Shown: positions 1 to 64,000 of the stretch, in pieces
Numbering within the stretch: the first letter of the stretch is position 1
Layout: each line of letters opens with the position of its first letter
Sequence record: PV636258.1
Source of the DNA: a phage
Length of the DNA stretch: 64,000 nucleotides
Direction: 5' to 3' (one strand)
Notes under the pieces: generated by a model
What the model was told of the DNA's origin: nothing
What the model saw: only the letters and a program-made list of their open reading frames with translations
Database searches by the model: none
Position numbers and translations under genes: made by a program

Positions 1-209
1 CTTTTCATGCGCCACCGATATCTGGCGGGTTTCGTTCTGTAAAGGGTGATCCATGGGATACGCGTTCAGGTCAATCCTTGTTGTCTAAAGGTCTGATCGA
101 ACCTGCGTTTACAATGGTTCACGACAACTCTGAAGAGTATAAGCATTGGCCGAAGTCTGAAGTAACATTCTATAGGCTTACAGACCTCGGTAAAGCATGT
201 ACTGAATAA
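1..209 (+). CDS. 3' end of an upstream gene, product unknown (5'-truncated by window edge)
   Basis: Reading frame 3 is open from the window edge to TAA at 207-209; a hairpin terminator follows. Confidence 0.35.
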   Translation, partial: FHAPPISGGFRSVKGDPWDTRSGQSLLSKGLIEPAFTMVHDNSEEYKHWPKSEVTFYRLTDLGKACTE

Positions 210-230
210 TATTTTAGGTTATTGAAGAAA

Positions 231-249
231 GGGGAAGGTATACTTCCCC
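231..249 (+). terminator. Stem-loop (GGGGAAG-GTATA-CTTCCCC) followed by T-rich tract
   Basis: Perfect 7-bp inverted repeat read directly, then TTAATTTATT. Confidence 0.45.
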
Positions 250-272
250 TTAATTTATTGGGAGAGACAAAC

Positions 273-590
273 ATGATTTCATTAAAAGAAATGTACGAAC
301 GCCTCGAAGAACTGAAATCTAAAGAACGTCTGTATTCAGAAGAGAATGCAGAAATGTCAGATCTTATCGAAAAAATTGCGTTGCGTGAAAAGTATCTTCA
401 ACGTTATATCAATCATCCACCTCATATGGTTGAGCGCATGTCTACAATTCTCGAATTGGACAGCAGCGGTGTAACAGGCAAAGACCTGATTGTCAAAGAG
501 GTTCATTCCATGGTGTCACTCGGTCAGATCTTTGGCCGCGCCGACCAGGATGACATGATCTTTTTACTTGAAAAGGCTCTGGTAAAATAA
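273..590 (+). CDS. Hypothetical protein
   Basis: ATG at 273 preceded by GGGAGAG; the track ORF start at 222 is TTG and overlaps the hairpin; stop overlaps next start (TAATG). Confidence 0.5.
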   Translation: MISLKEMYERLEELKSKERLYSEENAEMSDLIEKIALREKYLQRYINHPPHMVERMSTILELDSSGVTGKDLIVKEVHSMVSLGQIFGRADQDDMIFLLEKALVK

Positions 591-1111
591 TGGCTATCAA
601 ACCACGAATGATGTTCGCCCATATGCGATCAGCTGCAGCATATGGTGTAACCAGTTATGCTCGGCGTCTGCAAGTCGGTTGTGTTATCGTAAACCCTGAA
701 ACTGATCAGCCTGTGGCTATCGGATGGAACGGAACGCCTCCTGGCATGCCGAATGTTTGTGAGATGGAACAACACGGGCAAATTGTTACAAACCCGCGTG
801 TCATTCATGCGGAGGAAAATGCTCTAATGCGTATCCCCGAAAATGCAGATGATTTCACAGGGTTGGTTATGTTTGTGACACATAGCCCATGCCCTGATTG
901 CACTCAGAAGATCATCGACAACGGCAAGATCGATAAAGTATATTATCAAGAGCCATATCGTATCATGGATGGAATCAAAATATTGATGAACTCCGGAATT
1001 GAAGTTTACCGGATGGTGGGCGATATGGCAATCCTTAAACACGTTTTCGACGATCAAGGCGAAGTCGGATACGAACAAATCTTATCCAACCCAGACAAAG
1101 TAAGGAATTAA
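590..1111 (+). CDS. cd: dCMP deaminase (deoxycytidylate deaminase)
   Basis: Cytidine/dCMP deaminase zinc motifs HAEENA and PCPDC in a 173-aa protein; ATG start. Confidence 0.85.
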   Translation: MAIKPRMMFAHMRSAAAYGVTSYARRLQVGCVIVNPETDQPVAIGWNGTPPGMPNVCEMEQHGQIVTNPRVIHAEENALMRIPENADDFTGLVMFVTHSPCPDCTQKIIDNGKIDKVYYQEPYRIMDGIKILMNSGIEVYRMVGDMAILKHVFDDQGEVGYEQILSNPDKVRN

Positions 1112-1112
1112 A

Positions 1113-1520
1113 ATGCGTTATGTAGACCGCATGCTCGGCGAAAATGAACATGTCATCGCTTTCACCCGCCCGACTTGGTGGAGCGGTTTTTGGATTTATG
1201 TTCTGGTTATTTTAACGATTATCCCAACATTTGGATTCAGCTTGTTATTTCTGATACCAACAATTTTAAATGTGTTGACAACTGAATTCGCAGTCACCAA
1301 CAAGCGTGTTATTGTCAAACGGGGATTTATTCGTCGTGATGCTGATGAACTCCGTCTTGGTAAAGTAGAAACCATTAAGGTGGACCAGTCTATTACAGGC
1401 CGTATCTTGAAGTTTTCGACCATCAGTGTTATTGGTACGGGCGGTACTCGCCTGTTGGCTACAGGTTGTGCTAAAGGGAACGAATTCCGTCAAAAAATTT
1501 ATGATCATCTGGGTGACTAA
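1113..1520 (+). CDS. Membrane protein, bacterial PH-like
   Basis: N-terminal hydrophobic hairpin (two predicted TM helices) then soluble domain; AAGGAA SD before ATG. Confidence 0.45.
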   Translation: MRYVDRMLGENEHVIAFTRPTWWSGFWIYVLVILTIIPTFGFSLLFLIPTILNVLTTEFAVTNKRVIVKRGFIRRDADELRLGKVETIKVDQSITGRILKFSTISVIGTGGTRLLATGCAKGNEFRQKIYDHLGD

Positions 1521-1739
1521 ATGATTACTGCAGGATACACCGTCGATTTGTATTGTGAGTGTGTTGAATGCAAATCTTGTAATTGGGCTTGGGAAGAACA
1601 TCACCCCAGATGTGGGATGAAGTCTTATGCTGGTGAATCTTGGGGAGACTGTGCTAGACAAGCCCGTGCTGATGGGTGGATGATATGCAGGGACAAACAA
1701 ACTTGCTTTGCCCCTGGACATCCAAGGAAATCAGGGTAA
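1521..1739 (+). CDS. Small Cys-rich protein (possible zinc-binding)
   Basis: 72 aa with several Cys including CECVECKSC; ATG start immediately after previous stop. Confidence 0.4.
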   Translation: MITAGYTVDLYCECVECKSCNWAWEEHHPRCGMKSYAGESWGDCARQARADGWMICRDKQTCFAPGHPRKSG

Positions 1740-2351
1740 TAACAAACCATCATCTTCCGATTGCGTTGGTTGTTTATTAGCAGTTTCCTTCTTCATTTGC
1801 TCTTTCAACGCATTAATCCTTTGAGCGCGGCGTCGATCTTCCATTTCGACTTCGCGCTTTTTCTTAGAACGAAGAGCAAATTGTTTTTTAACTTCTGGGT
1901 CTTCACCTGGCACCAAATGTTCTTCTGTCCAGATAATGAATTTCCAACCCACCTTTGCACAATGTTCTTTAGTTGCTGTCCACTTTGCCTGATTTACCAA
2001 CCAAGTGCGCATTGAATTATTGAATGTTGATTCCTTCATCGTTTTAGTTTTGCGAGGTTCTTTAATCTGGTCTTTGGGTTTTATTTCAATAAGAGTAATT
2101 TGTAATTCATCGGAATCCTGCCGACGAGTCCAAACCTTCAAATCCATGAAATAACGATGGGCGCGGCCATCAACCGGAGATATGTAAGGGATTACACAAG
2201 TTTCCGAACCCCACTTCACGATAGCAGGATTCATGTCACAGAATTTGAATGCAACCAATTCTAAAGAGGAACGAAACACGATATCTTTTACGTCTCCGAC
2301 ATATTTTTGAGGATTTACGGGGACATACTTCCCCTGCAAATACATAGCCAT
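1731..2351 (-). CDS. gp4-like head completion protein (PD-(D/E)xK-like N-terminal domain)
   Basis: Pattern FRSSLEL...VKW.SE...IPY...HRYF.D...IEIKPK resembles the T4 gp4/gp50/gp65 family as recalled; AGGA SD. Confidence 0.5.
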   Translation of the reverse strand: MAMYLQGKYVPVNPQKYVGDVKDIVFRSSLELVAFKFCDMNPAIVKWGSETCVIPYISPVDGRAHRYFMDLKVWTRRQDSDELQITLIEIKPKDQIKEPRKTKTMKESTFNNSMRTWLVNQAKWTATKEHCAKVGWKFIIWTEEHLVPGEDPEVKKQFALRSKKKREVEMEDRRRAQRINALKEQMKKETANKQPTQSEDDGLLLP

Positions 2352-2404
2352 ATTCTAGTCCTAAATAGTGTCATCACTCTATTCTAATTAAAGGGCTTCA
2401 GACC

Positions 2405-3373
2405 ATGGCGAATTTCAAGTCGACCATCGATAAGATCAAAGTTCTGAACACAAAAGGCTTGGCCAAGTCTCAGAAGCAATTGGTCTATCCATTAGACATA
2501 ACAGGGGGTAAAACCCTGGGCCATTATGTTCTATTCAACATCAACCGAATATCTGGTTCTTCATATGGGGACACCACAACCCAAACCGTCGAAAATCCGA
2601 TACAAAATCCATTGGGTAAGACTCCTGTGGTTTATGGTTCTAAATCGGGGTCTATTAGCAAATATGCTTGGGCGCGTCATGTCCGCTCTAACGAGTCAAT
2701 CGTGTTGTGTATGCCCGAATCCATTACAACCAACTATGGCGTTGGTTGGAACGGCTCCGAGTTGGGATTAGCAGGTATGGGTGCCCAATTCTTATCACGC
2801 GCCGCCCAAGATATGAGTCAATTCAAACTTGGGGATGCTTTGAATGTTGGGAAAGAAATGGGGAGATTTGCGGCAACAAAGGCCATTCAATCTGCTTCGG
2901 AAGCAATTCCTTTCTTGCCGACAATTAATGCTCATGATACATTAGAATTGTTTACAGGTACGATGACCAACCCGTATGTGGAAATGATTTTCCAAGGGGT
3001 GCGCAACCGAGAAATCCCGTTCACATTCAAATTCACTCCAAGATCGCAAAAAGAGGCGAAAATGGTGCGGGAGATTATCCGTTTATTCAAGATGCACATG
3101 TATCCAGAATACAAATACAACAAGAATTCCAGCGCATTCTATCTTCATCCATCCACGTTTGATATCACGTTCATGGTCCAGGGAGAACGCAACAAATGGT
3201 TGCATCGGATATCGACTTGCGTCCTATCAAATATGTTTGTCAACGAGACGCCTGACTCTTCATATGCTGTACACAAAGATGACAGCATCGTGTCGACACA
3301 AATCGACATGACGTTTATAGAACTAGAACCGTTGCACAAAGGCCGCTTTGATACCGAAGGCGACAGCTTCTAA
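2405..3373 (+). CDS. Hypothetical protein, possible virion/baseplate-tail junction component
   Basis: 322-aa ORF in a plus-strand block divergent from the gp4-like gene; beta-rich composition; function inferred from position only. Confidence 0.4.
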   Translation: MANFKSTIDKIKVLNTKGLAKSQKQLVYPLDITGGKTLGHYVLFNINRISGSSYGDTTTQTVENPIQNPLGKTPVVYGSKSGSISKYAWARHVRSNESIVLCMPESITTNYGVGWNGSELGLAGMGAQFLSRAAQDMSQFKLGDALNVGKEMGRFAATKAIQSASEAIPFLPTINAHDTLELFTGTMTNPYVEMIFQGVRNREIPFTFKFTPRSQKEAKMVREIIRLFKMHMYPEYKYNKNSSAFYLHPSTFDITFMVQGERNKWLHRISTCVLSNMFVNETPDSSYAVHKDDSIVSTQIDMTFIELEPLHKGRFDTEGDSF

Positions 3374-3386
3374 GGAGAAAGATGCC

Positions 3387-3944
3387 ATGAAATATTTTGA
3401 GAAATTTCCACTCGTGTGGCATCAACTAATTGGTGTCAAAGAGGATGACCAAGTCCTGTTGCAGAACTTAACACGACGGGTTATGGTTGTTAAGAAAATT
3501 AGGGACATAGAAGGGCTTCTCCTGCCGTATACTGTTTTTGATGGGGAAACCCCAAGGTCTTTTGCCGAACGCGTCTACGGTTCCTTCGAGCTGTTTTGGA
3601 TCCCATGTCTTATCAATGGTATCATGGACATCGCAGAGGACTGGCCAAAACCAGAGCGCCGTATCATTGAAGAACTGACGGCTCGATACGGCCTTGACGG
3701 AATGTGGGATGTGAAATACTATGTTGACGAATTCGGTCATGAAACAGATCCTAGAGCAATACGTTTAGCATATGGCCTTGGTTCTATGGATGATTCCACG
3801 ATTATCGCCAACTATGGTCTGACAGGTATTACATATCATGATGATGCTATAAACAAAAACGAAGCCAAACGGAATATTCAGGTTCTAGACCCAGATTATG
3901 TTTCTTCCTTTGTTAATCAGCTGGAACAGGAGCTGACCAAATGA
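3387..3944 (+). CDS. Hypothetical protein
   Basis: ATG at 3387 with AAGGAG SD 9 nt upstream; the track start at 3348 is TTG. Confidence 0.45.
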   Translation: MKYFEKFPLVWHQLIGVKEDDQVLLQNLTRRVMVVKKIRDIEGLLLPYTVFDGETPRSFAERVYGSFELFWIPCLINGIMDIAEDWPKPERRIIEELTARYGLDGMWDVKYYVDEFGHETDPRAIRLAYGLGSMDDSTIIANYGLTGITYHDDAINKNEAKRNIQVLDPDYVSSFVNQLEQELTK

Positions 3945-5329
3945 TCGAAAATAAAGAATCCCAGGACGGAATTTTAACTCCGTCCACAACATTTGATTTG
4001 AAATATATGGCGATATTACCACACACGCCTGAAGGCGGTACTCCCAAGCCTTATGACCTTTCATCGTTGTTTCAAGAATTCAACGTATATCAGGATCTTG
4101 GTCTGGAAGGGAATGCTTCACCGTCGCTGACAGCTAATATTCTGATCAAAGAAGGCTGGGATATATTGGATACAATGCCAATCCTCGGAGGTGAGGAAGT
4201 AGTGGTATCGTTCAAATCTCCTGCAGCTTCTGATTACACTACGCTTTCATTGCGAGTCAGTCGGGTAGGAAGAGTTGCTGATGAATCGAACTCTTCTTCG
4301 AAAAAGGCATTCTGGTTACACTTGGTAACAACAGACGCGTATCGAGATAGCATGTTGCGTAAATCTCTTGGATTAAGCGGTTCTTATTCTGAGATGGCAG
4401 CTAAGATCTTTGAGCAACTGAATTCACGCACCAAATTTGAAGACATAGATCCTTCATATGGGATACAAGAAAGGTTCGCTACCCCTCTTTGGCCTGTACT
4501 CCGCTCCATAGATTATATGGCCAGCCGTGCATATGACGAATTATTCATGCCGTTCGTTTTCTATGAAGACTTTACGGGTTATCACTTCAAAAGCATGACG
4601 ACGTTGTTCAACCAGGGCAACCAGTCTATGACTGCTGAAGAGAAGCAAGAGGCTTCTATTGAAAAGAAATTCTTCCGAGACCCTCAAGACGCGCCGTTGA
4701 TGCAGGATAACAATTTCAACTCAGAACGTTTCATGCGGACTATAATCAAGGCTGAAAAGAAACTGGCGCGTGATCAATACATGGCGAATTATCGGGATAT
4801 CTTGGCAGTGAACGAGCGCGTGTATGACTTTAGTACAAAATCCACGACAGCGACCCAACGCATTTATTCAGAATGGTTTGACAGCACTGCTCACCTTGAT
4901 CCTTTCCCTTTGTTCTCTGATCAATTCGACCGCGAGAACGTTAGGTACATTGAAGCGCAACCGGATGGTGCCGAACAAATAGATTACGCACGACGCGTTA
5001 TAGAATTCAGCCTCGCGTCAACGGTTATGCGTTTGCTGGTCGTGGGGGATAACCGTCTGAATGTTGGGCAGGTTTATTATATTGAAGATTTGTCGAACCG
5101 CCCGAAATCTAATGAAAACATTGCCGAGTTAAGTAAGTTATCAACAGGCCATTATATCGTCACAAAGATACGCCACAAGATTTCACGCCTGACAAATGAT
5201 TATCAATGCGTCGCTGAGATTGCCAAAGATAGTATGATCCAGAAGGTCTTACCGCCTCAGACTGGTCAAACTGTGGCTTCTACACCAACTCCGACGCCAA
5301 TAGAGAAAGGACAAGCCCAGAAGGTCTGA
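3941..5329 (+). CDS. Hypothetical protein (462 aa), possible structural
   Basis: ATG overlapping previous stop (ATGA); no motif recognised. Confidence 0.45.
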   Translation: MIENKESQDGILTPSTTFDLKYMAILPHTPEGGTPKPYDLSSLFQEFNVYQDLGLEGNASPSLTANILIKEGWDILDTMPILGGEEVVVSFKSPAASDYTTLSLRVSRVGRVADESNSSSKKAFWLHLVTTDAYRDSMLRKSLGLSGSYSEMAAKIFEQLNSRTKFEDIDPSYGIQERFATPLWPVLRSIDYMASRAYDELFMPFVFYEDFTGYHFKSMTTLFNQGNQSMTAEEKQEASIEKKFFRDPQDAPLMQDNNFNSERFMRTIIKAEKKLARDQYMANYRDILAVNERVYDFSTKSTTATQRIYSEWFDSTAHLDPFPLFSDQFDRENVRYIEAQPDGAEQIDYARRVIEFSLASTVMRLLVVGDNRLNVGQVYYIEDLSNRPKSNENIAELSKLSTGHYIVTKIRHKISRLTNDYQCVAEIAKDSMIQKVLPPQTGQTVASTPTPTPIEKGQAQKV

Positions 5330-5339
5330 GAGGTGACAA

Positions 5340-7280
5340 ATGGCAGATAACAATCAACCGACACCAGGGCAGCAAGACATCGTCAAGGTTTTGGATAAAA
5401 TCAAAAAAGAAATGATGGAGCGCAAGCAATTGCGCGCCCAATCCGAGACGAATAAACAGCTCGCAGATGTCAACAAACAACTGCAATCTCTGAAGACACG
5501 CCAGGCGTCTAATCAGGAGCAGAAAGTACCGCCAATTAAATTCCCATCGGTGAATGACATCGTCGGTGGGTTCGTTCGCGTTAGTCCTATTTTCACAAGG
5601 GACTATAGCACGTGGATGAAAGACACTGTCAGCCTTTCCAAGGACGGAAATGAAGAACTGATGCGAATCGCAACCAAAATAGAAAAATTTGGCGAAGCGG
5701 CGAATGGTCCTGTTGATGATATGTCTGTTGAATATCTTGACATGATATCAGATCAATTGGGCGCGGCCAACGAAGATAGTCTTGAACGCCTTGATGGATT
5801 AAAGGATAAGCTGGCGTTGGTCGGAGGGGAGATCGTAAACCTGACTGACATAATGCTTCAAACGCATAAGGACACGCTGGATTTCAATAAAGATGCCAGT
5901 AACGAAACTGTTACCCGCCTCGACAGCATTGATGACAAATTGGGATACATGAACGAAGATCTTAATGATACTCTGACACGTATCTATGAAAGTGATCAAA
6001 AATATAGAGAAGAAGAGAAATTCCGTCGTGGCGAAGAAGGTAAGGAAAACAAGAACAACCCAGAGGCTGGTTCTATCCCTCCGTCTGAGCCTAAACAAGA
6101 TGGTCAATCTTCTGGGTTAGGCGCGGCGCTGGGGGCACTCCTTGGACTGGGTGCGTTAAAACTCCTGATGTCCCCATTAAAACTTGTTGGTGGCTTCATT
6201 AAATTATTCATGGGGTTTGGTGCTGGGATCGGCGGGTTGCTTGCGCCTCTGAAAGCAGCAACCAAGATGCTTCGAGTTGGACCTCTGGCGTTAATAACAT
6301 CTGTATTTGAATTCGGTAAAGGTTTCTTTAATGCTAAAGAAATCCTTGGTAAAGCGCAAGTATCGATCGTTGATCGGGTTCAGGCAGGGATAACAGAGCT
6401 GGTCGGTAGTTTCGGGGATCTCGCTGATTGGGTTGCTGAAATATTCGGATGGAACAATGCTGGGTTTGGAAAGGCGTTCCGTGAACAAGTGCTGAAAATG
6501 ACCGAAGCGCCCGTGCGTTGGTTGAACTCGATTGTTGATTGGGTCACCAACGATTTGTTTGCGGGTATCGGGAAGAGTACATCACTGACCGAAATCCCTG
6601 GTAAACTTGCAGACAACTTACAAGGCCAATTGATAAAATTGGTTGATTGGGTAACGGGCGGAATATCAGGATTGATTGATGATGGCATGGCGGCTGCAAA
6701 TAAAGTCGTTGAAGATATGAAGAAAGGATTTGCGGAAAACGTGAAGAAACCATTCTTTAATATGTTGAATGCCATAACCAATGCCATGTTTGATATCGTG
6801 GATAAATTCGTGAGTATCATACCTGATGCTCTGGGTGGTGAAGCAGCCAGGAACAAAATGGCGGAAGCAAGACAGTCTATGCTAATCAGCCAAGACGATA
6901 AGGCTCCTGAGAATGCGTCTACGCCGCCAAGCAGTCAATCACCAGCACAACCCAATGCCAATATCAGCACGTTAACTCCGATGCCTTCTGGGGTGTCCTC
7001 AGACGCTGTCAACGTTACGGATAGAACTTCACAATTGAAAGACGCATACGCGGGAATTGGGGGAGGTACTCTGGGCGGGGCTTATCCGGTTCAAGGAAGA
7101 GCAGCCAATAACATCGAAGAAGTTAAATCCGCCTATGCTAACCCGCCAGCCAGTGTTGTGGTTCCAGTACAACAAAATGTGGACAACTCGAAGAAAGTCA
7201 GTACGACGAACAACTTCAATAGTTCACAGTTGGAGCCGTCCAACCGTACTGATACAGGGCGCATTCTCTGGGATTGGTAA
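5340..7280 (+). CDS. Large coiled-coil protein with central Gly-rich hydrophobic segments (tape-measure-like or membrane-active protein)
   Basis: 646 aa; N-terminal heptad-like repeats rich in D/E/L/K; central stretch GLGAALGALLGLGALKLL...GFGAGIGGLLAPL; GAGAGGTGA SD. Confidence 0.5.
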   Translation: MADNNQPTPGQQDIVKVLDKIKKEMMERKQLRAQSETNKQLADVNKQLQSLKTRQASNQEQKVPPIKFPSVNDIVGGFVRVSPIFTRDYSTWMKDTVSLSKDGNEELMRIATKIEKFGEAANGPVDDMSVEYLDMISDQLGAANEDSLERLDGLKDKLALVGGEIVNLTDIMLQTHKDTLDFNKDASNETVTRLDSIDDKLGYMNEDLNDTLTRIYESDQKYREEEKFRRGEEGKENKNNPEAGSIPPSEPKQDGQSSGLGAALGALLGLGALKLLMSPLKLVGGFIKLFMGFGAGIGGLLAPLKAATKMLRVGPLALITSVFEFGKGFFNAKEILGKAQVSIVDRVQAGITELVGSFGDLADWVAEIFGWNNAGFGKAFREQVLKMTEAPVRWLNSIVDWVTNDLFAGIGKSTSLTEIPGKLADNLQGQLIKLVDWVTGGISGLIDDGMAAANKVVEDMKKGFAENVKKPFFNMLNAITNAMFDIVDKFVSIIPDALGGEAARNKMAEARQSMLISQDDKAPENASTPPSSQSPAQPNANISTLTPMPSGVSSDAVNVTDRTSQLKDAYAGIGGGTLGGAYPVQGRAANNIEEVKSAYANPPASVVVPVQQNVDNSKKVSTTNNFNSSQLEPSNRTDTGRILWDW

Positions 7281-7943
7281 TTAAATTCCGTGGGCAAGGA
7301 TTAGCTCACGGAGTTTTCCTTTTGTGTATTCTGTGTTTTCATCAGGAACAACTGAATTGGTTTTCTTTAATAAAAAAGACTCAGAGTTCCAATAGATGTC
7401 ATCCTTGAGTATTGTATCATATAAATGGATGAAACCCACTACTTTATTCAATCCAACGAGAAACCAAATTGGATAGCGTTTAACAATAATATCTGTCAGT
7501 AAAGGTGGATGCCCATTACCATTTCCTTTGATATATTGGATAAAATTCACGCCTCTTTCTTTTATCTCAGGGATCATATATCTCTCAAAATGTTCAAGAA
7601 AATTATATGAGAAGTTGTCATACAGGCGGCGATATTCATTATAATTTTCTTGGGCCTGTCTTGTAAGTAATGTTGTCACCCACGTCTTTGGTGATTTAAC
7701 AAAGTTGGCAATAATATAATTTTCCACCACTTCACCTTGGGACGATTCGAACCGACGAGCAAGTTTAGCAAATTGTTTGGCCACGCCCTGTTTAGAATAG
7801 AACGTTTCAAACTTGTAATTGTTCATCGGTCCATACAGGCCATAATCAAAGTCTTTTGTGGTGAAATGCAATTTGATCGCCATATAGATGCAATAAACGT
7901 TGAATGCCCTTTCATATTGCATTTTCTCCCACTCAGTTATCAT
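7281..7943 (-). CDS. gp59-like helicase loading protein (tentative)
   Basis: 220 aa; N-terminal pattern Y.IYMAIKLH...Y resembles T4 gp59 as recalled, and size matches (T4 217 aa). Confidence 0.4.
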   Translation of the reverse strand: MITEWEKMQYERAFNVYCIYMAIKLHFTTKDFDYGLYGPMNNYKFETFYSKQGVAKQFAKLARRFESSQGEVVENYIIANFVKSPKTWVTTLLTRQAQENYNEYRRLYDNFSYNFLEHFERYMIPEIKERGVNFIQYIKGNGNGHPPLLTDIIVKRYPIWFLVGLNKVVGFIHLYDTILKDDIYWNSESFLLKKTNSVVPDENTEYTKGKLRELILAHGI

Positions 7944-8086
7944 GGAGTTTCTCCTTGCGTTTCTGTCTTTGAAGTCGGTGACGTTCTGAGCAAAACTGGT
8001 AGTACTCAGACAGCAATCCTTTCTCCTTTATAAAGAGAATGGCGTTTCGAAAAGCAATTCCAATCTTGGCATATGACGGCGGATTT

Positions 8087-8350
8087 TTACCAACCACGTG
8101 ATCTCTCCTCTGATTTAACGAAACGTTGAAACTCTTCTGTTTTTCCTTGGCGATGAATAAACACCAACGCCAAAATAAAACGACGGAATGATTTTGGGAT
8201 AAGACGATAGCCGTTGGTCCAATTATAAACGACATCAGAACAATTCATCATCTTCATCATTTGCAATTCAGAAACTCCCAACTCCCGCATAATGGTTAAG
8301 AGATGTAATGAGTCATTATTCTTTCTTGGTTGTTTGTCAACAAGTTTCAT
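8087..8350 (-). CDS. Hypothetical protein
   Basis: 87-aa ORF with ATG start; preferred over the overlapping W/C-rich 7933..8235 ORF. Confidence 0.35.
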   Translation of the reverse strand: MKLVDKQPRKNNDSLHLLTIMRELGVSELQMMKMMNCSDVVYNWTNGYRLIPKSFRRFILALVFIHRQGKTEEFQRFVKSEERSRGW

Positions 8351-8427
8351 AATAACACCTGGTAATGATTTCTTGGAATTATACTGCTACTGTCTTTATT
8401 GAATGGGGTTCCGAAGAACCCCAATTT

Positions 8428-9855
8428 TCATGCCGCTTCCAACAACACCAAAATATTTTCGATATATGCTTTCTGGATAGCATAGACTTCAGCCAGTGTA
8501 TTAGCGACTTTCTTGTCTGTGCGTACTTCAACGAGACGTGGAAGGAATAGAGACTTCATGGCGTCATCGGTTTTATCCTGTACGCCATTAGAGAGCACGG
8601 CGGCAATCTTACCAATGAAGTCCTCTTGGTTTTCCCACATTCGTAGTCTCAACTCATCTGAGATCCCCGATACGCCAACAACTAAGAGGCCATCAGAGGT
8701 CTTGCAGAGGAGAGATCCAAATGTCTTGGCGTGCTTCCCTTTCTTATCGGCCTCGTTGAAGCCAACGATTTCAAGGTCACATTCTACTTCCATTTTTAGC
8801 TTTAACCCTTCAGATGATGTTCCATCTTCCCAAGGCATATCTGCGGCCTTACAAATCGTGCCTTCTTCCCGACGAGCCAAAGCGTCTTTGAAGTGTTCGA
8901 CAGCTTCTTCAAATGAATGAACAACACGGGTTTCTTGAACCTGAACCAGTCCGTCATCCCCTTCGAACAACTGTTGTATGATATCAAAACGGCGCTCATA
9001 TGGGGTGTCCACACGCTGAGCATTGAACCAATTATCATACGGCACAACGTCCCATACCCGATAGATCACCTTGTAACGATCTTCCAGGGGTTCACCCGTT
9101 TGGATAACACTGTTGAGCTTACCATTGCCGATAGCCCGAGGCAACACTGTATTCGTTTTCAGATCAATGACGAGCAGTTCACCATGGAAGACGCTTTCAC
9201 CAATCCCCGCATCGTAGATCAGGTCTTTGAAAACCAATGATAGGTTATCAACGGAACCACCCGCAATAAGAGAACCGGAACGAGAACGAATCTCTGGGTC
9301 TCTTCCATAACGACAGATGATGTTGGCAAACATGCCATCTGACTTCAGCTGGCTGAAGACGCCGCGCTTGAAGTCCATCTTCTTCAGCAAGTCAATCGTC
9401 ATGTTATCATAACGGTGATATGGAAGGATATTAATCAGACGCCCTGTACCACCTGCTGCGTTGAATGCTGCGTTTATACCTTTCTCGGCAATTCCCGCTT
9501 TGATGTCTCTGTCGAGTATAATTTGTATCAGGGTACGGTAATCCGGATGGATGTTGGTTGCAGCCTTCGCAAGTTCTTGATCTGCCTTCATCCCACCGAT
9601 CTTGCGTTCGGCCATCATATCGAGAACATCATAAACCTGATCCCAGCTACCAACAACGCCGCGCGAGAGCATGCGAGGGAATGCGTTTAGATTGAATTGA
9701 GTGCGGTAATAAGAACGCATCGGGTCGTAGACGTATTGAAGGAAATCAACCAATTCTGGGTTGTTTCTGAACGCCTCGGTCAGCACAGCTTTCTTGGCGT
9801 TGGTGCCTTTGGTATCGCGAAGATTTTGAATTATTTCTAAAAGAGGAAGCATCAT
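8428..9855 (-). CDS. 30: ATP-dependent DNA ligase (T4 gp30-like)
   Basis: 475 aa; N-terminus MLPLLEIIQNL...TKGTNAKKAVL parallels the T4 ligase N-terminus; candidate adenylation lysine in KSDGM; GGAGAC SD. Confidence 0.8.
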   Translation of the reverse strand: MMLPLLEIIQNLRDTKGTNAKKAVLTEAFRNNPELVDFLQYVYDPMRSYYRTQFNLNAFPRMLSRGVVGSWDQVYDVLDMMAERKIGGMKADQELAKAATNIHPDYRTLIQIILDRDIKAGIAEKGINAAFNAAGGTGRLINILPYHRYDNMTIDLLKKMDFKRGVFSQLKSDGMFANIICRYGRDPEIRSRSGSLIAGGSVDNLSLVFKDLIYDAGIGESVFHGELLVIDLKTNTVLPRAIGNGKLNSVIQTGEPLEDRYKVIYRVWDVVPYDNWFNAQRVDTPYERRFDIIQQLFEGDDGLVQVQETRVVHSFEEAVEHFKDALARREEGTICKAADMPWEDGTSSEGLKLKMEVECDLEIVGFNEADKKGKHAKTFGSLLCKTSDGLLVVGVSGISDELRLRMWENQEDFIGKIAAVLSNGVQDKTDDAMKSLFLPRLVEVRTDKKVANTLAEVYAIQKAYIENILVLLEAA

Positions 9856-9913
9856 GTGTCTCCAGGGTTATTCGTCATGCTATTATAACCCTAGAGACTT
9901 CAATAGAATTATT

Positions 9914-10252
9914 CTAACTCCTTTCCTTGACAGAAGTGAAAGATTCTTTCCATCCTTTAAATTGTTCGGTCAGGGATTCTTTCCCCATTTCCCCATTGGA
10001 AACGCTATGGATATATGCAAATGCATCGTAACCATAACCAGGCATTGCTTCACAAATACGAAGAGAGACCAATGTTTCGCCAACAGAAACCAGATAATGA
10101 TCACGGCGATGGCTCAAAGGATAGTGATTGTCATGGAATTTGTCGATAACAACGCAGTTCTGGGGTTCGGCGTCAATTGCCAGCCCGTTGGCTTCGCTAC
10201 CGCCGCGCCCAAGGGTGCATCCTGGGAATAATGTTTCTACGAGTGTGGTCAT
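9914..10252 (-). CDS. Hypothetical protein
   Basis: 112-aa ORF on the strand of the flanking genes, ATG start. Confidence 0.35.
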   Translation of the reverse strand: MTTLVETLFPGCTLGRGGSEANGLAIDAEPQNCVVIDKFHDNHYPLSHRRDHYLVSVGETLVSLRICEAMPGYGYDAFAYIHSVSNGEMGKESLTEQFKGWKESFTSVKERS

Positions 10253-10253
10253 A

Positions 10254-10463
10254 TTACTTCCTCATCATATTCAATAAATTAATTTTACCCTTTGCTTCTG
10301 GGGCATACCAAACGTTCTGAGAGTGCCTCTTACAGCACGGACAATCCTTGGTGGCAATTACACAGGGAGCCTTGTCCACGGCATATCCAGCGTCTTCGGC
10401 TTCCTTGACGGTGTTAAATGGCAAGTATGCACTTGTGCCTTGCCCTCCGCATGAACATTCCAT
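10254..10463 (-). CDS. Small Cys-rich protein
   Basis: 69 aa with CSCGG and CPCC clusters. Confidence 0.4.
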   Translation of the reverse strand: MECSCGGQGTSAYLPFNTVKEAEDAGYAVDKAPCVIATKDCPCCKRHSQNVWYAPEAKGKINLLNMMRK

Positions 10464-10579
10464 CAGCGTTTCCTCTTAAAGGGGATGATCAGGGCTATGA
10501 TTAACAGCATAGCTGTGATCACTCCGCATGCGATAAGACCGAATGCAAATGATTTCAAAACAAATTGAAAAATAATCAT
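10463..10579 (-). CDS. Small hydrophobic membrane peptide (38 aa), absent from the ORF track
   Basis: ATG overlaps the TGA of the upstream 397-aa gene and its stop overlaps the next ATG; translation MIIFQFVLKSFAFGLIACGVITAMLLIIALIIPFKRKR. Confidence 0.35.
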   Translation of the reverse strand: MIIFQFVLKSFAFGLIACGVITAMLLIIALIIPFKRKR

Positions 10580-11769
10580 AATTTCCTCAGTTTTGCCCTT
10601 GTGATCTGAGTTTGTTTAACACCTTTGAATTCGGTCAATTCTTTGACGCGACCACGAATGATCATATCACCTTCCAGGAATTCAGTTTCCATATAAGAAG
10701 TCTTCCATGTAATGGTATTGCCTTCCTTGGTTTTGAAAGTATACAGATACGTGTCACCATAATCAGACGAATACAGGAAAATCCTTGCTTCAAATTTGAC
10801 CTGTGCTTCTAACATTTCACCAACTTCACCAACCCAATTTGATACAGTGCGCGTTTGGCGGGGGGTGTGGATATAATCATAATACTTTGCTGCTCCCCAA
10901 CGAACTGTCGTGGAGTCCTTAACGAGGTGATATCCAGGTTCGCACATACGTTTCAACCGGACGTTGAAATCGTTATTTTCAGACAACGATGCGATGAAAA
11001 GCATCATATGATACATCTCTGATTGGGCATCTTCGCGAGCTTTGATAGCCTTATTGTAAAACATTTCTACGTCGGAACCTTTCTCCGGACGAGTGCCGCT
11101 AGAGATATGACCAAGAACCCGACCAAAATCATCACTTTTAATGCTCAGGCCGGACAGCAAAACCTGAAAGCAATTCCGCAAATAACCTTCAGTGTCAACG
11201 TAATCAGGTTCGTTCACTCGATAGATGCCTTCAGGTTCATCTTCATCAGGTGAGAACATTTCATGTATCGACATATAATAAGACATCACGGCATCAAGCG
11301 ATTTCTGATGCGGAACATAATGATGCATGCAGCTGCTACCCACGAGCATCTGTGCGCCAGATTGTTCGTTACGAACGACATATGTGTTATGACGACGCAC
11401 AGATTTGTTGCAATGCTCGCACCAAGATACGTTTTCAGCTTCAAATCTTTGAACGAAATTTGGGTGGATGTCATCTGACAGTTTATTCAGAATGACTTTT
11501 GGATACTGGTGGTTGAATTGTCCAATGATACTCCACCCACCATAAGAAACGGGGCGGTCGATGCCTTCACCAGTTAGAGTACAATCTTGCCACCAACGAT
11601 AAAATTTTTCGCCAGTGATAGAATCGCGGTGTTGTGTTTTGTATGGTTCACTGAACTCAACAAGAGGGAACTCGAGATTCAGGCGCTTGGCCGTTCTTTC
11701 AAGTTTGGCCAGACGTTCCTTGACACGACCAATGTTATCAATTGGGATGCTGAAGGTCTTGGCTTTCAT
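10576..11769 (-). CDS. Hypothetical protein (397 aa) with Cys/His cluster
   Basis: Cluster WCEHCNKSVRRHN...SSCMHHY suggests metal binding; preceded by early promoter. Confidence 0.5.
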   Translation of the reverse strand: MKAKTFSIPIDNIGRVKERLAKLERTAKRLNLEFPLVEFSEPYKTQHRDSITGEKFYRWWQDCTLTGEGIDRPVSYGGWSIIGQFNHQYPKVILNKLSDDIHPNFVQRFEAENVSWCEHCNKSVRRHNTYVVRNEQSGAQMLVGSSCMHHYVPHQKSLDAVMSYYMSIHEMFSPDEDEPEGIYRVNEPDYVDTEGYLRNCFQVLLSGLSIKSDDFGRVLGHISSGTRPEKGSDVEMFYNKAIKAREDAQSEMYHMMLFIASLSENNDFNVRLKRMCEPGYHLVKDSTTVRWGAAKYYDYIHTPRQTRTVSNWVGEVGEMLEAQVKFEARIFLYSSDYGDTYLYTFKTKEGNTITWKTSYMETEFLEGDMIIRGRVKELTEFKGVKQTQITRAKLRKL

Positions 11770-11812
11770 TTTTGCCTCTCATGATGTAGTGAAACTTTTC
11801 AATGTAGGTTAA

Positions 11813-11841
11813 ATGATAGCCGCAAGTTTTATTGAAGTAAA
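11813..11841 (-). promoter_or_regulatory. Sigma70-like early promoter (minus strand: TTTACT-N17-TATCAT)
   Basis: Located right after the hairpin, about 40 nt upstream of the ATG at 11769. Confidence 0.4.
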
Positions 11842-11857
11842 GTTTTATTGAATTAAA

Positions 11858-11875
11858 GCCCAACAAATGTTGGGC
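11858..11875 (-). terminator. Stem-loop terminator (GCCCAAC/GTTGGGC)
   Basis: 7-bp inverted repeat followed by T-tract on the minus strand. Confidence 0.45.
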
Positions 11876-11886
11876 TTTTACCGATA

Positions 11887-12189
11887 TTATTCAGCAGTGC
11901 GATCAGGTGCTGCGTTAGGATACAGTGACTCATAAAGATCCTGGTATTTGGCGCTGGTCTCGATGGTCTTGGTATAAGTTCCACCAGCGCGATCGGTAAC
12001 GACTTTGCGCAGATCAACGGCTTTGATGCCTGTTTCTTTTGCCAATTCAGCCAGGGCTTCGGTAACAAAGGTCTGTTCAGACTTGATACGGATCTGGGCG
12101 GCACGACAATTTTCTAAAGTCTGCATCATCTTTTGACGCAGTTTTGGATCAGAAGGGAGTTGATAAAAACCAATTTGTTCAACTGACAT
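11887..12189 (-). CDS. Hypothetical protein
   Basis: 100-aa ORF, ATG start. Confidence 0.45.
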   Translation of the reverse strand: MSVEQIGFYQLPSDPKLRQKMMQTLENCRAAQIRIKSEQTFVTEALAELAKETGIKAVDLRKVVTDRAGGTYTKTIETSAKYQDLYESLYPNAAPDRTAE

Positions 12190-12201
12190 AATATATCCTC
12201 A

Positions 12202-12534
12202 TTAATGACGAGAACCGAGTGGACCGATACTAGTTCCCAAACGGCGCAGGAAGAAATAAACGATACTGTGAAAACCAAACTCAGGAATAATATCAACGCC
12301 TTCAACATTGTAATATTCCTGAGTGTTGGTCTGTACTGGCAATGGAAAAGACGGAAGATCAAGCTGAACCAATTCACCTGGTTCGCAATGTATCTTGACA
12401 TTCTTACCCCAATGCCGACGATTCTTATAAAATTCTAGAGTCTGCTCTGTAGTGAGTTTGAGACTGGTTTCTCCAGACTGGCACACCTGTTGTGCCGCCC
12501 GAATCAGGTCAGCTATAAATGCAACATCCGACAT
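12202..12534 (-). CDS. Hypothetical protein
   Basis: 110-aa ORF, ATG start verified at 12532-12534. Confidence 0.45.
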   Translation of the reverse strand: MSDVAFIADLIRAAQQVCQSGETSLKLTTEQTLEFYKNRRHWGKNVKIHCEPGELVQLDLPSFPLPVQTNTQEYYNVEGVDIIPEFGFHSIVYFFLRRLGTSIGPLGSRH

Positions 12535-12597
12535 GATGTGCTCCTGGGTTAATATTCAGATCATAGAGATTATACCCTATGATCACCATTATTGAAG

Positions 12598-14022
12598 TTA
12601 ACCGAAATTCCAATTGTTCACGGTCTCGGCTTTCTTGACATCATTTACGTCGCCTGTTTTGTTTAAGTCATGTTTGATATGAACATTCTCAACATAACGG
12701 GCTTCCTCTTCTGTCAGGTCTCGCTTGACTTCATTCCAATCCAAGTCAAACAATATCTGTTTATCTTGATCCATACCGAACAAGAACGATTTGAGTTTCT
12801 GTTTATTGGCATAACGGTTTTTCAAGATAGACGCTCGGGCTTTCTTAACAGCCGCCAGTTCATCAGGGGCATAGAACGCCATGATGAAGTCTGCAACCTT
12901 CGGAATACCGATAGCATCTGCCAGGTCGCTAATATCACCATCAGTCGCCGATTGTTTTTCACGGTTAAATTGCATACCTGTCCATACAGGGCAATCAAAT
13001 TCAAATCCAAGCGCACGGAATTCACGCGCCACCGACGTATAATACACGTTGGTGTTCTGCATTAAATGGGCAGGAAGGCGAGAAGACGCTGATTCACCCA
13101 AGTAGTCTATAATAATGACGTCCGGCGTAATTCCCGTGGATGTCGCATAATCAAGGATATCGCGGCGATATAGTCCTGTATGCCCAGCGCCTGAAGGATA
13201 TTCCTTGATAACAATATCACCCTTCATGGAACCGTCTTGACGAGTTCGCAACTTTTGTATCGTGGCGACATATTCATGTCGTGAGAGCTTCTCTAAGGAC
13301 TCGAAGTCCCTGCGCATCATACGGGCATCAAGGCGGTGACGCCAGACGTTCTCAGCCACTTCTAGGGTGAATACGAATACGTTCAACCCTTGCTCGGAGT
13401 AACCAGCAGCCAAATCAATCAGAGTTGTTGTCTTACCCGCATTAATTGCACCCGTCACGATGTTCAGCGTTTTCTTACCAACACCACCACGAGTCGCTTT
13501 GTTGAATATCTCTACAGCGAAAGGAATCTTCGCTTCATTAGAGTTCATGTGGTCGTATTGTTGTTCAGCCATTTCCCAATAGATATGGCCAAGATAAGAA
13601 TCAAAACTTATCGCCAACGCCTCTTGTAGGAGAGTTGGAATCGTGTTCATCTCATCTTTACGTTTCTCATCACCATAGATGTTGACGGCGTGTTTGATCG
13701 CATTATGAACAGCTTTCTGCCGCGCCCAACTTTCTGTTTCTTTTACAAGCCATTCCTGATGGAATGTGTTGTCATTGATATTCTCAAGAGCAGAAATAGC
13801 TTGTTCAAATACGTGTTCGTTGAGCGAAGTCTTTTCCAGCATAATAGACAACGCTTCAACCGAAGGACGAGCATTATATTCGCAAGTGTAATGGTCAATG
13901 AGACCGAATATAATTTTCTCGCCTTCGTTATCGAAATAATCGGCTTTCAAATACGGCTGGATCTTTCTTTGATATTCTTCGTTATAGATTAATTGGGAAA
14001 GCACGACAGATTCGAGTAACAT
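12598..14022 (-). CDS. 41: Replicative DNA helicase (DnaB-like, T4 gp41-like)
   Basis: Walker A GAINAGKTTTL and DnaB-family C-terminal ATPase architecture; ATG is the third codon of the track ORF (TTG at 14028). Confidence 0.8.
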   Translation of the reverse strand: MLLESVVLSQLIYNEEYQRKIQPYLKADYFDNEGEKIIFGLIDHYTCEYNARPSVEALSIMLEKTSLNEHVFEQAISALENINDNTFHQEWLVKETESWARQKAVHNAIKHAVNIYGDEKRKDEMNTIPTLLQEALAISFDSYLGHIYWEMAEQQYDHMNSNEAKIPFAVEIFNKATRGGVGKKTLNIVTGAINAGKTTTLIDLAAGYSEQGLNVFVFTLEVAENVWRHRLDARMMRRDFESLEKLSRHEYVATIQKLRTRQDGSMKGDIVIKEYPSGAGHTGLYRRDILDYATSTGITPDVIIIDYLGESASSRLPAHLMQNTNVYYTSVAREFRALGFEFDCPVWTGMQFNREKQSATDGDISDLADAIGIPKVADFIMAFYAPDELAAVKKARASILKNRYANKQKLKSFLFGMDQDKQILFDLDWNEVKRDLTEEEARYVENVHIKHDLNKTGDVNDVKKAETVNNWNFG

Positions 14023-14028
14023 TGGCAA

Positions 14029-14358
14029 CTACCCCACCAAAATTTTGTTGTAATCCTGAGCATTTTGCTGTATCAGATCAACTAAGATATCCCCAGACAC
14101 CACAGTGAACAAGTCATTTTCTTTCAAATTAACAAATAACAAACGCCATGGTTTCTTCAATATATCTGTTGTAAAGGATAACCGAGGCTCTCCATTATCT
14201 AAATGGACACCCACTTTCCCTATACGAAATTGAACGCCACGGAATTTGCCTTCCGTTATTTCGATTATTGCTAACTGATCAGAACCAGGGTCGATGATTT
14301 TGTAATTAACGGGGGAGTCTCCTCCCCCTGCAATATTACTCGGTTGTTTTGATGACAT
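14029..14358 (-). CDS. Hypothetical protein (occupies the gene-40 position between uvsX and 41)
   Basis: 109-aa ORF overlapping the uvsX stop; assignment by synteny only. Confidence 0.4.
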   Translation of the reverse strand: MSSKQPSNIAGGGDSPVNYKIIDPGSDQLAIIEITEGKFRGVQFRIGKVGVHLDNGEPRLSFTTDILKKPWRLLFVNLKENDLFTVVSGDILVDLIQQNAQDYNKILVG

Positions 14359-15421
14359 TATCGAGGCGCTCCAGCATATCTGCAGGCATAACCGAACTCT
14401 GAGAGATACCGAACATGTTGTTCACATCGTCAACAAAGTCTGGGTTTTCCAGCAGCGGATACCAGAAGTCATCCCCCAGCTCTGCCTTACGATATTTCTT
14501 TTCTTTTTCTGGATCAAACCCGCCTTTGGCAGTGCGTTGATACCAAGAACCACTCACCAAATCCACATACCCCAGCATGCGCGCAATTTCTAACATACCG
14601 GACCAACGGTCAATACCGCCTTCATACAACACAGTGACAGGGAACTTGGCTTTTTCACGGACAAAGCGGCCTTTCATAATGTTGACTGTAAACTGCCATC
14701 CCAAAAGGTCTTTGTCTTCTTTAACTTGAGAACGCGTGATGAACCACAATTGGTTAGAAGACAGGAACCCCTGTTTACCGCCTTTGATGTTCGGCTCGGC
14801 GTATTGGTTCCCGATTTCATCATAGTACGAGTTGATCCATACCAAAACGAATTTCTTTTCAGTGACCAACGGGGTGATAACACGCCAAAAACTATTGAGA
14901 GCGCGAGCGCGGGTCATATCTTGTGTGTCTTTGCCCGCGATGGCATCATCAACTTCTTTGGTAGACGGCAACTGGCTGATTGAGTCAATGAATACGATGA
15001 TCTTGTCACCTTTCTGTGCATCGTTCAGAAGCTGTGTCAGCTTGATCTTCGTCTTTTCAACGTTTTCAATCGGCAGATACAAGACACGGTCCATGTCAAT
15101 ACCCATAGATGTCCAGTAGTTTTCATTCGCACCGCCTTCTGAATCCGCGAAGATACAAATTGCATCAGGAAACTTATCCATGTAAGCCTTAACATCCACC
15201 AGCCCAAACATGGTTTTGAATGTACGAGAATCCCCTACCAACTGTTTGATGCCTGATATCAGACCACCATCAATACGACCGGACCAGGCCAAATTCAGAA
15301 TAGGAATACCCGTACTGCAAATAATGTCAGGCTTCAGCGCATCGGTCTTTGACAGCACTTCGGCATTCGGGTCCAGTTTCTTTGCTGTCTTGAGCATGCG
15401 AGCCATCAATGAATCGGCCAT
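14336..15421 (-). CDS. uvsX: RecA-like recombinase UvsX
   Basis: 361 aa; segments PILNLAWSG..GG, DAICIFADSEGG, VFIDSISQL, DMTRARALNSFWR, GGIDRWSGMLE parallel T4 UvsX. Confidence 0.85.
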   Translation of the reverse strand: MADSLMARMLKTAKKLDPNAEVLSKTDALKPDIICSTGIPILNLAWSGRIDGGLISGIKQLVGDSRTFKTMFGLVDVKAYMDKFPDAICIFADSEGGANENYWTSMGIDMDRVLYLPIENVEKTKIKLTQLLNDAQKGDKIIVFIDSISQLPSTKEVDDAIAGKDTQDMTRARALNSFWRVITPLVTEKKFVLVWINSYYDEIGNQYAEPNIKGGKQGFLSSNQLWFITRSQVKEDKDLLGWQFTVNIMKGRFVREKAKFPVTVLYEGGIDRWSGMLEIARMLGYVDLVSGSWYQRTAKGGFDPEKEKKYRKAELGDDFWYPLLENPDFVDDVNNMFGISQSSVMPADMLERLDNVIKTTE

Positions 15422-15936
15422 TTCGTTTCCTCTTGCTTGTTGATCGTAATTAATAAATCGGTGCCCAAGACTTTCTTGGACAATATATTGATTGCTTCGT
15501 GAATCGCCATTATTGACGGGAGTTTTTCATCGTTAATTTCGGAACCCCCGCGTTCTGTTAAATACATATTACGCAGACGATTGTGCTGTGCCCTGTTGAC
15601 ACAAGAAACATTCAATGCGATATTCAGGATATACATCATTTGTTCAGTTGTAACATCCTTTGGAATAGCATGAACATAATATATCGCATCTTCAAAATAG
15701 ATATGCTGTAATGACTCAGGAATTTCTTCTCCACCGAAAGCAAAATCTTCAATACGTTTGAAAAGGGTTTCCGGCTCTGGTGTTGTAATATGTTGCGTTA
15801 CAGTAGCCGCACCATCTGGTTCTTTGTTGAATTTGGTCGCGATAACGACATGACCGCCTGGTTTAATAAACTCAGCGAAGTTCTCTGCCATGTGCGGGGC
15901 ATATTCCGCATAATATGATACGACAACTGTAAACAT
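15406..15936 (-). CDS. Hypothetical protein
   Basis: 176-aa ORF between uvsX and the nucleotide-metabolism genes (the position occupied by beta-gt in T4); no glycosyltransferase motif recognised. Confidence 0.4.
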   Translation of the reverse strand: MFTVVVSYYAEYAPHMAENFAEFIKPGGHVVIATKFNKEPDGAATVTQHITTPEPETLFKRIEDFAFGGEEIPESLQHIYFEDAIYYVHAIPKDVTTEQMMYILNIALNVSCVNRAQHNRLRNMYLTERGGSEINDEKLPSIMAIHEAINILSKKVLGTDLLITINKQEETKWPIH

Positions 15937-16481
15937 TAGAACTCCAGAGTCAGAGGGGTTTCGGCAGACTTGTCATAGTTCGCACCGCCAGCAGCACGTA
16001 GACGATTGCGATCGTTTTTGCGCTTGTGTGCCAGCATGTAGGTCTCAGCATCCAGCCCCAAATATCCGCAAGCCGCTGCCAAGAAGGTAGCCAAAACATT
16101 CCGAAGAGGGTGTGACATGAAATACGTGAACAGTTCAGTCACTTTCCTGAGGTCGTTAGGGGTTTGAATTGGCTGCGCCTGAACGAATCTCACCATTTCT
16201 GGAATATCGTGTGGTTTGTCTTCCTCCTGCAGGACAGCACAGAGCATGAAGTGAACAACGTCCACCAACTCGTATATGGCATCCACTTGTCGCCAATGCT
16301 TACCACCCCCATAGATCTTCCAGTCTATGGTTGTTTCGTCTAGAAACTCTGCCCACTCACGATAGATGGAGTTTGCTATCGCCACTTCGGTCCAGCGCTT
16401 CTTCCACTCTTCCCCAAAATAGGCCACGTTGGTGGCCTTTTGAAGTTCGAGCAGACTTTTAATATGCTCTGCTGTGATCAT
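15936..16481 (-). CDS. MazG-like all-alpha NTP pyrophosphohydrolase (gp56 dCTPase/dUTPase-like)
   Basis: 181 aa; helix with ELVDVVHFML resembles the T4 gp56 family as recalled; translationally coupled to neighbours. Confidence 0.5.
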   Translation of the reverse strand: MITAEHIKSLLELQKATNVAYFGEEWKKRWTEVAIANSIYREWAEFLDETTIDWKIYGGGKHWRQVDAIYELVDVVHFMLCAVLQEEDKPHDIPEMVRFVQAQPIQTPNDLRKVTELFTYFMSHPLRNVLATFLAAACGYLGLDAETYMLAHKRKNDRNRLRAAGGANYDKSAETPLTLEF

Positions 16482-17047
16482 TTCCGATCCCTATAAAATT
16501 TGACGAACGGTTGCCAACCTTCAAACGGATTGACAAATTCATAATCAACTTCCATCTTATCAATGAAAGCCTCAATGTCATCCTCTATGATACCACCGCG
16601 ATCCGCCTTTGAAATGCGGGTGATGGGACATTTAGTGCTCAGCGCCCATTCATATTCCTGAGGGGTGCGCAAATCACTCACGATATAATGAACGTGTGGG
16701 TTCTGTTCCACCAAAGGAAGTTGATATCGTTTAAAGAATGACAGAAACAGGTCTGGTTGTACGTAACGCAAGCCCGTATCGCTGCCGAGATGAAGCCAGA
16801 TCTGCCGTGGAGTTAATCCCTTGGGGTTATCAGGGTGAACATATGGCAAGTCCTTGATGTCGTCCTCTACTTCCTCTGGCAACCAAGGATAGATGTAATG
16901 AGCCACCCGACGCAACTCGTCTGAGAAAGATAAGCGCTGGATGTCCATATCACCCTGTAAATGGTGAAAGCTGATGAGGGACTCCAAACAGAAGTCCTTG
17001 CCGGAGCGCTTGCGCCCCGTAAAGAATTCCAGATTAGGGTATTTCAT
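16478..17047 (-). CDS. 1: Deoxynucleoside monophosphate kinase (T4 gp1-like)
   Basis: From the ATG at 17047 the N-terminus MKYPNLEFFTGRKRSGKD matches the T4 gp1 P-loop GVKRSGKD; the track start at 17062 is GTG. Confidence 0.7.
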   Translation of the reverse strand: MKYPNLEFFTGRKRSGKDFCLESLISFHHLQGDMDIQRLSFSDELRRVAHYIYPWLPEEVEDDIKDLPYVHPDNPKGLTPRQIWLHLGSDTGLRYVQPDLFLSFFKRYQLPLVEQNPHVHYIVSDLRTPQEYEWALSTKCPITRISKADRGGIIEDDIEAFIDKMEVDYEFVNPFEGWQPFVKFYRDRK

Positions 17048-18084
17048 TCCCCATACCCCCACATGTGTTTACGGTCAACGGGTGATTGTAACAACGCATT
17101 ACGAAGACCATCATCAGCAATCCGACGTTTATCAATTTTAGTATCATTAAGGCGACACCACAGACAATATGACATATCCATCATCAAACCTGTATCTGCG
17201 TTATATTCCTTCAAATGCTCTCTGATTTTACCAAATTCACTGCCAATGTCACAGTGATGAAGTACACCGAGGAACAGATTTTGGATGTTTTCTTGACATT
17301 TCACCTTTTCCGAAGAGAATTCCAACAAAGAATTGTACATACCAGTAGAAGTTCGGGTCTTGTTGGTTATGTTCCCGAGTTGCTTCCGACTGACTTCGTT
17401 GTTGTAATAGTGAAGGTTATTCGAGAACAGTTTATAATTCCCGACTTCCACGTTCAACACCTTCGCCAATACTTCCTGCAAAATGGAGAATTCAATGAAG
17501 TTGATTGAACTCATACCCCAGAGGACATCCTGACTTCGATTGATGACCGTGATGTTCAACCGCCCTTCTGTTATACTGAACAATAAAGCCAGATTACAGA
17601 TCATGTCTTTAGTCTTGGCTTCTCCTGTTTCACTATGCGCGGCCAAACTTTCATCTGAGTCCAGAGCTGGATCATAGATGGTGAGATACGCCTGACGGGT
17701 GTTGGGGTTATTGCGCAAACGGTTGATGACACTATTCAGCTGGCCATAGTTGTACAGGCGTGGTCCGTAAGCACCACGCCACGTTACGCCATCATCCGAG
17801 AAGTTGACCGCACGAGGGAGGACTCGGGAAAGGAAACGGATGTCATTGCGGCCTGACAGAACCCAGAATGTTTCACCAATCGCAGCAAGCGCAGATGAAT
17901 TACGACCTTCAACAGATAACCAACGATCTCGAGGGTCAGCCACCGTAATCGTCACGCCATCAATAAAACGAGTGCCGTCAGTGTTAATCTCTGCGTTGCC
18001 AGGATCTGACTCAATCCCGTGTTCACGGATAGCCAACACAGCTTTCTTCAGCATATCATTATTGTTTAAAGCAAAAATCTCCAT
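17044..18084 (-). CDS. Thymidylate-synthase-fold pyrimidine deoxynucleotide hydroxymethylase/methylase homologue with about 110-aa C-terminal extension
   Basis: TS-family blocks: candidate catalytic Cys in DMICNLALLF (vs PCHAFFQF), NRSQDVLWG (vs QRSCDVFLG), NNLHYY (vs GDTHLY); 346 aa from the ATG. Confidence 0.7.
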   Translation of the reverse strand: MEIFALNNNDMLKKAVLAIREHGIESDPGNAEINTDGTRFIDGVTITVADPRDRWLSVEGRNSSALAAIGETFWVLSGRNDIRFLSRVLPRAVNFSDDGVTWRGAYGPRLYNYGQLNSVINRLRNNPNTRQAYLTIYDPALDSDESLAAHSETGEAKTKDMICNLALLFSITEGRLNITVINRSQDVLWGMSSINFIEFSILQEVLAKVLNVEVGNYKLFSNNLHYYNNEVSRKQLGNITNKTRTSTGMYNSLLEFSSEKVKCQENIQNLFLGVLHHCDIGSEFGKIREHLKEYNADTGLMMDMSYCLWCRLNDTKIDKRRIADDGLRNALLQSPVDRKHMWGYGE

Positions 18085-18746
18085 CAATCAATACTCCCAA
18101 AATCACGATTGAGAAACGCAAAAACAGCCTGCTCTACAGTCAGGCCATCGGACTTCATCATACCTGCAGCCACCGTAGGGAACAAGCCTTTATGCCGTTG
18201 ACGGTGATCATGAACTCTCTCCCACTTCTCGACCACCAGACTTTCATTGAAGTCTGCGCCACCGTTACGCGATTTAACACGGGCAATACAGGTTTCAAGA
18301 GGGGTATCCATAAAGAGGACGACCAATTCACGTGGTGGGCGTGTCAGGCGGGGAATCCAAGAACTCAATAATGTAGACGGAATGATGCCTTCGAAAATCA
18401 CATCATATTTCAGGTATTCTGGTTGGTCAGCAATAGACAACGCGAACAACATCTGCTCAGTATCCTTCAGAGAATCAACCCCTTTGGACTTAGACTTGTC
18501 ATATTTACCGACACAGACAATATTGTAAGATGGACAAACCGTGAGCATGATCTTACTGTTATGGGTTACGACATACGCCTGAGGATCATTCTCCGCCAAA
18601 TAAGAAGGCACAGTAGACTTACCACTACCATTGGAGCCTTTAATGTAATACAACTCTCCTCGTGCCGAATATTCCCCTTCTACAGCAGGTGGTTTGACAA
18701 ACAAATGAACAGGGCGCTTCAACAGCCCTTTGAGCGAATAAGACAT
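18084..18746 (-). CDS. P-loop kinase (nucleotide or DNA kinase, specificity unknown)
   Basis: Walker A GSNGSGKST; stop overlaps the ATG of the TS-fold gene; ATG at 18746 (track start is TTG). Confidence 0.5.
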   Translation of the reverse strand: MSYSLKGLLKRPVHLFVKPPAVEGEYSARGELYYIKGSNGSGKSTVPSYLAENDPQAYVVTHNSKIMLTVCPSYNIVCVGKYDKSKSKGVDSLKDTEQMLFALSIADQPEYLKYDVIFEGIIPSTLLSSWIPRLTRPPRELVVLFMDTPLETCIARVKSRNGGADFNESLVVEKWERVHDHRQRHKGLFPTVAAGMMKSDGLTVEQAVFAFLNRDFGSID

Positions 18747-18818
18747 GACATGCTCCAATAAACAAAAGGAGCTGCTATTATAGCAGCCCCTTTATCTATT
18801 GAACGCTTCTGAATTAAA

Positions 18819-19778
18819 TTACGCAGCAGCTTTCGCTTCGGCCAACGCCTGTGGTAACCATTCATTGATTGCTTTCACCAGAGATTCGGCATCAGTTTCT
18901 TTGATTTTCTGGCGTTTGGTGAATGATTTACCATTCACATACAGACTGAACCCCCAGCCGCCGGAAACGATCGGCGCCAGATCAACATAAGTATTGGTGC
19001 GGGCGTGTGGATTGGCTTCATCTGCCAATTCGGTAACAGGGAACTGGAACCAGCGCATATCCGGATTCACATAGCTCAAATAAACCCCAGGCACAACCCC
19101 CGATTCAACCGCAGCCAGGATAGGACCATAATTGGATGCGCGAGCCGCTTCAACCATTTCTTCACGCTTGTTATGACGACGCTTGCGTTCTTCGGTAGAA
19201 GATGCAGGGCGCATTTCAGAAGATTTCTTGGCCAGAACCGCCTTCGCGTTCGCTAAAGCCTGATCATCCTTCGGATTTTCAACGTCGGCGATTGCTTCAG
19301 CAACGGTTGTGCCCAGCATACGACGGCGAACTTCTTCAGCACGGGCTTGCGCTTCTTCGTCAAGAACTTCTTCGCCTTCAACTACCAGGGAAATGGAACC
19401 GTCTTTGTTGACTTCAAGAGAACCGTCTTCGACGGTCTGGGAATTTTGATCACCGACAGGTTGCCCAACCGTTTCTTCGGCGTCAATCACCGGATTTGAT
19501 TCACCGTCGCCCTGTTTAACCCCCGCATCTTCGGTCGGTTTAACTTTTTCGGCTTCAGCGCGGTCAAGAGCTTCGAGAGTCTCTTCTTTCTCTTCCTGGC
19601 TCAGACCTTCGATGAGTTCAAAGCCATTGGCTGACTGAAGGACGCCTTCCATCATGCGGCGTAATGTTACATTGCCAATGATAAGGTCTGCACCTTTAAT
19701 TTCTGCTTGAAGTTCAGCAGCGGTTTTACCATCAATTTCAAATTTCAGGCCGGACTCGATATGAAGAATATAGGACAT
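18819..19778 (-). CDS. Hypothetical protein with acidic central linker
   Basis: 319 aa; N-terminal domain, D/E-rich low-complexity middle, C-terminal domain; preceded by early promoter. Confidence 0.5.
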   Translation of the reverse strand: MSYILHIESGLKFEIDGKTAAELQAEIKGADLIIGNVTLRRMMEGVLQSANGFELIEGLSQEEKEETLEALDRAEAEKVKPTEDAGVKQGDGESNPVIDAEETVGQPVGDQNSQTVEDGSLEVNKDGSISLVVEGEEVLDEEAQARAEEVRRRMLGTTVAEAIADVENPKDDQALANAKAVLAKKSSEMRPASSTEERKRRHNKREEMVEAARASNYGPILAAVESGVVPGVYLSYVNPDMRWFQFPVTELADEANPHARTNTYVDLAPIVSGGWGFSLYVNGKSFTKRQKIKETDAESLVKAINEWLPQALAEAKAAA

Positions 19779-19845
19779 AATAAAAACCCTTTTGTGTAGT
19801 AACCTTCTTTGGCAGTCTAATGTTCAACTGTGCGTCTGGAACATT

Positions 19846-19874
19846 AATATACTGCCTTTTTAGAAGATGTAAAC
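19846..19874 (-). promoter_or_regulatory. Sigma70-like early promoter (minus: GTTTACA-N16-TATATT)
   Basis: Read directly upstream of the 18819..19778 gene. Confidence 0.35.
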
Positions 19875-19951
19875 CACTTTTTATTGAAAAGTTGGTTAAC
19901 ACTTCTGTGTTAGACAACGGAACGCTGGAACAGCGCGGACTGACGTGAATA

Positions 19952-20239
19952 TTAACTTTGTATATCAATATTGAAAACTGTTTCAGGTGGCCACATGGCA
20001 GATAACTCGATTTGTGTGAATTTGGGTTGAACATACTGGTCCAAGACTTCGTCCCAGAGAGCATGTTCTATGTTAGCAATCAACAATTCGTCGTCCACTA
20101 TTTCGACGGAATGAACCACTATCCGGTGGTCATAAGTCAAAGCATCGCTCACATGATCATTTTCTGCTCTCAGGTGCTGCATTATGAAATATTCGATTAC
20201 AGATTCCAGTACTGTGTTCAGGCGAACATATTTCTTCAT
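19952..20239 (-). CDS. Hypothetical acidic protein
   Basis: 95-aa ORF, ATG start. Confidence 0.4.
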   Translation of the reverse strand: MKKYVRLNTVLESVIEYFIMQHLRAENDHVSDALTYDHRIVVHSVEIVDDELLIANIEHALWDEVLDQYVQPKFTQIELSAMWPPETVFNIDIQS

Positions 20240-20256
20240 ACAGCCCCCTGCTTGTG

Positions 20257-21003
20257 CTACAGATAGAAATTAGGGATTTCGCCGGATTCACAACCAAACC
20301 CGTTAAAATTCTGCTCAACATGTAAGCGAATTTTGTTCACCACTACCTGACGATGCTCTTCTTCCATACAACGTTCAATCAAAGAATACGCTGTATATGA
20401 CAGACTGTTGAACAATCTGGAAATAACAAGGCAATTCTCTTCATTGTAAACGACTTCAGTATGGATTGCGAAAGCGTGGTCTTCGTCGGTAAGAATTTTA
20501 CAGCCTTTGACCACAAATGGTTTTTCAAAGAAATCACGAGCTGAATCAGTGCCAGATTCTGGCATTAAACGGAAATCACCTTCTTCGCCGAAAACTGCTT
20601 TCAGATTTTCTTTACTGAATTCCGCTTCCATCTGTATACGTTTGTCGGCAAGATATTTCGCCGCAAAGTAGAATTTACCCACTGCATCATTAGCAGCGCG
20701 GCGGTTCGTAGCGGCTTGGGTATAACCAGAAACGAAGTCTTCAATGAATTCCAATGCTTCTGGTTTGCCAAAACGAATTTCGTCGCCCAGATCCAAGCTG
20801 GCTTCGGAATCAAGTTCAATACCCATAACCTTAAGAAGATCCGTTTCATTCAGCCTGTGCTGATTAAACAATTGTTCCTTGGAATATCCCAACTGGCTAC
20901 CGAGTTCATATCCGGTTTTACCACCCGAATCTTTATGGGTGCGATCATAGCGAACGCAATTAGAACTGAATTCAATACCAAAAATACGATGTAGCTGTGA
21001 CAT
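20257..21003 (-). CDS. Hypothetical protein
   Basis: 248-aa ORF, ATG start; no motif recognised with confidence. Confidence 0.45.
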   Translation of the reverse strand: MSQLHRIFGIEFSSNCVRYDRTHKDSGGKTGYELGSQLGYSKEQLFNQHRLNETDLLKVMGIELDSEASLDLGDEIRFGKPEALEFIEDFVSGYTQAATNRRAANDAVGKFYFAAKYLADKRIQMEAEFSKENLKAVFGEEGDFRLMPESGTDSARDFFEKPFVVKGCKILTDEDHAFAIHTEVVYNEENCLVISRLFNSLSYTAYSLIERCMEEEHRQVVVNKIRLHVEQNFNGFGCESGEIPNFYL

Positions 21004-21064
21004 ATCATAACCTCATGTTTATAGAAAGCCGTTCGCGAATTATCACGTAGAACGGCTTTTAGAA

Positions 21065-21769
21065 CTAACCATTTTTGTGTTTACGACGTGCGTCCTTCCA
21101 AACAGACATCTGACTCTGTTTCTGGAATCGAGCAGTACGCATAAACAAAACGACCTCCCAATATTGCGGTTCAATTTCATAAAGTTGTGAACGAAATTGA
21201 TCTGCGCGGTATAATTTGACACAATGATTGTACAAAGGGTGATTCGCAAACCGCTTTAGCGCATCCCAGGTAAGTCTCAAACGTGTTTTAGAACGATATG
21301 CCCGTTCATTTCTCAATTTAATGAGATCTTCAAATACCAACAATCTGAGTTTAGGCGGTAAATAATGGAGGTTTAGGCCATAAAGATAGGTTACACCACG
21401 TTCACCGAATTTCACCCCATCCCCCTTCACAAAATTGAAGAAGAACACCAGAGGATACATATCCCAATACGGGAGTTCATCTTTAGTCAGCGCATCATAT
21501 TTGAAATAATACATGCGGCCAACAATATAACGCACACCCTGAACAGGACGTTTATTTTCAGCGAATGCTTTCATCATGTGATTCGGAGATAAGTTAGCAT
21601 CTTTCGATACGCGCTCCATAAACCACACATGAGAACGACGGATATTACGCTTCGCTTCCGGCCCAAAATGTTGACGATATTTGCGGATGTAACGCTTGAC
21701 CAGTTCTGGGGCGTCCATCTCGGCGGGAAGCAACAACGGGTCTTCTTCACCCATAGCGTTCTTAGCCAT
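21065..21769 (-). CDS. Hypothetical protein
   Basis: 234-aa basic, aromatic-rich ORF, ATG start. Confidence 0.45.
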   Translation of the reverse strand: MAKNAMGEEDPLLLPAEMDAPELVKRYIRKYRQHFGPEAKRNIRRSHVWFMERVSKDANLSPNHMMKAFAENKRPVQGVRYIVGRMYYFKYDALTKDELPYWDMYPLVFFFNFVKGDGVKFGERGVTYLYGLNLHYLPPKLRLLVFEDLIKLRNERAYRSKTRLRLTWDALKRFANHPLYNHCVKLYRADQFRSQLYEIEPQYWEVVLFMRTARFQKQSQMSVWKDARRKHKNG

Positions 21770-21781
21770 TTGTCAACTCCT

Positions 21782-21789
21782 TATAAATA
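21782..21789 (+). promoter_or_regulatory. T4-type late promoter core TATAAATA
   Basis: Exact TATAAATA 35 nt upstream of a GGAG-preceded GTG start at 21824. Confidence 0.35.
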
Positions 21790-21823
21790 TCAACAGATAT
21801 ATTATTTAAATGGAGTCCTCATC

Positions 21824-22765
21824 GTGGAAGACTATCGCAATTTTCTAACGCAACTGCTTCAACGGGGTATTTCCCGCAAGAACAGATTTCGTGTTACAAT
21901 TCCGTTGCCGCCTGGAATATTTGATTCCAATGCGACACTAGCAAATGATGGGAACGCATATCCTTCATCTTCATTCGGCGATTTATTCAAACAAAGCGCC
22001 CGTATTGTAAACGCATTCTTTGGAGGGACAAACCAAACATCTCGTTCCCTGCAAATGATGTGTATGGTCGCATCTTTACCTGGTACAGGGATTGACACTA
22101 CTCCCATGACCAACAACGGCAACCACATTAAAATGCCGAACAACAAGACGAACATTGATCTGGAGTTGTCGTTCCTCCTCGCCAACGATTATTATGAAAA
22201 GTCGGTCATGGACAAATGGAAGAATCTGATATTCGACCCATACACAACCAAGATGGGTTATTATGAAGACTTCGTGACCGATATTTGTATAGAGCAAATG
22301 GATACAGAAGATCAGGTTGTTCATCGCGTTTATGTGACTGAGGCTCACCCCATCAACTTCAGTTCTATAGATCTGGATAAAAGCGCCGCCGATCAATTTA
22401 ATCAGTACAACATTTCCTTTTCTTATAACAAAGTATTATCGGAGACTGAATATGAAACGCGCAGCCTCGCCAGCGATTTTCTTCCTTTGGGTATTACTGA
22501 TGCTCTTGCTTCCGGAGACTGGGAAACCGCTGCGTCAAAAGCCGGACAGCTATATAAAAAGATCAAAGAAGGAAACTTCACAGGTGAAGCCCTGCTGGCT
22601 TATAAGCAACTCGATCAGCTTGTAAACAATCTGGCTGGTATCAGCTTGGCTGATTTCGAAAGGATCTCTATCGGCATCCAGAGGGATATCTTAGGCAATG
22701 ATAACCTGACGGCGTCTGAGAAGAGTAGTTTACTCGGATTGTTACAGGATGTTGTCAAAAACTAA
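21824..22765 (+). CDS. Hypothetical late protein (possible virion component)
   Basis: In-frame GTG with GGAG SD; the longer track ORF from 21629 overlaps the divergent gene and has no ATG before 21824. Confidence 0.4.
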   Translation: MEDYRNFLTQLLQRGISRKNRFRVTIPLPPGIFDSNATLANDGNAYPSSSFGDLFKQSARIVNAFFGGTNQTSRSLQMMCMVASLPGTGIDTTPMTNNGNHIKMPNNKTNIDLELSFLLANDYYEKSVMDKWKNLIFDPYTTKMGYYEDFVTDICIEQMDTEDQVVHRVYVTEAHPINFSSIDLDKSAADQFNQYNISFSYNKVLSETEYETRSLASDFLPLGITDALASGDWETAASKAGQLYKKIKEGNFTGEALLAYKQLDQLVNNLAGISLADFERISIGIQRDILGNDNLTASEKSSLLGLLQDVVKN

Positions 22766-22767
22766 AA

Positions 22768-22783
22768 AGCCCCCGAAGGGGCT
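22768..22783. terminator. Bidirectional stem-loop (AGCCCC-CGAA-GGGGCT) between convergent genes
   Basis: Inverted repeat flanked by A-tract on one side and T-tract on the other. Confidence 0.5.
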
Positions 22784-22792
22784 TTAGCGAAA

Positions 22793-23824
22793 TTAGTCTT
22801 GCTTCAGGAACTGCTCGAACTCATCAATGGTAGCCGTCTGTTTCGCATCGGCACCACCATTATTGGCTGGAACAGATTGCTGTGCATTAGAAGGCTGAGA
22901 TTGTTGTTGGTTCAGACTTTCCTGCGCTGTTGGGCGCTGTGGTTCCTGAGACTGGGTAGGCGCATGTGCCATAGTAGAAGCACCACCTTCAACCAGAGGC
23001 TGATTGTCAGGGATGGCCAGAACTTTGCGCAAACGTTTTTCCAGATCTTCGTACGATTTGAAGTTGGCCGGATTAAAGAACTCAAACAGACTGTGTTCTT
23101 TTTCCCAGATCTCTTCAATGTATTCGTCTGTCCCCAAAGGTGCCGGAGTATCCCACTTCACATTGGTGAAGTTAGCCACCAGACCTTTCCAGTTTCCGAA
23201 CTCTTTCTCTTCACCAAAGAGGTTCAGAATCAGGTTCGCGCCTTCCCACATATCGAACGGGTCGAATTTAGGGTCAGTTGAGAACTTAGGATTCTGAGCC
23301 GAATCCAGGATTTTCTTGACGGCATTACCGAACTCAAGCAAGAAGACCTTGCCGTTGTTTTCCGGATTGTTACCATCTTTGATCACCAGGATGTTGGCGT
23401 AGTATTTGGTGTCCGGCAGACGTTTTTTGAGAACTGTTTTCAGCTTTTCATCATTCGTTTCTTTCTGTTGTGCCCACAGAGGACGGTCATGGTCGCGAAC
23501 AGGATCATCGTTACCGAAAGTCTGAGGAGAGTTTTCGATATACCAACCACCAGCGCCCTGGAATGCGTGTTTCATGATCATGGCACACGGAGTTAACACA
23601 GCATCTTCAGGGATGGTGCCTTCTTCTTGAGCCTTCATGTCCACCAAAGGGATCGGCAGGAAACGAATGATGTTTTCAGAAGTACCCTTGTCATTCCAGG
23701 TCCACTTCCAGATGCGCGGGTCACGACCGCCACCAACACGCTGGCCTTGCTGAGCGAGTCGCTGTTGCATAGCTTCGGCTTGTTGGCCACGAGATTGTTT
23801 AAGACGATCAAATAAATTACCCAT
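22793..23824 (-). CDS. 32: Single-stranded DNA-binding protein (T4 gp32-like)
   Basis: 343 aa; IRFLPIP, WYIE, YANILVIKD..PEN.GKVFLLEFG and WEGANLIL parallel T4 gp32 blocks; acidic C-terminus. Confidence 0.75.
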   Translation of the reverse strand: MGNLFDRLKQSRGQQAEAMQQRLAQQGQRVGGGRDPRIWKWTWNDKGTSENIIRFLPIPLVDMKAQEEGTIPEDAVLTPCAMIMKHAFQGAGGWYIENSPQTFGNDDPVRDHDRPLWAQQKETNDEKLKTVLKKRLPDTKYYANILVIKDGNNPENNGKVFLLEFGNAVKKILDSAQNPKFSTDPKFDPFDMWEGANLILNLFGEEKEFGNWKGLVANFTNVKWDTPAPLGTDEYIEEIWEKEHSLFEFFNPANFKSYEDLEKRLRKVLAIPDNQPLVEGGASTMAHAPTQSQEPQRPTAQESLNQQQSQPSNAQQSVPANNGGADAKQTATIDEFEQFLKQD

Positions 23825-23896
23825 TTTAATATTCCTCTATAATCCGCCCCTTCGGGCTATTCTGTAAATGTATTTGTCAATTATTCCGACGGTGTA

Positions 23897-23925
23897 ATTA
23901 TACTGCGTTTTGCTATTGAGTTAAC
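23897..23925 (-). promoter_or_regulatory. Sigma70-like promoter upstream of gene 32 (minus: GTTAAC-N17-TATAAT)
   Basis: Read directly; a weak hairpin and AT-rich leader lie between promoter and start. Confidence 0.3.
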
Positions 23926-24160
23926 CCGCAATCATTTGTTTTGCTGGGTCTATTTCAATAATGTCGTACACATCTGAGAAGGTTTTGTGTCCTTCCAAGA
24001 ATGTATGGTATTCGATGACATAGGATTTACCTTCCGGCGTCGTGTAACGTACACGATCCATATCATCAGCATGTTCATTGAGGCTACCGTGCCGCCAGCG
24101 GATAGAACCTGGCAGATACTCTTGCGCCTTCAACATTTTATAGATTTGCTCTTTGCTCAT
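23921..24160 (-). CDS. Hypothetical protein
   Basis: 79-aa ORF, ATG start. Confidence 0.4.
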   Translation of the reverse strand: MSKEQIYKMLKAQEYLPGSIRWRHGSLNEHADDMDRVRYTTPEGKSYVIEYHTFLEGHKTFSDVYDIIEIDPAKQMIAG

Positions 24161-24169
24161 GTTACAACC

Positions 24170-24412
24170 TTAAATGAGTTTTTTAGATTTCAATTCACCC
24201 TTCAACAACCGAGCATCAGAACATTCAGCTGTTAGCCTTGACAGAAGAGGAGGCGTGATCAATTTTTTGACCTTTGCTTCTTCGATGTCATACTCTTCAC
24301 AAACACTGGCCATCGTTTCAAGGATTGATTCCTTGCGTTGGCTTGCTCTCATCAACACCAATTCGGAAAAAGAATCTGGTGTGAGCACTTGTGCTATTTG
24401 TTGATCAGACAT
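24170..24412 (-). CDS. Hypothetical protein
   Basis: ATG at 24412 overlapping the stop of the upstream gene (ATGTCTGA); the longer track ORF has an implausible N-terminus. Confidence 0.4.
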   Translation of the reverse strand: MSDQQIAQVLTPDSFSELVLMRASQRKESILETMASVCEEYDIEEAKVKKLITPPLLSRLTAECSDARLLKGELKSKKLI

Positions 24413-24650
24413 CGATTGTATTCCCCTTCCCTGATTGCTTCTTAATATGACGCAAAACGTCTTTGAAGCCATCAGGCGCGGACTGAGGACCACGAACACC
24501 AGATACGATCTTTGGTGCTCCAATAATCATTTTTATTTCACCGCCACATTCAGAACATGGCTCTAATTCAGGTGTATGACGTTCAGCACAAGATTTTCGA
24601 GCACTAAACGAATTTCCACAACCTGTACAGGCATAATCATAAAACGGCAT
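24405..24650 (-). CDS. FmdB-family zinc-ribbon protein
   Basis: From the internal ATG the protein starts MPFYDYACTGCGNSF and has a second CxxC (CSECGG); the upstream part of the track ORF is implausible. Confidence 0.5.
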   Translation of the reverse strand: MPFYDYACTGCGNSFSARKSCAERHTPELEPCSECGGEIKMIIGAPKIVSGVRGPQSAPDGFKDVLRHIKKQSGKGNTIDV

Positions 24651-24933
24651 GAATCGCCTCCAATACGTGTCGCAGAAATATAATAACTGCTCCCACCAGC
24701 GTAGAAAACAGGACAATCCTGATTGCTTTGTCACGCAGCAAAACATATTCGGCCAACATATCAGATTGATTTGCAGCTCTTACATTGACGTCACTATGTG
24801 GCGAAACCGCATAGAAAGATACCATGGCACTTAATGAATGAAGGAATGTCAAGAATCCCTTAATCCAAACAAACGCCGTCATCAACAGCAAGGCGAAAAG
24901 CAGTATATCTGCCAGCAGCCAGTAGTTAATCAT
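24637..24933 (-). CDS. Small integral membrane protein
   Basis: 98 aa with about three hydrophobic helices; overlaps neighbours by a few codons. Confidence 0.4.
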   Translation of the reverse strand: MINYWLLADILLFALLLMTAFVWIKGFLTFLHSLSAMVSFYAVSPHSDVNVRAANQSDMLAEYVLLRDKAIRIVLFSTLVGAVIIFLRHVLEAIHAVL

Positions 24934-25537
24934 TTCTTACACCTCTATTGAAATCAGGATAATTTTCTATGAAGTAAGGACCAGAAACCATATTTGCGAA
25001 CGAATCCACGAGGTCATCGATTGGCTTTGGATCCTTCACGTCCAACATGTCCATTATACCGCGCATCTTAACGTTGAACAGCTTCTCAAAGTGATCTATC
25101 ATGACCAATTTGTCGGCATTTCCTTTACCACAAAAATGTTTCTTAACAAAAGACGGGGTAACAATCTGAAATTCCATATTGTTCCGGCGCATCGCTTGTT
25201 TCAATAGAGATGTGTTCTCGGCGGTTTGGCATATGTTGTTGGAGTTTTTTGAATTCCCCATAGCATAGCCTTCTAGGGTGATGAAATCCGGCTTCTCTGT
25301 AAGAAGTACGGCTTCAGCCCATTTGGAAATGTTATAAAACCGTTCTTCGGGGGATTCATATTTGGGTTGACGTAAAATAAGAATATTGTGTCGCACTTGA
25401 CGACAGTGCTTCTCAACGGTATGATGTGCATAGAAATGAAGATGATCAAAATCCAGAGGATCTTTGTCGTCCCAGAAGCACATGGCTGGACAGCCGTAAG
25501 AATAGTCGATTCCGCAAAATTTCATAAAAATACCCAT
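24926..25537 (-). CDS. RuvC-like (RNase H-fold) Holliday junction resolvase, tentative
   Basis: N-terminal FCGIDYS, ITLEGYA, C-terminal IDDLVDSFA consistent with RuvC-type acidic residues; 203 aa. Confidence 0.4.
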   Translation of the reverse strand: MGIFMKFCGIDYSYGCPAMCFWDDKDPLDFDHLHFYAHHTVEKHCRQVRHNILILRQPKYESPEERFYNISKWAEAVLLTEKPDFITLEGYAMGNSKNSNNICQTAENTSLLKQAMRRNNMEFQIVTPSFVKKHFCGKGNADKLVMIDHFEKLFNVKMRGIMDMLDVKDPKPIDDLVDSFANMVSGPYFIENYPDFNRGVRND

Positions 25538-25574
25538 AACGAAGTTTCATTGTGTTATGGGTATTTAGACCGGA

Positions 25575-26060
25575 TTATCTGGTGACGATTTTGCTTTCCG
25601 GTAAAATCAGGCGAGGTTTGGAGTCCATTTCTTCTTGCATCTGACGTATCTGTTGCAGTAATGCAGAAGTGTCCACATGACGTTTGATCCCCCGCGCTTC
25701 ATCACCATATGACACATGGCCGTTGGCGTCCACATAATGCGCGGTGCAAACCATCAAAACATAACCCAACTCACCAACGGCAACCGTTAAATCAACCACT
25801 TCGGAAGCCAAAGATTCTCCGTCAACACTGAGATTGGGCGAATAATGGATTTTACCATCAGCCATAAATTCGCTATTCAGCATAATCATGCCAGCGATCG
25901 TTTGTACAACGGGGTTCCCCTGATCATCAGCAACGAAACCGTCGAATGCGCCTTCAAACCCTGGCGCAATTTCTCCCTTTTCATTTGTGATCACAGCGCG
26001 AAGGCGTTGAAGGATGACGTCTTGTACCTGCTGAATATCAGCGCGTTCTACGTTTGGCAT
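25575..26060 (-). CDS. Hypothetical protein
   Basis: ATG at 26060 with GGAGAA SD; the longer track ORF would overlap the upstream gene by 92 nt. Confidence 0.4.
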   Translation of the reverse strand: MPNVERADIQQVQDVILQRLRAVITNEKGEIAPGFEGAFDGFVADDQGNPVVQTIAGMIMLNSEFMADGKIHYSPNLSVDGESLASEVVDLTVAVGELGYVLMVCTAHYVDANGHVSYGDEARGIKRHVDTSALLQQIRQMQEEMDSKPRLILPESKIVTR

Positions 26061-26562
26061 TATTGTTCTCCAGTTCATAATCCCGTTCTTTAACATATTC
26101 ATAAAGACGAGAAGTAATTCGGTCGGCATTGCCTGTGGTATTCTTCACAACCCAACCGCTCGTAAGGACATCCATTTTATATCCACAATCATTATCTTGA
26201 AAATAACTTTTAATTGTTTCAAGGCGACGACGTTTATGAAAATACGGTATTAATTCGCCAATGATGACACAATCGGGATAATGCTTATCCAGAGTGTTTA
26301 TGTCTCGTTGAACCCAAACTGGAATAACATCTTCCTCGTCAATTGGGCTGTACGTTGGATCAACGATAATCACATTGAATCCATAATTCAATAAATCTTT
26401 AACTCCCAGCCACCCGAATTTCATATCGGACACGGTCATGGCGACATTCTTTATCCCCAATTTATTTGCAAAATCTGTGAGTAATACAAAAAAGTCCGTG
26501 TTTGCATCCGGATAATTAATTGCGAGTTGCTCCCCCACTTTACTGAAACAGAACGCGTGCAT
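26038..26562 (-). CDS. Hypothetical protein
   Basis: 174-aa ORF, ATG start. Confidence 0.4.
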   Translation of the reverse strand: MHAFCFSKVGEQLAINYPDANTDFFVLLTDFANKLGIKNVAMTVSDMKFGWLGVKDLLNYGFNVIIVDPTYSPIDEEDVIPVWVQRDINTLDKHYPDCVIIGELIPYFHKRRRLETIKSYFQDNDCGYKMDVLTSGWVVKNTTGNADRITSRLYEYVKERDYELENNNAKRRTR

Positions 26563-26575
26563 TTTCAGTCCTCGT

Positions 26576-26583
26576 TATAAATA
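26576..26583 (+). promoter_or_regulatory. T4-type late promoter core TATAAATA
   Basis: Exact TATAAATA 28 nt upstream of the ATG at 26612. Confidence 0.4.
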
Positions 26584-26611
26584 CAATTACAATATACCGT
26601 GGAGATACATT

Positions 26612-27415
26612 ATGAATTTACCATCATTGCCCAAAACTGAGAGAACACATAAAAGTGATTTCTGGCCGACTGTGATCAAATACCGCGCCTTTACAGCAGG
26701 GCAACAGACCATGTTACTTCAGGTTGCTGATCCGAACACTCCTATGGGTGAGCGCGTGGCAACATTGGAGCAACTATTTGACAGTTGTGTTGATGCTGGC
26801 GTTCCCTTTAGTAAACTGCCAATCGGTGTTACTGAAGAAGTATTTTTAAAGATGCGCTGTATATCTATCGGCGAGGTCATGAAGATACGTTACAAATGTA
26901 ACAATAAAGTTCAAGCCGACACAAATGAAGGTGAAGAACCAGTTTCTGGTGTTAAAGATTGTGGCCAAGAGCTTGTGTTACCGATCCCGCTCAATCAGGT
27001 AAAATGCGTGTCCCCAGAAGGCTTCAGGGAGACGTTTGATCTACCAGGTGGTTATCATATAAAGATGCGCCAGCCGTCCTTCTCGGATGCCTCAGTGCTT
27101 AATGAAGCATCCTCTGTTGAACAAATGATTGCCACCTTTATCGATTGCCTGTATGACGACGATGGTCAGGTTTGGAAGGTGGAAAATCCGGCTGAACCTG
27201 GTATCAATCCAGAAGTTGCTAAAGAACGCCAACGCATTAAGGATGAATTTGTCAAATGGGTTGGGGACAATATCGAATCTGAGATTGTTCAGGACATTTC
27301 GAATGATTTCTTTAAAAAGATTCCGCGTATTCGTTACGCGACAAAAATTAAATGCCCTTCGTGTGGGAAAGAACACGAAGTCAAATTTAACAGTGTCACC
27401 GAGATTTTCATTTAA
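26612..27415 (+). CDS. Hypothetical late protein with C-terminal CxxC (possible baseplate/hub assembly component)
   Basis: 267 aa; GGAGA SD; late-promoter motif upstream; KCPSCGKEHE near C-terminus. Confidence 0.45.
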   Translation: MNLPSLPKTERTHKSDFWPTVIKYRAFTAGQQTMLLQVADPNTPMGERVATLEQLFDSCVDAGVPFSKLPIGVTEEVFLKMRCISIGEVMKIRYKCNNKVQADTNEGEEPVSGVKDCGQELVLPIPLNQVKCVSPEGFRETFDLPGGYHIKMRQPSFSDASVLNEASSVEQMIATFIDCLYDDDGQVWKVENPAEPGINPEVAKERQRIKDEFVKWVGDNIESEIVQDISNDFFKKIPRIRYATKIKCPSCGKEHEVKFNSVTEIFI

Positions 27416-27564
27416 TTTTTGAAATTGATTTACTCTCCTATTTTGTGATGTGTGACGAATTAAAGGCACACGGCTATAGCATATTTGAAATCAGTGAATC
27501 GATGCCGTGGCATCTTGATTTGCTTACCGAGACACTGAAAATTAGATTGTCTAAGAAATCTTCC

Positions 27565-27585
27565 AACCCCACGTAATGTGGGGTT
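27565..27585 (+). terminator. Stem-loop (AACCCCAC-GTAAT-GTGGGGTT) followed by T-tract
   Basis: 8-bp inverted repeat then TTCTT; the stop codon of a possible 42-aa ORF sits in the loop. Confidence 0.4.
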
Positions 27586-27921
27586 TTCTTCGCTTACCTG
27601 TATTACCGTTTAAGAAAGGATTGTTTAACCCGAAATTGCTATATCACCATTGTTCCTGATATGAATGTTGTGTAAATCTGGTTTGAATTTGTTTTGAAAC
27701 AAAAATAATGCTTTTCTACGCATGTTCTGAGGTGTACAGTATTTTCCTCGCCTTTATGCCTCCATGGCATTGGAATGGGACTGCCTGTCAAGGCGGTGTT
27801 ACGAGCTTCAGCGAGTAGGAACGAAAAGAACAAAGGTTGAACGGAAGCAGAGCTTCCTATAATATATTATTCGACAGATTTCAAATCCCCGCCATAAATA
27901 TCACATGATTCTAATTGACTA

Positions 27922-29547
27922 ATGGGTTTCAATATGTTAGACAACTTGCGTTGGTTTTACGGGCGCGTTGAAGACGTGAATGATCCCGATCAAAACGGGC
28001 GCGTCGCAGTACGCATCTATGGGGTGCACACGGAGGATACCACTCTCCTGCCTACAGAATTATTGCCTTGGGGTAAAATGCTTATGCCAGCATCTAACGC
28101 ATCCTCGGCAGGTTTAGGCTGGTCTCCGACGGGTATCACTGTCGGCTCTGACGTTATGGGGTTTGCTTTGGATGAAGCATATCAGAACATCCGTATTGCA
28201 TGGGTATGGCCAGCAGCAACACCAACAGATGGGTCAGATACAAACCCATTGGCGCTGGGCCAGGTCGTTCAATCTATAGAAAGGCAGAAGTATAATGCCG
28301 TCGAGAATGTTCCTGTTAAGATTGAGGATGAACCACAACCGGATCCACAACCACCAGTAGACGGTTATGATCCTGAGAAGTGGATGACCGTGGCTCGTGG
28401 GGAATTGGGCGTCAAAGAATATTCTGGTAAGTTCAATAACAACCCAAGGATATTGGAATATCATAAGACAACTTCCCTGGGGGCTTCAGAAGATGAAGTT
28501 AGTTGGTGTGCGTCGTTTGTTGGATGGGTTCTGATACAGGCCGGATATACATCAACACGTTCTGCTTTGGCTCGCTCATATCTACAATGGGGGTCTCCTC
28601 TGTCAGAACCACGTTACGGCGCTGTTGTAGTGTTCCGGCGCGGGAACAACCCGACATTCGGTCACGTTGCATTCGTTCAGAAATTTGACGCCAACTACGT
28701 TTGGTGTATCGGGGGAAACCAATCCGATTCTGTGAAGGTGAGCCGTTTTAGCCGCTCATCCGTGTTGGGTTATCGTTGGCCAGGTCCAGCAACTACAGCT
28801 TCAGCAGCTCCGGCACAACAAAACGGTAAATGGTCTGAACCTATTCCAGATCGTACCCCGAAAGTCCAAGAAACACCGCCTCCTTCTGGTCGTGTTCAGG
28901 ATATTGACAACACAGGAGAGGTATCGGTTCCTTCGGCTGGGGGGTCTCGTTATCCATACAACAATGTTATGGCTTCTCGCGCTGGGCATATTATGGAGGT
29001 CGATGACACTCCAGGCGGGGAACGTTTGCATTGGATGCACTCTTCTGGGTCTTATAAGCAAATGCTTCCTGACGGTGATGTTGTTAATAAATCAGTCAAA
29101 GATCATTATGACCTAACGATGTTCGACAAACGTTATTATGTGGGGCGCGATCATAACCTGACTATCGGCGGGACTGAAGTACAGCGTAAGACAGGAGAAG
29201 TTTACCACTTGCACTCTTCTAACTATTCCAATGTGGTCGCTGGAACAGCGTTGATGAAATTTTCCCAATTGGCTGAGATACAGGCACAGAACGTGTTGCG
29301 TCTCATCTGTGAAATGTTTGAAGTGTCTAACACTTTGAAGGTTCCTAAGATACTGGCAACTGAAATAATTTGCGATAAATTATCGGTCGCACAGACTATT
29401 GAAGGCAACATCAAATATGCTGAAGGCGCTGGTCGCGCCGCCTCACGTGCGGGGGCAACTCCTGTAACAACTACAGGCCCAGGTCCAATTGATATAAAAC
29501 CGGAGTTAGAGGATAACGGTGGCAATTTTGGTGGTAAAGGCGCATGA
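27922..29547 (+). CDS. 5: Baseplate central spike/hub protein, gp5-like, with CHAP/NlpC-P60-type cell-wall hydrolase domain
   Basis: N-terminus LRWFYGRVEDVNDP..GRVAVRIYGVHTEDTTLLPTELLPWG parallels the T4 gp5 OB domain; middle domain has Cys in SWCASFVGW and His in GHVAFV. Confidence 0.7.
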   Translation: MGFNMLDNLRWFYGRVEDVNDPDQNGRVAVRIYGVHTEDTTLLPTELLPWGKMLMPASNASSAGLGWSPTGITVGSDVMGFALDEAYQNIRIAWVWPAATPTDGSDTNPLALGQVVQSIERQKYNAVENVPVKIEDEPQPDPQPPVDGYDPEKWMTVARGELGVKEYSGKFNNNPRILEYHKTTSLGASEDEVSWCASFVGWVLIQAGYTSTRSALARSYLQWGSPLSEPRYGAVVVFRRGNNPTFGHVAFVQKFDANYVWCIGGNQSDSVKVSRFSRSSVLGYRWPGPATTASAAPAQQNGKWSEPIPDRTPKVQETPPPSGRVQDIDNTGEVSVPSAGGSRYPYNNVMASRAGHIMEVDDTPGGERLHWMHSSGSYKQMLPDGDVVNKSVKDHYDLTMFDKRYYVGRDHNLTIGGTEVQRKTGEVYHLHSSNYSNVVAGTALMKFSQLAEIQAQNVLRLICEMFEVSNTLKVPKILATEIICDKLSVAQTIEGNIKYAEGAGRAASRAGATPVTTTGPGPIDIKPELEDNGGNFGGKGA

Positions 29548-29611
29548 TTACACTGGTGAGGGCAGATAATGCCCTCTCGTGCTGGAGAGGCAATATCCAA
29601 AGGGGTTTAAC

Positions 29612-29992
29612 ATGAAAGAGTACAAGGACATTGACCTGAAGTTTGGCATGCATCCGGTCACCAAAGATGTCACTAAGAAAACAGGCATTTATGCTGTACT
29701 ACAATCTGTGCGAAATATCGTGATGTCGACGGTAGGTGATTGGCCGACATATCCGAGTATTGGGGCAGGGTTGTATACCATGTTGGGGGAAAACACAAAT
29801 CCCACGATACAGGTCGACGTGAAGAACAAAGTTGAAGATGCCATTGCTCTTTTTGAGCCAAGAGCTGAATTGCAATCTGTTGATGTATCATTGTCGGACG
29901 ATTATCATTCTCTGGGCGTAACCATCACGTTCTATGTGGTCAACAACCCAGAGCCGATAACAGACACCATATGGTTAAAACGCACAAACTGA
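29612..29992 (+). CDS. 25: Baseplate wedge protein, gp25-like (GPW/gp25 family)
   Basis: 126 aa from the ATG at 29612 (track start 29579 is GTG); size and position next to the gp5-like gene; AAAGGGG SD. Confidence 0.55.
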   Translation: MKEYKDIDLKFGMHPVTKDVTKKTGIYAVLQSVRNIVMSTVGDWPTYPSIGAGLYTMLGENTNPTIQVDVKNKVEDAIALFEPRAELQSVDVSLSDDYHSLGVTITFYVVNNPEPITDTIWLKRTN

Positions 29993-30331
29993 TTAAGGTG
30001 CGTTGGTATTGGAGCGGTTGGTAATTATTTCAAAATGCGTCAGTAAACGGTACAGTAATTTCCCACCTATTCTATGGACTATGGTGGTTGACTTTAGGTT
30101 AACCACCACACCATCTAGTCTCCCCGTCAACACAAATGTTAAACGAATGCGAAGGATATCACTGCCTTCAGAACGCATTATTTGACAGTCATGGATGTAC
30201 CCTATTTCTTTCCCTTTGAGGACAAGAGGAACATGTGCGCTTTCCTTTAACAGGGTATCTAAATTTTCAAATAAAGGTTCTTCTTTGTTATTGACGGAAT
30301 ACACCGTCTCTAATATCGGGAATTTATACAT
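29993..30331 (-). CDS. Hypothetical protein
   Basis: 112-aa ORF, ATG start. Confidence 0.4.
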   Translation of the reverse strand: MYKFPILETVYSVNNKEEPLFENLDTLLKESAHVPLVLKGKEIGYIHDCQIMRSEGSDILRIRLTFVLTGRLDGVVVNLKSTTIVHRIGGKLLYRLLTHFEIITNRSNTNAP

Positions 30332-30332
30332 A

Positions 30333-30794
30333 TCATGGCACCAACGTAATCACAATCATGTTGAGTACCGTATCAACCGCGACACCAGAATCTTCTTCAT
30401 GGATAGTTGATGCACGTAAATGAATGTCAGAAATATAATTGTCTATATGCATCGATGTCAAATAAGGGCGGTGCTGATACACAGGACGGTTGACCTGAAC
30501 ATATTCACGCAGAATGCTAAATGAAAAGTCTTCACATTGAGTGGTGTCAATGCGCAAAAATCTTTGAGCATGGCAGGTCTTTAACTCGGTCACTTTCCCC
30601 AAATAATGGAGGTCTCCGGATGAACCGATACGGAACATCACGTCTACTTCAGATTTGAAAATTTCGCGTTCAATAAGGGTCGCTGGTGCCCAACAAACTT
30701 CTTCCTTGTCTTCTGGGAATAACGTATCGATCACTTCAGGCAATTGGATGTAACCGAAGTTGTGACGAGGGTTGGTCAGTAATTTGTTAGACAT
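30333..30794 (-). CDS. Hypothetical protein
   Basis: 153-aa ORF, ATG start. Confidence 0.4.
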   Translation of the reverse strand: MSNKLLTNPRHNFGYIQLPEVIDTLFPEDKEEVCWAPATLIEREIFKSEVDVMFRIGSSGDLHYLGKVTELKTCHAQRFLRIDTTQCEDFSFSILREYVQVNRPVYQHRPYLTSMHIDNYISDIHLRASTIHEEDSGVAVDTVLNMIVITLVP

Positions 30795-31029
30795 TTTGTG
30801 CCCCTATTACGTGCTCCGAGGCTTGTTCATAAGCTGTACGGAGTTCAAGATAAGAATCGGCTAACAGAGGAGATTTTTCATTGCTTCGGTTCATGATTAT
30901 TTGGTGGTTAACGACAGCACGGCGTAATCTGAGTTCTGCCACCCAGAATGCTTTTTGTTTGGCGTGTCCTGGACGGGCGCGTAGGTCGTGATAATGCATA
31001 GAAGCATGATATATTTCAGAGTTGGTCAT
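30787..31029 (-). CDS. Hypothetical protein
   Basis: 80-aa ORF, ATG start, downstream of early promoter. Confidence 0.35.
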   Translation of the reverse strand: MTNSEIYHASMHYHDLRARPGHAKQKAFWVAELRLRRAVVNHQIIMNRSNEKSPLLADSYLELRTAYEQASEHVIGAQNV

Positions 31030-31079
31030 GATGTAGTACCCGCTTTCAATTTGTGGCGTTGGCCAATGAATTACTGGGA

Positions 31080-31108
31080 AGTATAAGCGCAGGATTTATA
31101 GAAGTAAA
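31080..31108 (-). promoter_or_regulatory. Sigma70-like early promoter (minus: TTTACT-N17-TATACT)
   Basis: -35 overlaps the 3' arm/T-tract of the preceding hairpin. Confidence 0.4.
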
Positions 31109-31125
31109 GCCCCTCGATGAGGGGC
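31109..31125 (-). terminator. Stem-loop (GCCCCTC/GAGGGGC)
   Basis: 7-bp inverted repeat read directly. Confidence 0.45.
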
Positions 31126-31133
31126 TGGTCGGG

Positions 31134-31520
31134 TTACTTGATGAAGAGTACCAGAGGCAGGTTTGTGCCCTTGTCTACCACGTACAGAGCGTCATCGCCC
31201 TTCTTGAACATCAGCTGGTCGTTCTCGTACATCAGCTGAGCTTTACGGGCGTCGTTTTGGAAATCTTGGTACAGTTCTGGTTCTTCAGATAACAGTTCCG
31301 GGTCGATCAGGTGCACTTCTTTAGATCGCAACTCTTCCTTGGTCAGCGCCGCCCCGTTACGCAGGGCATCACGCAGGGCACGCAGGATAGAGCGCGGGTA
31401 TCTCTCCCCGTGGACGTTAAACGCAAAGGGGACTTGTTTAAGGAACGCTCTGGACTTCGCCAGGCCTTGGATAGGGAAAGAGATGGTGGCTTCTAATACG
31501 GCTGGTGTGTTCAGATACAT
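31134..31520 (-). CDS. Hypothetical protein
   Basis: 128-aa ORF, ATG start. Confidence 0.4.
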   Translation of the reverse strand: MYLNTPAVLEATISFPIQGLAKSRAFLKQVPFAFNVHGERYPRSILRALRDALRNGAALTKEELRSKEVHLIDPELLSEEPELYQDFQNDARKAQLMYENDQLMFKKGDDALYVVDKGTNLPLVLFIK

Positions 31521-31568
31521 GATATAGTCCTTCTGGTCAAATGTGGCGTTGTTGCCGTGACCTAGAAT

Positions 31569-31596
31569 ACTATAAACCAGGTTTTTGAAAAGTAAA
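31569..31596 (-). promoter_or_regulatory. Sigma70-like early promoter (minus: TTTACT-N16-TATAGT)
   Basis: Immediately follows the hairpin. Confidence 0.4.
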
Positions 31597-31613
31597 GCCC
31601 CTGGGTTAGGGGC
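31595..31613 (-). terminator. Stem-loop (AGCCCCT/AGGGGCT)
   Basis: 7-bp inverted repeat read directly. Confidence 0.45.
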
Positions 31614-31622
31614 TTTGAAAGA

Positions 31623-31847
31623 TCAGCGTTTCAAACTTGCGGCGAGTCCAGTAACGTCGGTCACGGTTTGGTCAGCCAGAACAATCACGGGCATAGACAT
31701 GCGTTGCTTACCAGTGATTTTCTGTAATTCTTCCAGCTTGTAGTCTTTGTCTAGCTTCAGAATTTGGTGTTCAATACCGCGAATGCGACAGATGTTTTCA
31801 GCTTGTAAACATTGCGCACAACCTTGTTTGGAATAAATCGTAATCAT
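31623..31847 (-). CDS. nrdC: Glutaredoxin/thioredoxin-like protein (NrdC/NrdH-like)
   Basis: 74 aa; N-terminal MITIYSKQGCAQC with CxxC active-site motif; adjacent to nrdB. Confidence 0.6.
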   Translation of the reverse strand: MITIYSKQGCAQCLQAENICRIRGIEHQILKLDKDYKLEELQKITGKQRMSMPVIVLADQTVTDVTGLAASLKR

Positions 31848-31856
31848 TTCTCACCT

Positions 31857-32960
31857 TTAGGCAAATTTCAGACCGTCGGAGACTGATCCAGTAAGGACAC
31901 CAGTCAGATAATCAGGGGCTTCCGCTTCCTGTAATGCATATTGCATTGTTTTATTATCTAGCCACTCATTTATCCATGGCACCGGATTGTCTTTACGGGC
32001 TTGTCCTGGATATGGGTGGCCAATAGCTCCCATACGGTGTGTTGCCAACCAGTCCACCATTTGATGAAGGATATTTGCATTCAGTCCCAGCATTGAGCCG
32101 TCTTTGAACAGATAATTCGCCCATTCTTTTTCTTGGTTGACAACGTCGACATACACCTGGGTCATTTCGCCGCGCAGTTCTTCTCTAATAATGGCAAAAT
32201 CAGGGTCCATCAGTGGCAGACGGTTCAGGAAAGTCTGGGTCAGGATGAGGTGATCTTGCTCATCACGAGCAATCTGGCGGATGATTTTAGCGTTGCCTTC
32301 CATTTTGTTGAGGAATTGCATGAAAGCCCAAGAACACGCGAATGAAACATAGAAACGAACGCCTTCGAGGGAGTTAGCAGCAAACAGAGCACGCCAGAAT
32401 GCACGCTTGGCGTTCATGATGTCTTCACGGGTGAACGCGCGTCCAGCCATACGCATCCCGCTGTAACGCACCATGTCGTCGTAGTATACGCTGATCTGTC
32501 CGGCGCAATCGACGATCTCCTGAACGTCCAGAACATGGTCAAAAACGATACCAGGATCATTCACTGTGTTACGAAGGATATGCGTGTAAGATAGTGAGTG
32601 GATGGCTTCTTGGCGCGTCCACTCCAGAATAGCAAATTGCGCTTCTGGTGTTGATGCCCATGGGCCAAACGCTTCGAACGGAGCAGCGCCCTGAATAGAG
32701 TCCAGCATGGTTTGGCGTTTCAGGTTGCTGAAGTAGATGTGTTGTTCCGCAGCGGATAGAGTGGCAAAGTCCGCTTTGTCTTTGGTGACATCCACTTCTT
32801 CCGGACGCCAGAATTGGCTGAGGCCTTTTTCATACCATTTTTGAACAAAAGGCCAAGCCACTTTGTCATAACGCTGGATACTTACAGGGTCGCCAAAGAA
32901 CGGCAAACCTGTATTATCTGAAGATGGGTCAAATACTGAAAATTGCTTTTGTTCGTTCAT
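31857..32960 (-). CDS. nrdB: Ribonucleotide reductase class Ia small subunit NrdB
   Basis: 367 aa; iron-ligand E..H block (EAIHSLSYTH) and ferritin-like architecture. Confidence 0.85.
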   Translation of the reverse strand: MNEQKQFSVFDPSSDNTGLPFFGDPVSIQRYDKVAWPFVQKWYEKGLSQFWRPEEVDVTKDKADFATLSAAEQHIYFSNLKRQTMLDSIQGAAPFEAFGPWASTPEAQFAILEWTRQEAIHSLSYTHILRNTVNDPGIVFDHVLDVQEIVDCAGQISVYYDDMVRYSGMRMAGRAFTREDIMNAKRAFWRALFAANSLEGVRFYVSFACSWAFMQFLNKMEGNAKIIRQIARDEQDHLILTQTFLNRLPLMDPDFAIIREELRGEMTQVYVDVVNQEKEWANYLFKDGSMLGLNANILHQMVDWLATHRMGAIGHPYPGQARKDNPVPWINEWLDNKTMQYALQEAEAPDYLTGVLTGSVSDGLKFA

Positions 32961-32980
32961 GTTTATTTCCTGATGAATAA

Positions 32981-32998
32981 GGGGTGACGAATCACCCC
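32981..32998 (-). terminator. Intercistronic stem-loop between nrdA and nrdB (possible attenuator)
   Basis: GGGGTGA-CGAA-TCACCCC; 7-bp perfect stem, followed by AGGAAA SD for nrdB. Confidence 0.35.
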
Positions 32999-33030
32999 TG
33001 ATATTAAACGATTGTGTGGTATAGACCTAA

Positions 33031-35307
33031 TCAAACAACACAGGTGTCACAAATTTCTTCAACTTGTTTCAGCTCCTCGTCTTCCTTGGAGTCTTTGTTG
33101 GTGTTGTAATACAGAGTTTTACCACCCCACATGTAGAAAGACAGAATATCCTGCATCATAAGAGAGCGCGGGATCTTGCCTTCTGGATATTTCTCTGGGT
33201 CATACCATGTGTTGGTGCTGATGGATTGATCTACCCAACGTTGTATGACCGCCGCCGTCTTCAGGTATTCAATACAATCCAGATTCCATTTCAGGTCATA
33301 TAGAGGACCAAGGGTTTCTACATCCGGAACGATCTGTTTATAGACGCCGTCCTTGCTGCCTTTGATGCTGATGAGACCTTTTGGTGGCTCTATACCGTTC
33401 GTTGCGTTCAGCACCTGAGAGGAGCTTTCAGTTGGTGCTACGGCTAACAACGTGGCGTTACGGATCCCATACTCGGATAGGTTCTGCTTCAGACCTTCCC
33501 AGTCAAGACCATAGGCTTGCCCAACAGGCTTTTTGCCATTGGGTAGGATGTCCAGCGGGAGAGGCTGAAGGTCGGCTGTTACAAATCCGGAATCATGGAT
33601 AGTTGACTTCTTACAAGATCCGAAACGCATGGCCAGACGGTTGGACGCTTTGACCAAGTAGAAATGAAGATGCGCCATCCACTTGTCTAGAAGTTCTAAT
33701 CCGATAGGCGATCCATAACCCGTGAAATTCTTGGCCAGGAAATGTGCGACGTTGACGATACCGATACCCAGAGGACGATATTCTTCTACGGCCAAACGGG
33801 CTTGGCGAGCTGGATAGTCCTGATATTCCAACAACATATCCAAAGCTGAAACCAGAACGAAAGCAACATCTTCCATTTCTGTTGGATCTTCAAATGCCGT
33901 CAGGTTAAATGATGCGAGTGTACATAGGGCAATGCGACCATCTTCATCATCATACTGTTGGAACTCACGAGTCGGGAGCGCGATTTCTAAACATAGATTA
34001 GAGCTATAAATCGTGTCCAAATTGAACGGACTATACTCGTTCATGTGATCAACGAATGCGATGTAGATCCGGCCAGTGTCAGAACGCTGGTCTAGTAGCA
34101 TTTGGAACACTTCTTCAGCTTGCAGCTTTTTGGAACGACATAATCCGGCGTCGGCGGCCTTGATCATATTGTCGTACATTTCGCGGAATTTATTGACGTC
34201 TGCGAAAAATGCTTCATACATTTCGCGGTTGTCTTTTGGATCAAACAGGTATAGAGGCTGTTTGTTCACCAGGCGCTCGAACATGACGCGGTTAATCTGA
34301 ATCCCATAGTCGATACGGCGTTCACGGTTCTCTTCCAATCCACGGTTGTTTTTGAGAACAACGACATCATCAAATTGATAATGCCAGATGGGAACATAGC
34401 ATGTTGCCGATCCACCACGGATACCGCCTTGAGAGCAAGACTTCAGGGCACCAGTCAAATACTTGATGAATGGAACCAGACCTGTATGGACCATTTCCCC
34501 TTTACGGATAGGGCTACCGATGCCACGAATTGCCCCAACATCGAATCCGATGCCAGCACGTTTGGAAACATAATCCACGATGCTTTTCGCAGTGGCATTA
34601 ATTGAGTCCAATGTATCACCAGTTTTGATCAATACACAAGAGCTGAACTGTCGGGTCGGGGTGCGGACGCCGGACATAATAGGTGTTGGAAGACTGAATT
34701 TGCCTGTACTGGCGTATTCATAGAACTTCTTCACCATTGTCAGTCTGCTTTCTTTATCCCACGCTGAGAATAATGCCATAGCGATTGCCATGTACATGAC
34801 TTGAGGGGTTTCATAATACACTTTGCTGTCAGAAGAACGATCACGCAAAAGATATTTTTGAGTCAGCTGGCCCATTGCTGCCCAAGTGAAATTCTTGTCG
34901 CGTTTGTGGTTGATGACTGTGTTAAGTTCTTCGAATTCTTCTTTAGAGTAAAGTTCGAGGAATTCGCGGTCATAAACACCCAGCTTGGTGTTCTTTGCAA
35001 AGATATCCAGCAAATGAGGTGGCTTGTATTGACCATAGACAACCTTTCGCAGGTCATACGACTTCAGGCGGGCAGCAACATATTGATAATTGGGTTTATC
35101 AACAGAAATTAAGGTGGCCGCAGCTTGGATAATGATATCCTGAATGCGTTCGGTTTTCATGTTATCGGTGAATTGAATCTTCGATGCAGCTTCCACCTCA
35201 GACACCGATACTCCTTCAAGGCCGTCACATGCTCGTTCAATAACGGTATGGAGTTTTTCAATGTCAAAGGGGACAGAAGATCCGTCCCGCTTTATGATGT
35301 TAATCAT
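33031..35307 (-). CDS. nrdA: Ribonucleotide reductase class Ia large subunit NrdA
   Basis: From the ATG at 35307 (GAGGA SD) the N-terminus is MINIIKRDGSSVPFD (ATP-cone); NLCLEIALPT active-site block; C-terminal Cys pair. Confidence 0.85.
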   Translation of the reverse strand: MINIIKRDGSSVPFDIEKLHTVIERACDGLEGVSVSEVEAASKIQFTDNMKTERIQDIIIQAAATLISVDKPNYQYVAARLKSYDLRKVVYGQYKPPHLLDIFAKNTKLGVYDREFLELYSKEEFEELNTVINHKRDKNFTWAAMGQLTQKYLLRDRSSDSKVYYETPQVMYMAIAMALFSAWDKESRLTMVKKFYEYASTGKFSLPTPIMSGVRTPTRQFSSCVLIKTGDTLDSINATAKSIVDYVSKRAGIGFDVGAIRGIGSPIRKGEMVHTGLVPFIKYLTGALKSCSQGGIRGGSATCYVPIWHYQFDDVVVLKNNRGLEENRERRIDYGIQINRVMFERLVNKQPLYLFDPKDNREMYEAFFADVNKFREMYDNMIKAADAGLCRSKKLQAEEVFQMLLDQRSDTGRIYIAFVDHMNEYSPFNLDTIYSSNLCLEIALPTREFQQYDDEDGRIALCTLASFNLTAFEDPTEMEDVAFVLVSALDMLLEYQDYPARQARLAVEEYRPLGIGIVNVAHFLAKNFTGYGSPIGLELLDKWMAHLHFYLVKASNRLAMRFGSCKKSTIHDSGFVTADLQPLPLDILPNGKKPVGQAYGLDWEGLKQNLSEYGIRNATLLAVAPTESSSQVLNATNGIEPPKGLISIKGSKDGVYKQIVPDVETLGPLYDLKWNLDCIEYLKTAAVIQRWVDQSISTNTWYDPEKYPEGKIPRSLMMQDILSFYMWGGKTLYYNTNKDSKEDEELKQVEEICDTCVV

Positions 35308-35391
35308 AGCGATCCTCGGTTTGTGTTTATGCAGGCTGTTATTATACACCGCCTCCATGGATTGAAGGCGGCGGGGAAGTTCGTGTGGTAT

Positions 35392-36231
35392 TTAAATGTT
35401 GTACAGGTCGTTAATTTCTAACATCAGGCGGGTGAAGTTGCCGCGACCATTACGATCAGACTTATCGAATTCGATGATGCTGAATGGTTGAACCCACTCT
35501 GGATATTCATCTCCGATTTCTACACCGTCAATTTGCAAGGAACCTGTTTCCAGCTTATTGTTGAAGTCTTTAAAGGAATCCACATACGTCTGTAACGCAC
35601 TGTCACGCAGTCGCTTGTTAGACTGTTTGATATCTCCATTCACGAAGATGTACGAAGAATCTGAAGCACGAGTCAACAAGTTTTTCAGCTGCTCCATATC
35701 ACATTCCTGTGCTTCTTCAATAATCAGGAAACAATCATCGAAAGTCATCCCCTTTACAGTTTCAAGGTCTTGAATTTCTATGATGCGTTTCTCCCACAGA
35801 TAGTTGAAGAAACCGTCGGAACCCGTATCTGTTTTGAGAACCTTTTTAAATGTCTGTATGAGCGGCATCAAATAAGGCATCAGCTTTTCATATGTGTCAC
35901 CAGGCCGGAACCCTGCTGTGGTACCAGTTGGAAGGGGAGAACGTGTGATGATGATCTTGTTGATTGTTTTGTCTATCAGATGTTTTGCTGCAGCAGATGC
36001 ACCGCAATAGGATTTGCCTGTACCTGCCGGACCGATTGCGATAGTGAGGTGTTCGTTTAATGCGGATTGATATGCGAGGTTCTGATTTTCTGAGAGGCCA
36101 TTGAACGGAGCAATTTTGAAATCACCTTTAGAAAATTTCATCCAGTCTTCTTCTTTCTGGATGGTGTCTTTCTTACGAGCAGATTTTGTCTTCGCTGGCT
36201 TCATGGATACAACTTTAGACGCAGATTGCAT
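35392..36231 (-). CDS. phoH: PhoH-like ATPase
   Basis: Walker A GPAGTGKS in PhoH-like context; ATG at 36231 with GGAAGG SD (track start is GTG). Confidence 0.7.
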   Translation of the reverse strand: MQSASKVVSMKPAKTKSARKKDTIQKEEDWMKFSKGDFKIAPFNGLSENQNLAYQSALNEHLTIAIGPAGTGKSYCGASAAAKHLIDKTINKIIITRSPLPTGTTAGFRPGDTYEKLMPYLMPLIQTFKKVLKTDTGSDGFFNYLWEKRIIEIQDLETVKGMTFDDCFLIIEEAQECDMEQLKNLLTRASDSSYIFVNGDIKQSNKRLRDSALQTYVDSFKDFNNKLETGSLQIDGVEIGDEYPEWVQPFSIIEFDKSDRNGRGNFTRLMLEINDLYNI

Positions 36232-36338
36232 GTTGAACCTTCCTATATCTACAGGGGTTGTCGACACCTTTAATTAAGCGACACGCCCAGCATACCTGTA
36301 TATCAGATAAAGAAAAAGGCCGTTTCCGGCCTTGAGAA

Positions 36339-37133
36339 TTAGCAGAAACTCTTGTATGCTGCCGCCAGTTTAGTATCATACTGGTTTTTCGCATATGCCG
36401 GACCATTGTACCGACGAGCAAACTCGGCCCAATTCTTGTTCTTCAGGGCTTTCCACATATTGGCATCTGCCTTGATGAACTTGACAAATGCCAGAAGGTG
36501 AGCGCGTTCACCAGTCAGGAAATCAGTGAACATCTCTTTGGCATTTGAATAGCCACAGATTTGGCAGTTGAACCCCATGATCTGGAATAGGCCGTAGGAA
36601 GCACTCTCGTAAGCGCAGTCCTCGTCAAGGGCGATTGCACCCTGAAGGCGTTCCAACTCCGCGTCTCCGCCGATATACCCGCCAGAATTGGGGTTAACCA
36701 ATGTTGGATAGAGTTGGTACAGAGCATTGGCTCTTGCTTGCCCGAATTTGGCCGTCACCTTTTTGTACATGATGTGGCGCTCAAACAGAGTTTTGATCTT
36801 GCCAGTTTTGGTAAAACCCGTGCCACGGGATTCTACCTGATTCACAGCTTTCATACTGGCCAGCTCAACACCAAGTTCACGTGCTGCGTCAACCAAGTCC
36901 GCTTCGGTCAGATGTTCCTGGTGAGCGTCTCCAGCGTTTCGGATAGCATAGAAGGTCTTTGGCCCAGCAATACCATCAATAACCAATCCAGCACCTGCCT
37001 GAACGGATTTGACAGCATTCTCTGTTGCCTTACCAAATATGCCATCGGCTGTAAGAGAGAAACCGATTTTGTTGAGGCTTTGTTGAAGTGCTTTGACTTC
37101 AGAACCTCGGTTGCCAAGTTTTAGAATGGCCAT
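36339..37133 (-). CDS. Endolysin: N-terminal peptidoglycan-binding domain plus C-terminal muramidase-like domain
   Basis: N-terminus MAILKLGNRGSEVKALQQSLNKIGF (PG_binding_1-like repeat); C-terminal YGLFQIMGFN block; GGAGG SD before the ATG at 37133. Confidence 0.65.
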   Translation of the reverse strand: MAILKLGNRGSEVKALQQSLNKIGFSLTADGIFGKATENAVKSVQAGAGLVIDGIAGPKTFYAIRNAGDAHQEHLTEADLVDAARELGVELASMKAVNQVESRGTGFTKTGKIKTLFERHIMYKKVTAKFGQARANALYQLYPTLVNPNSGGYIGGDAELERLQGAIALDEDCAYESASYGLFQIMGFNCQICGYSNAKEMFTDFLTGERAHLLAFVKFIKADANMWKALKNKNWAEFARRYNGPAYAKNQYDTKLAAAYKSFC

Positions 37134-37200
37134 AAGAAAATACCTCCGCAATGTATGCGAAGGTATTTAAAGTGAAAGTCGAACTTGAGGAACTGCTGGG

Positions 37201-37536
37201 TCACATCTGAGGCAACAAGGCCGCTATTTTCTCGACCTTTTGGCGTAGATGGATATACGCTTCTGAAGCCGATATGCCACGTCCTTCTAATGAATCCCGC
37301 CCGATGATTTTCACCGACCAGAGTTTCTCATACTGGTGGTAAGTCATCAAAAAAGATCCACGACACATTTTGATGTCTGCGTCCTCTATGTTTCTGAGTA
37401 CTTTCCAGTCCGCCTGGCCCAAAGAAATTCTGAGTTCATACAGAGCGAGCCTTGACAATTCCAAGTTGCTCTTAGGACTTCCTTCTGGGAAGCCTGACTC
37501 GGTTATGACCAAAGCCTCTTGTTTTGTCGGTTTCAT
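37201..37536 (-). CDS. Hypothetical protein
   Basis: 111-aa ORF, ATG start. Confidence 0.4.
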   Translation of the reverse strand: MKPTKQEALVITESGFPEGSPKSNLELSRLALYELRISLGQADWKVLRNIEDADIKMCRGSFLMTYHQYEKLWSVKIIGRDSLEGRGISASEAYIHLRQKVEKIAALLPQM

Positions 37537-37721
37537 CTTGATACCACCACTGGCATGATTTCGCTGAAGGACGTACGAACTTCGGTGTCGTACCCGTATT
37601 TTTCAAATATTTTCAACATTGCTTGTTCCAGTTCCTCTTGGAACTGAGGAAAGTGCGCGTTGGGAATTCGGTCGGCAACCCATAGAGCGCCAGGAGAGGC
37701 TTGGATAATTGCTCTACTCAT
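37533..37721 (-). CDS. Hypothetical protein
   Basis: 62-aa ORF, translationally coupled. Confidence 0.35.
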   Translation of the reverse strand: MSRAIIQASPGALWVADRIPNAHFPQFQEELEQAMLKIFEKYGYDTEVRTSFSEIMPVVVSR

Positions 37722-37776
37722 GTCTCATTCTCCTACCAAAACTTTGAAAAAGAGGGGAGAAACCTCCCCCTTGCGG

Positions 37777-38265
37777 TTAAGCCAATTTGTTCACCAGAGT
37801 TTCTACTGCGTCGGCGCTCAGTTTACCCATTTTGACATACTGGGATTTCGCTTCACCGCCAGCGGCTTTCACGATATCACTGTTGTCATAACCCTTTTTC
37901 GGGAATACCATCACGGAGAATGTTCCGTTGTTCAGCGGGTTCAGCTGAATACGACCTTTACCGACTACGATGGTGCCGTAAGTTTCGGTATTCGCTTCAA
38001 CAACGTGGATGTCATGGCCCAGGTCTTTCAGCATGCCAACTTTGTCAGCAGTCTTGGCAACTACGGCTTTGTCTACGACAACCTGCTCTACCAGGGTGAA
38101 GCCGTTGGTTGCTTTCACTTTGCCGTTCAGCAGATTCATGAAGGAAGTTTTGCCACCAGTGAATCCAGCTGCCTGAGCGATGCGGAACATCTCAACTTTT
38201 GCAACTTCGGTGTTCAGCTCAAAAGAGATGGTGCCGTTGGTGATCAGAGTTTTGGTAGTAGCCAT
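37777..38265 (-). CDS. Hypothetical protein, likely abundant early product
   Basis: 163 aa from the ATG at 38265 with GAGGAA SD; strong promoter with AT-rich upstream element; the track start further upstream is implausible. Confidence 0.5.
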   Translation of the reverse strand: MATTKTLITNGTISFELNTEVAKVEMFRIAQAAGFTGGKTSFMNLLNGKVKATNGFTLVEQVVVDKAVVAKTADKVGMLKDLGHDIHVVEANTETYGTIVVGKGRIQLNPLNNGTFSVMVFPKKGYDNSDIVKAAGGEAKSQYVKMGKLSADAVETLVNKLA

Positions 38266-38342
38266 GATGTAATTCCTCATAATGTAGTTGGGTCGTTTCA
38301 CTTTTCATTCGGCGGTGTGTTGTGTACCGCCCTATGTGAACT

Positions 38343-38371
38343 ATAATAGTGCATCATTATTGAAGAGTAAA
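38343..38371 (-). promoter_or_regulatory. Sigma70-like early promoter (minus: TTTACT-N17-TATTAT) with AT-rich upstream element
   Basis: Read directly; about 40 nt of A/T-rich sequence upstream of -35. Confidence 0.45.
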
Positions 38372-38415
38372 GTCTTTTTCAATAAATTTTTAAATTATTT
38401 TTGAAGTATTTTAAA

Positions 38416-38436
38416 AGGCCTCATAGAACGAGGCCT
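38416..38436 (-). terminator. Stem-loop (AGGCCTC/GAGGCCT)
   Basis: 7-bp inverted repeat followed by T-tract on the minus strand. Confidence 0.45.
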
Positions 38437-38464
38437 GAAGGGAAATAATTTGAGTTAAAAAGTT

Positions 38465-38674
38465 TTAGGTCGGCTTCTTTTTCAAATACTGGCGAGCCAA
38501 ATCCATTTGTTCTTCAGTGATAGGACAACCGCCGAAGTCCACCATTCCATTCCTCCAACCATGGATGAAACTCTTAGATTCTAAGCCAGATAGGACATAT
38601 CCTTCACGGGCTTGCATATACCCGCGAAGAATCTCTTCATCGTCCATACTATTCAGTTCTTTCAAATCCATCAT
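38465..38674 (-). CDS. Hypothetical protein
   Basis: 69-aa ORF overlapping the primase stop. Confidence 0.4.
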   Translation of the reverse strand: MMDLKELNSMDDEEILRGYMQAREGYVLSGLESKSFIHGWRNGMVDFGGCPITEEQMDLARQYLKKKPT

Positions 38675-39735
38675 ATCTTCCTCAAGTCAGAAAATCGTAA
38701 GGACGCCGACAGTCCCTGATATACGTTCTTGGCCATGATCTGAAGCAGATCACGTATCGGGATATTTCCCTTGTCGGGGCGAACCATATCATTGATATCC
38801 TTCCACGGTATTTCCGGTGGAAACAGAACGACTTTGACTCCGCTGTCTATCATCTTCTGTATACCGTCACAAACTTGTTTGTTCCTGTATTGGTTATCGG
38901 GGATATAGATGTCCCCCTTAGCACTTAATAAGTCGGCATCGGCAGTCGCAAGACAATTAGGTAGAAACAAGCTATCAATTGGACCTTCTACTACCAACTT
39001 TGTTTTGTTCCAAATGATGCGCTCTTCCCCGTAAATCTTAGTGTCTTCGTTCTTAGGCTTGACAGTGGCATACCGTAATACCCCATCAGGAAGGTTATCG
39101 CCGAATGCGCGCCCCTGAACTATCTTCATGCGCCCGTCTTGGGTCCAGAATGGGATTACCAGCCGCTCATCTTCGGGTATCTTCTTCTGCTTCTCAACAT
39201 CCGTTTCGAAACTCAGAAGATCTTGACGAAAATTTCTGCTGTAATATAACAAAGATAACGTGCTCTCCGGCATTCCCCTGCCTTCAACATAACGACGGGC
39301 GATATGATCACGGTCAAGAAGATCAAGGCGTATCATATTCCCAAGGTGCTCTTCATCCCGTTTGGCGACCCGAGAACCGATACGTGCTGTCTGGGTCAGG
39401 CGCTGTAGTGGTTTGAGTTTTTGTAACGGGCGGGAACTGGTATCCCCCATGATTCTGAATTTTTCAAGGTTGTATTCATTATACAGACGCTCGTCAAACT
39501 TCTTCAACCAGAATTCAAACGCCCAACCGCTCATTTCATTACAGTTGTGGCACTTGAAACGAAACACATCGTCATCACGATCATAAAAGAAGTGACCACG
39601 ACGCTTGTTAGCACTCTTCTTAGAATCCCCACATAATGGGCAACGAAATTTGGCGACAGCGCCAACACGTTCCCAGCTGAATTTATCAAGTCGGGGGGCG
39701 AGAAAATTGATGTATTGTTCGTCAAGAAATTTCAT
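38671..39735 (-). CDS. 61: DNA primase (T4 gp61-like)
   Basis: 354 aa; zinc ribbon FRCPLCGDSK...KCHNCN as in T4 gp61 (FRCPVCGDSK...CYNCN); Toprim-type acidic blocks (VVEGPIDSLF). Confidence 0.75.
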   Translation of the reverse strand: MKFLDEQYINFLAPRLDKFSWERVGAVAKFRCPLCGDSKKSANKRRGHFFYDRDDDVFRFKCHNCNEMSGWAFEFWLKKFDERLYNEYNLEKFRIMGDTSSRPLQKLKPLQRLTQTARIGSRVAKRDEEHLGNMIRLDLLDRDHIARRYVEGRGMPESTLSLLYYSRNFRQDLLSFETDVEKQKKIPEDERLVIPFWTQDGRMKIVQGRAFGDNLPDGVLRYATVKPKNEDTKIYGEERIIWNKTKLVVEGPIDSLFLPNCLATADADLLSAKGDIYIPDNQYRNKQVCDGIQKMIDSGVKVVLFPPEIPWKDINDMVRPDKGNIPIRDLLQIMAKNVYQGLSASLRFSDLRKI

Positions 39736-40007
39736 TTACCCCACCCGGTCCGGAAAAGGATAGATTTATATTCTTCTACCATGTTCTGGTCATAATGCGT
39801 AAGACGAGAATATGCTTTGGCTTCATAACTGTCAGCCCCAAGTTCAGTCGCCGCCATGGCCGCTTTCATGTTCAATGTGTTTTCATATCTGGATTCCATA
39901 CCATGGGTTTCCAAATATTCTTTCGCCTGTACAAATCGGCGCTCACTCGCAAACAAGAAGTCATAATTTATTTCTGAAAATTCTTTGTTGTATGCTGCTA
40001 ATGACAT
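39732..40007 (-). CDS. Hypothetical protein
   Basis: ATG at 40007 with AGAGGTG SD; the longer track ORF overlaps the upstream gene. Confidence 0.4.
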   Translation of the reverse strand: MSLAAYNKEFSEINYDFLFASERRFVQAKEYLETHGMESRYENTLNMKAAMAATELGADSYEAKAYSRLTHYDQNMVEEYKSILFRTGWGK

Positions 40008-40017
40008 AGTACACCTC

Positions 40018-40635
40018 TTAAATCGCGGGCCTCTGGAACACTTCTGACACATTATAATCCACCCCGCGACTTTGAGCTATGCAAAGCTGTCTCCATGCAC
40101 CATATAGAATATTCTGCTCTGCGACTTGATTGCGTTCAAAGTGGGCGAATTCTTCCAGCATCTGTTTGTACCCCAATAGATAAGGAGGGATATCTGTAGG
40201 TCTTCTTTTGCCCAAAGATTTAGACAAATATGATGCATAATGTTCCGGTGAAGACAAAGATGAATATTGCATATTTGGAACGTGAACGGGCTTCAAAGAT
40301 TTTCTAGGGGTGAAGTACAACAAACCCCACTTGGGAGGGAGGTCTTCAATTTTAATAACATCTGCTGGGCAAACATAGAAACGATATGCTCCCATGCCTA
40401 TGGAAGGATTCATGCGATGAGGTTTCTTTTTGTCTGTCAGGAAGTCGGCGCGGGAGACTTTAACTTCCATTAATATAGAACAACCCCCAGGTCTGAACCC
40501 GATGGCGTCAGGGGATTCACGATTATCGAATGAATTTGGTTCTACGAACACAGCACCACAATTCATTTGTTTGTGTAGAAATTTTGCAGCGATTTGACAA
40601 CCTTCTGAGTGAGAAGGTATAAAGATTTTGCCCAT
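40018..40635 (-). CDS. Putative PD-(D/E)xK-fold nuclease
   Basis: 205 aa; candidate motif PDAIGF...ILMEVKV (D...E.K). Confidence 0.35.
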   Translation of the reverse strand: MGKIFIPSHSEGCQIAAKFLHKQMNCGAVFVEPNSFDNRESPDAIGFRPGGCSILMEVKVSRADFLTDKKKPHRMNPSIGMGAYRFYVCPADVIKIEDLPPKWGLLYFTPRKSLKPVHVPNMQYSSLSSPEHYASYLSKSLGKRRPTDIPPYLLGYKQMLEEFAHFERNQVAEQNILYGAWRQLCIAQSRGVDYNVSEVFQRPAI

Positions 40636-40698
40636 TGTTATCTGTATCCTATTGATGACGAATGGGCAAAATTATAACCTGACGATGATCCTATTGAG

Positions 40699-41052
40699 TT
40701 AGGACAGTTGCTTCAGTTTGTAAATCGTTTGATAGCACAGAGTCTTGATTTCGTCAAGCGTATTTTGTAAATGGCTATCACACTGATTGTAGATCCCATT
40801 AACGTCGATGATCACGCTGTTGATATACGATATCGGTTCAGGATTGTACAATTTGATGTTCTCGAATCCTGGAATGTATATACCTCCCGCACCAATATAC
40901 GCTTCCGTAAAGGTGTCCAGCAAGTCCTCCAGTTCCCCGTAGAACTCCCCGAGTGCCTTGTGCTTGGCATAGGACGTTGTAACGAAGTGGAGGGCATGAG
41001 AGTGGGCTATAGCAAGCAGTCCACGGTTGATGAATATACTCGCGTTAACCAT
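40699..41052 (-). CDS. Hypothetical protein
   Basis: 117-aa ORF, ATG start. Confidence 0.4.
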   Translation of the reverse strand: MVNASIFINRGLLAIAHSHALHFVTTSYAKHKALGEFYGELEDLLDTFTEAYIGAGGIYIPGFENIKLYNPEPISYINSVIIDVNGIYNQCDSHLQNTLDEIKTLCYQTIYKLKQLS

Positions 41053-41101
41053 GATTGTTTCCTCAGAAAAAGAAATCCCCCTGTATTTAGGGGGATTGTC
41101 A

Positions 41102-41344
41102 TCAAGGCTTGATCAAAGTCAGCTTGACGGTTTCACCCGTGCTGGTGTTCGTCAGGGTCATAATGTTCTGTGCGTTCACAGACTTCACTTTCCCCTGATG
41201 TTTATCCCCGTTGCGATCATAGTAATCAATCAAATCGCCTTTGTTAGGGCGGCCAACGTCGGTGATGTCATACATGCCCTGCTGTCCAAGACGGCGATGG
41301 TCAACCTTTGCTTCCTTCAAGAGGAAGTCCTGGAATCCTTTCAT
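41102..41344 (-). CDS. Hypothetical protein
   Basis: 80-aa ORF, ATG start. Confidence 0.4.
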   Translation of the reverse strand: MKGFQDFLLKEAKVDHRRLGQQGMYDITDVGRPNKGDLIDYYDRNGDKHQGKVKSVNAQNIMTLTNTSTGETVKLTLIKP

Positions 41345-41353
41345 ACAACCTCC

Positions 41354-41923
41354 TTAGACAGGTTTAACGCCGATATATTTGGCAATGTCCGCAGCTAGGG
41401 TTTTTCCCTTACTGATGTCATGCTGTTTGCCAGCGACTGTGACAATTACATATGGATCGTCTTCTCCGCCGAAGTCGATTGCGACAGGTTTTCCAATACC
41501 AGGAATACCGGAATATTCAAACTCTGTACGACCGCTTTTACGAGATTTGCCAACGCCCAGCGCTTTACCGATCATCTTATCCATGTTCGCCAATTCTTGG
41601 GCATAGGATTCTGTGACCTGACCTTTGCTGGCATCTTTCCCAAAGAAGAACTCAAAACCGTCATGAACGGCAACCACATCTTTACCGACAGAAACTGCAT
41701 GAACCTGGTCCGGTGTGAGTTTTACTTTGGTGGTGTTGCCGTTAGTCAATTCCAGATTATAGATGTCGGCCTGATTATCTGGAGTGATCTGGGTTACGGT
41801 GGCACCAGTACACCATTGGGTTCCGTCGGCCTGTTTGGTGATGGTTACACTTTTGCCTTGTATGCCGCCATGAGTTTGCGGTTGTTGAGCTTGTTCTTTA
41901 AAATATTCGATAAACGGTTTCAT
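41354..41923 (-). CDS. Hypothetical protein
   Basis: 189-aa ORF, ATG start. Confidence 0.45.
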   Translation of the reverse strand: MKPFIEYFKEQAQQPQTHGGIQGKSVTITKQADGTQWCTGATVTQITPDNQADIYNLELTNGNTTKVKLTPDQVHAVSVGKDVVAVHDGFEFFFGKDASKGQVTESYAQELANMDKMIGKALGVGKSRKSGRTEFEYSGIPGIGKPVAIDFGGEDDPYVIVTVAGKQHDISKGKTLAADIAKYIGVKPV

Positions 41924-41952
41924 CGTGGATCTCCTAAGGATTTTGATGTATT

Positions 41953-41970
41953 TAGCCCCCGAAGGGGCTA
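41953..41970 (-). terminator. Stem-loop (TAGCCCC-CGAA-GGGGCTA)
   Basis: 7-bp perfect inverted repeat downstream of the 909-aa gene. Confidence 0.45.
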
Positions 41971-41974
41971 TGAC

Positions 41975-44704
41975 TTATTTCAGACTAATCTGAAGATTAC
42001 CACCCAGCGATTGTTCATATTCACTGTATGCACTATCACCATTACTCATAGCCCATTCGTCGGATTGGCGAGCGCGTTCAAGGGTCATGAGATTTGGCTC
42101 GGTAGGATTATAGCCTTTAGATTTCGCGTCGTTGTATACCGTTTGCAGGTATTGGTTGGCACGGTTGATCTGATCCTTGAATTCACGATATGCTCCTTCG
42201 GTCGTATTGCGACGGAAAGTGATATCCCAAGCAACATTCAGAACTGTACCATTACTGGCTGTGTATACCTGCCAATCCAGATCTCGTCCATTAGGAGCGC
42301 TGTCACGAATGGATTCGGCATAGGTGGCCAGATCACCTGCATTCTTACCTCCAGCAGCCTGATCTTTAGCCCGAGCCAGAGCATCAATGACTGCTGTGCG
42401 GTTCCTGGACTGCGCCAAATCTTTGTCTTGGAACATAATCGCGCCAAATTTACTGACAGTGATGTCATTCAGGAACAGATTGTTAGGGTTATAGTTTGAT
42501 GAACTGAGGTGGCTCAGTTGCGACGCTGCGTCTTTCAGGCGTCGAGAAATCTCATCCAATGCATCTTGCACTGATTTGACAGACAACGAAATATCATATC
42601 CATTGCTGTCTACTACATTTCGACCATTTTCAGTCAACATGGTGGTGATGTTGGCTTTGTTTCGATCGAAGTCGTAAGTTACGTTGGTAACGAATCTTGC
42701 GGCTTGCAACTTGCTGCCAGCAGGGAACTGGAAATCCCACGCTACAGAGAAGCCATGAACGGTTTCACCAAAAAATTTAGCATTGCTTGGTACTTTGATG
42801 TTTGCAGTGATCACTGCATTTTCACTGGAATTGGTGTTGATTTCACCAAAGATAGTACGCTCGTCGGAAGATTGAACCAACAGAGTATCTTTTCCACGCC
42901 AATCATAGCGGACTTTGAATGTTGTACGAGGAAACTCTTTCATCAGATCAAGTTTGACCGCCTTGCCCAAGGTAAACCGATTCAGCAGAGCGTCAGCGAT
43001 CTTCAATGTGAAAGAACCGCAATCAACGTAAGAATATCCCTGAGAACGGGAAATTTTTTGAATCGGATATGGGGCACCGTTAATAGGAACAACACGGCAT
43101 TCTACTTCTCCTGCAAATTGAGAATCGGCTGCACGGGAGATTGCGCCCACTATTTCATAAGCGGCGTTTTTCACGTCTCCTTCCAGCATAAGTTGGTCAT
43201 GACCAGACAAATCTGATACTACTTCTACAGAAAGTTTTCCGTTGACAATTCCCCAGAAATAAACCTGAATGTCCAGACCACCCGAAGTACGATATTTGCC
43301 CGCACCGATTCGTGTTAGTTTCTCACCTGCATACATACCGACCTGTTGTGGAGCATATGTATCAACGATACCCAAGATGCGGGCGATATAACCCTGGTTG
43401 CGCAGATCATCCATAGAACCGGTTTTTGGAAGAGTTTTCATGTCGACGGGAGCAGTAGCCCCTATTCCAAATTCAACATATGCCACAATCTTGCCGCCGG
43501 ACTTCAGTTCCCACCCCATTCCCTGACGGTCAGAAGCTGCCATGATTTTGCGATCCACTTCACCGCGACCGACATATTCTTTGTTGAATACGGTCACCTG
43601 AGCGATAGATTGGGAGCGGGCAATCTTCGCCATTGCGCCATCTTTGACCATGATGGCCAGATCATTGGAACTCAGAGTCACATCGTTCGCACCGACTACC
43701 TTCACAACAGAACTGAAGATACCGTTGGACTTCGCCATGATTGAAATGTTCCAGTCAGGATTGGTAGAATCTGAATTGCTGGTGTCAACATCCACAACAA
43801 GTACAACCTGCCCGCCTTTCTTGAACGTGTACTGGTCATACAACCCTTTCTTCTGTTTAGACATGTCTGCGCCGATTAAGTCCTGGTTGGTGAAACCGCG
43901 CTTCATGCTCCAGGATACTTCTGTGCCATCCAGGTATTTATCAAAATTGTAGCCATAGAAGGTGGCAACTTCACGGGAACCGCTCACCAGTCGGACGTAG
44001 TTTCCGCGGATAGGGTCGCGACCATTCTTCAATTCAAGGCTAGTGTCGGAAGAGTTATACCAATCACGGTTGACTTCAACCTCTGAACTGTTGTAAGAAG
44101 ATGAAGTCCCCACATCCAGAGTATCGTTCTGAACCGGAACGTCACCGACTTTGTCCGGATCATCCCATGTGACACCTTTCATTTTCGGGCCATCAAATAC
44201 CTGAGCAGGATCCTTACCTTTACGCACAACCCATACAAATGCACGATCAGGGATAGGGGTATACGTCAGGTCCATGACATTGAGCTTCTGCTTCAGGCCG
44301 GACTGACGGATGATCTTCGGCAGGAGGGTAACACCACGTTCCAATGCTTTCTTGGAGAAGTTAATTGCAAAGCCGTCAATGGTTTTACCCAAAGGCGTCG
44401 CCATGAATTGCTTTGTTGCTTCAATCATGGATGCGATAACGCGCATCGGATTCTTGAAACGACCGATGGCATCGGGATATGTGGAACCACGCTTCTGACC
44501 GATAAAGACTTGGCGAACATTCTTGCCTAGACCTTGTGGGGTATAGAATTGAATACGGAATTCTTTTTCGTCTTCATCAACAAATGTGAAGAAAATGTCG
44601 CCAGCGTTCTTCTTGCCGAATGTCAATTCATACGGGGATGAGTTAAACGCTTCGTCTAATTGTTTAGACTCTTCAAGAAAGTTCAAGAAAGATGGGATGG
44701 CCAT
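41975..44704 (-). CDS. Large hypothetical protein (909 aa)
   Basis: Uninterrupted 2.7-kb ORF, ATG with AGGAG SD; S/T/N/G-rich, beta-rich composition; no polymerase or ATPase motifs seen. Confidence 0.6.
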   Translation of the reverse strand: MAIPSFLNFLEESKQLDEAFNSSPYELTFGKKNAGDIFFTFVDEDEKEFRIQFYTPQGLGKNVRQVFIGQKRGSTYPDAIGRFKNPMRVIASMIEATKQFMATPLGKTIDGFAINFSKKALERGVTLLPKIIRQSGLKQKLNVMDLTYTPIPDRAFVWVVRKGKDPAQVFDGPKMKGVTWDDPDKVGDVPVQNDTLDVGTSSSYNSSEVEVNRDWYNSSDTSLELKNGRDPIRGNYVRLVSGSREVATFYGYNFDKYLDGTEVSWSMKRGFTNQDLIGADMSKQKKGLYDQYTFKKGGQVVLVVDVDTSNSDSTNPDWNISIMAKSNGIFSSVVKVVGANDVTLSSNDLAIMVKDGAMAKIARSQSIAQVTVFNKEYVGRGEVDRKIMAASDRQGMGWELKSGGKIVAYVEFGIGATAPVDMKTLPKTGSMDDLRNQGYIARILGIVDTYAPQQVGMYAGEKLTRIGAGKYRTSGGLDIQVYFWGIVNGKLSVEVVSDLSGHDQLMLEGDVKNAAYEIVGAISRAADSQFAGEVECRVVPINGAPYPIQKISRSQGYSYVDCGSFTLKIADALLNRFTLGKAVKLDLMKEFPRTTFKVRYDWRGKDTLLVQSSDERTIFGEINTNSSENAVITANIKVPSNAKFFGETVHGFSVAWDFQFPAGSKLQAARFVTNVTYDFDRNKANITTMLTENGRNVVDSNGYDISLSVKSVQDALDEISRRLKDAASQLSHLSSSNYNPNNLFLNDITVSKFGAIMFQDKDLAQSRNRTAVIDALARAKDQAAGGKNAGDLATYAESIRDSAPNGRDLDWQVYTASNGTVLNVAWDITFRRNTTEGAYREFKDQINRANQYLQTVYNDAKSKGYNPTEPNLMTLERARQSDEWAMSNGDSAYSEYEQSLGGNLQISLK

Positions 44705-44772
44705 TGTAATTCTCCTGATTATAAAATCGGTGCGGTTTCCCTTAATTAGCGAAAAGAAAGGGGTGCTTCTTA

Positions 44773-45048
44773 TTAACGACGAAACGGGCGAGACGCGTTT
44801 TGGCGATTGTTGTAATTCTTATCAAATTGTGCCAACGCCGCCGGACTCCATTCGCGTTCCCATTCTTTGTCAACTTCGGTTTGGTTGGCAGGTTCAATCA
44901 TTTCAGCAGTAGGAAAATCGCGTTTCATAATTTCACGCAATTGTTCAGAAGGGGCGGTTTGGGCGTGGACTAATTCTTCACCGTCGTAAACTTTGGCCAT
45001 CAACCATTTGCTGCCGTAACGGATATATGCGTCGAGGATGATTTTCAT
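44773..45048 (-). CDS. Hypothetical protein
   Basis: ATG at 45048 with AGGAAC SD; the track start at 45069 is TTG. Confidence 0.4.
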   Translation of the reverse strand: MKIILDAYIRYGSKWLMAKVYDGEELVHAQTAPSEQLREIMKRDFPTAEMIEPANQTEVDKEWEREWSPAALAQFDKNYNNRQNASRPFRR

Positions 45049-45096
45049 AATGTAGTTCCTGCTTTTCAAGTTGGTGTCGTACTGCTTATGTTTAGA

Positions 45097-45124
45097 ATTA
45101 TACGTGGGTTATTGAAGAAGTAAA
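45097..45124 (-). promoter_or_regulatory. Sigma70-like early promoter (minus: TTTACT-N16-TATAAT)
   Basis: Consensus -10 TATAAT; -35 abuts the hairpin. Confidence 0.45.
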
Positions 45125-45140
45125 GGGGCTTTTGCCCCTT
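45123..45140 (-). terminator. Stem-loop (AAGGGGC-TTTT-GCCCCTT)
   Basis: 7-bp inverted repeat with flanking T-tract. Confidence 0.45.
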
Positions 45141-45152
45141 TTATTGAATAAT

Positions 45153-45791
45153 TTAAGGTGTTGGGTTGACAACGGGAATATGGAACCTGATCCCAGAGAC
45201 AATGTCCTTCAACTGTGGCTGCCAACCCGTGACCAAACGGGGTAGCGCATTAGAACCAGGATAGACAATAATGATATCGCTTCCGGTTACATTATGTTGA
45301 GGGAATTGTGACATGTATTGCTCCATCGTCACCCCTGGGTCTATCAACACAGGACCGACATCCGAAGATGCATATGTTGCCCCCAAACCGTCGACGCCCC
45401 ATGCTAATATTCCATAATCAGGAATATTGGCTTCAGAAGTTATGGTGAATCCGAAGATACGATTCAGCGCAGAAAAATCATACACGCCGTGAGCACTGTC
45501 ATATGTCAGATAACCCTTTGCCAGCATATCGGCGAATATCGCGTCTGTGTCACCAGTTGCCGGAGTCGGTATGGTAAACAATAACTCACCAGCAGGAGGT
45601 GATGGATACGTGCCGAGCGCATAAAGGCACCAAGCGTCAATGCATTTCTTGATGAATGCTTCAGGCGCGACATAATCCGCAAGGCGCATTGTACCGGAAT
45701 ATTCTGAAGTAATGATCCCTTCCTTCGCGCCCTGAATAGCCAGAAACACCATTATGTGTTCATATCCGGTCTGAGATGGAGTGATATTCAT
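45153..45791 (-). CDS. Hypothetical protein
   Basis: 212-aa ORF, stop overlapping the next start. Confidence 0.45.
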   Translation of the reverse strand: MNITPSQTGYEHIMVFLAIQGAKEGIITSEYSGTMRLADYVAPEAFIKKCIDAWCLYALGTYPSPPAGELLFTIPTPATGDTDAIFADMLAKGYLTYDSAHGVYDFSALNRIFGFTITSEANIPDYGILAWGVDGLGATYASSDVGPVLIDPGVTMEQYMSQFPQHNVTGSDIIIVYPGSNALPRLVTGWQPQLKDIVSGIRFHIPVVNPTP

Positions 45792-46408
45792 TATCTGGTC
45801 CTCTTGAGTTTCTCAATCGTGCGCTTATTCATGGCGATCACTCCTGGGTCGACCTTTGGGTTTATTGCCATGCCTTTGAAAGACACACATCGTTGAAGAT
45901 ATTTAGCCTTCTTCACGACGTCGGCTGCATAAGAATTGGATTTCTGGTTACGATTGAACCCAGCATTGTAAGAGGAAAGGGATTTGCGGATGTTTTGGTT
46001 ATGATATTCTAGCCAGAAATTCATTTCATCAAGGGCAGCATTGGCAGCATATTCTTGATTGACCAGTAATTTGATCGCGACATTGGCGTAACACTTCTGC
46101 GTTTTGCATCCCTCCCGTTTCCCGACGGTTTGGACGCGATTTTGAAATGCCCCCATATTAGCCGATTTGAGGTTATTCCGCATGGATACAACATCTTCTC
46201 CGGCGCGGCTTTCCCTCCATGATATTGCGGCGAGAGTGAAACCAAGGTCTTGTTGTTTTCCCACGTGATAGGCTGTGGCCATGGTTGAAAGTTGTTGATC
46301 AGAAAACTCATAATCACATTGGGTGGTACTTTGGGAAGCGTGCACACTCCCGCTGGCAATGGTAAAGGTCACGGACAAGGCCATGGCCTTCAACGTTGTC
46401 ATCGTCAT
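45791..46408 (-). CDS. Secreted protein with lytic-transglycosylase-like (SLT) motif
   Basis: N-terminal signal peptide (MTMTTLKAMALSVTFTIASGSVHA); block AISWRESRAG...NMGAFQ resembles the SLT catalytic E-S...G.FQ region. Confidence 0.4.
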   Translation of the reverse strand: MTMTTLKAMALSVTFTIASGSVHASQSTTQCDYEFSDQQLSTMATAYHVGKQQDLGFTLAAISWRESRAGEDVVSMRNNLKSANMGAFQNRVQTVGKREGCKTQKCYANVAIKLLVNQEYAANAALDEMNFWLEYHNQNIRKSLSSYNAGFNRNQKSNSYAADVVKKAKYLQRCVSFKGMAINPKVDPGVIAMNKRTIEKLKRTR

Positions 46409-46474
46409 GATGGCGTTCCTTATGTGTTTGTCGACTTGCAGCTCGCTGGAGCCTCCTGACAGGGTTAAAAGATA

Positions 46475-46500
46475 AAGGGCACGTGATATTTAGTGCCCTT
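46475..46500 (-). terminator. Stem-loop (AAGGGCAC/GTGCCCTT)
   Basis: 8-bp inverted repeat with 10-nt loop. Confidence 0.4.
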
Positions 46501-46504
46501 CACC

Positions 46505-46789
46505 TTATTCGTAGATCAGATGGTATGATTCCTCGATGCATTCCAACCAACCGTAGACAAATTCCATAGGATCATCCCAAGCTGTATGGGAAGCAATAGT
46601 GAAATCCCCGTCCAAGATTTGCATATCAGTATATTTGTTGAAACCTAACACGGCATCAACGACTATTAAGCCACCTTGCTCTAGATAACGCTTTGGGGTC
46701 AACGTTACCTGATAATGTTTGTTTCGCTGATTCCATAACTCGACAGCGATATCACAAGCAATCTGAATTTCATCTTTCTCTTCTGACAT
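46505..46789 (-). CDS. Hypothetical protein
   Basis: 94-aa acidic ORF. Confidence 0.4.
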   Translation of the reverse strand: MSEEKDEIQIACDIAVELWNQRNKHYQVTLTPKRYLEQGGLIVVDAVLGFNKYTDMQILDGDFTIASHTAWDDPMEFVYGWLECIEESYHLIYE

Positions 46790-47099
46790 ATGTTTGTCTC
46801 AAATATTCAGTAAAAGATTTACCCAACTTGCGGAATAGTTTAATACGACCGATCACTTTGACATAAACATCTCCATGACATGGGCGCGGCTTACACCAGC
46901 ATCCCAAGGTCTTTCCATCTAATTCAAGGAGTTCATCCTCGGTGATATCCCCTTCAATCAGGCGCACATACAAATCGTCTTCAAACAACTCAATACAGTT
47001 TCCCCGCCCGTGGTCTCTGACCTCGAACGGGTTTCCCCATTTACCAGGGCGACCAATGTAGACGTCGTATGGCTCCTTCTTGAAGTGGACGACTTTCAT
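46770..47099 (-). CDS. Conserved phage protein with GKWGNPF and CWC..PCHG motifs (DUF4326-like, tentative)
   Basis: 109 aa; motifs read directly; family name from memory. Confidence 0.4.
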   Translation of the reverse strand: MKVVHFKKEPYDVYIGRPGKWGNPFEVRDHGRGNCIELFEDDLYVRLIEGDITEDELLELDGKTLGCWCKPRPCHGDVYVKVIGRIKLFRKLGKSFTEYLRQTYVRRER

Positions 47100-47404
47100 T
47101 CCAGTTCTTCATTGTCAGAGATTCTTACCAGAAACGCCTGGTCTCTGTTTGCTTCAAGATCAACGAATCTTCGACTTCCGATAGCTTCAATTTTCCACCA
47201 ATCGAAAGAACACCAATTCTTGATGATACATTTGATAGCTTTTTGCTGCATACTACAATGAGCGCGGCGATAGCGTTCCTTGTATTTCTTTGTCCAACCG
47301 TGGTTGTCCGCCTTGTGATCATAAATAAACATCAGGCGAATAGCTTTGTACAGGCGCTTTTCAGCGCCCTTAGATTTCTTCGATACCCTGATCATGATAT
47401 GCAT
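47096..47404 (-). CDS. Hypothetical basic protein
   Basis: 102-aa ORF, K/R-rich. Confidence 0.4.
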   Translation of the reverse strand: MHIMIRVSKKSKGAEKRLYKAIRLMFIYDHKADNHGWTKKYKERYRRAHCSMQQKAIKCIIKNWCSFDWWKIEAIGSRRFVDLEANRDQAFLVRISDNEELE

Positions 47405-47407
47405 GCG

Positions 47408-49741
47408 TTAATCCTTCTTAATCACTTCGGTCATGCCATTACGCAGACCATAACGAATGTTGTGCTGGAAATATTCTTGGAACTCCTGTTCACGCTGACT
47501 GATGACAAACAGATTGTTCCCACCAAATTTATGTTTCAACATCTCGACGGATTCTTGAACCCCTCGCTCACTCATGTTTTCGAGTATCTCATCCAACACG
47601 AAGAGGTTACATTGTACAGACGCCTTCAGGTTAGCGACGTCCCGCAGGGCTAATGTCACCGCCAGATTGAGTCGGCTGCGTTGTCCCGTAGACAGGGAGA
47701 ATATGCTTTGCCCTTTACGACCTGCAGCGCTCATGGTGATTTCAAATGTATCATCAACCGCAATATCCAAGAACATATTGAGTGCTTCAAGATACTCGTT
47801 TATTTTACTATTGAGGAAAGGCAAATACAGGCTGATAATTCGAGCCTTGGTCTGATCATCTTTTAGGAAGAACAGAAGATGGTTCAGGTCTTGCAATTTC
47901 TCATCCAACTCTACGCGCCGCGCATTCAGATCTTCCATTAATGCCGTGATGCGAGCGATCTCTCCTTCCAGGGCGTCAGTTGGTGTCGGCTTAACCGCCA
48001 ATTTACGCTCTAAATCGGCAATGGATGCCTCCAGAGGGGCACGGCGTGATTTCAGGCTGGTGAGTTTATCAGCCGTGTCGTTGATACTCTTAGAGAGCTG
48101 CTCACGGGCTTGGCGAATAGAAGTTGTGATATCTTCATAACGGGTGTCTACGGCCTTGAGGACGTCGTTAATTTTGGACTGTTGTTCCCGCTGTAAAGAT
48201 GTTTTCTCAACAGCAGCGACATCATAGAATCCTTGGATGTCGCGTTTTAATGTAGTGATCGCTGATTCCGCTTCTCGGATTTCATTGCGCAAAGCATCCA
48301 GTTCTTTGTCAATAACCGAAATTTGAGAAGATAATTCTGAATCTCTGACATTGTAATTCTCAATCAGGGAATTCACTTCTTCTAGGGCTGTATCAACCTG
48401 AAGAATCTTGTCAGTCAGTTCACTGATTTGTGGATAATATTGACTTTCAATGCGTGATTTGGTATCGTCCGACACTAATTGCGTACACGTAGGGCAAGTG
48501 CCCATATCGTGGAAACGTTTGATGGCAGATTCATGTCCTTCCATTTCTGTTACGAATTTGATACGGAAGTTCTCACCCTGCTGACGCCGCGCTAATGCTT
48601 TGTTCAGTTCATCCAGGTTAGCATTCCGTTGGCTGACCAGATCATTTTTACGTTCCGCGACTACCGCCATTCTCTCCCGAATTTCTTGTAATGAACGTTC
48701 TCCATCAGACACCTCGATACGCTCATAGTCTTCAGCCTTGGTATCAGCCTCATCCTGAACCGCTTGGATTTTGGCCGCATACTCTTCATTGATGGCATCG
48801 ATATCCCCTTTCATTTCGGCATTCAGTCTATTTCGAACATCTGATAATTCTGATTCCAATTTAGAGTCTTGAGCACGGGACTCTGTCAGTTGTTCCTGCA
48901 CTGCGCCGATATCTGAATTCAGGCTATTCAGACGTTCCTTCTCTTGGACAAGAATATCCGCAGATTGTTGCTGGATCATCGCATTGGAATTATTGATCTG
49001 TTCCAACTGCGCTTGCTGGCCTTTTAGATTCACATCATGAAAGGCGTAATCATTGGTGACCGTCGTGAGTTCATTCGTTACTGTCTTGATAGATGCTTTT
49101 ACATCTTCATTCATCAGACTGAAGAACCCCAAATCCCAGATTGTCTCTACCATAGCGCGACGGTCGGCAGTGTACATTTCCGTGAATGGGATGAACTTCT
49201 CTTTGCCTAGAACCAGGGAGTTCTCAAACATCTTCTGGTCTACGCCAATCAGGTTCACGATATATTTGTTCATGTCGGCTTTGGCCGCATCATTCACGAC
49301 CTGCTTCCACTGACCGTCTACCATCTGATAGACTTCTACGAAATCAGGTTTGATACCACGACGGACTTTCCATTCACTTCCTCGAGTGGAGAACTCAACT
49401 TCACCCACGCATTCCTTTTTGTTTTGAGAGTTAACCAATCCGGCTTTCTTTTCTTTCTTACTGTATGTGTCGTTGTACAGAACGAAGAATAACAACCAAA
49501 CAAGCATGGTAGATTTACCAGCGCCATTGTCATCGGATGTAACCAAGGTTGCCGAATTGCGTTGGTAATCAATTTCCATGAATTCATTACCGATGGAACG
49601 GAAGTTTTTAGCGCGACCGCGATGGAAAGTCAGTTTGTGGGTAATTTCCCCACGGATTTCAAATGGTGCTTCAACAGAAACAGGAGTGTCCGCTTCTTTC
49701 AACAGCGAACCAAATTTTGATAATAGGTCTACATTGCTCAT
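47408..49741 (-). CDS. 46: Recombination endonuclease subunit gp46 (Rad50/SbcC-like ABC ATPase)
   Basis: N-terminal Walker A DDNGAGKST, long coiled coil with zinc-hook CPTC, C-terminal signature LSTGQRSRL and Walker B LFVLDE. Confidence 0.8.
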   Translation of the reverse strand: MSNVDLLSKFGSLLKEADTPVSVEAPFEIRGEITHKLTFHRGRAKNFRSIGNEFMEIDYQRNSATLVTSDDNGAGKSTMLVWLLFFVLYNDTYSKKEKKAGLVNSQNKKECVGEVEFSTRGSEWKVRRGIKPDFVEVYQMVDGQWKQVVNDAAKADMNKYIVNLIGVDQKMFENSLVLGKEKFIPFTEMYTADRRAMVETIWDLGFFSLMNEDVKASIKTVTNELTTVTNDYAFHDVNLKGQQAQLEQINNSNAMIQQQSADILVQEKERLNSLNSDIGAVQEQLTESRAQDSKLESELSDVRNRLNAEMKGDIDAINEEYAAKIQAVQDEADTKAEDYERIEVSDGERSLQEIRERMAVVAERKNDLVSQRNANLDELNKALARRQQGENFRIKFVTEMEGHESAIKRFHDMGTCPTCTQLVSDDTKSRIESQYYPQISELTDKILQVDTALEEVNSLIENYNVRDSELSSQISVIDKELDALRNEIREAESAITTLKRDIQGFYDVAAVEKTSLQREQQSKINDVLKAVDTRYEDITTSIRQAREQLSKSINDTADKLTSLKSRRAPLEASIADLERKLAVKPTPTDALEGEIARITALMEDLNARRVELDEKLQDLNHLLFFLKDDQTKARIISLYLPFLNSKINEYLEALNMFLDIAVDDTFEITMSAAGRKGQSIFSLSTGQRSRLNLAVTLALRDVANLKASVQCNLFVLDEILENMSERGVQESVEMLKHKFGGNNLFVISQREQEFQEYFQHNIRYGLRNGMTEVIKKD

Positions 49742-49743
49742 TA

Positions 49744-50859
49744 TTATGCATCCAATGTGTTCAGGCGTTGTTGGGCAGCATTATAAAATTGTTCTGCAAG
49801 TTTGCAAACATTTTCAGGGCGCTGGATATTGTTGGCTGCGCGGATATCATTTTTCAAGACTTCCACCGCATCAGTAGCCACCATCTCTTCAGTGACTTCT
49901 ACCTTCTCGGAAGCAACAGTAATCGTCCGATCGATGAAGTTGTAATCGATGCATTTACAGCGCTTCAATGCGTCACAGAACTTTTCATAATGCTTGGCAT
50001 TGTCACGGTTCTGTACAATCACCTTAACGATTTGCCCTTCAATACCCAAAACATTGTTTAACCAATCGGGGTCGATCCAATTACCTTCAGTATCAGAAGA
50101 CATTTGTGTGTAGTCGTATTCCACGAACCGGAACAACGTTTGTTGTTCGTTGTTGGGGATAAACAATTCCCCGCCATTCATGTCGTCTACATAGAATCCT
50201 CGGTTCGTCCCGTCTTTGTGGTCTTCCCAGGTAAGGTGATAAGGAGTCCCAATATACTGAATGTTACCTTCCATCGAACGGGTATGGAAATGTCCGGTAT
50301 CCACGCGCTCGAATTTCGAAAGGAGCGCCAAGTCGATCTGACCTTTATCACATACAGAGGACTGGTACATTTTGAACCCTGCCAACTCCAGATGCGCAAA
50401 ACAGTACTTGGCGTCTGTATCTTGTATCGCTTTAATGGACGCATCATAGTTCTCTTTGTTAATCCACGGCAGTAGGAGGGTCTTGACACCTTCAATCATT
50501 ACTTCAGTTGGTTCACTGTAATAATGATAAACATCTGGTGCCAATTCATTAAGATAAGAAGGCCAGTTAATGCGATTGGACTCTTCTAACGTGATATCAT
50601 GGTTGCCGACGATGCCATTCCATTTAATACCTGCTTTGCGCAGCGCTGGCGTCAATTCATCTTTCAACCAATCTTTATCGCGACCATACATGAATTTGCG
50701 AACATCAAACGTATCACCAAATTGCCACACTTCTTTAATATCGGCGTCAACCAATTCTGGAATAAAATAATTGATGAGATAATTCTTTATGAATTCTCGA
50801 ACGTAACGGGAACCATTACGGCTCCCGATATGTAAATCACCAATTTTAGCAATCGCCAT
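49744..50859 (-). CDS. 47: Recombination nuclease subunit gp47 (Mre11/SbcD-like phosphoesterase)
   Basis: Calcineurin-like motifs IGDLHIG, GDTFD, GNHD; directly downstream of the gp46 gene. Confidence 0.8.
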   Translation of the reverse strand: MAIAKIGDLHIGSRNGSRYVREFIKNYLINYFIPELVDADIKEVWQFGDTFDVRKFMYGRDKDWLKDELTPALRKAGIKWNGIVGNHDITLEESNRINWPSYLNELAPDVYHYYSEPTEVMIEGVKTLLLPWINKENYDASIKAIQDTDAKYCFAHLELAGFKMYQSSVCDKGQIDLALLSKFERVDTGHFHTRSMEGNIQYIGTPYHLTWEDHKDGTNRGFYVDDMNGGELFIPNNEQQTLFRFVEYDYTQMSSDTEGNWIDPDWLNNVLGIEGQIVKVIVQNRDNAKHYEKFCDALKRCKCIDYNFIDRTITVASEKVEVTEEMVATDAVEVLKNDIRAANNIQRPENVCKLAEQFYNAAQQRLNTLDA

Positions 50860-51637
50860 TATTTTGTTGCTCCCGTTCTAATGCTCGTTTCTTTGCTTCT
50901 TCCCAATCTGGTTCCATAGAACATATTTCGTCTTCCAGATTGAATTGAGTAGAGCCGAAGTCATAGTCTGAATTATCTTCGGCGTCGGCGGTAATGGTAT
51001 TTTCACTCTTTGTGAGACATTGAAGTATACCGCGTGGAATTTTCTTATTCTTTTCCTCTTCTTTGATGGCGATTTGCTTTTGGCGTTCCTTTTCGCGCTG
51101 GGCTTCTTTCTTAGTTTCAAAATTTCCGATACGCTCACGAAAGTCCATTGTTATACCAGTGCTGTCTACGAACGTCTGTTGCTGGAAGTCTGGGTCATCT
51201 GATAATGCAGCGAAACCACCTGCTTCTTCAAATGAACGCAACTTGATATAATTGTGTTCTTCTTCACTGGTGAGTTTCTTGGCGAATGAACGGTCGGCGC
51301 ACATCGTTACCCAAGAGAAGAAATTGATTTTTCCTTTCTTGCCGATATGACTGACGTCAAATGTATGGAGGTAACGAAGAATGTTAACAACGGCCTCACT
51401 GACCATGTCTTCGCGGTATGGATAATCACGATAGTTGTAGCGCATACTCATGTTCTTAATAATCATCTGAACATTCATGGCCACATAATTGGGGATTCTT
51501 GGTAGGGGTGTTCCTTCGGCCAAAGCCTTTTTGCGAGCCGGAATCCAATCTCTCAATATTCCAACAACACGGTCATTATCTTCGTCTGTGAAATATTTGG
51601 TGACGTTATCACCCCTGTCTACAAAATTCATACCCAT
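50846..51637 (-). CDS. 55: gp55-like late-transcription sigma factor with C-terminal extension (tentative)
   Basis: Blocks ILRDW and EDMVSEAVVNILRYLHTFD...FFSWVTMCADRSFAKK parallel T4 gp55 as recalled; position after 46/47 as in T4; GAGGA SD before the ATG at 51637. Confidence 0.5.
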   Translation of the reverse strand: MGMNFVDRGDNVTKYFTDEDNDRVVGILRDWIPARKKALAEGTPLPRIPNYVAMNVQMIIKNMSMRYNYRDYPYREDMVSEAVVNILRYLHTFDVSHIGKKGKINFFSWVTMCADRSFAKKLTSEEEHNYIKLRSFEEAGGFAALSDDPDFQQQTFVDSTGITMDFRERIGNFETKKEAQREKERQKQIAIKEEEKNKKIPRGILQCLTKSENTITADAEDNSDYDFGSTQFNLEDEICSMEPDWEEAKKRALEREQQNNGDC

Positions 51638-51648
51638 CGTGATAATCC

Positions 51649-52176
51649 TCAAATACCAATGAATTCATTGAAAGAACCAACGACTTTCTTGACCGAGAAA
51701 CGGTTATTTTCAAGAACCATTGAACTATCTTCTTTGGCTCTAACGCTCCACTGATCCGCAATTTCGTTGCCCATCGTTCCTGCATGACCTTTCACCCATT
51801 TTAATTCAAGTTCACAAATTGAACAAACTTTGTCATAATAATCGAACAACTCGAGCAGAAGTTCTGTGTTCTTAGGCGGCATTCCTTCATATTCCCATTT
51901 ACGACGCCACTCCAAAACGCTATTGATAACATATTGGCTGTCGGATATGATGCGGGCTGGGGGAATGCAGCGTTTACCGCAATTAGAGAATTTCCATAGG
52001 ATCTTCATTGCGTTTATAACCCCGAGTAACTCAGCTATATTGTTCGTTGACGGCGGGGGTAAATACCCATAAAACACTTTCCATTGCTCTCCAGTGATTG
52101 GACTGATGGCAAATGCCCAACCAGCGGCTCGTGTCTTCTGAGGGGACGATGCCCCGTCAGTGTATATTTCAATCAT
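51649..52176 (-). CDS. Ribonuclease HI
   Basis: From the ATG at 52176: MIEIYTDGAS, NNIAEL, SDSQYVIN, WVKGHAG..GNE.AD, the RNase HI catalytic blocks. Confidence 0.8.
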   Translation of the reverse strand: MIEIYTDGASSPQKTRAAGWAFAISPITGEQWKVFYGYLPPPSTNNIAELLGVINAMKILWKFSNCGKRCIPPARIISDSQYVINSVLEWRRKWEYEGMPPKNTELLLELFDYYDKVCSICELELKWVKGHAGTMGNEIADQWSVRAKEDSSMVLENNRFSVKKVVGSFNEFIGI

Positions 52177-52218
52177 GTATAAGTATCCCAAACTGGTTTT
52201 ATCGATGAGGAACGAATC

Positions 52219-52986
52219 ATGTCAGAACGCGCATATCGTTTCAGTCTGACCGCCCCAGAAATTGAGCGTTTGCTCTTGTCTATAAATGATTCCATACAAA
52301 AGCTGGACATCATTTATGACTACACGGCGGGTGGGACTGAAGGTCAAGTCGCAGCTGCGTCAGCTGTCAAAAACATGTGGCTAAAACTTAATGAGATGGT
52401 CACAGGTGAAGGTCTTAAAGACGCAATCAATGCAGCTAACGACAGCAACGTATTCACCGATTATTATAAGTCTATTTTAGATCGCGAAACCTGGAAATTT
52501 ATTGGTTCTCCGGCAGATTTATTAGCAAGGGACGATATAGACACTTCCAATTTTGAAGGCGGTGAAGTAATCCTCCTACAAAAGAACGCTTCGGGCAACC
52601 CAGAATTCCAATACTGGAAAAGAACTCCTGTGGCAGGAGGTGATCCAATATTTGGTTGGGGATCTGTTTATGAAGGAAACTCCAACGACTCTTCTATTGA
52701 TATTCCGGTTGTTGGGACCAGCATACTGAAGACCATCCCAAAAGCATTGTTTCATATGGTCGAATTCCGAGTACATGCTCGAGAGTCTACCCTCGGTCAT
52801 TGGCAGGACACTGATGGCAAAATCGGTTATCGTGGTGAAGATCTGATTTATAGCCTGTATAATCATGTTCAAACCAAACCGATCGCAAATATATCTTTCA
52901 GCCAAGATGTGGACAATATGATTATCACGATAACGACACTTGAACCAAATATCAAGTGCCATTTATCGTTTATTGCGGGTTATTAA
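52219..52986 (+). CDS. Hypothetical protein (possibly late/structural)
   Basis: 255-aa plus-strand ORF with GAGGAA SD inside a minus-strand region; TATAAGTA (late-promoter-like) 34 nt upstream. Confidence 0.45.
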   Translation: MSERAYRFSLTAPEIERLLLSINDSIQKLDIIYDYTAGGTEGQVAAASAVKNMWLKLNEMVTGEGLKDAINAANDSNVFTDYYKSILDRETWKFIGSPADLLARDDIDTSNFEGGEVILLQKNASGNPEFQYWKRTPVAGGDPIFGWGSVYEGNSNDSSIDIPVVGTSILKTIPKALFHMVEFRVHARESTLGHWQDTDGKIGYRGEDLIYSLYNHVQTKPIANISFSQDVDNMIITITTLEPNIKCHLSFIAGY

Positions 52987-54704
52987 ACCTCAAACACTGC
53001 ATCGGTGAACCAGGTTGGGAAGAATTCTGGGTTGCGCATCATAAGAGATTCAAAGGATGAATCAATGATGTATGTCGCAGCCCAGTCATCAACACCCCTG
53101 ACCGAACGCCCACACATTTGAACAATGCGCAGTACTGCATTGCGGAAATATGCCGACGGATCCACTGAATTGATATGTGCTATCAGTGGATCGCCCAGAT
53201 AATCATAAGGGACTTTGATCAGTATTTGGAAACGGCTGTAATCCCCTTTGAAATCATAACCTTCTTCCATAGCCGGACTGGCAATGACGCATGGGGACTT
53301 TGTTCTAAAAGCATTTTCCATAATATCCATCAACGCCTTTCGGGTGCGCGGAACATGGATAAAATTCTGATATTTACTGAATTTTTGTATTGCCAAGGCG
53401 CGATCATAACTCACTGTATGGATAATGCCGGACTGACCTGGGTGGAACGCGATTATTTCATCAATATATTCCGTCAACCTTTTCATTTCATAGTCGCCCA
53501 TATTGTTAGTCATCTTCACTATGGGCATATAGTTGACTTTTCTGTTTTCAATTGGGATAGGGTTGCCGATCTGAATGGAATGATAATCCCCCTGTCGAAT
53601 ACCCAATGAACGAGCATAAGAATCTATGCCGCAGATCGTTGCTGACATATGAACGTGATAATCGGCTTTTCGGAATAACCCGAATTCACTTACATCAGAA
53701 GGCATAACAGGTTTAAACCGAATAAAATCTTCCCCCTTTTCTTGCACAATAAATGTACTTGCTTGGGTTTGTGACATAATACCGCAATAATCACTCAAGT
53801 TGTGCAAGACATCTATAATGTCTGCGAGTTTCATCACTTGGCTTTCACTCAAGCGATCATCTTCGACCAATTCTTCAAGGACTTCCAACAAATTTTCTAC
53901 TTTGAGATGGAGGTCTTCAAACATTGAATGTAGTTCACCAGACAAAGAATATAACTTGCCCAGGACATAGTCCTTGGTACGTTCTACGATATCACCAATG
54001 GTAGAGACGATCTCCTTGCCCTCAGGGATAGAACGCAGCCCCTCCACGGCCTTTGTATTGTATTCCATGATCGTGTGCTCTAGGAGCGTAGAGGGCATTT
54101 TATGGCACTCGTCAAGAATCAGCATATCGGAACGGTTTTCGGGCTTCATGCAGATGGTTGTACACATTTCGATCATCATGGCAGCATTAGTACAACGCAA
54201 TGATGAAATATCCGTCCACAAATTACGCGCCTGTACATAAGGACAGCGGCGTTTGCTACAATGCCCGTCACGGCATGCTATACGGCATTGGACAGCATTG
54301 TAATACACATCTGGATGTACGTGGCAACGATAATTCTTCTTGCCTTTTAGGATATCGATTGATACTGCTTTTTCAGCAGCATACTGATCTTGCAGACCTT
54401 TGGTCGGGGTGCTGATAGAAGTGCGAAATTGCCCATAAGGATCAGCCTGTAAAACTAGATGGCGAATCACTTTATGAATGGTAGTTCCAATCAAAGATTT
54501 ACCGACGCCTGTCGGAGCTTCAATGATGACATGTTTAACCTTTTTGTTGATAAGCGCATCTATGGCTTCGATGATGCATTCCATCTGGCCTGGGTTCGCT
54601 TTGTCATATGGGAATTCATCTTTGGCAAGGCGTTGTATTTCTTCCATAGGAACCTTACGGCCTATGGCGTCAATCGCCTTTCGGTGTTGATTAAATGCTG
54701 TCAC
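52983..54704 (-). CDS. Superfamily 2 DEAH-box helicase with internal Cys cluster (DinG/Rad3-like, tentative)
   Basis: Walker A APTGVGKS, Walker B/DEAH LILDECH, Cys-rich insert RCHVH...CRIACRDGHCSKRRC; GTG start with AAAGGAGG SD. Confidence 0.65.
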   Translation of the reverse strand: MTAFNQHRKAIDAIGRKVPMEEIQRLAKDEFPYDKANPGQMECIIEAIDALINKKVKHVIIEAPTGVGKSLIGTTIHKVIRHLVLQADPYGQFRTSISTPTKGLQDQYAAEKAVSIDILKGKKNYRCHVHPDVYYNAVQCRIACRDGHCSKRRCPYVQARNLWTDISSLRCTNAAMMIEMCTTICMKPENRSDMLILDECHKMPSTLLEHTIMEYNTKAVEGLRSIPEGKEIVSTIGDIVERTKDYVLGKLYSLSGELHSMFEDLHLKVENLLEVLEELVEDDRLSESQVMKLADIIDVLHNLSDYCGIMSQTQASTFIVQEKGEDFIRFKPVMPSDVSEFGLFRKADYHVHMSATICGIDSYARSLGIRQGDYHSIQIGNPIPIENRKVNYMPIVKMTNNMGDYEMKRLTEYIDEIIAFHPGQSGIIHTVSYDRALAIQKFSKYQNFIHVPRTRKALMDIMENAFRTKSPCVIASPAMEEGYDFKGDYSRFQILIKVPYDYLGDPLIAHINSVDPSAYFRNAVLRIVQMCGRSVRGVDDWAATYIIDSSFESLMMRNPEFFPTWFTDAVFEV

Positions 54705-54756
54705 GTTGTTCCTCCTTTGGATTCTGTTATAGTTTACCCGAATCCCAACAACGAAA

Positions 54757-54780
54757 AAGCCGAGGCATTAACCTCGGCTT
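54757..54780 (-). terminator. Stem-loop (AAGCCGAGG/CCTCGGCTT)
   Basis: 9-bp perfect inverted repeat with T-tracts on both strands. Confidence 0.5.
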
Positions 54781-54839
54781 TCTCTTTTAGCCTTGCGCCG
54801 CTGCACTGCAGACATGCGCTGGGCCGACGCCTGGTGTGA

Positions 54840-55118
54840 TTACTGGCCGTTGGCAGCAGCTTTCAGACCTTCACCGACTTTGAATTTAACTACATTTTTC
54901 GCTTCGATCTGGATCTGTTGTCCGTTCAGCGGGTTGCGGCCAGTGCGCGCTTCCTGATGTTTAACTTCGAACGCGCCGAAGCCTACGAATTGGACAGATT
55001 GGCCAGCCGCGACTGCAGTTTTCACGCCATTGATAAAAGATGCAACGATTTTCTCAGCTTCGCCTTTGGTCATACCCTGAGTCTGGGCGATGTGAGCGAT
55101 AAAATCAGTACGGTTCAT
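54840..55118 (-). CDS. HU/IHF-family histone-like DNA-binding protein
   Basis: From the ATG at 55118 (GGAG SD): MNRTDFIAHIAQ..., GFGAFEVKHQEARTGRNPLNGQQI, the hallmark HU arm motif; 92 aa. Confidence 0.8.
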   Translation of the reverse strand: MNRTDFIAHIAQTQGMTKGEAEKIVASFINGVKTAVAAGQSVQFVGFGAFEVKHQEARTGRNPLNGQQIQIEAKNVVKFKVGEGLKAAANGQ

Positions 55119-55201
55119 TCGGATTACTCCAGTTGGTTGTTTACGATGTTTCACTACAAGAGGACTACAGCTTACCTAACAAATATTATTGAATAAAGCG
55201 T

Positions 55202-55993
55202 TTATTTGCCGACGTTCAGAATTTTACCTGAGCCGGATCCGTCAACGATCAGAGTACATTTCCCGCTGTTGGCGCAAGATTGCAACACCATGTTATATTC
55301 GTGTTGTAAATATTCAGATGTCAGAGATGTCGTCAGTTTCTGATTCGCCTTGGCTTCTTGGTCGCGAATTTCAACGTTCTTTCTTGCTGTATCCAAACGT
55401 TTGTCAGCCATGACATTATCACGGATAGATTGCTCAATCGAAGGATCTGTCAGCGCCTTTTTCACCAACACGCGTGTGATTGTGAACATGCCAGGCGCAG
55501 CAGTTTCCAATTGCTGCTGGGTGCGTTCCTTGATCATCTTTTCTAACTCAGCCCGTTGGGTGTGAATTGTCATAGAATCCAAAGAAGAAACGGCGTCCAT
55601 CGTTGAGGATGCTGCGGCGGTTTTAACCAGGTTGAATCCCACCGCTATCGTGCCGTCACCGAGTTCAGCGCTCTGACCTGCAAATTTGGTATGGAACCAA
55701 GGAACCTTCGCGACGTTCGGTGTGTAATAAACGTCCACATCCAGATCTTCCAAGGTCAGGTTGTCTTTGGCCTTTGGCGTCATTTTCGTCAGACTCACGA
55801 CGGCTTCTTTAGTCGTATAGACATCTACACTTGAAACGAAACTGGTGTAGATACCTGCGGTTACAGGGTTCATGTCCACTTCACCCCATTGGGTTCGAAC
55901 ACCGACGTTTCCTTCATCGATAACACCGCCGCAGCCTGAAAGAAGGCTTGTTGCTAGGACCATAATTGCGCCAAATACCAGTTTCTTGAACAT
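55202..55993 (-). CDS. Lipoprotein with SPFH/band-7-like domain (tentative)
   Basis: Signal peptide with lipobox LLSGC; following domain GNVGVRTQWGEV...DNLTLEDLDVDVYY is compatible with an SPFH fold; coiled-coil C-terminal half. Confidence 0.45.
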   Translation of the reverse strand: MFKKLVFGAIMVLATSLLSGCGGVIDEGNVGVRTQWGEVDMNPVTAGIYTSFVSSVDVYTTKEAVVSLTKMTPKAKDNLTLEDLDVDVYYTPNVAKVPWFHTKFAGQSAELGDGTIAVGFNLVKTAAASSTMDAVSSLDSMTIHTQRAELEKMIKERTQQQLETAAPGMFTITRVLVKKALTDPSIEQSIRDNVMADKRLDTARKNVEIRDQEAKANQKLTTSLTSEYLQHEYNMVLQSCANSGKCTLIVDGSGSGKILNVGK

Positions 55994-56202
55994 CAATGTA
56001 CTCCTTCAAAAATGTAAATATAAGCACCCAATGTGAGTGCAGTTATTGTAACCGAAGAAATCAGCAGTAGGAAAGTTACTCTCACCCGTTTGCGCCAACG
56101 TTTACTTCGGTAGATTTTAGTCTCTTTCAAGTATTTGAAAAAGAAAAATAAAATGAATGTTGAAATTACGAATATGAACAGATAACGGATTAACCCGATC
56201 AT
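55993..56202 (-). CDS. Small two-TM membrane protein coupled to the lipoprotein gene
   Basis: 69 aa from the ATG at 56202; two hydrophobic helices separated by a K/R-rich loop; stop overlaps the next start. Confidence 0.45.
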   Translation of the reverse strand: MIGLIRYLFIFVISTFILFFFFKYLKETKIYRSKRWRKRVRVTFLLLISSVTITALTLGAYIYIFEGVH

Positions 56203-56519
56203 ATTTCCCACCCTGTGCTACGCAGATGATCAAAATAATCGTTGAGTTCGTCAATATCTTCGATATCAACCCAACGATCATCCAGTCCCATATCATTTAG
56301 ATCTTCTTCAGTCAGATCATGTTGATAAATCTGAATGCCCGAAGCATTACAATAATCCGGCTTGATATTGTTGTTGAACTGGAACAAATCATAATCAGCC
56401 AGAGTATTCTTCAGGCGCTGCGCTTCTTCAAATGTTGGAACCTCAACATGAAAAGCGATCCCAGGAACCTGGGGAATATGCCAAACACGAAATTTAAGTT
56501 CAAATGGTTTATTCGACAT
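56199..56519 (-). CDS. Hypothetical acidic protein
   Basis: 106-aa ORF, ATG start. Confidence 0.4.
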   Translation of the reverse strand: MSNKPFELKFRVWHIPQVPGIAFHVEVPTFEEAQRLKNTLADYDLFQFNNNIKPDYCNASGIQIYQHDLTEEDLNDMGLDDRWVDIEDIDELNDYFDHLRSTGWEI

Positions 56520-56796
56520 GTTGTTCTTCCTGCGCCAATATTACTTTCATTTGCTCACGAGTAATGATGGTTTCAACAAGATTCTCGTCAATCATCATTT
56601 CGTTTAACAGTTCACAACCCAGCACGTGTGGTCGCGCCATATACGGTATGGCGTTGAGTTTTTCTTCTATGTCAAGAACGCGCTTGACAGTCAGACCCAT
56701 AGAAGAAAAGGGAACAGGATAAAAGAATGAAATGATCTGATTATCCATCCCGTTTGAAAATCTTACCAACAATACATCACACCATACGCCGGACAT
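56509..56796 (-). CDS. Hypothetical protein
   Basis: ATG at 56796 with GGAGGTG SD; the track N-terminus upstream is implausible. Confidence 0.35.
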   Translation of the reverse strand: MSGVWCDVLLVRFSNGMDNQIISFFYPVPFSSMGLTVKRVLDIEEKLNAIPYMARPHVLGCELLNEMMIDENLVETIITREQMKVILAQEEQHVE

Positions 56797-56797
56797 A

Positions 56798-57466
56798 TTA
56801 CACCTCCAGACGGTTACAATGAGAAAGCGCGTTATCAATCTGTTCCCGAGACAGATATTCCAACGGGTTGCGAGAATACGCGTCTAACAGCAGCAGTTGG
56901 AGCACAGCGCGATTACGAGTTTCACTCTCCATCATGATACCGTTCATATGTGGTGAACGGGCTGTCCATACAACATACTGACCTAAATCGTCGTTGGCAG
57001 TCAGGCTAATGCGAAACTGATTACACAATTTGTCGATTAACGCATAATCATATGTGAACGTCCCTTCAGTTTTCCAGCTTGATTTCTTCACCTGAAGAGC
57101 TTCACCACGAGTTCTGAATTCTAACGTCACTCCATGAGTTTCATTGTCGAAATGAACAACTCTCTGAGTTTCATTTTTCAGAGTCCGGTTCATATTATAT
57201 GCGAAGAAACGGGCGTCGATCTCCCTATTGCTCATGGAATTAAAATCGATCGGCCAAAAACGAGCGCGCATAATCGCGCCTTCTGGCAATACAATTAGTC
57301 CATTTTCACGGGAGACATAGCAAAGACGTTTAACTGCAGGGTCAGGATGTTCCACACAATAAACGGAAATTCCAGTGGGAAGGATAGCGTGGGCGACAAC
57401 ACCAGATCTTTCAAAATATAAATTACCCTGGTCAGCCCCGATGATAATACGGCTCTTGTTGTTCAT
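56798..57466 (-). CDS. Hypothetical protein
   Basis: 222-aa ORF, ATG start. Confidence 0.45.
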   Translation of the reverse strand: MNNKSRIIIGADQGNLYFERSGVVAHAILPTGISVYCVEHPDPAVKRLCYVSRENGLIVLPEGAIMRARFWPIDFNSMSNREIDARFFAYNMNRTLKNETQRVVHFDNETHGVTLEFRTRGEALQVKKSSWKTEGTFTYDYALIDKLCNQFRISLTANDDLGQYVVWTARSPHMNGIMMESETRNRAVLQLLLLDAYSRNPLEYLSREQIDNALSHCNRLEV

Positions 57467-57487
57467 AATATAGATCTCTCAAATAAA

Positions 57488-57508
57488 GGCGGTTTAATAA
57501 TAACCGCC
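57488..57508 (-). terminator. Stem-loop (GGCGGTT/AACCGCC)
   Basis: 7-bp inverted repeat with AT-rich loop. Confidence 0.4.
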
Positions 57509-57522
57509 CTTGTATTATAGAA

Positions 57523-58314
57523 TTATTTTATATCACCGACATACATGTTCAAACTTTCATCCCATTCTAAACGAACGCGGATGGTTCCGGAATCGTTAGG
57601 GAAAGACAACTTACTAGACATATGTTTGTTGGCATACGTTCCGCTCTTGTTTACAGGATAATCTTTACCTTCACCGATTGCGAATCGTTTGAAGTTCCGA
57701 CTCACCATCATATTAATGTTAGGCCACTGCAATTGTTCCCGTAGGGTTTTGCACAATATAATCTTCCCATTAGACCGGAAAGACACGAATAAATCATTTG
57801 GTGAAGAAAATCGCCTTTCTTGCGGGCATAATTGCCTGATTGAAATAAACTCAGATTCTTCTTTATTCTCAACTGGAGACTTCACGGGTTCTTCTTTTCG
57901 TTTTTCTGCATATTGCTCAACAGCCTTTTGGCTGATAGGCGGCAGATCAATAGAAGGGGAGATGACTGCGGGCTTAACGACTGGTGAAGTACGAGCGACT
58001 CGAAGTTTTTCCTGAGCCTCTAAAATCCTTTCTTGGCGGGTTTTGGGTTTAGTTTCAACCTTAGAGCTGAAATCGCAGACTGTAACCCAATCACCCTGAT
58101 CATTGCGCTTGGCAACCAGAGTCAATTTATAGATGATGCCCTGCAGCTTGCTTTCGCGCATAGTATCTGCGAACCAGAAAGCGCAACCCTGCTCGAACTT
58201 TTCAGCGAAGATGACGCGCCCATCTTCGTGAATCAGAATGACCTTTGCTTTGTTGGGTGCGAACATCTTATTCTTTTCAATGATCGATTCGGCGATCTTT
58301 TTGGTAATAATCAT
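57523..58314 (-). CDS. Hypothetical protein
   Basis: 263 aa from the ATG at 58314 with AAAGGAAA SD. Confidence 0.45.
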   Translation of the reverse strand: MIITKKIAESIIEKNKMFAPNKAKVILIHEDGRVIFAEKFEQGCAFWFADTMRESKLQGIIYKLTLVAKRNDQGDWVTVCDFSSKVETKPKTRQERILEAQEKLRVARTSPVVKPAVISPSIDLPPISQKAVEQYAEKRKEEPVKSPVENKEESEFISIRQLCPQERRFSSPNDLFVSFRSNGKIILCKTLREQLQWPNINMMVSRNFKRFAIGEGKDYPVNKSGTYANKHMSSKLSFPNDSGTIRVRLEWDESLNMYVGDIK

Positions 58315-58364
58315 CACGAAGTATTTCCTTTCAGTTCAATGGAAGTTAAATTTTAACCTGAAAA

Positions 58365-58685
58365 TTATCTTTGATTTCCAACGAAATTAGTTGCAATTTC
58401 ACGGCACATAGTCAGATCTTTAATAGTCTGTTTGCTGTTGTCTGCGGCAGATTCCATCATAGATAAATCAAGCGCATTCTCTATCTGGTCCACACTATAG
58501 AGATCAAGGCGTTTCAATTCACCTTCATAATCAGATAAAAGAATTGATGTATCCTTATCATCCGGATGGAATTGTTGATATGTAGACAACCAAGCAGCAC
58601 AAATATTCAACTTACTGGCCGGAGCTGCCAATACTTGGGAAGACATGAAAGTGCACAGGAATAACAATAAGATTTTGATTTTCAT
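58365..58685 (-). CDS. Small secreted/periplasmic protein
   Basis: 106 aa with N-terminal signal peptide (MKIKILLLFLCTFMSSQVLA); start overlaps the upstream stop. Confidence 0.45.
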   Translation of the reverse strand: MKIKILLLFLCTFMSSQVLAAPASKLNICAAWLSTYQQFHPDDKDTSILLSDYEGELKRLDLYSVDQIENALDLSMMESAADNSKQTIKDLTMCREIATNFVGNQR

Positions 58686-59371
58686 CTTTCGTTCTCCTTC
58701 ATCATATTATCACAGTCAATTCTTGTTTGCTTGAGTTCACGGGAAAGCCTTGGATCATCAAGATTGACAGACAAATTAGTGGAAAGATCTTTCAAACCAT
58801 TCTGAACACGGTCTTCATAATAATGATCATTTTCCACCAGCCATGCTCTCAGGCCAAGGGCGCGAGTCCGCCATTCCTTTTTCAAACGTCGATCAGATTC
58901 TTGATCAGCACTGTATTCAAATACTCGGATACATTGGTTGCCATCATTGATGAGATCCAGCTGACGTCGGCCAACCTGCACACCTTTTTGTAATGCTGGA
59001 GAAGGAAGAGAACGGCACTGTCTTACGGTCATTCGTCCTTGTGTGACCATACGACCAGTCATGATGAGATCGCCAGCCTCCATGCCTCCTCGGTTAAATT
59101 CTTCGTCGTTCATATATCCTTTCAGGTTGAATGCGCCTTGCTTATATCGATTAAACTCGATACCAGCATTTACAACGGCATCTGTGACATTACCTGTGGC
59201 CCAGAGTTCAGCAAAGTTCTCTATGGAACCAGTTTTGTCTATAGCCACGGCTTGGGAGAACCCAGCACAGTAGGAAAGATCAGACCACAGTTTTTCACCT
59301 GTGGAATTCAGCTTGGCTGTGGCAGGAAGTGCCAGACCAGCCAGCACAACCGCGATGATTAAACGTTTCAT
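58682..59371 (-). CDS. Secreted/periplasmic protein
   Basis: From the ATG at 59371 with AAGGAG SD: signal peptide MKRLIIAVVLAGLALPATA; 229 aa. Confidence 0.5.
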   Translation of the reverse strand: MKRLIIAVVLAGLALPATAKLNSTGEKLWSDLSYCAGFSQAVAIDKTGSIENFAELWATGNVTDAVVNAGIEFNRYKQGAFNLKGYMNDEEFNRGGMEAGDLIMTGRMVTQGRMTVRQCRSLPSPALQKGVQVGRRQLDLINDGNQCIRVFEYSADQESDRRLKKEWRTRALGLRAWLVENDHYYEDRVQNGLKDLSTNLSVNLDDPRLSRELKQTRIDCDNMMKENER

Positions 59372-59399
59372 GGTGATTCTCCTTATTTCATTGGATAAA

Positions 59400-59429
59400 A
59401 TGATAGGGCTGTCACCATGTTGAGTAAAG
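59400..59429 (-). promoter_or_regulatory. Sigma70-like early promoter (minus: TTTACT-N18-TATCAT)
   Basis: Read directly upstream of the secreted-protein gene. Confidence 0.35.
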
Positions 59430-59455
59430 GGTTTCAATAAACTATCGTATTCAGA

Positions 59456-59905
59456 TCAGTATCGACTATCACTGACCGTTCTGTATCGCACACCCTGAAA
59501 CTGTTTAGCGAGTTTAACAAATTCCATCGCTGGCAAATCAACTTTGTAGACCTTCATGCGCTGTTTGCCGTCCATGTTCAACGCAGCGACAAATCGGTGA
59601 GAACCGTCAACAACGTAATTGTCAGAAGACACCCAAACTCGACCCATGGGCTTCTTATTTCTGATCTGCTTCATAATCTTCCAGACCTTCATTTTATTGA
59701 TTTCGTTCTGGGTAAGACGAAGCATTTTGATAGGCACTTGCGCAGCATCTATAGACACGCCGTTGTCTTCAAGATATTTGTGAAAATCTTCTTGTTTGTC
59801 GGCATCGATTTGCGGCATCGAAGAACGAGAAAGCCCGAGGTTCCCAACAGGAATCCTCAGGCCATTTATGATATTCATCCAGTCAATAAAGGATGTAAGG
59901 AACAT
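59456..59905 (-). CDS. ParB-like nuclease domain protein (tentative)
   Basis: 149 aa; block VVDGSHRFVAAL resembles the ParB/Srx DG.HR..A motif. Confidence 0.45.
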   Translation of the reverse strand: MFLTSFIDWMNIINGLRIPVGNLGLSRSSMPQIDADKQEDFHKYLEDNGVSIDAAQVPIKMLRLTQNEINKMKVWKIMKQIRNKKPMGRVWVSSDNYVVDGSHRFVAALNMDGKQRMKVYKVDLPAMEFVKLAKQFQGVRYRTVSDSRY

Positions 59906-59942
59906 GACACACCTCGGGATATAGGGTTATCCCTTAGTTAGT

Positions 59943-60221
59943 TCATTCGGACTTAAACAGCAATTCGCGAACAGAAGTCCCAACGATATTCTGGGTGTTC
60001 AACAAACGAGTTAAATCATCCATGTCATATGCTGAATTGGTGATATGACGCAAGATAATCGCCAACATTCCCTCCAGCGCTCTCCGATTGTTATTCTCTT
60101 CAATGTCAAACTTAATTTCAACAAATCGAGATAGCATTCTGGATTGAGCATTTGTTTCGTTGGTTTTGCTCTGTATAATATCTTTGATTTCCGAACGAGC
60201 AATACTTCTTTGATCTGTCAT
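59943..60221 (-). CDS. Hypothetical protein
   Basis: 92-aa ORF, GAAGGAAC SD. Confidence 0.4.
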   Translation of the reverse strand: MTDQRSIARSEIKDIIQSKTNETNAQSRMLSRFVEIKFDIEENNNRRALEGMLAIILRHITNSAYDMDDLTRLLNTQNIVGTSVRELLFKSE

Positions 60222-60245
60222 GATATAGTTCCTTCATTTCAAATG

Positions 60246-60267
60246 GGCGGGGCAAAGATACCCCGCC
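60246..60267 (-). terminator. GC-rich stem-loop (GGCGGGG/CCCCGCC)
   Basis: 7-bp inverted repeat between two minus-strand genes. Confidence 0.4.
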
Positions 60268-60273
60268 GTGGGT

Positions 60274-60780
60274 TTATAGGGTAATAAGTGATACGGTAAA
60301 AACCATCGTCCCATCTGTTGCCATTTTTCTTGAAACTGGGAAGACGCGAGGCTGGCAGAATATCCATTCTTTCTCCATGGACGCCAAGTCCAGCATATCC
60401 ATTTCTGATTCATCGTCTTTGTTCACAAATTTTTCTAGAGAACCAAAGACATTAAGCCCCTCTGGGAGTCCGTTTCGATGTTTGTAACAAATGCGAGCAA
60501 CAGCTCTGGTTCCATACGATTTAGAAAATTGTTTGGCCACATGCTTCAATTCACTGAAGCTGAGACAAGAATCCCATGTCTGGAACATGTCGCCTCGTTC
60601 AAACATCATCTCTAAACGCACAACGTCCTCTTTAGGCAACCCACGATAAAGTGTGGTCATCTGCGGTTCGCGAAATTCTTGCACCAGATCACGGACGACA
60701 GGAGAAACAGTGCCAGGGCGCATAATATGGGACTTATCATGGACGAGGTAAAATAAATCTTGAATTTGTTGATCGGTCAT
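60274..60780 (-). CDS. Possible mono-ADP-ribosyltransferase (R-S-E type, ModA/ModB-like), tentative
   Basis: From the ATG at 60780 (168 aa): ordered candidate triad TLYRGL (Arg), CLSFSEL (S.S), MEKEW (E.E) with ART-like spacing. Confidence 0.35.
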   Translation of the reverse strand: MTDQQIQDLFYLVHDKSHIMRPGTVSPVVRDLVQEFREPQMTTLYRGLPKEDVVRLEMMFERGDMFQTWDSCLSFSELKHVAKQFSKSYGTRAVARICYKHRNGLPEGLNVFGSLEKFVNKDDESEMDMLDLASMEKEWIFCQPRVFPVSRKMATDGTMVFTVSLITL

Positions 60781-60806
60781 GGTGTAGTTCCTGCATTTCA
60801 AATCGA

Positions 60807-60824
60807 CGGGGTAATCATACCCCG
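60807..60824 (-). terminator. GC-rich stem-loop (CGGGGTA/TACCCCG)
   Basis: 7-bp inverted repeat; overlaps the implausible 5' extension of the track ORF. Confidence 0.4.
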
Positions 60825-60839
60825 CCCTAAGTTATAGAA

Positions 60840-61079
60840 TTAACTGACGTGCTTCAGAAGAGCGAAGAGGATCACGGCCTTGGCTTTCACCTTGCCGACG
60901 ATGCCTGTCTCAACATCGACTTCTTCCGCAACCCACTCTTTACCCTTCTTGCTAATGATGACGTCGCGGCGCTGGACGTATACCTCTTTCGTCGCATACA
61001 CACGACGGAACCCTTTAGCGCGGAGCAAGCCCCAATTACGGTCAATCTCCACTGAAGTTTCTACCATTTTGTTCTTCAT
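60840..61079 (-). CDS. Hypothetical protein
   Basis: 79-aa ORF, ATG start, own promoter. Confidence 0.4.
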   Translation of the reverse strand: MKNKMVETSVEIDRNWGLLRAKGFRRVYATKEVYVQRRDVIISKKGKEWVAEEVDVETGIVGKVKAKAVILFALLKHVS

Positions 61080-61130
61080 GATATAATCTTACCTTTCAAC
61101 CTGGTGAACCCATCGTTCGCCAGTTATTGA

Positions 61131-61159
61131 ATAATACGCATTTGCCTTATAGAAGTAAA
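61131..61159 (-). promoter_or_regulatory. Sigma70-like early promoter (minus: GTTTAC-N17-TATTAT)
   Basis: Read directly. Confidence 0.4.
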
Positions 61160-61174
61160 CCCCTAAAAGTAAAA

Positions 61175-61196
61175 ATCCCCAACGTTTGTTGGGGAT
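61175..61196 (-). terminator. Stem-loop (ATCCCCAAC/GTTGGGGAT)
   Basis: 9-bp perfect inverted repeat followed by T-tract on the minus strand. Confidence 0.5.
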
Positions 61197-61202
61197 CTTC
61201 AG

Positions 61203-61520
61203 TTACTTGCGCAGGGCAACGACGAGTTCAGCTAACTCTCCGAGGGTAGGATCATCTCCATGTTTACCCACCCACTCGTCACTAATTTCTACATCGTACT
61301 CTTCTTCGATTTCCATGACCAGCTCAATCATGTCAAGATCGTCACCGCCGAGATCATTCTTAACCCGTAACGGCGCTAAAGCATCGATATTATCATCAAT
61401 GTTATCAAACTTGTCCTTGTGATCCCCGTTGCGCCAAGTTTCCATGTTCAGGTTGTCACAAGCGTACTGAGCCAGAACACGCATTACTTCAACATAAGTT
61501 GGTTTGTTTGACATAAGCAT
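61203..61520 (-). CDS. Acyl-carrier-protein-like protein with Asp at the phosphopantetheine-attachment position
   Basis: LGGDDLDMIELVMEIEEEYDVEISDE aligns with ACP helix II (GADSLDTVELVMALEEEFD); codons GAC GAT CTT GAC confirm D-D-L-D. Confidence 0.5.
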   Translation of the reverse strand: MLMSNKPTYVEVMRVLAQYACDNLNMETWRNGDHKDKFDNIDDNIDALAPLRVKNDLGGDDLDMIELVMEIEEEYDVEISDEWVGKHGDDPTLGELAELVVALRK

Positions 61521-61533
61521 ATCTCAAAATGAA

Positions 61534-61549
61534 GGCGGGTTTCCCCGCC
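61534..61549 (-). terminator. GC-rich stem-loop (GGCGGG/CCCGCC)
   Basis: 6-bp inverted repeat between the vWA gene stop and the ACP-like gene start. Confidence 0.35.
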
Positions 61550-61557
61550 AGTTGAAT

Positions 61558-63774
61558 TTAGATTTTGACTTCTTTTTCAGCCAGTTCGGCAGTGACGGTG
61601 TATTTCACCCCATCAACTTCCACATCCATAGTGGATTCTTCCAAATCCAGGTCGGTAAACCAACCATGGCCTGCAACAATCCCATAAACTACCTTGGACA
61701 GCGTTTTGTTCAGGGCGCGGACTTCGTTGATAGCTGCTTTTGCTGCGTCTCCGATCCAACTTTCGATCAGCTTTTTCTGAGTCTCTTCCGGTACGCTGGT
61801 GATCATCGGTGATTTAACGAATGCATTGTATTCAGCCAGGGCATTAGCGATCAGCTGATCAGCGACATTCAGTTTTTTACCGTCCGTCTGTTTTTTGATA
61901 ACAGACGCGATGCTCGGCAGTGAAGATGCGCCTTTGATTTTCACATTCAATTCACGACTCATATAGACATCGGTTGATTCTACAGAAGAAGTCTTCGGTG
62001 AAAATCCATAGTCGCGAATGCCGTTTGCTGACAGGAAATCAGCCGCTTCTTTGCCATATTTTGAAGCCAGACCAGTAGCGTTGCCTTTGCCAACCAGTTC
62101 ATCACGGTAGAATTTCAGAACTTTCTGTTTTGCCTTCAATGCTTCACGGCGCACATTGTCTGCAAAGAATTCAGCAGCACTGATATTCTTTGTCATGGCG
62201 CGGTTAACCATTGGGACACTTTCCAGATTTACAATGAAGACTTCCGGCCCACCAAACACATGAACACCCATGGCAGTCAAATCCTGTGCCACCTTAGCCC
62301 GAACAATCGGAGAATCTGCAGTGATAGGCATTGTTTTCAGGTTGATGATACCATCCTTGACAATAGTGTAATTACGATAACGCCAGGTTCCCAGCTCTTC
62401 AGGAAGTTCATATTTCTTCTGTACAAACTCAGGCACAACAACCGTTCCGTGTTGAACTGTCTGCACACTGATGTTAGGACGTTCTGAATTATAGACCAAA
62501 TTGCTGATCGGGACAATCCCTTTATCATCTGCTGGATTGAATTCGGGGGTCCAATCTTCGTGCTCGGCCAGTTTGAGCGCCAGGGCTTTACGCTCTTCTT
62601 TAGAAGTCGCATTCGCAATCTCTTCGGCCAACTTGTCTTCGGTGTCATCAACTTTCTGTACAGTACCGCGCCCAATGCTCTTGTAAGAGAATAGCGGATG
62701 CTTGGTGACGATAGAGACATCTGCTTCAGCCAGATACGTCAGAACATCAACAATGGTGGTGGCGTCTTCAGCCGGAACCATATTATAATCGATGCCATCA
62801 ACTCCTCGCAGAGATTCGTCTACGATAGCCTGAGTCAGATCGACTTTGATGTTGGAATAGTCCTGCTTGGTGAAACAGTTGCTGTATTGTTTGATGAAGC
62901 GGACGTCACCCGTCTTCTTCAGCGCGGCCCAGACCAAATCGGCGTCCATGGTGTACACGCCATAGAATGCCAGCACGTATGCCGCCTGGGTGTCTGCCAG
63001 ATTATCCAGCTGGTCGATCATGTTGGGGTTTACAACCCACAGCTGAGAAACGCTTTCAGGGATGCTGACGTGGCCAATAGGGTGCTCTTCATCAGGATGC
63101 ACGGCTAAAACAGTCGCCACACCATTTTCAACATAAATGGCATGGGTGTAAACCAGGGGAACATCGACCACCACTTTCGGTGAAGAAGTTTTCAGCACGT
63201 TTTCCAATTCGGTCTGATATTCATTCTGGCCTTCGGCGAATACGTGGGTCGCACCAGAACGTTCTGCCATTAGCCCCAGCAGTTCGCGATTACAATACCA
63301 ACCGTATTCGATGAAGGTAATGTTATCAAACGCTTTGGGCAGTACTTCAGCGGCATCCAGGATTTCATTAGAACGCCAGCAGTTGTCATATCCGTCGGTC
63401 ATGAATGCCAGGTTATTAACATAACCAGGTTTATTCAGGCTAATGGCAGTTTCCGCAGCCAATTTCAGCGGCTCAACAAAACCAGTACAACCAGAAGGCT
63501 TCAGGAAACGGTCAATTAGATTATTGATCTCACTGAGATCAGTTGCACTGTTAATCTGACGTCCGGCAAATACCGTTCCGAAATCACCGCGAGATGAAAA
63601 GTAAAGGATGCTCACAGTATCTTCCGGTTTCACCAGGGAAGGCAGGTTCTCCTTCAGATGCTTACGGACTTCTGGAAGTGAACGATACATGGAACCGGAG
63701 ATATCCACAACGATTACATGGTTAGACGGCGCGACGGTCGCAACCGCATTCTTAAATGTTAATGATTCAATCAT
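61558..63774 (-). CDS. Large von Willebrand factor A (vWA) domain protein
   Basis: From the ATG at 63774 (738 aa): N-terminal MIDAS-type motif VIVVDISGSM; the track 5' extension is implausible. Confidence 0.55.
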   Translation of the reverse strand: MIESLTFKNAVATVAPSNHVIVVDISGSMYRSLPEVRKHLKENLPSLVKPEDTVSILYFSSRGDFGTVFAGRQINSATDLSEINNLIDRFLKPSGCTGFVEPLKLAAETAISLNKPGYVNNLAFMTDGYDNCWRSNEILDAAEVLPKAFDNITFIEYGWYCNRELLGLMAERSGATHVFAEGQNEYQTELENVLKTSSPKVVVDVPLVYTHAIYVENGVATVLAVHPDEEHPIGHVSIPESVSQLWVVNPNMIDQLDNLADTQAAYVLAFYGVYTMDADLVWAALKKTGDVRFIKQYSNCFTKQDYSNIKVDLTQAIVDESLRGVDGIDYNMVPAEDATTIVDVLTYLAEADVSIVTKHPLFSYKSIGRGTVQKVDDTEDKLAEEIANATSKEERKALALKLAEHEDWTPEFNPADDKGIVPISNLVYNSERPNISVQTVQHGTVVVPEFVQKKYELPEELGTWRYRNYTIVKDGIINLKTMPITADSPIVRAKVAQDLTAMGVHVFGGPEVFIVNLESVPMVNRAMTKNISAAEFFADNVRREALKAKQKVLKFYRDELVGKGNATGLASKYGKEAADFLSANGIRDYGFSPKTSSVESTDVYMSRELNVKIKGASSLPSIASVIKKQTDGKKLNVADQLIANALAEYNAFVKSPMITSVPEETQKKLIESWIGDAAKAAINEVRALNKTLSKVVYGIVAGHGWFTDLDLEESTMDVEVDGVKYTVTAELAEKEVKI

Positions 63775-63943
63775 CGTTTTGACCTTTTTGGGCTTTGGAG
63801 TGTTTGGAGTTCGCGTCGGCGTTCTCCAGCATAGTTTCAATGAAATCCCGGTTGTTTTCCATTTGGGCGACCAGAACATCACTGGGACGGAATGAATTGT
63901 CAAGACAATCAAGTCCGGCGCGTTTTAATTTGTTGTCGGTCAT
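63767..63943 (-). CDS. Small hypothetical protein
   Basis: 58 aa from the ATG at 63943 (track start is TTG); stop overlaps the vWA start. Confidence 0.25.
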   Translation of the reverse strand: MTDNKLKRAGLDCLDNSFRPSDVLVAQMENNRDFIETMLENADANSKHSKAQKGQNDD

Positions 63944-64000
63944 CAGGCTCTCGTGAGTTATATTTCCCAACTATTTCAACATGGGACTATTATATTACGA

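Follow-up and report, generated by a model that had tools for sequence, protein, structure and literature searches.

Thymidine hypermodification in ViI-type phages has already been characterised, and the pathway is not new: Lee et al. published it in 2018 (PMC5889632) and 2021 (PMC8989533) for the same phage genus, Kuttervirus, as the one studied here. A 301-Da nucleoside replaces about 40% of T in phages ViI, CBA120, CBA6 and 1.255.O; ViI-like DNA contains modified T and normal dC, and about 60% of its T positions are plain T (PMC5889632). Recombinant ViI gp67 phosphorylates 5-hmdU in DNA (PMC8989533), and the gene adjoining this 5-hmdU DNA kinase (5-HMUDK) was mapped as a dUMP hydroxymethyltransferase, its activity being predicted (PMC5889632). 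Related chemistry is found in other systems. Phage SPO1 encodes a deoxyuridylate hydroxymethylase, gp29 (X60728), and leaves the hmU in its DNA unmodified; the 5-HMUDK-bearing genomes surveyed in PMC5889632 do not include SPO1. In the hmC pathway of T4 (gp42, gp1, gp56 and the alpha/beta-glucosyltransferases), a thymidylate synthase (TS)-fold hydroxymethylase acts on the nucleotide pool together with a phage dNMP kinase, and the hydroxymethyl group is then decorated on the DNA polymer. MilA of Streptomyces rimofaciens, a CMP 5-hydroxymethylase (PDB 5jnh, 5b6d, 5jp9; PMC5175136), serves antibiotic biosynthesis instead of the supply of DNA precursors.

In this study, a 64,000-nucleotide stretch of phage DNA (PV636258.1; hereafter the window) was analysed. 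Judged by its sequence, it comes from a Kuttervirus (Ackermannviridae, ViI-like) Salmonella phage: positions 15400-19800 are 100% identical to Salmonella phage vB_SenA_SM5, and the identity is 97.7-98.4% beyond that 4.4-kb stretch. The open reading frame list places four head-to-tail minus-strand genes at 15936-18746, where the first-pass annotation had drawn them, with TGATG or ATGA overlaps at the junctions (Table 1). These are real genes, since the 4.4-kb stretch is kept in 271 related Ackermannviridae phage records and they match their families very strongly (for example, phrog_3676 at E 9e-183, besides PF18748). The four overlapping genes thus stand as first described; the string does not end with them, because a gene for an ACT-like protein is also coupled, sitting between the dUTPase gene and uvsX with overlapping junctions on both sides. 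A terminator-like hairpin lies between an upstream gene of 319 aa and the ribosome-binding site of the kinase gene; this putative terminator forms the 5' boundary of the module. A promoter scan found no excess of sigma-70-like sites (22 versus 17.5 ± 3.9 in shuffled sequence). We consider, with a probability of about 0.93, that the module represents the pre-replicative half of the ViI-type thymidine-hypermodification pathway together with its first post-replicative enzyme.

Table 1. Features of the predicted modification module and associated genes (positions in the window).
Feature	Position	Strand	Basis
Terminator-like hairpin (putative)	18765..18793	-	Consensus scan and sequence; stem of 13 bp with a T-run after it
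Predicted 5-hydroxymethyl-dU DNA kinase (5-HMUDK), ViI gp67 orthologue	18084..18746	-	PF18748 and 94% identity
Predicted dUMP 5-hydroxymethyltransferase, 346 aa	17044..18084	-	TS fold (residues 1-236) and MilA-like C-terminal region (about 237-346)
gp1-like deoxynucleoside monophosphate kinase, 189 aa from ATG	16478..17047	-	phrog_139, E 1.6e-48
Dimeric-type (all-alpha, MazG-superfamily) dUTPase / NTP pyrophosphohydrolase	15936..16481	-	PF08761
ACT-like protein, 176 aa	15406..15936	-	PF24021, E 4.3e-87, full length
dCMP deaminase	590..1111	+	PF00383, E 1.3e-17; corresponds to ViI Vi01_030 'dCMP deaminase'

The closest counterpart is ViI itself. Its genes Vi01_061c to Vi01_058c correspond to the four described here, are ordered and overlap in the same way, and are likewise followed by the ACT-like gene and uvsX. 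At the protein level, identity is 94% for the P-loop kinase (gp67, Vi01_061c / YP_004327432, over all 220 residues), 93% for the TS-fold protein (Vi01_060c), 94% for the dNMP kinase (Vi01_059c, 'dnk') and 89% for the dUTPase (Vi01_058c). The differences amount to strain-level substitutions, and no functional difference was detected between the two sets of genes.

The P-loop kinase was what had first pointed to a hypermodified base, as a second kinase beside a TS-fold hydroxymethylase. This suggestion is borne out by its full-length match to PF18748 (HMUDK_HMUD1; profile 1-196 of 196, E 3.1e-112, score 373.2 bits, cut-off 27) and by its close identity to the assayed gp67. The protein carries a Walker A motif (G37-SNGSGK43-S44), and its ATG start is preceded by GGAG; a longer form from a TTG at 18758 is unlikely. 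The profile comparison proposed in the first-pass annotation, which left a choice between a 5-hmdU DNA kinase and an ordinary dNMP kinase, gave E 2.6e-5 for the thymidylate-kinase PHROG. On these sequence grounds the enzyme is identified as a 5-hmdU DNA kinase. Searches of solved-structure sequences with both kinases (P-loop and dNMP) returned no match below E 0.1.

For the TS-fold protein, the same kind of comparison placed it with SPO1 gp29 and MilA and not with ThyA. It shares 35% identity with gp29 (E 9e-35; hhalign probability 100), and its match to MilA (E 2.5e-17) is stronger than those to E. coli ThyA (1.6e-6) and T4 Td (2.3e-4). With gp29 it has in common the FSDDGV, TKDxxCN, NRSxDxxWG and LHxY motifs of the core, an Asn at the base-specificity position and a long C-terminal tail, the C-terminal regions being unalignable by sequence (the hhalign alignment covers residues 4-233 only). 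The catalytic-Cys and phosphate-binding blocks recognised at first sight are indeed kept: Cys163 (catalytic), Arg183, Ser184, Asp186, His225 and Tyr227 are invariant in an alignment of 32 homologues. Database labels such as 'thymidylate synthase', 'putative kinase' or 'guanylate kinase' would instead fit a module that merely boosts canonical dTTP by means of an ordinary thymidylate synthase and an ordinary thymidylate/dNMP kinase, and so would the plain T at about 60% of ViI T positions (PMC5889632) and the catalytic Cys and dUMP-binding residues, Asn included, which are those of TS. However, the protein falls below every NCBIfam ThyA equivalog cut-off (range 108-405); the best scores, in bits, were 55.8 (cut-off 174.55), 55.0 (cut-off 327) and 51.1 (cut-off 327). 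It is also much closer to the SPO1 dUMP hydroxymethylase and MilA than to ThyA, and in place of the C-terminal segment of TS, to which the tail covering the active site belongs (PMC5175136), it has a helical domain. The kinase, for its part, matches PF18748 far better than the thymidylate-kinase PHROG, and its ViI orthologue acts on hmdU in DNA (PMC8989533). A purely canonical role in dTTP supply is therefore highly improbable.

The first-pass annotation left it undecided whether the substrate of the TS-fold enzyme is dCMP or dUMP. Specificity determinants for uracil and deoxyribose have been published: at the base-specificity position, Asn selects uracil and Asp selects cytosine (PMC5175136). 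The phage enzyme has Asn195 at this position, a residue that hardly varies within the family (32-sequence alignment), and it aligns with the Asn of SPO1 gp29 and with Asp179 of T4 gp42 without a gap at the motif; its equivalence to Asp186 of MilA hinges on the placement of a one-residue gap in the MilA alignment. Ser184 and Arg130 occupy the deoxyribose positions, whereas the ribose-preferring MilA has Ala176 and Lys133. Given Asn195, Ser184 and Arg130, the predicted substrate resolves to dUMP. A dCMP (or CMP) hydroxymethylase of the T4 gp42 or MilA type, leading to an hmC-derived base, could be argued from the fact that the best match among solved structures, by sequence and by fold, is the CMP hydroxymethylase MilA, and from the position of the gene upstream of uvsX and gp41 and beside a DNA-level modifying enzyme, a place taken in T4 by gene 42 and beta-gt. 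Yet T4 gp42 and MilA have Asp where the phage enzyme shares Asn with TS and SPO1 dUH; the sugar-contacting residues are of the deoxyribose type; the phage-encoded dCMP deaminase would remove dCMP; and dC is normal in ViI-like DNA, the modified base being T (PMC5889632). A cytosine substrate is thus extremely unlikely. Two further differences set the module apart from that of T4: gp42 has 246 aa and is without the helical tail, and T4 uses glucosylation, whereas the polymer-level step of the ViI type is phosphorylation followed by amino-acid transfer.

The C-terminal extension of the dUMP hydroxymethylase was described at first as an addition of about 110 residues after the TS core, which made the protein larger than T4 gp42 or ThyA and contained Cys and His residues. 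Its length is confirmed: the PF00303 match (E 1.9e-15) covers residues 68-234 only and ends at profile position 217 of 266, and residues 237-346 follow it. The extension is not appended to a complete TS core, but takes the place of the C-terminal ThyA segment of about 47 residues; part of that segment is the tail with which TS closes over its active site once folate binds (PMC5175136). Nor is the large size a peculiarity, since SPO1 gp29 has 383 aa, the MilA chains 325-342 aa and the homologues about 320-385 aa. The structure prediction suggested for this region gave an AF2 model with a pLDDT of 92.8. In Foldseek searches the model matched MilA over its full length, the five C-terminal helices included (target-normalised TM 0.81-0.83), and TS with a query-normalised TM of about 0.55. 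According to the model, the extension is the MilA-type five-helix C-terminal region. In the MilA crystal structure this region lies away from the active site (PMC5175136), and its role there is probably structural, a matter of solubility. A zinc or other metal site built from the HHC...CLWC residues was also considered. H276, H277, C278, C307 and C310 are conserved in the closest Kuttervirus sequences only; homologues with 55-65% identity have Leu, Ile, Val, Ala, Ser or Gly at these positions (32-sequence alignment). Because these residues are not conserved, a metal site in the extension is unlikely.

The remaining genes fit the supply of precursors. The gp1-like dNMP kinase and the MazG-like pyrophosphatase had been so named in the first-pass annotation. 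The former shares the GxKRSGKD P-loop with T4 gp1, to which its pairwise BLASTP match is weak (E 0.003), and it gave no match above cut-off in Pfam or NCBIfam; it may convert 5-hmdUMP to 5-hmdUDP. The latter matches dUTPase_2 over profile positions 2-159 of 162 (E 5.5e-9; score 37 bits, gathering cut-off 22.9), as well as phrog_173 (E 6.8e-42) and the Campylobacter dUTPase 1w2y (E 2e-4); dUTP is its presumed substrate. The dCMP deaminase, whose first assignment is confirmed, may supply dUMP.

Taken by homology, the pathway would proceed as follows. The dCMP deaminase and the dUTPase would feed dUMP, and the hydroxymethylase would transfer the methylene group of CH2-THF to C5 of dUMP via Cys163 and then hydrate it, without reduction, to form 5-hmdUMP. 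A predicted product of 5-hmdUMP, with release of THF, in preference to dTMP with release of DHF, has indirect support from the hmdU-derived base in ViI-like DNA (PMC5889632). The gp1-like kinase would produce 5-hmdUDP and the host NDP kinase 5-hmdUTP, which the phage polymerase would place in DNA. The P-loop kinase would then use ATP to phosphorylate the 5-hydroxymethyl group of hmdU in duplex DNA, giving 5-PmdU, as has been demonstrated with the ViI orthologue. In ViI, a serine:DNA transferase of the gp247 type has been shown to exchange the phosphate for serine, joined through its side-chain oxygen, and a PLP decarboxylase of the gp226 type to yield 5-(2-aminoethoxy)methyl-dU (5-NeOmdU), at about 40% of T. 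The genes for these two steps lie outside the window: tblastn with gp160, gp226, gp243 and gp247 gave no match to these genes within the 64 kb, the sole match there being gp67. The SM5 genome has orthologues of gp226 (91%), gp243 (87%), gp247 (87%) and gp160 (79%), all beyond the span of the window, suggesting that the downstream modification genes are also present in the genome of this phage. With identities to ViI of only 79-91%, and with a combinatorial diversity of end products known in the family (PMC8989533), the module might be valid up to 5-PmdU and the final adduct might differ from 5-NeOmdU through diverged transferase or tailoring enzymes. This is very unlikely, considering that the same 301-Da nucleoside occurs in ViI, CBA120, CBA6 and even the Vibrio phage 1.255.O (PMC5889632), and that a 2024 review describes the modification genes as conserved across the Ackermannviridae (PMC11721090). 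For the phage studied here, 5-NeOmdU is the expected end product.

Homologues of the ACT-like protein form only 8 clusters, all of Ackermannviridae-type sequences. Only about the first 95 residues of its AF2 model are predicted with confidence, and the fold of this part has weak Foldseek matches to ACT domains (E about 4e-3). It is conceivable, if very improbable, that this protein and/or the MilA-like helical tail governs the amount of hmdU or the site of modification. Such control could involve the sensing of a small molecule (serine, folate or a nucleotide) by the ACT-like protein or the tail; alternatively, the hydroxymethylase could dock onto the kinases as part of a complex that synthesises dNTPs. 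If true, this could bear on why only about 40% of T is hypermodified and the rest is plain T.

5-NeOmdU blocks many restriction enzymes, and the module would explain the resistance of ViI-like DNA. This resistance is relevant to candidate phages for therapy and to the cloning or sequencing of ViI-like genomes, all of which has been published. The practical value of the present analysis lies in annotation, as both the kinase and the hydroxymethylase are mislabelled and the C-terminal domain of the latter can now be recognised as a MilA-type helical region. In RefSeq and PHROG-based annotation, the dUMP hydroxymethylase is widely labelled 'thymidylate synthase', and the 5-hmdU DNA kinase, just as widely, 'terminase small subunit'.

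The extra P-loop kinase of the module matched the Pfam family PF18748 ('5-hmdU DNA kinase') over its full length (373 bits, E 3e-112, profile positions 1-196 of 196), and is 94% identical across all 220 residues to Vi01_061c of phage ViI, whose record is noted as orf00067 (accession YP_004327432) and which Lee et al. list as gp67, a 5-hmdU DNA kinase (PMC8989533, Table 1). In that paper, ViI gp67 is reported to turn 5-hmdU in DNA into a phosphorylated nucleotide of 418 u, and its kinase assays also showed that 32P passes from [gamma-32P]ATP to DNA. Hence this kinase is an enzyme already characterized by experiment rather than an ordinary dNMP kinase. The family match and the identity to the assayed protein bear out the first-pass annotation, which had suggested by analogy that this kinase may act at the DNA level; its inference of a hypermodified base made by this route was right. 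PHROG 800 and the RefSeq entries of many Kuttervirus genomes call the 5-hmdU DNA kinase 'terminase small subunit'. This label is a propagated misannotation; the genuine small subunit is annotated beside the large terminase (Vi01_162c). The mislabelled gene, tabulated below for the window, lies at 22685-23347 in record L001 and at 38203-38865 in record L002.

The substrate of the thymidylate-synthase-fold protein, dCMP or dUMP, had been left undecided, and the evidence resolves it to dUMP. The protein is 93% identical to ViI Vi01_060c, a gene drawn as 'dUMP hydroxymethyltransferase' and co-associated with 5-HMUDK, the 5-hmdU DNA kinase (Lee et al. 2018, PMC5889632). Among characterized enzymes, SPO1 gp29, the classical deoxyuridylate hydroxymethylase, matched it at 35% identity (E 9e-35; hhalign probability 100), followed by the CMP hydroxymethylase MilA (E 2.5e-17) and the thymidylate synthases E. 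coli ThyA (E 1.6e-6) and T4 Td (E 2.3e-4). Its scores were far below all NCBIfam ThyA equivalog cut-offs (e.g., 55.8 against 174.55 bits). According to Zhao et al. 2016 (PMC5175136), cytosine enzymes are recognized by Asp (MilA 186, T4 gp42 179) and uracil enzymes by Asn; Ala176/Lys133 go with a preference for ribose, and Ser/Arg with one for deoxyribose. The protein carries Asn195, Ser184 and Arg130 at these positions; the latter two are invariant and Asn195 nearly so among 32 homologues. An AlphaFold model built on this 32-sequence alignment (pLDDT 92.8) was matched by MilA over its full length (target-normalised TM 0.81-0.83), and by thymidylate synthases in the core only (query-normalised TM about 0.55). 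Judged by similarity ranking, specificity residues and predicted fold, the protein is a putative hydroxymethylase acting on dUMP.

The C-terminal extension of about 110 residues noted earlier is present after position 236; conservation of its Cys/His residues is limited to the closest Kuttervirus sequences. Five helices are predicted in it (264-279, 284-292, 299-312, 325-333 and 335-338), the counterpart of alpha9-alpha13, the C-terminal five-helix region in the crystal structure of MilA; in MilA this region lies away from the active site and is needed for solubility (PMC5175136). Compared with ThyA, the extension occupies the place of the C-terminal segment, including the tail by which the active site is covered upon folate binding. 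Enzymes of the group commonly have a long C-terminal region (SPO1 gp29, 383 aa; most homologues, 320-385 aa). A metal site in the extension is unlikely, because relatives at 55-65% identity have aliphatic or small residues in place of H276, H277, C278, C307 and C310.

Features of the modification module and its borders in the window
Feature	Coordinates	Strand	Length	Basis
ACT-like gene	15406-15936	minus	176 aa	PF24021
All-alpha pyrophosphatase	15936-16481	minus	181 aa	ORF list
dNMP kinase	16478-17047	minus	189 aa	ORF list
Thymidylate-synthase-fold protein	17044-18084	minus	346 aa	ORF list
P-loop kinase	18084-18746	minus	220 aa	ORF list
Terminator-like hairpin	18765-18793	minus		13-bp GC-rich stem, then T-run
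Acidic 319-aa protein	18819-19778	minus	319 aa	phrog_3905

The four consecutive genes of the proposed operon (15936-18746) were found as described, with TGATG or ATGA overlaps at all internal junctions. Coupling runs on beyond them into the ACT-like gene, which has one base in common with the pyrophosphatase gene and extends 16 bases into the start of uvsX. The ATG of the kinase is preceded by GGAG, and an alternative, longer TTG start (18758) adjoins this ribosome-binding site. The loop region of the hairpin contains TATAAT. The hairpin follows the stop of the 319-aa gene, precedes the Shine-Dalgarno sequence of the kinase, and could be a terminator or RNA-processing site at the module start. 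The 319-aa protein, directly upstream, has Vi01_062c as its ViI counterpart and no match in a Pfam search. The gene order is parallel to that of T4. In T4 (record L012, 2613-8220) it is 42 (hydroxymethylase), beta-gt, (segA), uvsX, 40 and 41; in the window (12598-18746, minus) it is 5-HMUDK, hydroxymethylase, dNMP kinase, dUTPase, ACT-like, uvsX, a 109-aa ORF and gp41 helicase. Upstream of uvsX, both carry a hydroxymethylase for pyrimidines and an enzyme that modifies at the DNA level.

Three further genes may serve precursor supply. The dNMP kinase is 'gp1-like' at the family level (phrog_139 'deoxynucleoside monophosphate kinase', E 1.6e-48) and through a GxKRSGKD P-loop common to both, but the pairwise match to T4 gp1 is weak (E 0.003). 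The pyrophosphatase, previously called MazG-like, shares the all-alpha superfamily with MazG; its family is the dimeric dUTPases (PF08761, E 5.5e-9, above the Pfam cut-off; Campylobacter dUTPase 1w2y, E 2e-4). The dCMP deaminase at 590-1111 was confirmed. By analogy with the SPO1-type scheme in PMC8989533, these three enzymes would supply dUMP and phosphorylate 5-hmdUMP. The ACT-like protein ('phage ACT-like domain', E 4e-87), coupled translationally between dUTPase and uvsX, has homologues in only 8 clusters, all of Ackermannviridae-type sequences. Only its N-terminal 95 or so residues model confidently; the predicted fold is ACT/ferredoxin-like, and Foldseek matched it weakly to ACT domains (1zpv, PurU and SerB2).

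Downstream in the ViI pathway, gp247 attaches serine to 5-PmdU (phosphorylated 5-hmdU in DNA) via the side-chain oxygen, and gp226 decarboxylates the adduct to 5-NeOmdU (PMC8989533). This 301-Da nucleoside replaces about 40% of T in ViI, CBA120, CBA6 and 1.255.O (PMC5889632), and a 2024 review regards this modification as a family hallmark (PMC11721090). Searches by tblastn with ViI gp160, gp226, gp243 and gp247 gave no match within the 64-kb window; orthologues of all four (79-91% identity) occur elsewhere in the genome of Salmonella phage vB_SenA_SM5 (OM681507). The important features of the module are already published for ViI, which belongs to the same genus and whose proteins are 89-94% identical.

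A megablast search against GenBank phages showed that 15400-19800 is 100% identical to SM5 and returned 271 related records, essentially all Ackermannviridae, with Salmonella, Klebsiella, Escherichia, Dickeya and similar hosts; the matching records are assigned to the genus Kuttervirus. Colinearity of the window with ViI runs from about 17.9 to 83 kb. Outside 15400-19800, the overlapping parts of SM5 are only 97.7-98.4% identical, and phage Chennai (MN953776) is 99.6% identical over the first 25 kb; this uneven sequence identity suggests that close Kuttervirus strains have exchanged segments in a mosaic manner. Elsewhere in the window, the 909-aa protein at 41975-44704 (minus) had no match in a Pfam search. 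The 784-aa ORF at 61558-63912 (minus, TTG start), annotated as about 738 aa in SM5 and ViI, has a von Willebrand factor A domain at its N terminus (PF00092, E 4.5e-7).

Follow-up and report, generated by a model that had tools for sequence, protein, structure and literature searches.

A probable T4 gp5-type baseplate spike of a Vi01-like phage carries a predicted cysteine peptidase in the lysozyme position

The open reading frame at positions 27922..29547 (+ strand; 541 aa plus stop) of the 64,000-nucleotide stretch of phage DNA analysed here (the window) very probably encodes the central baseplate spike, a functional orthologue of T4 gp5 that carries a TIGR02594 peptidase. It is the same gene as C117 of Salmonella phage Chennai, annotated there as 'tail associated lysozyme'. 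This reading of the protein as a spike with a peptidase instead of a lysozyme is correct, but it has been in the literature since 2011 and is no discovery. The paper on phage CBA120 (Virol J 2011, PMC3184105) described, in its section 'Baseplate Lysozyme', a gp5 homologue without the usual lysozyme, with CHAP/TIGR02594 at residues 150-282 and T4 gp5-like flanks at residues 3-109 and 334-437, and the PhiSH19 paper (PMC3220722) lists a 541-aa protein as 'Gp5 OB family & CHAP domain'. The Vi01-like gp5 homologues of CBA120 (537 aa), PhiSH19 (541 aa) and Vi01 are the same protein as the window spike, with no substantive difference: the Vi01 form is 98% identical to it and the 537-aa form 97%. The architecture is annotated in about 250 deposited genomes, and deposited genomes label the spike as tail lysozyme or cell wall-associated hydrolase. 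The present analysis established the domain identities and the fold, showed that the catalytic residues are conserved, and located the shared insertion site and the neighbouring genes. Its contributions beyond the 2011 papers are a domain model of good confidence, a set of structural neighbours, the residues that do not vary, relatives lacking the enzyme, by which the insertion site is fixed, and a PAAR search with a negative outcome.

By its sequence matches, the window is a stretch of a Vi01-like (Kuttervirus, Ackermannviridae) Salmonella myovirus genome, since it is nearly identical to Chennai and most of the further matches are of the same group. When positions 26600-30000 were compared by megablast with deposited phage genomes, 275 records were returned; the best, Salmonella phages Chennai (MN953776) and vB_SenA_SM5, were 100% identical over all 3401 bases, and the others were mostly Kuttervirus and other Ackermannviridae with Salmonella, Escherichia, Klebsiella, Dickeya and Serratia as hosts. 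The whole window was 98.1-99.8% identical to Chennai. It contains replication, nucleotide-metabolism and baseplate genes, and Rfam and tRNA scans of it were empty. Positions 16075-16302, apparently around the dUTPase gene, gave no alignment with Chennai at the threshold applied, and positions 16303-20678 were just 98.1% identical, compared with 99.5-99.8% elsewhere, with a net length difference of 6 nt; the segment 16075-20678 is a local hotspot of divergence from Chennai.

The N-terminal domain (residues about 6-100; 27937..28221, + strand) is a gp5-type OB domain, as the first-pass annotation had proposed. Pfam Gp5_OB (PF06714) matched residues 39-98 (E 6e-10, 40 bits against a cut-off of 25), phmmer aligned residues 7-87 with residues 6-91 of T4 gp5 (1k28; E 1.4e-11 for this stretch), and profile comparison (hhalign) with the T4-type gp5 of phage AR1 gave a probability of 99.6. 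AF2 predicted five strands for this domain, with a pLDDT of about 72-82. In the full-length AF2 model (21-sequence alignment; pLDDT 51) the OB and peptidase domains were the usable parts, and the needle and tail were uninformative. Linker 1 (residues 101-152; 28222..28377, + strand) includes the Pro-rich stretch EDEPQPDPQPPVDG, had a pLDDT of about 30 and, from about residue 117 on, is without counterpart in the enzyme-free relatives described below. The second, Ala/Thr/Pro-rich linker (residues 288-340; 28783..28941, + strand) holds a conserved KWSEPIPDRTP segment, in which E306 and P307 were invariant in all five spike types aligned. In the hhalign register, linker 2 matches by position the T4 gp5 linker that bears the maturation cleavage site Ser351/Ala352 (PMC3004832), and it may, by analogy, be a candidate region for such a cleavage.

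Between the two linkers lies the TIGR02594/NlpC-P60/CHAP cysteine peptidase domain (residues 153-287; 28378..28782, + strand). The two motifs on which the first-pass annotation had based its assignment to the CHAP/NlpC-P60 type, rather than to T4 lysozyme, are both present in the 541-aa ORF: SWCASFVGW at residues 194-202, with Cys196, and GHVAFV at residues 247-252, with His248. The assignment itself was confirmed by family models, judged against their curated cut-offs, and by fold searches. Pfam CHAP matched residues 191-266 (E 3.3e-10, 40.7 bits against a cut-off of 26), and NCBIfam TIGR02594, a model of 132 positions of which 2-132 were covered, matched residues 154-286 (E 8.7e-39; 132.9 bits, cut-off 70.55). 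The predicted domain model and the fold search indicated a papain-like alpha+beta fold: among the best 50 and 60 matches listed in searches of solved structures, those covering most of the middle domain were papain-like, and none was a lysozyme-fold protein. A Pfam search of the 541-aa protein returned no lysozyme family and no Phage_lysozyme match, and the T4 gp5 structures (1k28, 1pdl) aligned at residues 7-87 and 341-435, not at the middle domain. The possibility that this domain is a diverged lysozyme was ruled out by the fold searches. A sequence search of the PDB with the middle domain gave marginal matches, with E values of 0.09 and weaker. Taken with the predicted model, the sequence matches identify the domain as a putative papain-like cysteine peptidase that belongs to the TIGR02594 branch within the NlpC/P60-CHAP superfamily.

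Cys196 (codon 28507-28509) and His248 (28663-28665) were invariant in alignments both of spikes and of domains, which reach down to an identity to the query of about 34% and 44%, respectively. Asn266 (28717-28719; all on the + strand) and Gln267 were conserved in at least 90% of the sequences. Across the aligned spikes the GGNQ motif did not vary, and among the aligned domains it varied little if at all. Furthermore, the Cys and His of the spike domain align with the Cys and His of CwlO. We propose that Cys196 is the nucleophile, His248 the base and Asn266 or Gln267 the third catalytic residue.

The bond cut is most likely gamma-D-Glu-meso-DAP, which would make the domain a DL-endopeptidase; this cleavage of the stem peptide is favoured because of the fold neighbours. 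The NlpC/P60 (C40) DL-endopeptidases Acd24020 of C. difficile and LytE and CwlO of B. subtilis are just 19-22% identical to the domain, with marginal sequence matches (E 0.09), and the TIGR02594 branch could cut a different bond from its structural neighbours. A literature search turned up no assay of peptidoglycan peptidase or amidase activity. Some CHAP domains are N-acetylmuramoyl-L-alanine amidases, and MepS and Tae3 are DD-endopeptidases that act on mDAP-D-Ala cross-links. There is an appreciable minority chance that the spike domain likewise cuts one of these other bonds, in which case its chemistry would be different and its role in the virion unchanged.

Comparison with other spikes supported the view that the peptidase is a swapped cassette in the slot of the T4 gp5 lysozyme, because spikes without an enzyme can be aligned before and after the insert, and the same gap is taken by the lysozyme in T4; this is the module swap suggested in the first-pass annotation. 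The gp5 of Vibrio phage K368 (296 aa) has no enzyme, and its OB domain runs directly into the needle. It aligns with the window spike at residues 10 to ~125 and 342-423, with 45% identity over the latter segment. Two metagenomic spikes, P0185 (324 aa) and P0188 (487 aa), lack an enzyme too. In a five-way alignment, the window peptidase and the T4-type lysozyme fell into the same gap, whose borders are invariant: D106...L110 before it and E306-P307 ... Y344-P345 after it. That the wall-degrading module is exchanged is a general feature of the gp5-OB spike family, since the gp5-OB proteins retrieved carry varied enzymes or none. Their cassettes comprised T4 lysozyme, a TIGR02594 peptidase, SLT plus CHAP, Peptidase_M15_4, Peptidase_M15_3 and M15_3 plus Phage_lysozyme2; a GpV Apex motif, or Amidase_2 after the needle, also occurred.

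As related spikes (K368 gp5, P0185, P0033) carry no enzyme, an enzyme is dispensable for this spike type. The peptidase domain could then be catalytically dead, with a structural or peptidoglycan-binding function, and penetration could be purely mechanical. Yet the invariance of Cys196 and His248 and the retention of GGNQ hold over the whole range of identities sampled, and TIGR02594 is matched from end to end with a score far above its cut-off. We rejected an inactive middle domain because Cys and His are invariant, and consider this explanation very improbable; an active peptidase is the preferred reading.

The peptidase is followed, after linker 2, by a gp5C-homologous segment, the predicted start of a triple-stranded beta-helix needle (residues 341-455; 28942..29286, + strand). 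Residues 341-435 aligned by phmmer with T4 gp5 384-476 (E 2e-14 for this stretch), and residues 341-455 by hhalign with residues 384-498 of the T4-type gp5 of phage AR1 (probability 99.6). The needle of T4 gp5 consists of a triple-stranded beta-helix with VXGXXXXX repeats (Gp5_C, Gp5_trimer_C). The Pfam Gp5_C repeat and Gp5_trimer_C models did not match the 541-aa protein; hydrophobicity had a weak period of 8 in residues 341-440 (uncorrected p 0.012) and none in residues 441-505, and octapeptide periodicity was not significant once all periods were considered. The earlier remark that the C-terminal part shows no obvious repeats was fair in that neither repeat model matched, but the part is akin to the gp5 needle over residues 341-455.

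The protein ends in a family-specific module (residues 456-541; 29287..29544, + strand) with an invariant D-x-G-G-N-F near its end and an AF2 pLDDT below 50. A profile of residues 436-541 gave no credible match in the PDB or Pfam. This region has six relatives among 1.84 billion representative proteins; four were long enough to judge, and all four (P0021, P0185, P0186, P0188) were gp5-OB spikes. Some relatives of the module have additional domains downstream of it. In the metagenomic protein P0186 (998 aa), Amidase_2 and a Peptidase_S74 chaperone stand after the same C-terminal module and not before the needle, and spikes of other Ackermannviridae (P0014-P0022; Serratia, Erwinia and Dickeya-type phages) have an extra C-terminal domain of ~70 aa after the DNGGNF motif. 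A fused copy of the 167-aa protein encoded between gp5 and PAAR in K368 was rejected as the source of the tail (hhalign probability 0.1).

T4 has a gp5.4/PAAR partner for its spike, and in K368, whose gp26-gp5-gp25 frame is the same, a PAAR gene lies between gp5 and gp25, whereas none was detected in the Chennai genome. With the K368 PAAR protein and a T4-type gp5.4 as single-sequence queries, phmmer was run against every stop-to-stop ORF of 40 aa or more from the window and from the remainder of Chennai; the best E value was 0.69, although each query finds the other at E 2e-20. Since the ~86 C-terminal residues do not correspond to the needle end of T4-type spikes and no PAAR/gp5.4 gene was detectable, the Kuttervirus spike might carry a built-in tip (residues 456-541), a new kind of membrane-piercing end. 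We regard this idea as speculative and rather unlikely, and as separate from the possible difference in TIGR02594 specificity.

The genes on both sides of the spike gene also encode baseplate proteins. Upstream, a gp26-like hub gene (26612..27415, + strand) matched Pfam T4_baseplate (E 1.3e-51), and tblastn from it reached the annotated gp26 of cyanophage P-SSM4. Downstream, the product of a gp25-like wedge gene (29612..29992, + strand; 126 aa from ATG) matched Pfam GPW_gp25 (E 1.2e-8) and PHROG 261 and 43, 'baseplate wedge subunit' (E 2e-33). The latter ORF opens at a GTG at 29579, and the probable start is the ATG at 29612, which is the deposited one and has an AAAGGGG ribosome-binding site. 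It had been proposed that a gp25-like gene follows the spike and that this order differs from T4; both points held. The order is gp26-like/gp5-like/gp25-like here, whereas gene 5 of T4 lies between 53 and 5.1/5.4/6; in the T4-type phage AR1, the run is 4 / 53, 5, 5.1, 5.4, 6, 7. The run of K368 (gp26 - small ORF - gp5 - 167-aa ORF - PAAR - gp25) has the same frame as the window, which argues that the arrangement is old in the lineage and not a recent rearrangement. The window has a gp53-like gene elsewhere (3387-3944), followed by a gene for a 462-aa 'tail protein' (PHROG 350; 3941-5329), a candidate gp27 gene, and by one for a 646-aa protein (PHROG 3799; 5340-7280). These two proteins, at the T4 gene 5 position, were without a Pfam match. 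Judged by gene order and size only, their counterparts in LIMEstone1 are the proteins annotated as gp27 and tape measure; in that phage the name gp27 is given to ORF26 (52.6 kDa), which follows the gp48 gene and precedes the tape-measure gene.

Between the gp26-like gene and the spike gene there is a gap of 506 nt (27416-27921), with a 42-aa ORF (27448-27576; PHROG 9633, unknown function), a hairpin of sequence CCCCAC-GTAAT-GTGGGG that runs into TTTTCTT (27567-27590) and, after these, ~330 nt without annotated gene; the gap had no Rfam match. Near its end, CATAAATA (27893..27900, + strand) matches the T4 late promoter TATAAATA at 7 of 8 positions and ends 22 nt before the spike ATG, and an exact TATAAATA is present at 26576-26583, 29 nt before the gp26-like start. 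ATAAATA occurs five times in the 64-kb window, compared with 10.9 expected, and three of these sites (21783-21789, 26577-26583 and 27894-27900) lie 22-35 nt upstream of the + strand gp54-like, gp26-like and gp5-like genes. The sites upstream of baseplate genes would fit late promoters of the T4 type, (T/C)ATAAATA. According to the 2011 CBA120 paper (PMC3184105), the late promoter had not yet been identified for this phage family. A scan for sigma-70 and terminator consensus sequences around the spike gene gave no enrichment over shuffles.

Taking the model of the T4 gp5 spike as an analogy (PMC3004832), we infer that three copies of the protein would form a trimer through the needle, with their N-terminal OB domains docked in a gp27-like hub at the end of the tail tube. 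Sheath contraction would drive the C-terminal needle through the outer membrane. The three peptidase domains would then be exposed to peptidoglycan in the periplasm and would cut its peptide part locally, so that the tail tube could reach the inner membrane. Orthologues were detected by mass spectrometry in virions of Sajous1 and LIMEstone1 (ORF61), and ViI proteomics, cited in the CBA120 paper (PMC3184105), placed the orthologue in the virion. No cryo-EM structure of an Ackermannviridae baseplate was found in a literature search. That the spike protein serves mainly in lysis at the end of infection, as the resemblance of free-standing TIGR02594 proteins to endolysins and the failure to identify a lysis enzyme for CBA120 in 2011 (PMC3184105) might suggest, is hardly credible and was rejected, for the domain sits inside a virion protein, with the OB module on one side and the needle module on the other, and this protein is encoded among baseplate genes, and a separate endolysin is annotated both in the window genome (Chennai C127; about 36345-37139, - strand) and in PhiSH19, where the orthologue is a peptidoglycan-binding plus DUF3380 protein (PMC3220722). 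The separate endolysin fits an entry role of the spike peptidase.

The spike is a clean example of the swap of a wall-degrading cassette in an otherwise conserved contractile-tail spike. Virion-associated hydrolases able to attack the Gram-negative wall from outside are of practical interest as candidate enzybiotics, and biocontrol of Salmonella and E. coli O157 makes use of Kutterviruses. TIGR02594 members of ~140-230 aa are 50-57% identical to the spike domain, with the family model matched end to end. Proteins of this family are free-standing phage endolysin-like enzymes and T6SS-associated effectors, that is, soluble single-domain enzymes or fusions with wall-binding domains, whereas in the window protein the domain forms a cassette inside a virion spike. 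Peptidase-bearing hubs of contractile systems are represented by the diffocin hub-hydrolase CD1368 (8v3w) and the C51 hub protein of Staphylococcus phage 812 (9euf/9eum), yet these are directed against Gram-positive walls and have different carrier proteins, which are not gp5-OB spikes. T4 gp5 (PDB 1k28) and the window spike have in common the OB domain, an enzyme between OB domain and needle, the E-P ... Y-P motif in the linker and, by homology, the initial ~115 residues of the beta-helix. In contrast, the enzyme is a GH24 lysozyme in T4 gp5 and a predicted cysteine peptidase in the window spike, the last 86 residues of which are unrelated to T4 gp5.

Follow-up and report, generated by a model that had tools for sequence, protein, structure and literature searches.

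The stretch of DNA analysed here (the window) comprises 64,000 nucleotides of a phage genome (PV636258.1) and is 100% identical to Salmonella phage PM10 (Kuttervirus, Ackermannviridae). At the locus of interest, a gene on the minus strand with an ATG start codon at 38265 codes for a protein of 162 residues. The same coding sequence is annotated by RefSeq in PM10 as gp030 and corresponds to orf104 of CBA120 and ORF073 of LIMEstone1; everywhere the product is annotated as "hypothetical". The first-pass annotation had placed an open reading frame of 163 residues here; the frame exists, lies on the minus strand and ends at 37777, but that count includes the stop codon and 162 is the correct length. 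A longer N-terminus had been regarded as implausible, and comparison with relatives agrees with this: the alternative start codons (GTG at 38301 and ATG at 38280) are unconserved, the extensions are closed or do not lie in frame in phages of Klebsiella and Erwinia, and the N-terminus M-x-T-x-K-T is common to all orthologues. An open reading frame of 228 residues on the plus strand (37660..38346), which is unannotated in RefSeq, was taken as an antisense shadow of the gene. The gene is a real and autonomous expression unit that uses the short start. Its parts are collected in the table.

Features of the gene and of its flanking DNA, with window coordinates
Feature	Position	Strand	Description	Basis
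Terminator-like hairpin of the preceding gene	38416..38436	minus	AGGCCUC...GAGGCCU	fold energy, conservation
A/T-rich upstream tract	38372..38412	minus	UP-element-like	A/T content, conservation
Distal octamer	38378..38385	minus	TTATTGAA, plus strand reading TTCAATAA; within the A/T-rich upstream tract	
Promoter	38343..38371	minus	-35 TTTACT 38371..38366; 17-nt spacer; -10 TATTAT 38348..38343	
Proximal octamer	38364..38357	minus	TTCAATAA, inside the promoter spacer	
5'-terminal stem-loop of the predicted mRNA	38306..38336	minus	GGCGGU/ACCGCC stem	fold energy, conservation
Shine-Dalgarno sequence	38273..38278	minus	GAGGAA, 7 nt before the ATG	read from the sequence
Coding sequence	37777..38265	minus	162 aa, 17.2 kDa, pI 9.25, PHROG 3764	open reading frame and annotation, alignments, AlphaFold models
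3' hairpin and U-rich tail	37746..37770	minus	GGGGGAG-GUUU-CUCCCCU; terminator and/or 3' stabiliser	

The TTTACT-N17-TATTAT promoter and the A/T-rich DNA preceding it, both of which had been noted at the outset, were located as listed. The 23 nt that precede the -35 hexamer have an A/T content of 91%, which ranks second among the 165 promoter-like sites in the whole window that score at least 9/12 against the sigma-70 consensus. The target promoter itself scores 9/12 and lacks an extended -10 element (no TG precedes the -10 hexamer); a 10-kb scan returned 15 sites with 15.9 expected by chance, so that the hexamer match is no better than chance. Six genera retain the -35 and -10 hexamers and the distance between them while the spacer diverges; for instance, Erwinia and Serratia phages carry TTTACG-17-TATATT at the same place with a diverged spacer. 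The A/T-rich tract is nearly invariant among enterobacterial Ackermannviridae, and between Kuttervirus and Taipeivirus the upstream 170 nt are 87% identical, compared with 76% for the coding sequence and 58% for its third codon positions. In LIMEstone1, the authors of the genome labelled the identical -10 hexamer a "putative middle promoter".

Beyond the hexamers, the pattern TTTACW-N16-18-TAWWWT occurs four times with 0.61 occurrences expected, always on the coding strand, and the octamer TTCAATAA is approximately 5-fold over-represented (23 copies versus 4.7 expected), with 14 of the 23 copies in intergenic DNA. At every enterobacterial orthologue locus, an inverted pair of octamers brackets the -35 hexamer; the octamer lies anywhere from 6 to 14 nt away from the -10 hexamer, and its polarity is reversed in Erwinia phages. 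The promoter of the gene is one of a small class that has TTTAC and TTCAATAA as its hallmarks. A literature search for the octamer found nothing relevant. A Fur box in the spacer (AATAATGAT) was ruled out because that part is unconserved in Klebsiella phages. The T4-type late motif TATAAATA is absent at the gene, and the only two copies in the window face plus strand genes.

Hairpins with U-rich tails lie on both sides of the gene in the window, in line with the flanking terminators proposed earlier. The upstream hairpin (-13.6 kcal/mol, z -4.06), which is followed by UUUU at 38415..38412, has a conserved stem and a variable loop in Kuttervirus, Limestonevirus and Taipeivirus and is annotated as a terminator in LIMEstone1. 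Downstream, the hairpin at 37770..37753 is followed by CUUUUUC. All orthologues have a G+C-rich tetraloop hairpin (GAAA, GCAA or UUCG loop) after the stop codon, with differing stem sequences; because the U tract is missing in most of them, the 3' hairpin may not terminate transcription. The predicted transcription start at 38337-38335 would place the third hairpin no more than 1-2 nt from where the mRNA begins. This 5' hairpin has a fold energy of -12.3 kcal/mol (z -4.25; none of 200 shuffled sequences was as stable), and its stem is conserved across genera while the loop differs in sequence and length. 5' stem-loops and tetraloop hairpins contribute to mRNA stability. The transcript resembles those carrying ompA-type stabilisers in having a stable hairpin by its predicted 5' end, and T4 mRNAs in having a GNRA or UUCG tetraloop hairpin after the stop codon; it differs from them in that its ends are predicted and neither hairpin matched a family in an Rfam search of the leader and flanks. 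The GAGGAA Shine-Dalgarno sequence is present as described before, with GAGG conserved in orthologues; its duplex with the 3' end of 16S rRNA (-6.3 kcal/mol, compared with -10.8 kcal/mol for the best site) is of middle rank in the window.

With a codon adaptation index (CAI) of 0.618, the gene ranks first among 85 open reading frames in the window (median 0.276, sd 0.07), and its Nc of 33.8 is the lowest of 72 (median 51.65). The CAI of the orthologue tops that of its neighbours in six genera, and in the window only the HU-like gene at 54840..55118 has a comparable codon bias (CAI 0.594, Nc 35.1). Earlier, the locus was said to carry the best expression signals in the window. Neither the promoter hexamers nor the ribosome site bear this out by themselves; the statement becomes true once conservation, codon bias and the 5' hairpin are added. 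High expression is strongly suggested by the highest CAI, the lowest Nc, the conserved promoter and leader, and the predicted stabilising 5' hairpin, and, to go by its codon bias, the product probably ranks with the most abundant non-virion proteins during infection. We searched the literature for a transcriptome or an infected-cell proteome of Ackermannviridae and found neither. Both abundance and early, i.e. prereplicative, timing are what we infer from sequence, the timing only from the sigma-70-type promoter together with the absence of the T4-type late motif.

The protein matches the profile of PHROG 3764, an uncharacterised family of phage proteins, over its full length (E 5.5e-93, residues 1-162 versus positions 1-162). 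In tblastn searches, 357 phage records contained a homologue. At a threshold of 60% identity, 272 records remained, compared with 278 for the neighbouring primase. The contigs that carry homologues are all about 140-166 kb long. The gene is located in a block of replication and nucleotide-metabolism genes, and the order primase, small open reading frame, target gene, endolysin, phoH and nrdA is kept in five genera. Thus, it is a core gene that is present in essentially all family members. The protein is undetected in the virion mass-spectrometry lists of Sajous1 (gp1) and LIMEstone1 (ORF073), which fits a non-structural protein. A T4-type internal head protein was rejected on the basis of this absence from virions and because no (L/I)xE cleavage motif was seen at the N-terminus. 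The virion preparations did contain RegB, ParB and SSB. Were the protein very abundant in the cytoplasm, traces of it might have been expected there too, and its absence from the lists counts against high abundance.

In two AlphaFold models (pLDDT 81 and 86), the protein is predicted to consist of two confident alpha/beta domains, an N-domain (residues 1-63) and a C-domain (residues 75-162), connected by a flexible linker (residues 64-74; low confidence at residues 64-71). In distant members, long Ala/Pro-rich linkers join the same two domains. Most relatives have a pI of 8.4-10, a few distant members are acidic overall, and the net charge of the target protein is only about +4. Conserved elements include a helix/Gly-rich-loop/helix motif in the N-domain (G34..G37-G38-K/R39-T40-S41-F42..L45) and a basic and polar face of the beta-sheet in the C-domain (TETY, GRxQxNP, FPKKG and KSQY); the conserved polar residues of the C-domain (T93, E94, T95, Y96, R105, Q107, K124, Q142 and Y143) form a cluster.

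There is no significant sequence or fold match outside the protein's own family. Scans with Pfam, NCBIfam and PADLOC, which covered the protein, its separate domains and distant relatives, returned only chance-level matches. For the protein itself, no Pfam family came up at E <= 10, and Pfam scans of 29 N-domains detected no helix-turn-helix family. A PDB sequence search with three profiles gave motif-level matches only (uL10/P0, E 0.12; FeoB P-loop, E 0.03; SEL1, E 0.11), and when the two AlphaFold models were compared with the PDB by Foldseek, none of the matches reached E <= 0.001. Among viral predicted structures, Foldseek returned five matches at E <= 0.001, all of them unnamed phage proteins, of which at least the top one, at 52% identity, is a family member. 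When 1.84 billion representatives were searched exhaustively with an HMM, only 39 proteins were retrieved; about 35 are real, and these carry neither an annotation nor a fused known domain. Matches of 1,768-1,884 residues were set aside as repeat-protein artefacts, and one of 398 residues looks like chance. None of Pfam, NCBIfam, the PDB sequence search and Foldseek pointed to a nucleic-acid-binding family. A Cro/C1-type helix-turn-helix was rejected (hhalign probability 0.1% versus 434 Cro). In the target protein itself, A33-x4-G38-K39-T40 fits the P-loop (Walker A) pattern, and the FeoB matches in the P-loop comparison had E values of 0.03 or weaker; a P-loop NTPase was rejected because relatives have Arg, Gln or Ser in place of Lys39, a helix precedes the loop, and the domain is only some 63 residues long.

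In phage T4, the early -35 consensus is GTTTAC. The target promoter resembles T4 early promoters in its sigma-70-type hexamers, in the A/T-rich tract that precedes them and in having conserved positions outside the hexamers (see PMC2988021 for a general description of the T4 promoters). As in T4 early cassettes, it directly follows a terminator and drives only one small gene. By contrast, it is without the TGn extended -10 element and has the octamer TTCAATAA in the spacer and upstream, and the phage is without Alt and ModA (PMC3184105). T4 Alc (a host transcription inhibitor, PF17527; 167 aa) and MotB (162 aa) are similar in size to the target protein and, like the product as we picture it, are prereplicative and non-virion; moreover, one weak Foldseek match was to a protein annotated "ALC" (E 0.29, TM 0.36). 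Homology to Alc, prompted by this match and by an "NPL" motif, was rejected (hhalign 0.35% versus a 16-sequence Alc alignment; no PF17527 match), as was homology to MotB (hhalign probability 0.1%). SPO1 TF1 is the classic HU-type phage DNA-binding protein. HU-type proteins are likewise small and basic, and the HU-like gene of the window shares both the extreme codon bias and the presence of TTCAATAA in its promoter region. However, the HU/IHF domain (PF00216, Bac_DNA_binding) that is present in the HU-like gene is absent in the target protein, as is any other known DNA-binding domain, and the predicted architecture is a two-domain alpha/beta protein and not an HU dimer.

We suggest a model in which the locus is a self-contained, very highly expressed prereplicative cassette that encodes a stoichiometric, probably nucleic-acid-binding protein, and we give this reading a probability of roughly 0.5. 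In this model, host sigma-70 RNA polymerase most likely starts at the phage-class promoter directly behind the preceding gene's terminator. The stable hairpin at the 5' end of the transcript should shield it against decay, translation would proceed from the GAGGA ribosome site using the most host-adapted codons of the region, and the transcript would end at the G+C-rich tetraloop hairpin. The product would then act stoichiometrically and in high copy number, most likely by binding nucleic acid, be it DNA or RNA of the phage or the host nucleoid, with contacts made via the helix/Gly-rich-loop/helix motif of the N-domain and the conserved basic and polar residues on the beta-sheet of the C-domain. 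The parts of this model differ in strength. It is highly probable that the gene is a real, autonomous, highly expressed, non-virion core gene; that its product is a nucleic-acid-binding and stoichiometric factor is a tentative proposal with the odds against it. A bolder version, which we consider improbable, is that the protein has a previously unseen fold and is the family's missing prereplicative takeover factor, replacing Alt, ModA, AsiA, MotA and Alc either by high-copy DNA coating or discrimination or by redirection of host RNA polymerase at TTCAATAA promoters; the DNA of Ackermannviridae carries hypermodified thymidine. Overall, the feature is of an ordinary kind, i.e. an uncharacterised core protein with good signals and no new mechanism.

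The very high apparent expression would also suit a stoichiometric inhibitor, or "sponge", that neutralises a host defence or enzyme by binding a protein or a small signalling molecule via the polar pocket of the C-domain, since such inhibitors need a high copy number. The small size of the protein, its absence from virions, its probable synthesis before replication and the clustering of conserved polar residues in the C-domain are consistent with such a role, as are the best, if non-significant, fold matches, which are to peptide-binding type III secretion chaperones. However, counter-defence genes are usually accessory and variable, whereas this is a syntenic core gene in essentially every member; no PDB structure, anti-defence proteins included, matched in Foldseek at E <= 0.001, the basic protein is unlike an acidic DNA mimic, and there was no match to the defence library, which consists of defence and not counter-defence proteins. 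On balance, we regard a sponge as unlikely, though as a serious candidate. The same fold matches, together with the non-virion status, could instead indicate an assembly chaperone or another non-virion morphogenesis helper made in bulk: the class I secretion chaperones SycH, SycE and CesT, as well as DR_1245, are the top PDB matches for both models and share the helix/beta-sheet/helix order of the C-domain. These matches are non-significant (E 0.12-1, TM 0.25-0.37, rmsd 6-7 A; TM 0.29/0.37 for the best) and come with no sequence similarity, the gene sits in the replication and nucleotide-metabolism block, and its promoter is of the sigma-70 type and not of the late type, all of which argues that a chaperone is very unlikely.

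Two further roles would place the protein in host takeover or in translation. A transcription or takeover factor that stands in for the absent Alt, ModA, AsiA and MotA could act on RNA polymerase or on TTCAATAA promoters, possibly including its own. The predicted two-domain layout with a flexible linker may resemble that of T4 MotA. The over-representation of the octamer in mostly intergenic copies and its inverted arrangement around the -35 hexamer in enterobacterial loci point in the same direction, and ViI-like phages are without recognisable early and middle regulators (PMC3184105). Against this stand the hhalign probabilities for Alc, MotB and a Cro-type helix-turn-helix (0.35%, 0.1% and 0.1%), the lack of a significant Foldseek match to MotA or another transcription factor, and the variable distance and flipped polarity of the octamer, which argue against a rigid operator; moreover, regulators rarely need the highest expression of a genome. 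Accordingly, we rate this role as doubtful. An abundant ribosome- or translation-associated early protein is, in our assessment, a long shot. The N-domain motif, read as GxxxGKTSFxxxL, weakly matches the insertion domain of the ribosomal stalk protein uL10/P0 (E 0.12 in PDB sequences with a narrow profile; hhalign 64% over 33 columns), the codon bias is at a level typical of translation-apparatus genes, and abundant early ribosome-binding proteins are known in phage PhiKZ (PMC10914614). However, a broader family profile loses P0 and gains equally weak matches to P-loop GTPases, indicating a generic Gly-rich-loop/helix motif, the Pfam model of the P0 insertion domain gives no match, and P0 is absent from the Foldseek list.

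The Ackermannviridae, i.e. the ViI-, CBA120- and LIMEstone-like phages, are in wide use as candidates for biocontrol and therapy, and the authors of the CBA120 genome could not find early promoters or regulators (PMC3184105). With a promoter and leader conserved across genera, membership in a promoter class and a probably abundant product, the gene provides a concrete handle on early regulation in this family, and finding the role of a core protein that is apparently so abundant would close a real gap. The cassette of promoter, leader and hairpins could also serve as a strong expression module.

Based on the comparative evidence reported here, the gene on the minus strand at 37777..38265 is a conserved, autonomous cassette that carries every hallmark of very high expression and encodes a non-virion core protein. 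The first-pass annotation had proposed strong expression, and this interpretation was largely right, although the case is carried by evidence other than that originally cited. The codon-bias measure CAI, computed using the E. coli weights of Sharp and Li, is 0.618, the highest of 85 ORFs in the window (median 0.276, sd 0.07), and the reference-free measure Nc is 33.8, the lowest of 72 ORFs (median 51.65). In all six genera examined, the orthologue has the highest CAI among its neighbours, with values of 0.58-0.69 for the enterobacterial and 0.44-0.48 for the Vibrio phages. The sole comparable bias in the window is that of the gene at 54840..55118 (minus strand; CAI 0.594, Nc 35.1), the 92-aa product of which is an HU-type DNA-binding protein (Pfam PF00216, E 7.7e-30). 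The region upstream of this HU-type gene has CTTTAnTTCAATAAT and a GTGAAAC leader motif in common with the gene studied here.

The predicted ORF is present with 162 residues, the originally reported 163 counting the stop codon, and is preceded by the GAGGAA ribosome site. A longer N-terminus had been called implausible, and comparison of orthologues agrees: extensions from GTG 38301 or ATG 38280 are not credible, the corresponding frames in Klebsiella and Erwinia phages are closed by stops or out of frame, the orthologue of Serratia phage 3M lacks any upstream ATG, and M-x-T-x-K-T opens every orthologue protein. In Vibrio phage K452 (orthologue locus L006, 2462..3013), the annotated start codon falls within the TATAAT of the orthologue's own predicted promoter (TTGCGT-N16-TATAAT), and this annotated N-terminus is probably too long. 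A 228-aa TTG ORF antisense to the gene at 37660..38346 (plus strand), which is absent from the RefSeq annotation of PM10, most likely arises as the shadow of a gene with strong codon bias.

Table. Features of the gene and of related promoters in the window
Feature	Position	Strand	Remark
Upstream hairpin, then UUUU	38436..38416	-	read in sequence
A/T-rich tract	upstream of -35 hexamer	-	read in sequence
-35 TTTACT	38371..38366	-	read in sequence; 17 nt from TATTAT
-10 TATTAT	38348..38343	-	read in sequence
GAGGAA	38278..38273	-	read in sequence
Start ATG	38265	-	read in sequence
Stop codon	37777..37779	-	read in sequence
Downstream hairpin, then CUUUUUC	37770..37753	-	read in sequence
TTTACW-class promoter	45097..45124	-	before gene 44773..45048 (91 aa)
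TTTACW-class promoter	61131..61159	-	before gene 60840..61079 (79 aa)
TTTACW-class promoter	19846..19873	-	before gene 18819..19778 (319 aa)
TTCAATAA, coding-strand promoter regions	219, 8396, 11829/11845, 12589, 19881, 38357/38378, 45109/45141, 55186, 61124		

The promoter TTTACT-N17-TATTAT, the A/T-rich sequence upstream of it and the two flanking hairpins were all found as described. The claim that these are the best expression signals in the window fails for the elements on which it was based. The promoter matches the consensus at 9 of 12 positions, without a TGn, and the window holds 165 promoter-like sites with at least 9/12, several of them with 10-11/12; a simple promoter scan over 10 kb returned 15 sites like this one versus 15.9 in shuffled sequence. 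Similarly, pairing at the ribosome site (-6.3 kcal/mol) is of middle rank, the best value in the window being -10.8. The region is nevertheless conserved in an alignment of 19 distinct upstream regions from Kuttervirus, Agtrevirus, Limestonevirus, Taipeivirus, Nezavisimistyvirus (Erwinia), Miltonvirus (Serratia) and Vibrio phages. The enterobacterial genera show almost no variation in the terminator stem, the A/T tract, TTTACT, the 17-bp spacing, TATTAT, the leader hairpin and GAGG, while Erwinia and Serratia phages have TTTACG-17-TATATT in the same position with a different spacer. Kuttervirus and Taipeivirus share 87% identity over the 170 nt upstream, versus 76% for the CDS (58% at third positions), 76% for the neighbouring primase and 65% for the small upstream gene.

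The promoter belongs to a previously undescribed class. TTTACW-N16-18-TAWWWT occurs four times in the window versus 0.61 expected (0 of 100 shuffles reach four), and all four sites (38371, 45124, 61159 and 19873) precede genes on the coding strand and have the further positions TCTTCAATAA in common. At 45124, the -35 hexamer is formed by the T run of a terminator, and the leader of the gene 44773..45048 shares AACTACATTATG with that of the gene studied here. The octamer TTCAATAA is present in 23 copies versus 4.7 +/- 2.0 expected (about 5-fold; 0 of 100 shuffles reach 23), and 14 of the 23 are intergenic, with intergenic DNA making up about 10% of the window. The intergenic copies typically adjoin TTTAC and TATnAT hexamers, and coding-strand copies lie in promoter-like regions directly after terminator hairpins, including the promoter of the HU-like gene. 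In the promoter at 38357..38385, the inverted pair TTATTGAA-N13-TTCAATAA flanks the -35 hexamer on both sides. This pair is kept in every enterobacterial orthologue locus (L002-L005, L008-L029), and in Erwinia phages the arms are swapped to TTCAATAA-N15-TTATTGAA with flipped polarity; as RNA, it folds weakly (-4.1 kcal/mol, z -1.4). Depending on the promoter, TTCAATAA lies anywhere from 6 to 14 nt from the -10 hexamer and is therefore not a fixed -35 element. We found no description of this octamer in the literature, and it is a candidate for an Ackermannviridae promoter-class element or factor binding site.

Transcription is predicted to start 6-8 nt past the -10 hexamer, i.e. at 38337-38335. 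If so, the RNA would open with a hairpin of -12.3 kcal/mol (z -4.25; 0 of 200 shuffles as stable), the stem of which is kept across genera while the loop varies in sequence and length. Hairpins at the extreme 5' end are a known means of stabilising bacterial mRNAs. At the other end, all orthologues have a G+C-rich hairpin a few bases past the stop codon with a GAAA, GCAA or UUCG loop; the stem sequences differ between genera and, therefore, the structure rather than the sequence is kept. Because most orthologues lack the U tract after this hairpin, it may stabilise or punctuate the RNA outside Kuttervirus rather than terminate transcription.

The gene had been described as early. It lies within a replication and nucleotide-metabolism block, and no T4-type late motif (TATAAATA) is found near it; the window has only two such motifs, 21782..21789 and 26576..26583, both on the plus strand, the latter 36 nt upstream of the plus-strand gene 26612..27415. 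Prereplicative expression, early or middle, is a reasonable reading of this arrangement. It may be either: the LIMEstone1 annotation, which marks the same terminator, names the same TATTAT a "putative middle promoter", and the authors of the CBA120 study reported that these phages lack MotA, AsiA, Alt and ModA and that early promoters were not identifiable (PMC3184105). Our literature search turned up neither a transcriptome nor an infected-cell proteome for the Ackermannviridae.

The 901 bases around the gene match Salmonella phages PM10, Chennai and SM5 at 100% identity and about 270 further phage records at 80-99%, nearly all of the latter Ackermannviridae, with Salmonella, Klebsiella, Escherichia, Dickeya, Shigella and Serratia as hosts. 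Because of these matches, the window is assigned to a Kuttervirus genome. The counterpart in PM10, BI092_gp030 (CDS of 489 nt), is labelled "hypothetical protein" and lies on the same strand as its upstream neighbours, DNA primase and a 69-aa ORF, and its downstream neighbours, two small ORFs, endolysin, phoH and nrdAB; other orthologues are CBA120 orf104, Sajous1 gp1 and LIMEstone1 ORF073. At a minimum of 60% identity, the gene is present in 272 records of a phage collection versus 278 for the adjacent primase and, by this distribution, it is a core gene of the Ackermannviridae. A tblastn match (H21) in OR844944.1, labelled Enterococcus phage Efm 3-10 (38.5 kb), encodes a 100% identical protein; this label probably reflects contamination or mislabelling of the record. 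In itself, the feature is real and of an ordinary kind, a strongly expressed small phage gene that was already annotated as hypothetical and the promoter of which was already marked in one relative. It is worth keeping because its codon bias is the most extreme in a core Ackermannviridae genome, because searches detected no relative whose function or fold is known, and because it belongs to an undescribed promoter class.

The protein (17.2 kDa, pI 9.25, no Cys or Trp) is not among the virion proteins listed by mass spectrometry for Sajous1 (PMC10892097) and LIMEstone1 (PMC3296691), although these lists include trace non-structural proteins. AlphaFold models (pLDDT 81 with 22 sequences, 86 with 36) have two alpha/beta domains, an N-domain (residues 1-63, beta-beta-alpha-alpha-beta) and a C-domain (residues 75-162, alpha-beta4-alpha-beta-alpha), joined by a low-confidence linker (residues 64-71). 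In the distant family members P0079, P0080, P0082, P0083 and P0093, which belong to phages of about 160 kb (Pseudomonas phage Cygsa01 among them), the same domains are parted by low-complexity Ala/Pro/Lys-rich linkers that reach about 100 residues. The domains are thus shown to be independent modules. Conserved residues form a helix/Gly-rich-loop/helix motif in the N-domain (G34, G37-G38, K/R39, T40, S41, F42, L45, G48, K49, G55) and polar or basic sheet positions in the C-domain (TETY 93-96, G104-R105-x-Q107-x-N-P110, FPKKG 121-125, KSQY 140-143).

No relative with a known function or fold was detected for the protein. It aligns over its full length with PHROG 3764, a family of unknown function, and scans of Pfam, NCBIfam and PADLOC gave no match. 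When 1.84 billion cluster representatives were searched exhaustively with a profile, only 39 proteins were returned, of which about 35 are real relatives (93-266 aa, none annotated), and word-indexed searches found relatives only in Ackermannviridae-like genomes of about 140-166 kb, including that of one Pseudomonas phage. Among viral predicted structures, Foldseek gave five matches at E <= 0.001, all unnamed phage proteins and the best an Erwinia phage orthologue (52% identical), and an "ALC"-annotated entry at E 0.29. The Alc lead was rejected because a 16-sequence Alc alignment scored 0.35% probability against the family profile. T4 MotB, a prereplicative DNA-binding protein, equals the protein in length; profile comparison gave 0.1% for MotB and 0.1% for 434 Cro, and both were rejected.

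In our model, unmodified host polymerase would transcribe the gene before replication, and the protein would build up to high copy number and act stoichiometrically. Our best guess at its activity, with a probability of about 0.3, is nucleic-acid binding, because the protein is basic, has the conserved Gly-loop/helix motif, a conserved basic sheet face and two tethered modules, and because the HU-like protein of the phage is the only other one in its expression class. Less likely is a stoichiometric inhibitor or sponge, and a transcription or takeover factor tied to the TTCAATAA promoters is doubtful. Against the PDB, neither model had a Foldseek match at E <= 0.001; the top matches for both are the secretion chaperones SycH, SycE and CesT, and DR_1245 (E 0.12-1, TM 0.25-0.37). 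We regard an assembly chaperone as quite improbable. A ribosome-associated protein is the least probable of these alternatives. A profile search of PDB sequences matched the uL10/P0 insertion domain through GxxxGKTSFxxxL (E 0.12; hhalign 64% over 33 columns), with a broader family profile these matches give way to FeoB P-loop matches (E 0.03), and searches with the N-domain only gave no consistent match. We read the uL10/P0 and FeoB matches as a generic phosphate-binding-type motif, a Gly-rich loop at a helix N-terminus, rather than as homology. Two features exclude a true P-loop: relatives carry Arg, Gln or Ser in place of Lys39, and the loop comes after a helix.

Elsewhere on the minus strand, 40699..41052 encodes a 117-aa protein that matches DUF5856 (E 1.7e-28) and bears the RefSeq name "starvation-inducible transcriptional regulator".

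Follow-up and report, generated by a model that had tools for sequence, protein, structure and literature searches.

The T4 Alt protein (alt, NP_049811) is a head-packaged and ejected RNA polymerase ADP-ribosyltransferase, and the T4 internal proteins (IPs) IPI, IPII and IPIII are ejected, hypervariable anti-restriction proteins that bear a capsid-targeting sequence (CTS). The T4 CTS has its critical positions at 4 and 7 (aromatic or hydrophobic), 8 (hydrophobic) and 10 (Glu), with cleavage thereafter, and the sequence MKTYQEFIAE was confirmed with 100% identity in T4 ipII. In polymorphic toxins of the MuF type, which are packaged in phage heads, diverse C-terminal cargo follows a conserved, head-associated N-terminal domain; this domain, of the MuF/SPP1 gp7 family, differs from the one described here, and the toxins are found mostly in temperate siphophages of Firmicutes. 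Both Alt and the IPs are non-essential as well as ejected (PMC5694885 among the sources), Alt is cleaved at ITE-6 (X15811 annotation; PMC5694885), and whether the Alt propeptides target, tether or control has been posed as a question (PMC5694885). The E ('ejection') proteins of the giant phages phiKZ and SPN3US are large and multi-domain; packaged in the head and cut behind Glu by a protease related to gp21, they are ejected into the host (PMC5694885 among the sources). A literature search for internal or ejected proteins of the Ackermannviridae found no prior description.

The window, the whole 64,000-nucleotide stretch of DNA analysed here, is from Salmonella phage Chennai (MN953776.1; Ackermannviridae, Kuttervirus). 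A preliminary description had drawn a comparison with T4-like phages; the organisation of the phage is T4-related, but its family is Ackermannviridae and not the T4-like Straboviridae. Gene chennai_138 (41975..44704, minus strand; QIG60503.1, labelled 'hypothetical protein') encodes a protein of 909 aa and 100.6 kDa, with an ATG start codon, a Shine-Dalgarno sequence AGGAGA (44711..44716, minus strand) 6 nt to its 5' side and a stop codon at 41975..41977. It is indeed the largest ORF in the window, the runners-up having 784, 777 and 775 aa, and it lies as described among replication and recombination genes, with a primase (38671..39735) on one side and, from 47408 on, gp46/47-like genes on the other. 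The reported lack of polymerase, helicase and ATPase motifs was borne out, as no significant Pfam, NCBIfam or PDB-sequence match and no Walker A motif were found in chennai_138. Searches with the full protein returned sub-threshold noise only from Pfam (DUF4718, DUF6401), zero matches from NCBIfam and PDB sequences, and from PHROGs only its own unknown-function family, phrog_3867. Foldseek comparison of the whole model with the PDB gave nothing at E<1e-3, and PCNA/sliding-clamp-like matches (probability <=0.16) were rejected. The composition, previously called Ser/Thr/Asn/Gly-rich, is only mildly so (28.3% against a background of 23.2%, with 7 of 69 ORFs equal or higher), and the AF2 model contains 35% strand and 25% helix. 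The earlier statement that the protein has no recognisable motifs was correct for library searches but too strong as worded, since profile-profile comparison detected an Alt-type N-terminal domain.

This domain, aa 19-192 (44129..44650, minus strand), is basic (pI 9.7) and near-invariant across Ackermannviridae. Comparison by hhalign of a 56-sequence N-domain profile with a 12-sequence Alt N-terminal alignment scored 96.3% (E 1.5e-9) over 162 columns, against at most 0.9% for 30 column-shuffled controls and 0.1% for a reversed alignment. Reciprocally, an HMM of the Alt N-terminus placed members of the N-domain family immediately below Alt and alt.-1/alt.-2, and no decoy ORF intervened. PF03496, the ADP-ribosyltransferase (ART) domain of Alt, was found in 4 of 63 distant N-domain proteins, metagenomic relatives carried the same N-domain joined to Alt-type ART domains, and in one protein (P0187) the N-terminal part matched Ackermannviridae orthologs and the C-terminal part matched Alt of T4-like phages. 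Profile comparison therefore strongly supports residues ~19-192 of chennai_138 as a remote homolog of the T4 Alt N-terminal domain. Against the single T4 Alt sequence the N-domain HMM was marginal (E 0.089 among 450 ORFs), BLASTP of chennai_138 was not significant (best E 0.52, with collinearity merely hinted), and precomputed Pfam annotation assigned PF26846, the Alt N-terminal family, to no chennai_138 ortholog. A viral-contig scan with the Alt N-terminus recovered close T4 relatives only, the N-domain profile, used to look for further homologs, brought up only 5 short proteins and nothing new, and the profiles of the N-domain and of the C-terminal module had no match among PDB sequences. 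One match of the N-domain HMM to T4 cd.1 (E 0.003, 39 aa) was short and was judged spurious. The N-domain matched the GNAT fold structurally at modest Z; Pfam gave no GNAT match in chennai_138, and motif A was not recognisable on inspection of the beta4-alpha3 region.

The first 18 residues of chennai_138 (MAIPSFLNFLEESKQLDE; 44651..44704, minus strand) form a predicted propeptide or leader, delimited by LxE motifs and by the alignment with T4 Alt. The motif [LIV]-x-E-[ASG] occurs just twice in the whole 909-aa protein, both times within this leader (positions 10 and 16; LEE-12|S and LDE-18|A), and hhalign placed L16-D17-E18|A19 opposite I4-T5-E6|L7 of T4 Alt. An LxE-type motif occurs within the first 22 residues in 89% of distant N-domain proteins versus 13% of window ORFs. 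The prohead-protease cut is accordingly predicted, from sequence, to fall after E18; read up to the first motif, the leader (MAIPSFLNFLEE|S) is loosely CTS-like and fails the strict CTS pattern. The same genome encodes a gp21-type prohead protease (chennai_196; Peptidase_S77, E 3.5e-28), a gp22-type T4_CASP scaffold in which LxE sites occur 11 times, and a Gp23 capsid protein whose mature domain is preceded by one single LGE|S site.

Behind the N-domain the protein is modular. A beta-rich, acidic cassette (aa ~193-420; 43445..44128, minus strand; pI 5.3) has been exchanged or lost, or has an unrelated counterpart, even between phages whose flanks are 95-99% identical. The conserved middle modules (aa ~421-767; 42404..43444, minus strand) are well modelled as alpha/beta sandwich domains, for which structure searches returned no informative match; residues 630-767 are kept in all 120 of 120 close homologs. 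The C-terminal module (aa ~795-909; 41978..42322, minus strand) has the signature T-F-R-R-N-T ... N-G-D-S-A-Y-S-E-Y-E-Q-S-x-G-G and occurs alone in 44 small proteins, many with CTS-like leaders, and the C-terminal half of chennai_138 is kept across the family. More widely, the cargo of 199 N-domain proteins of 279-1409 aa fell into 24 groups with no relation to one another; when the first 200 residues behind the N-domain were clustered by single linkage, almost everything merged, which was uninformative. The cargo groups behind the N-domain (at least 24) include ADP-ribosyltransferases and a DinI-like domain.

Pfam, structure and PDB profile searches identified no enzymatic or binding domain in the chennai_138 payload, so that the term 'effector' is used for it by analogy. 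PF03496 was absent from chennai_138 at E<=1 (T4 Alt, E 5.8e-36), and BLASTP against Alt gave nothing across the catalytic region. The C-terminal module was also considered as a minimal R-S-ExE ADP-ribosyltransferase on account of its conserved F-R-R and S-E-Y-E; this was rejected, as Arg and ExE lie too close together, with helical structure between them, and there was no Pfam ART match.

Orthologs of chennai_138 are among the most abundant proteins of purified virions in two phages. In CsCl-purified virions of Sajous1 the ortholog gp214 (P0034) was, with 196 spectra, one of the five highest-ranking proteins, and in LIMEstone1 the split ortholog, ORF081 (23 unique peptides, 55% coverage) and ORF082 (4), gave 27 together, with both parts listed as 'confirmed structural protein'. 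The ortholog is dispensable for plaque formation: the viable genome-reduced mutant selz_8t3 has it deleted, with the last 32 codons alone left, and has lost chennai_139 together with it. The suggestion in the preliminary description of a structural or injected, perhaps packaged protein is consistent with these abundant virion orthologs and with an N-domain homologous to that of the packaged, ejected T4 Alt.

Two of the neighbouring genes have leaders of the CTS type. The 189-aa chennai_137 (41354..41923, minus strand) begins with MKPFIEYFKE|Q, similar to the T4 CTS, and the 80-aa chennai_136 (41102..41344, minus strand) begins with the CTS-like MKGFQDFLLKE|A. In both leaders, positions 4 and 7 are aromatic and position 10 or 11 is Glu; both are preserved in Dickeya phage XF4, and they account for two of only 3 matches to the CTS pattern among 1080 candidate ORFs of the genome. 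Virion orthologs are known for chennai_137 (Sajous1 gp215, LIMEstone1 ORF080) and chennai_136 (Sajous1 gp216), as well as for chennai_135 (117 aa, DUF5856, labelled ferritin/Dps-like; 40699..41052, minus strand; Sajous1 gp217, LIMEstone1 ORF078), and upstream the LIMEstone1 ortholog (ORF085) of chennai_140 (212 aa, DUF7270; 45153..45791, minus strand) is a confirmed virion protein. We propose that chennai_138 and the two downstream genes with CTS leaders constitute an internal-protein locus of the Ackermannviridae.

A sigma70-like promoter (TTTACT-16-TATAAT; 45097..45124, minus strand) heads the unit formed by chennai_139 (91 aa, phrog_5704, unknown function; 44773..45048, minus strand) and chennai_138. 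The promoter previously claimed here is a genuine 10/12 consensus match and is kept at the same position, as TTTACT...TATACT, in the distantly related Dickeya phage LIMEstone1, whose depositors labelled it a putative middle promoter. A GC hairpin (AAGGGGC-AAAA-GCCCCTT; 45123..45141, minus strand) marks the end of the chennai_141-140 unit upstream, overlapping with the -35 hexamer; its equivalent is an annotated terminator in LIMEstone1. Immediately 3' of the chennai_138 stop codon, the terminator claimed at 41953..41970 (minus strand) does form a stable UUCG-tetraloop hairpin (GCCCC-UUCG-GGGGC; -13.8 kcal/mol, z = -3.0), but in the direction of chennai_138 the sequence after it is AAAUACAUC, with no U-tract, and it is thus not a canonical intrinsic terminator. 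From the chennai_138 start codon to the upstream genes, no TATAAATA-like late promoter with <=1 mismatch was found. Relaxed, late-promoter-like NNTAAATA elements lie upstream of chennai_137, as GCTAAATA (41949..41956, minus strand; 26 nt from the gene), and of chennai_135, as CCTAAATA (41084..41091); at the position equivalent to the former, LIMEstone1 has an exact TATAAATA. The only promoter-like element of chennai_138 is sigma70-like, which does not account for the late supply of an abundant virion protein and counts against an Alt-type reading. A literature search on transcript timing in Ackermannviridae returned nothing relevant.

Comparison with the described systems showed that chennai_138 has in common with T4 Alt a homologous N-terminal domain of ~180 residues and a short leader that ends in an aligned L/I-x-E, which is cut in Alt; both proteins are large, virion-associated and non-essential, and a UUCG hairpin flanks each gene. 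Unlike Alt, chennai_138 has no ADP-ribosyltransferase domain and an unrelated payload, and the TATAAATA late promoter directly upstream of alt is absent upstream of chennai_138. The two also differ in family (Straboviridae and Ackermannviridae, respectively), the orthologs of chennai_138 are not captured by PF26846, and we infer its head location and ejection. The T4 IPs resemble it in their dispensability, their hypervariability between close relatives and a targeting signal at the N-terminus that closes with a gp21 site (predicted for chennai_138), and the leaders of the two genes downstream agree with the CTS at critical positions. In contrast to these basic proteins of 8-20 kDa with a 10-residue signal, chennai_138 is a 100 kDa protein with a folded N-domain of ~175 residues behind its leader, and it has no sequence similarity to any T4 IP. 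The likeness to the phiKZ and SPN3US E proteins comes with no detected sequence relationship, and those proteins have much longer propeptides (PMC5694885) and are in many cases essential.

We consider it fairly probable that chennai_138 is an internal head (ejection) protein of the Alt type whose payload is polymorphic and is not an ADP-ribosyltransferase. Expressed from the chennai_139-138 unit, the protein would bind the gp22-type scaffolding core through aa 1-192, the leader and the basic GNAT-like Alt-type domain, and so be built into the prohead. The gp21-type protease chennai_196 would then clip the leader after Glu18 (L-D-E|A), the equivalent of T4 Alt ITE-6, a cut from which the semi-tryptic N-terminal peptide AFNSAPYELTFGK would be expected. 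The mature protein of ~98 kDa would remain in the DNA-filled head in tens of copies or more and would be ejected through the tail with the DNA at infection, and its variable part, made up of the cassette, the alpha/beta modules and the conserved C-terminal module, would act on a host component. By analogy the role of the payload would most plausibly be counter-defence or host takeover, and such a role would account for the loss of the gene being tolerated on a permissive laboratory host and for its polymorphism among near-identical phages.

Alternatively, chennai_138 may be an external accessory component of the virion, either a capsid decoration or a tail or neck fibre or appendage, in which the N-domain serves as anchor and the variable middle faces outward or towards the host surface. 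Whole-virion mass spectrometry does not distinguish head from tail or inside from outside, and the Sajous1 authors placed the ortholog on the tail, as a 'tail completion protein' of a 'ferrojan horse' operon. We regard an external location as unlikely, as Pfam and PHROGs gave no fibre, spike, Ig-like or decoration match and structure searches gave no beta-helix or fibre fold. Tail-fibre or capsid-decoration similarity with a late promoter immediately upstream had been named at the outset as evidence against a host-takeover or packaged effector protein; no tail fibre, tailspike or Hoc-like decoration fold, Ig-like domain or similarity was found in chennai_138, and no TATAAATA-type promoter lies immediately upstream. 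Homology to tail completion families (T4 gp3/gp15-type or other) was likewise not detected in chennai_138, the genome has separate, genuine tail-completion genes of its own (chennai_182 and chennai_205), LIMEstone1 has a Hoc homolog, and the receptor-binding apparatus of Ackermannviridae is already attributed to the TSP1-4 complex. Moreover, the supposed anchor has its homolog at the N-terminus of a T4 protein that is internal and ejected, not in a surface protein, the leader bears protease-type LxE sites and the adjoining genes bear capsid-targeting-type leaders.

A location inside the head can also be interpreted as mainly structural, with chennai_138 condensing or organising DNA or aiding ejection in place of acting on the host. 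The basic N-domain (T4 internal proteins touch DNA phosphates via lysines), the high copy number and the C-terminal half kept across the family are in agreement with this. We nevertheless find it quite improbable, as the protein is dispensable for plaque formation, cassette swaps between near-identical phages suggest diversifying pressure from a variable partner, and genuine effector domains, ART among them, are found behind the same N-domain in relatives. We consider it highly improbable that chennai_138 is a non-structural early or middle intracellular protein, such as an enzyme using the GNAT-like N-domain, that co-purified or was trapped in small amounts. In favour of this reading are the position among replication genes in a unit that has a sigma70-like and no late promoter, the GNAT-like fold itself and the low-level, obviously non-structural contaminants (e.g. 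ligase, PhoH and gp44) of both virion proteomes.

In summary, the reading of chennai_138 as an Alt-type packaged ejection protein provides a testable function for one of the most abundant Ackermannviridae virion proteins still lacking a role, in a cluster for which the LIMEstone1 literature gives 'no functional prediction' and that on Sajous1 proposes an iron-based 'ferrojan horse' system in the tail. By the same reading, the N-terminal region of T4 Alt may be a folded domain of wide occurrence that serves delivery and accepts many cargos as fusion partners. A wider interpretation is possible although, in our view, doubtful: the Alt-type N-domain would be a portable head-loading and ejection module in Ackermannviridae, T4-like and many uncultured phages that delivers polymorphic, pre-made effectors, chennai_138-136 would be the counterpart of the T-even internal-protein locus, and the cassette would be anti-defence (e.g. 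against enzymes attacking the hypermodified 5-NeOmdU DNA of the family) and not part of an iron 'ferrojan horse' tail device. Ackermannviridae are widely used in biocontrol of Salmonella, E. coli O157, Klebsiella and Dickeya, and an Alt-type delivery domain, if confirmed, could serve to load therapeutic phages with foreign proteins. Should the payload prove to be an anti-defence factor, variation in chennai_138 would, beside the tailspikes, add to host range within Kuttervirus.

Database comparison matched the region at 100% identity to Salmonella phage Chennai (MN953776.1; 157 kb, Ackermannviridae, genus Kuttervirus), in which a record position minus 55,328 gives the window position. The 909-aa ORF at 41975..44704 (-), named chennai_138 and recorded as 'hypothetical protein', lies exactly where the preliminary description placed it and was confirmed by ORF comparison as the largest of the window, starting at an ATG with a ribosome-binding site (AGGAGA) 6 nt upstream. 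No significant match was found in Pfam, NCBIfam or all PDB chain sequences, its 909 residues contain no Walker A motif, and PHROGs returned solely phrog_3867, the unknown-function family to which it belongs itself. The richness in Ser, Thr, Asn and Gly that had been described is true but mild (28.3% versus 23.2% in other ORFs), His and Cys are nearly missing, and the AF2 model has 35% strand and 25% helix.

Published proteomic data place orthologs of chennai_138 in the virion. In CsCl-purified particles of Kuttervirus Sajous1, the 795-aa ortholog gp214 yielded 196 spectra and ranked among the top five virion proteins, and the three genes that follow were likewise represented, by gp215, gp216 and gp217 (PMC10892097). 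Mass spectrometry of Dickeya phage LIMEstone1 detected ORF081 (40.85 kDa, 23 unique peptides, 55% coverage) and ORF082 (18.76 kDa, 4 peptides), which are overlapping halves of the ortholog; in the near-identical Dickeya phage XF4 a single uninterrupted gene encodes 531 aa. The two LIMEstone1 ORFs (ORF082/ORF081, 163 and 375 aa, 2456..4052 of locus L027), which correspond to the single XF4 gene at 3001..4596 of locus L026, reflect either a frameshift or sequencing error or a real split. CRISPR-based genome reduction of the Ackermannviridae phage selz gave the viable 122.7-kb mutant selz_8t3 (PMC9825161), in which the last 32 ortholog codons alone remain, fused into a 66-aa ORF, so growth on the laboratory host does not require the gene. 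This dispensability opposes the label 'tail completion protein' used in some records, and the genuine tail-completion genes sit elsewhere in the Chennai genome.

tblastn and two large protein searches confined the gene to Ackermannviridae-type genomes of ~150–160 kb, where the homologous products, 687 to 1208 aa long, carry no Pfam domains. Homologs mapped onto the query showed that residues 1–192 are present in all and nearly invariant, that residues ~193–420 are replaced, shortened or unrelated even between phages with 95–99% identical flanks, and that residues ~421–767 and ~768–909 are more widely common. When 1.8 billion representative proteins were searched exhaustively with HMMER, the N-domain and the C-module proved to travel independently of each other. 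The N-domain (aa ~10–190) heads ~90 proteins of 306–1409 aa with unrelated remainders, and the C-module (aa ~795–909; signature TFRRNT...NGDSAYSEYEQSxGG) occurs in ~45 mostly small proteins. The C-module ends 129 of the 199 N-domain proteins in our set, and the cargo between the modules of these 199 fell into 24 groups with undetectable mutual similarity.

Direct BLASTP of chennai_138 against T4 Alt, the head-packaged and ejected ADP-ribosyltransferase, was not significant; the alignment is collinear, with query residues 24–58 on Alt 15–51 and KVGDVPVQNDT at 185 paired with KVGDVYINKDT at Alt 187. Alignments of 56 non-redundant N-domain sequences and of 12 Alt N-termini from diverse Straboviridae were then matched by hhalign with 96.3% probability (E 1.5e-9, 162 aligned columns, score 66.1). 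Thirty column-shuffled Alt alignments gave at most 0.9% (score 18.5); the values were 0.1% for the reversed alignment and 0.2% for that of the unrelated C-module. In the reciprocal search with an Alt N-terminal HMM, N-domain members ranked next after Alt and after alt.-1 and alt.-2, its known partial duplicates; no decoy ORF intervened. A recent Pfam family (PF26846) covers the equivalent region on Alt fragments and is assigned to none of the Ackermannviridae orthologs, so the link to Alt reaches past current family annotation. The catalytic domain of Alt (PF03496) was found in 4 of 63 distant N-domain proteins, one of which, P0187, matched it at E 5e-15; in tblastn its N-terminal part found Ackermannviridae orthologs and its C-terminal part the Alt proteins of T4-like phages. 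This 580-aa metagenomic protein is a natural chimera of the two types, and the full combination occurred in no isolated phage of a 50,697-record collection.

The same hhalign alignment pairs L16-D17-E18/A19-F20-N21 of chennai_138 with I4-T5-E6/L7-F8-D9 of T4 Alt, which sheds exactly its first six residues (X15811 annotation) when prohead protease gp21 cuts at ITE-6, and which is also cut at LTE-619 (PMC5694885). Only two [LIV]-x-E-[ASG] sites, at positions 10 and 16, occur in the 909 residues. L-x-E-[A/S]-F-[N/D] is common to 89% of distant N-domain proteins behind a leader of variable length (3–50 residues), whereas just 13% of window ORFs show one of this kind within the first 22 residues. 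The Chennai genome carries prohead machinery in T4 gene order, including a gp21-type protease (Peptidase_S77, E 3.5e-28), a gp22-type scaffold (T4_CASP) with eleven protease-type sites and, for the capsid, a Gp23-type protein whose one LGE/S site stands just ahead of the mature domain.

The genes downstream also bear leaders resembling the T4 capsid-targeting sequence (CTS) MKTYQEFIAE/A, a 100% match to T4 ipII, in which residues 4 and 7 set targeting and residues 8 and 10 processing (PMC9026906). chennai_137 (189 aa, directly downstream) begins MKPFIEYFKE/Q, with F4, Y7, F8 and E10 at the key positions, chennai_136 (80 aa, next downstream) begins MKGFQDFLLKE/A, and both leaders are conserved in XF4. 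A strict CTS-like pattern was found in 3 of 1080 candidate ORFs (~97% of the genome), namely these two and the 65-aa chennai_011 (MKTFGDFLTE; MN953776.1 17095..17295 (+), between tRNA genes outside the window), possibly another small internal protein. CTS-like leaders (e.g. MKTFKEFVKE) also start many stand-alone C-module proteins, and across the stand-alone set 48% have an N-terminal L-x-E site (background ORFs, 13%; Fisher p = 2.6e-5). A metagenomic subgroup of these (P0201, P0203, P0204, P0206, P0223, P0242 and P0247) shares the leader MKLTxLxEMAAKK and, between leader and C-module, a Cys-rich CxKCGK...HYWYKGGWxCK resembling a zinc ribbon; Pfam KMPT-N is present in one C-module protein outside this subgroup.

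Several surrounding genes were also surveyed. chennai_135 (40699..41052 (-), 117 aa, DUF5856), labelled 'starvation-inducible transcriptional regulator' by PHROG and ferritin by Phyre (PMC10892097), has no CTS-like leader, and its orthologs were detected in virions (Sajous1 gp217, LIMEstone1 ORF078). chennai_134 (40018..40635 (-), 205 aa, hypothetical), between the virion-protein cluster and primase, matched its own unknown-function PHROG family and weakly 'DNA repair protein' phrog_5429 (E 1.3e-10). chennai_141 (45791..46408 (-)) is 'RegB endoribonuclease' or 'site-specific RNA endonuclease' in many records; the RegB label is probably wrong. Pfam instead assigns it an SLT lytic transglycosylase domain (E 1.6e-4, just over the gathering score), its N-terminus, MTMTTLKAMALSVTFTIASGSVHA, looks like a signal peptide, and its ortholog Sajous1 gp211 gave 31 spectra in virions.

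Phage Chennai uses T4-type late promoters. Exact TATAAATA occurs twice in the window, both copies 23–29 nt upstream of baseplate hub genes, and the late-promoter core seems to be a relaxed NNTAAATA. This core shows a strong positional preference: of the 21 copies listed, 10 fall between genes, although just 7% of the window is intergenic, and 8 lie 22–38 nt upstream of start codons, including those of baseplate genes, tail lysozyme, endolysin, chennai_137 and chennai_135. Copies lie at 21782, 26576, 27893 and 2360 (+) and at 25562, 37164, 41084, 41949 and 46487 (-), of which 46487, 41949 and 41084 are inside or directly beside GC-rich hairpins. At 41953..41970, where a terminator had been proposed, lies a UUCG-tetraloop hairpin that is stable (-13.8 kcal/mol, z = -3.0) but lacks a U-tract on the coding strand. 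Exact TATAAATA directly follows the same hairpin in LIMEstone1, before the chennai_137 ortholog, and T4 alt has the order hairpin, TATAAATA, gene. No late-promoter element within one mismatch lies directly upstream of chennai_138, which tells against a straightforward 'late, like alt' reading. Its sole promoter-like element is a conserved sigma70-like one in common with the upstream gene chennai_139; the proposed hexamers (45124..45097) are a genuine 10/12 match and are found again at the corresponding place in LIMEstone1, a distant relative. The literature yielded no transcript-timing data for Ackermannviridae.

In summary, we are highly confident that chennai_138 is genuinely a virion component, abundant and non-essential, and that its N-domain is of the Alt type. 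The earlier guess that the protein is structural, injected or packaged is largely borne out. That the protein is internal, protease-processed and ejected is held with moderate confidence, and confidence in any specific payload activity is much lower. As an enzyme the protein is no member of the Alt family, since a test for the ADP-ribosyltransferase domain showed it to be absent, and the protein can now be described as an Alt-type packaged protein with non-ADP-ribosyltransferase, polymorphic cargo. Neither the 2024 Ackermannviridae family review mentions internal or ejected proteins nor did our literature search find a paper tying the family to internal head proteins; the interpretation therefore appears new, for a kind of system that is itself well known. 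chennai_138 looks to head an internal-protein locus of Ackermannviridae and probably works like Alt and the T4 internal proteins in loading, processing and delivery. Analogy with T4 suggests that the payload may serve counter-defence or host takeover, and cassette swapping and dispensability point in the same direction.
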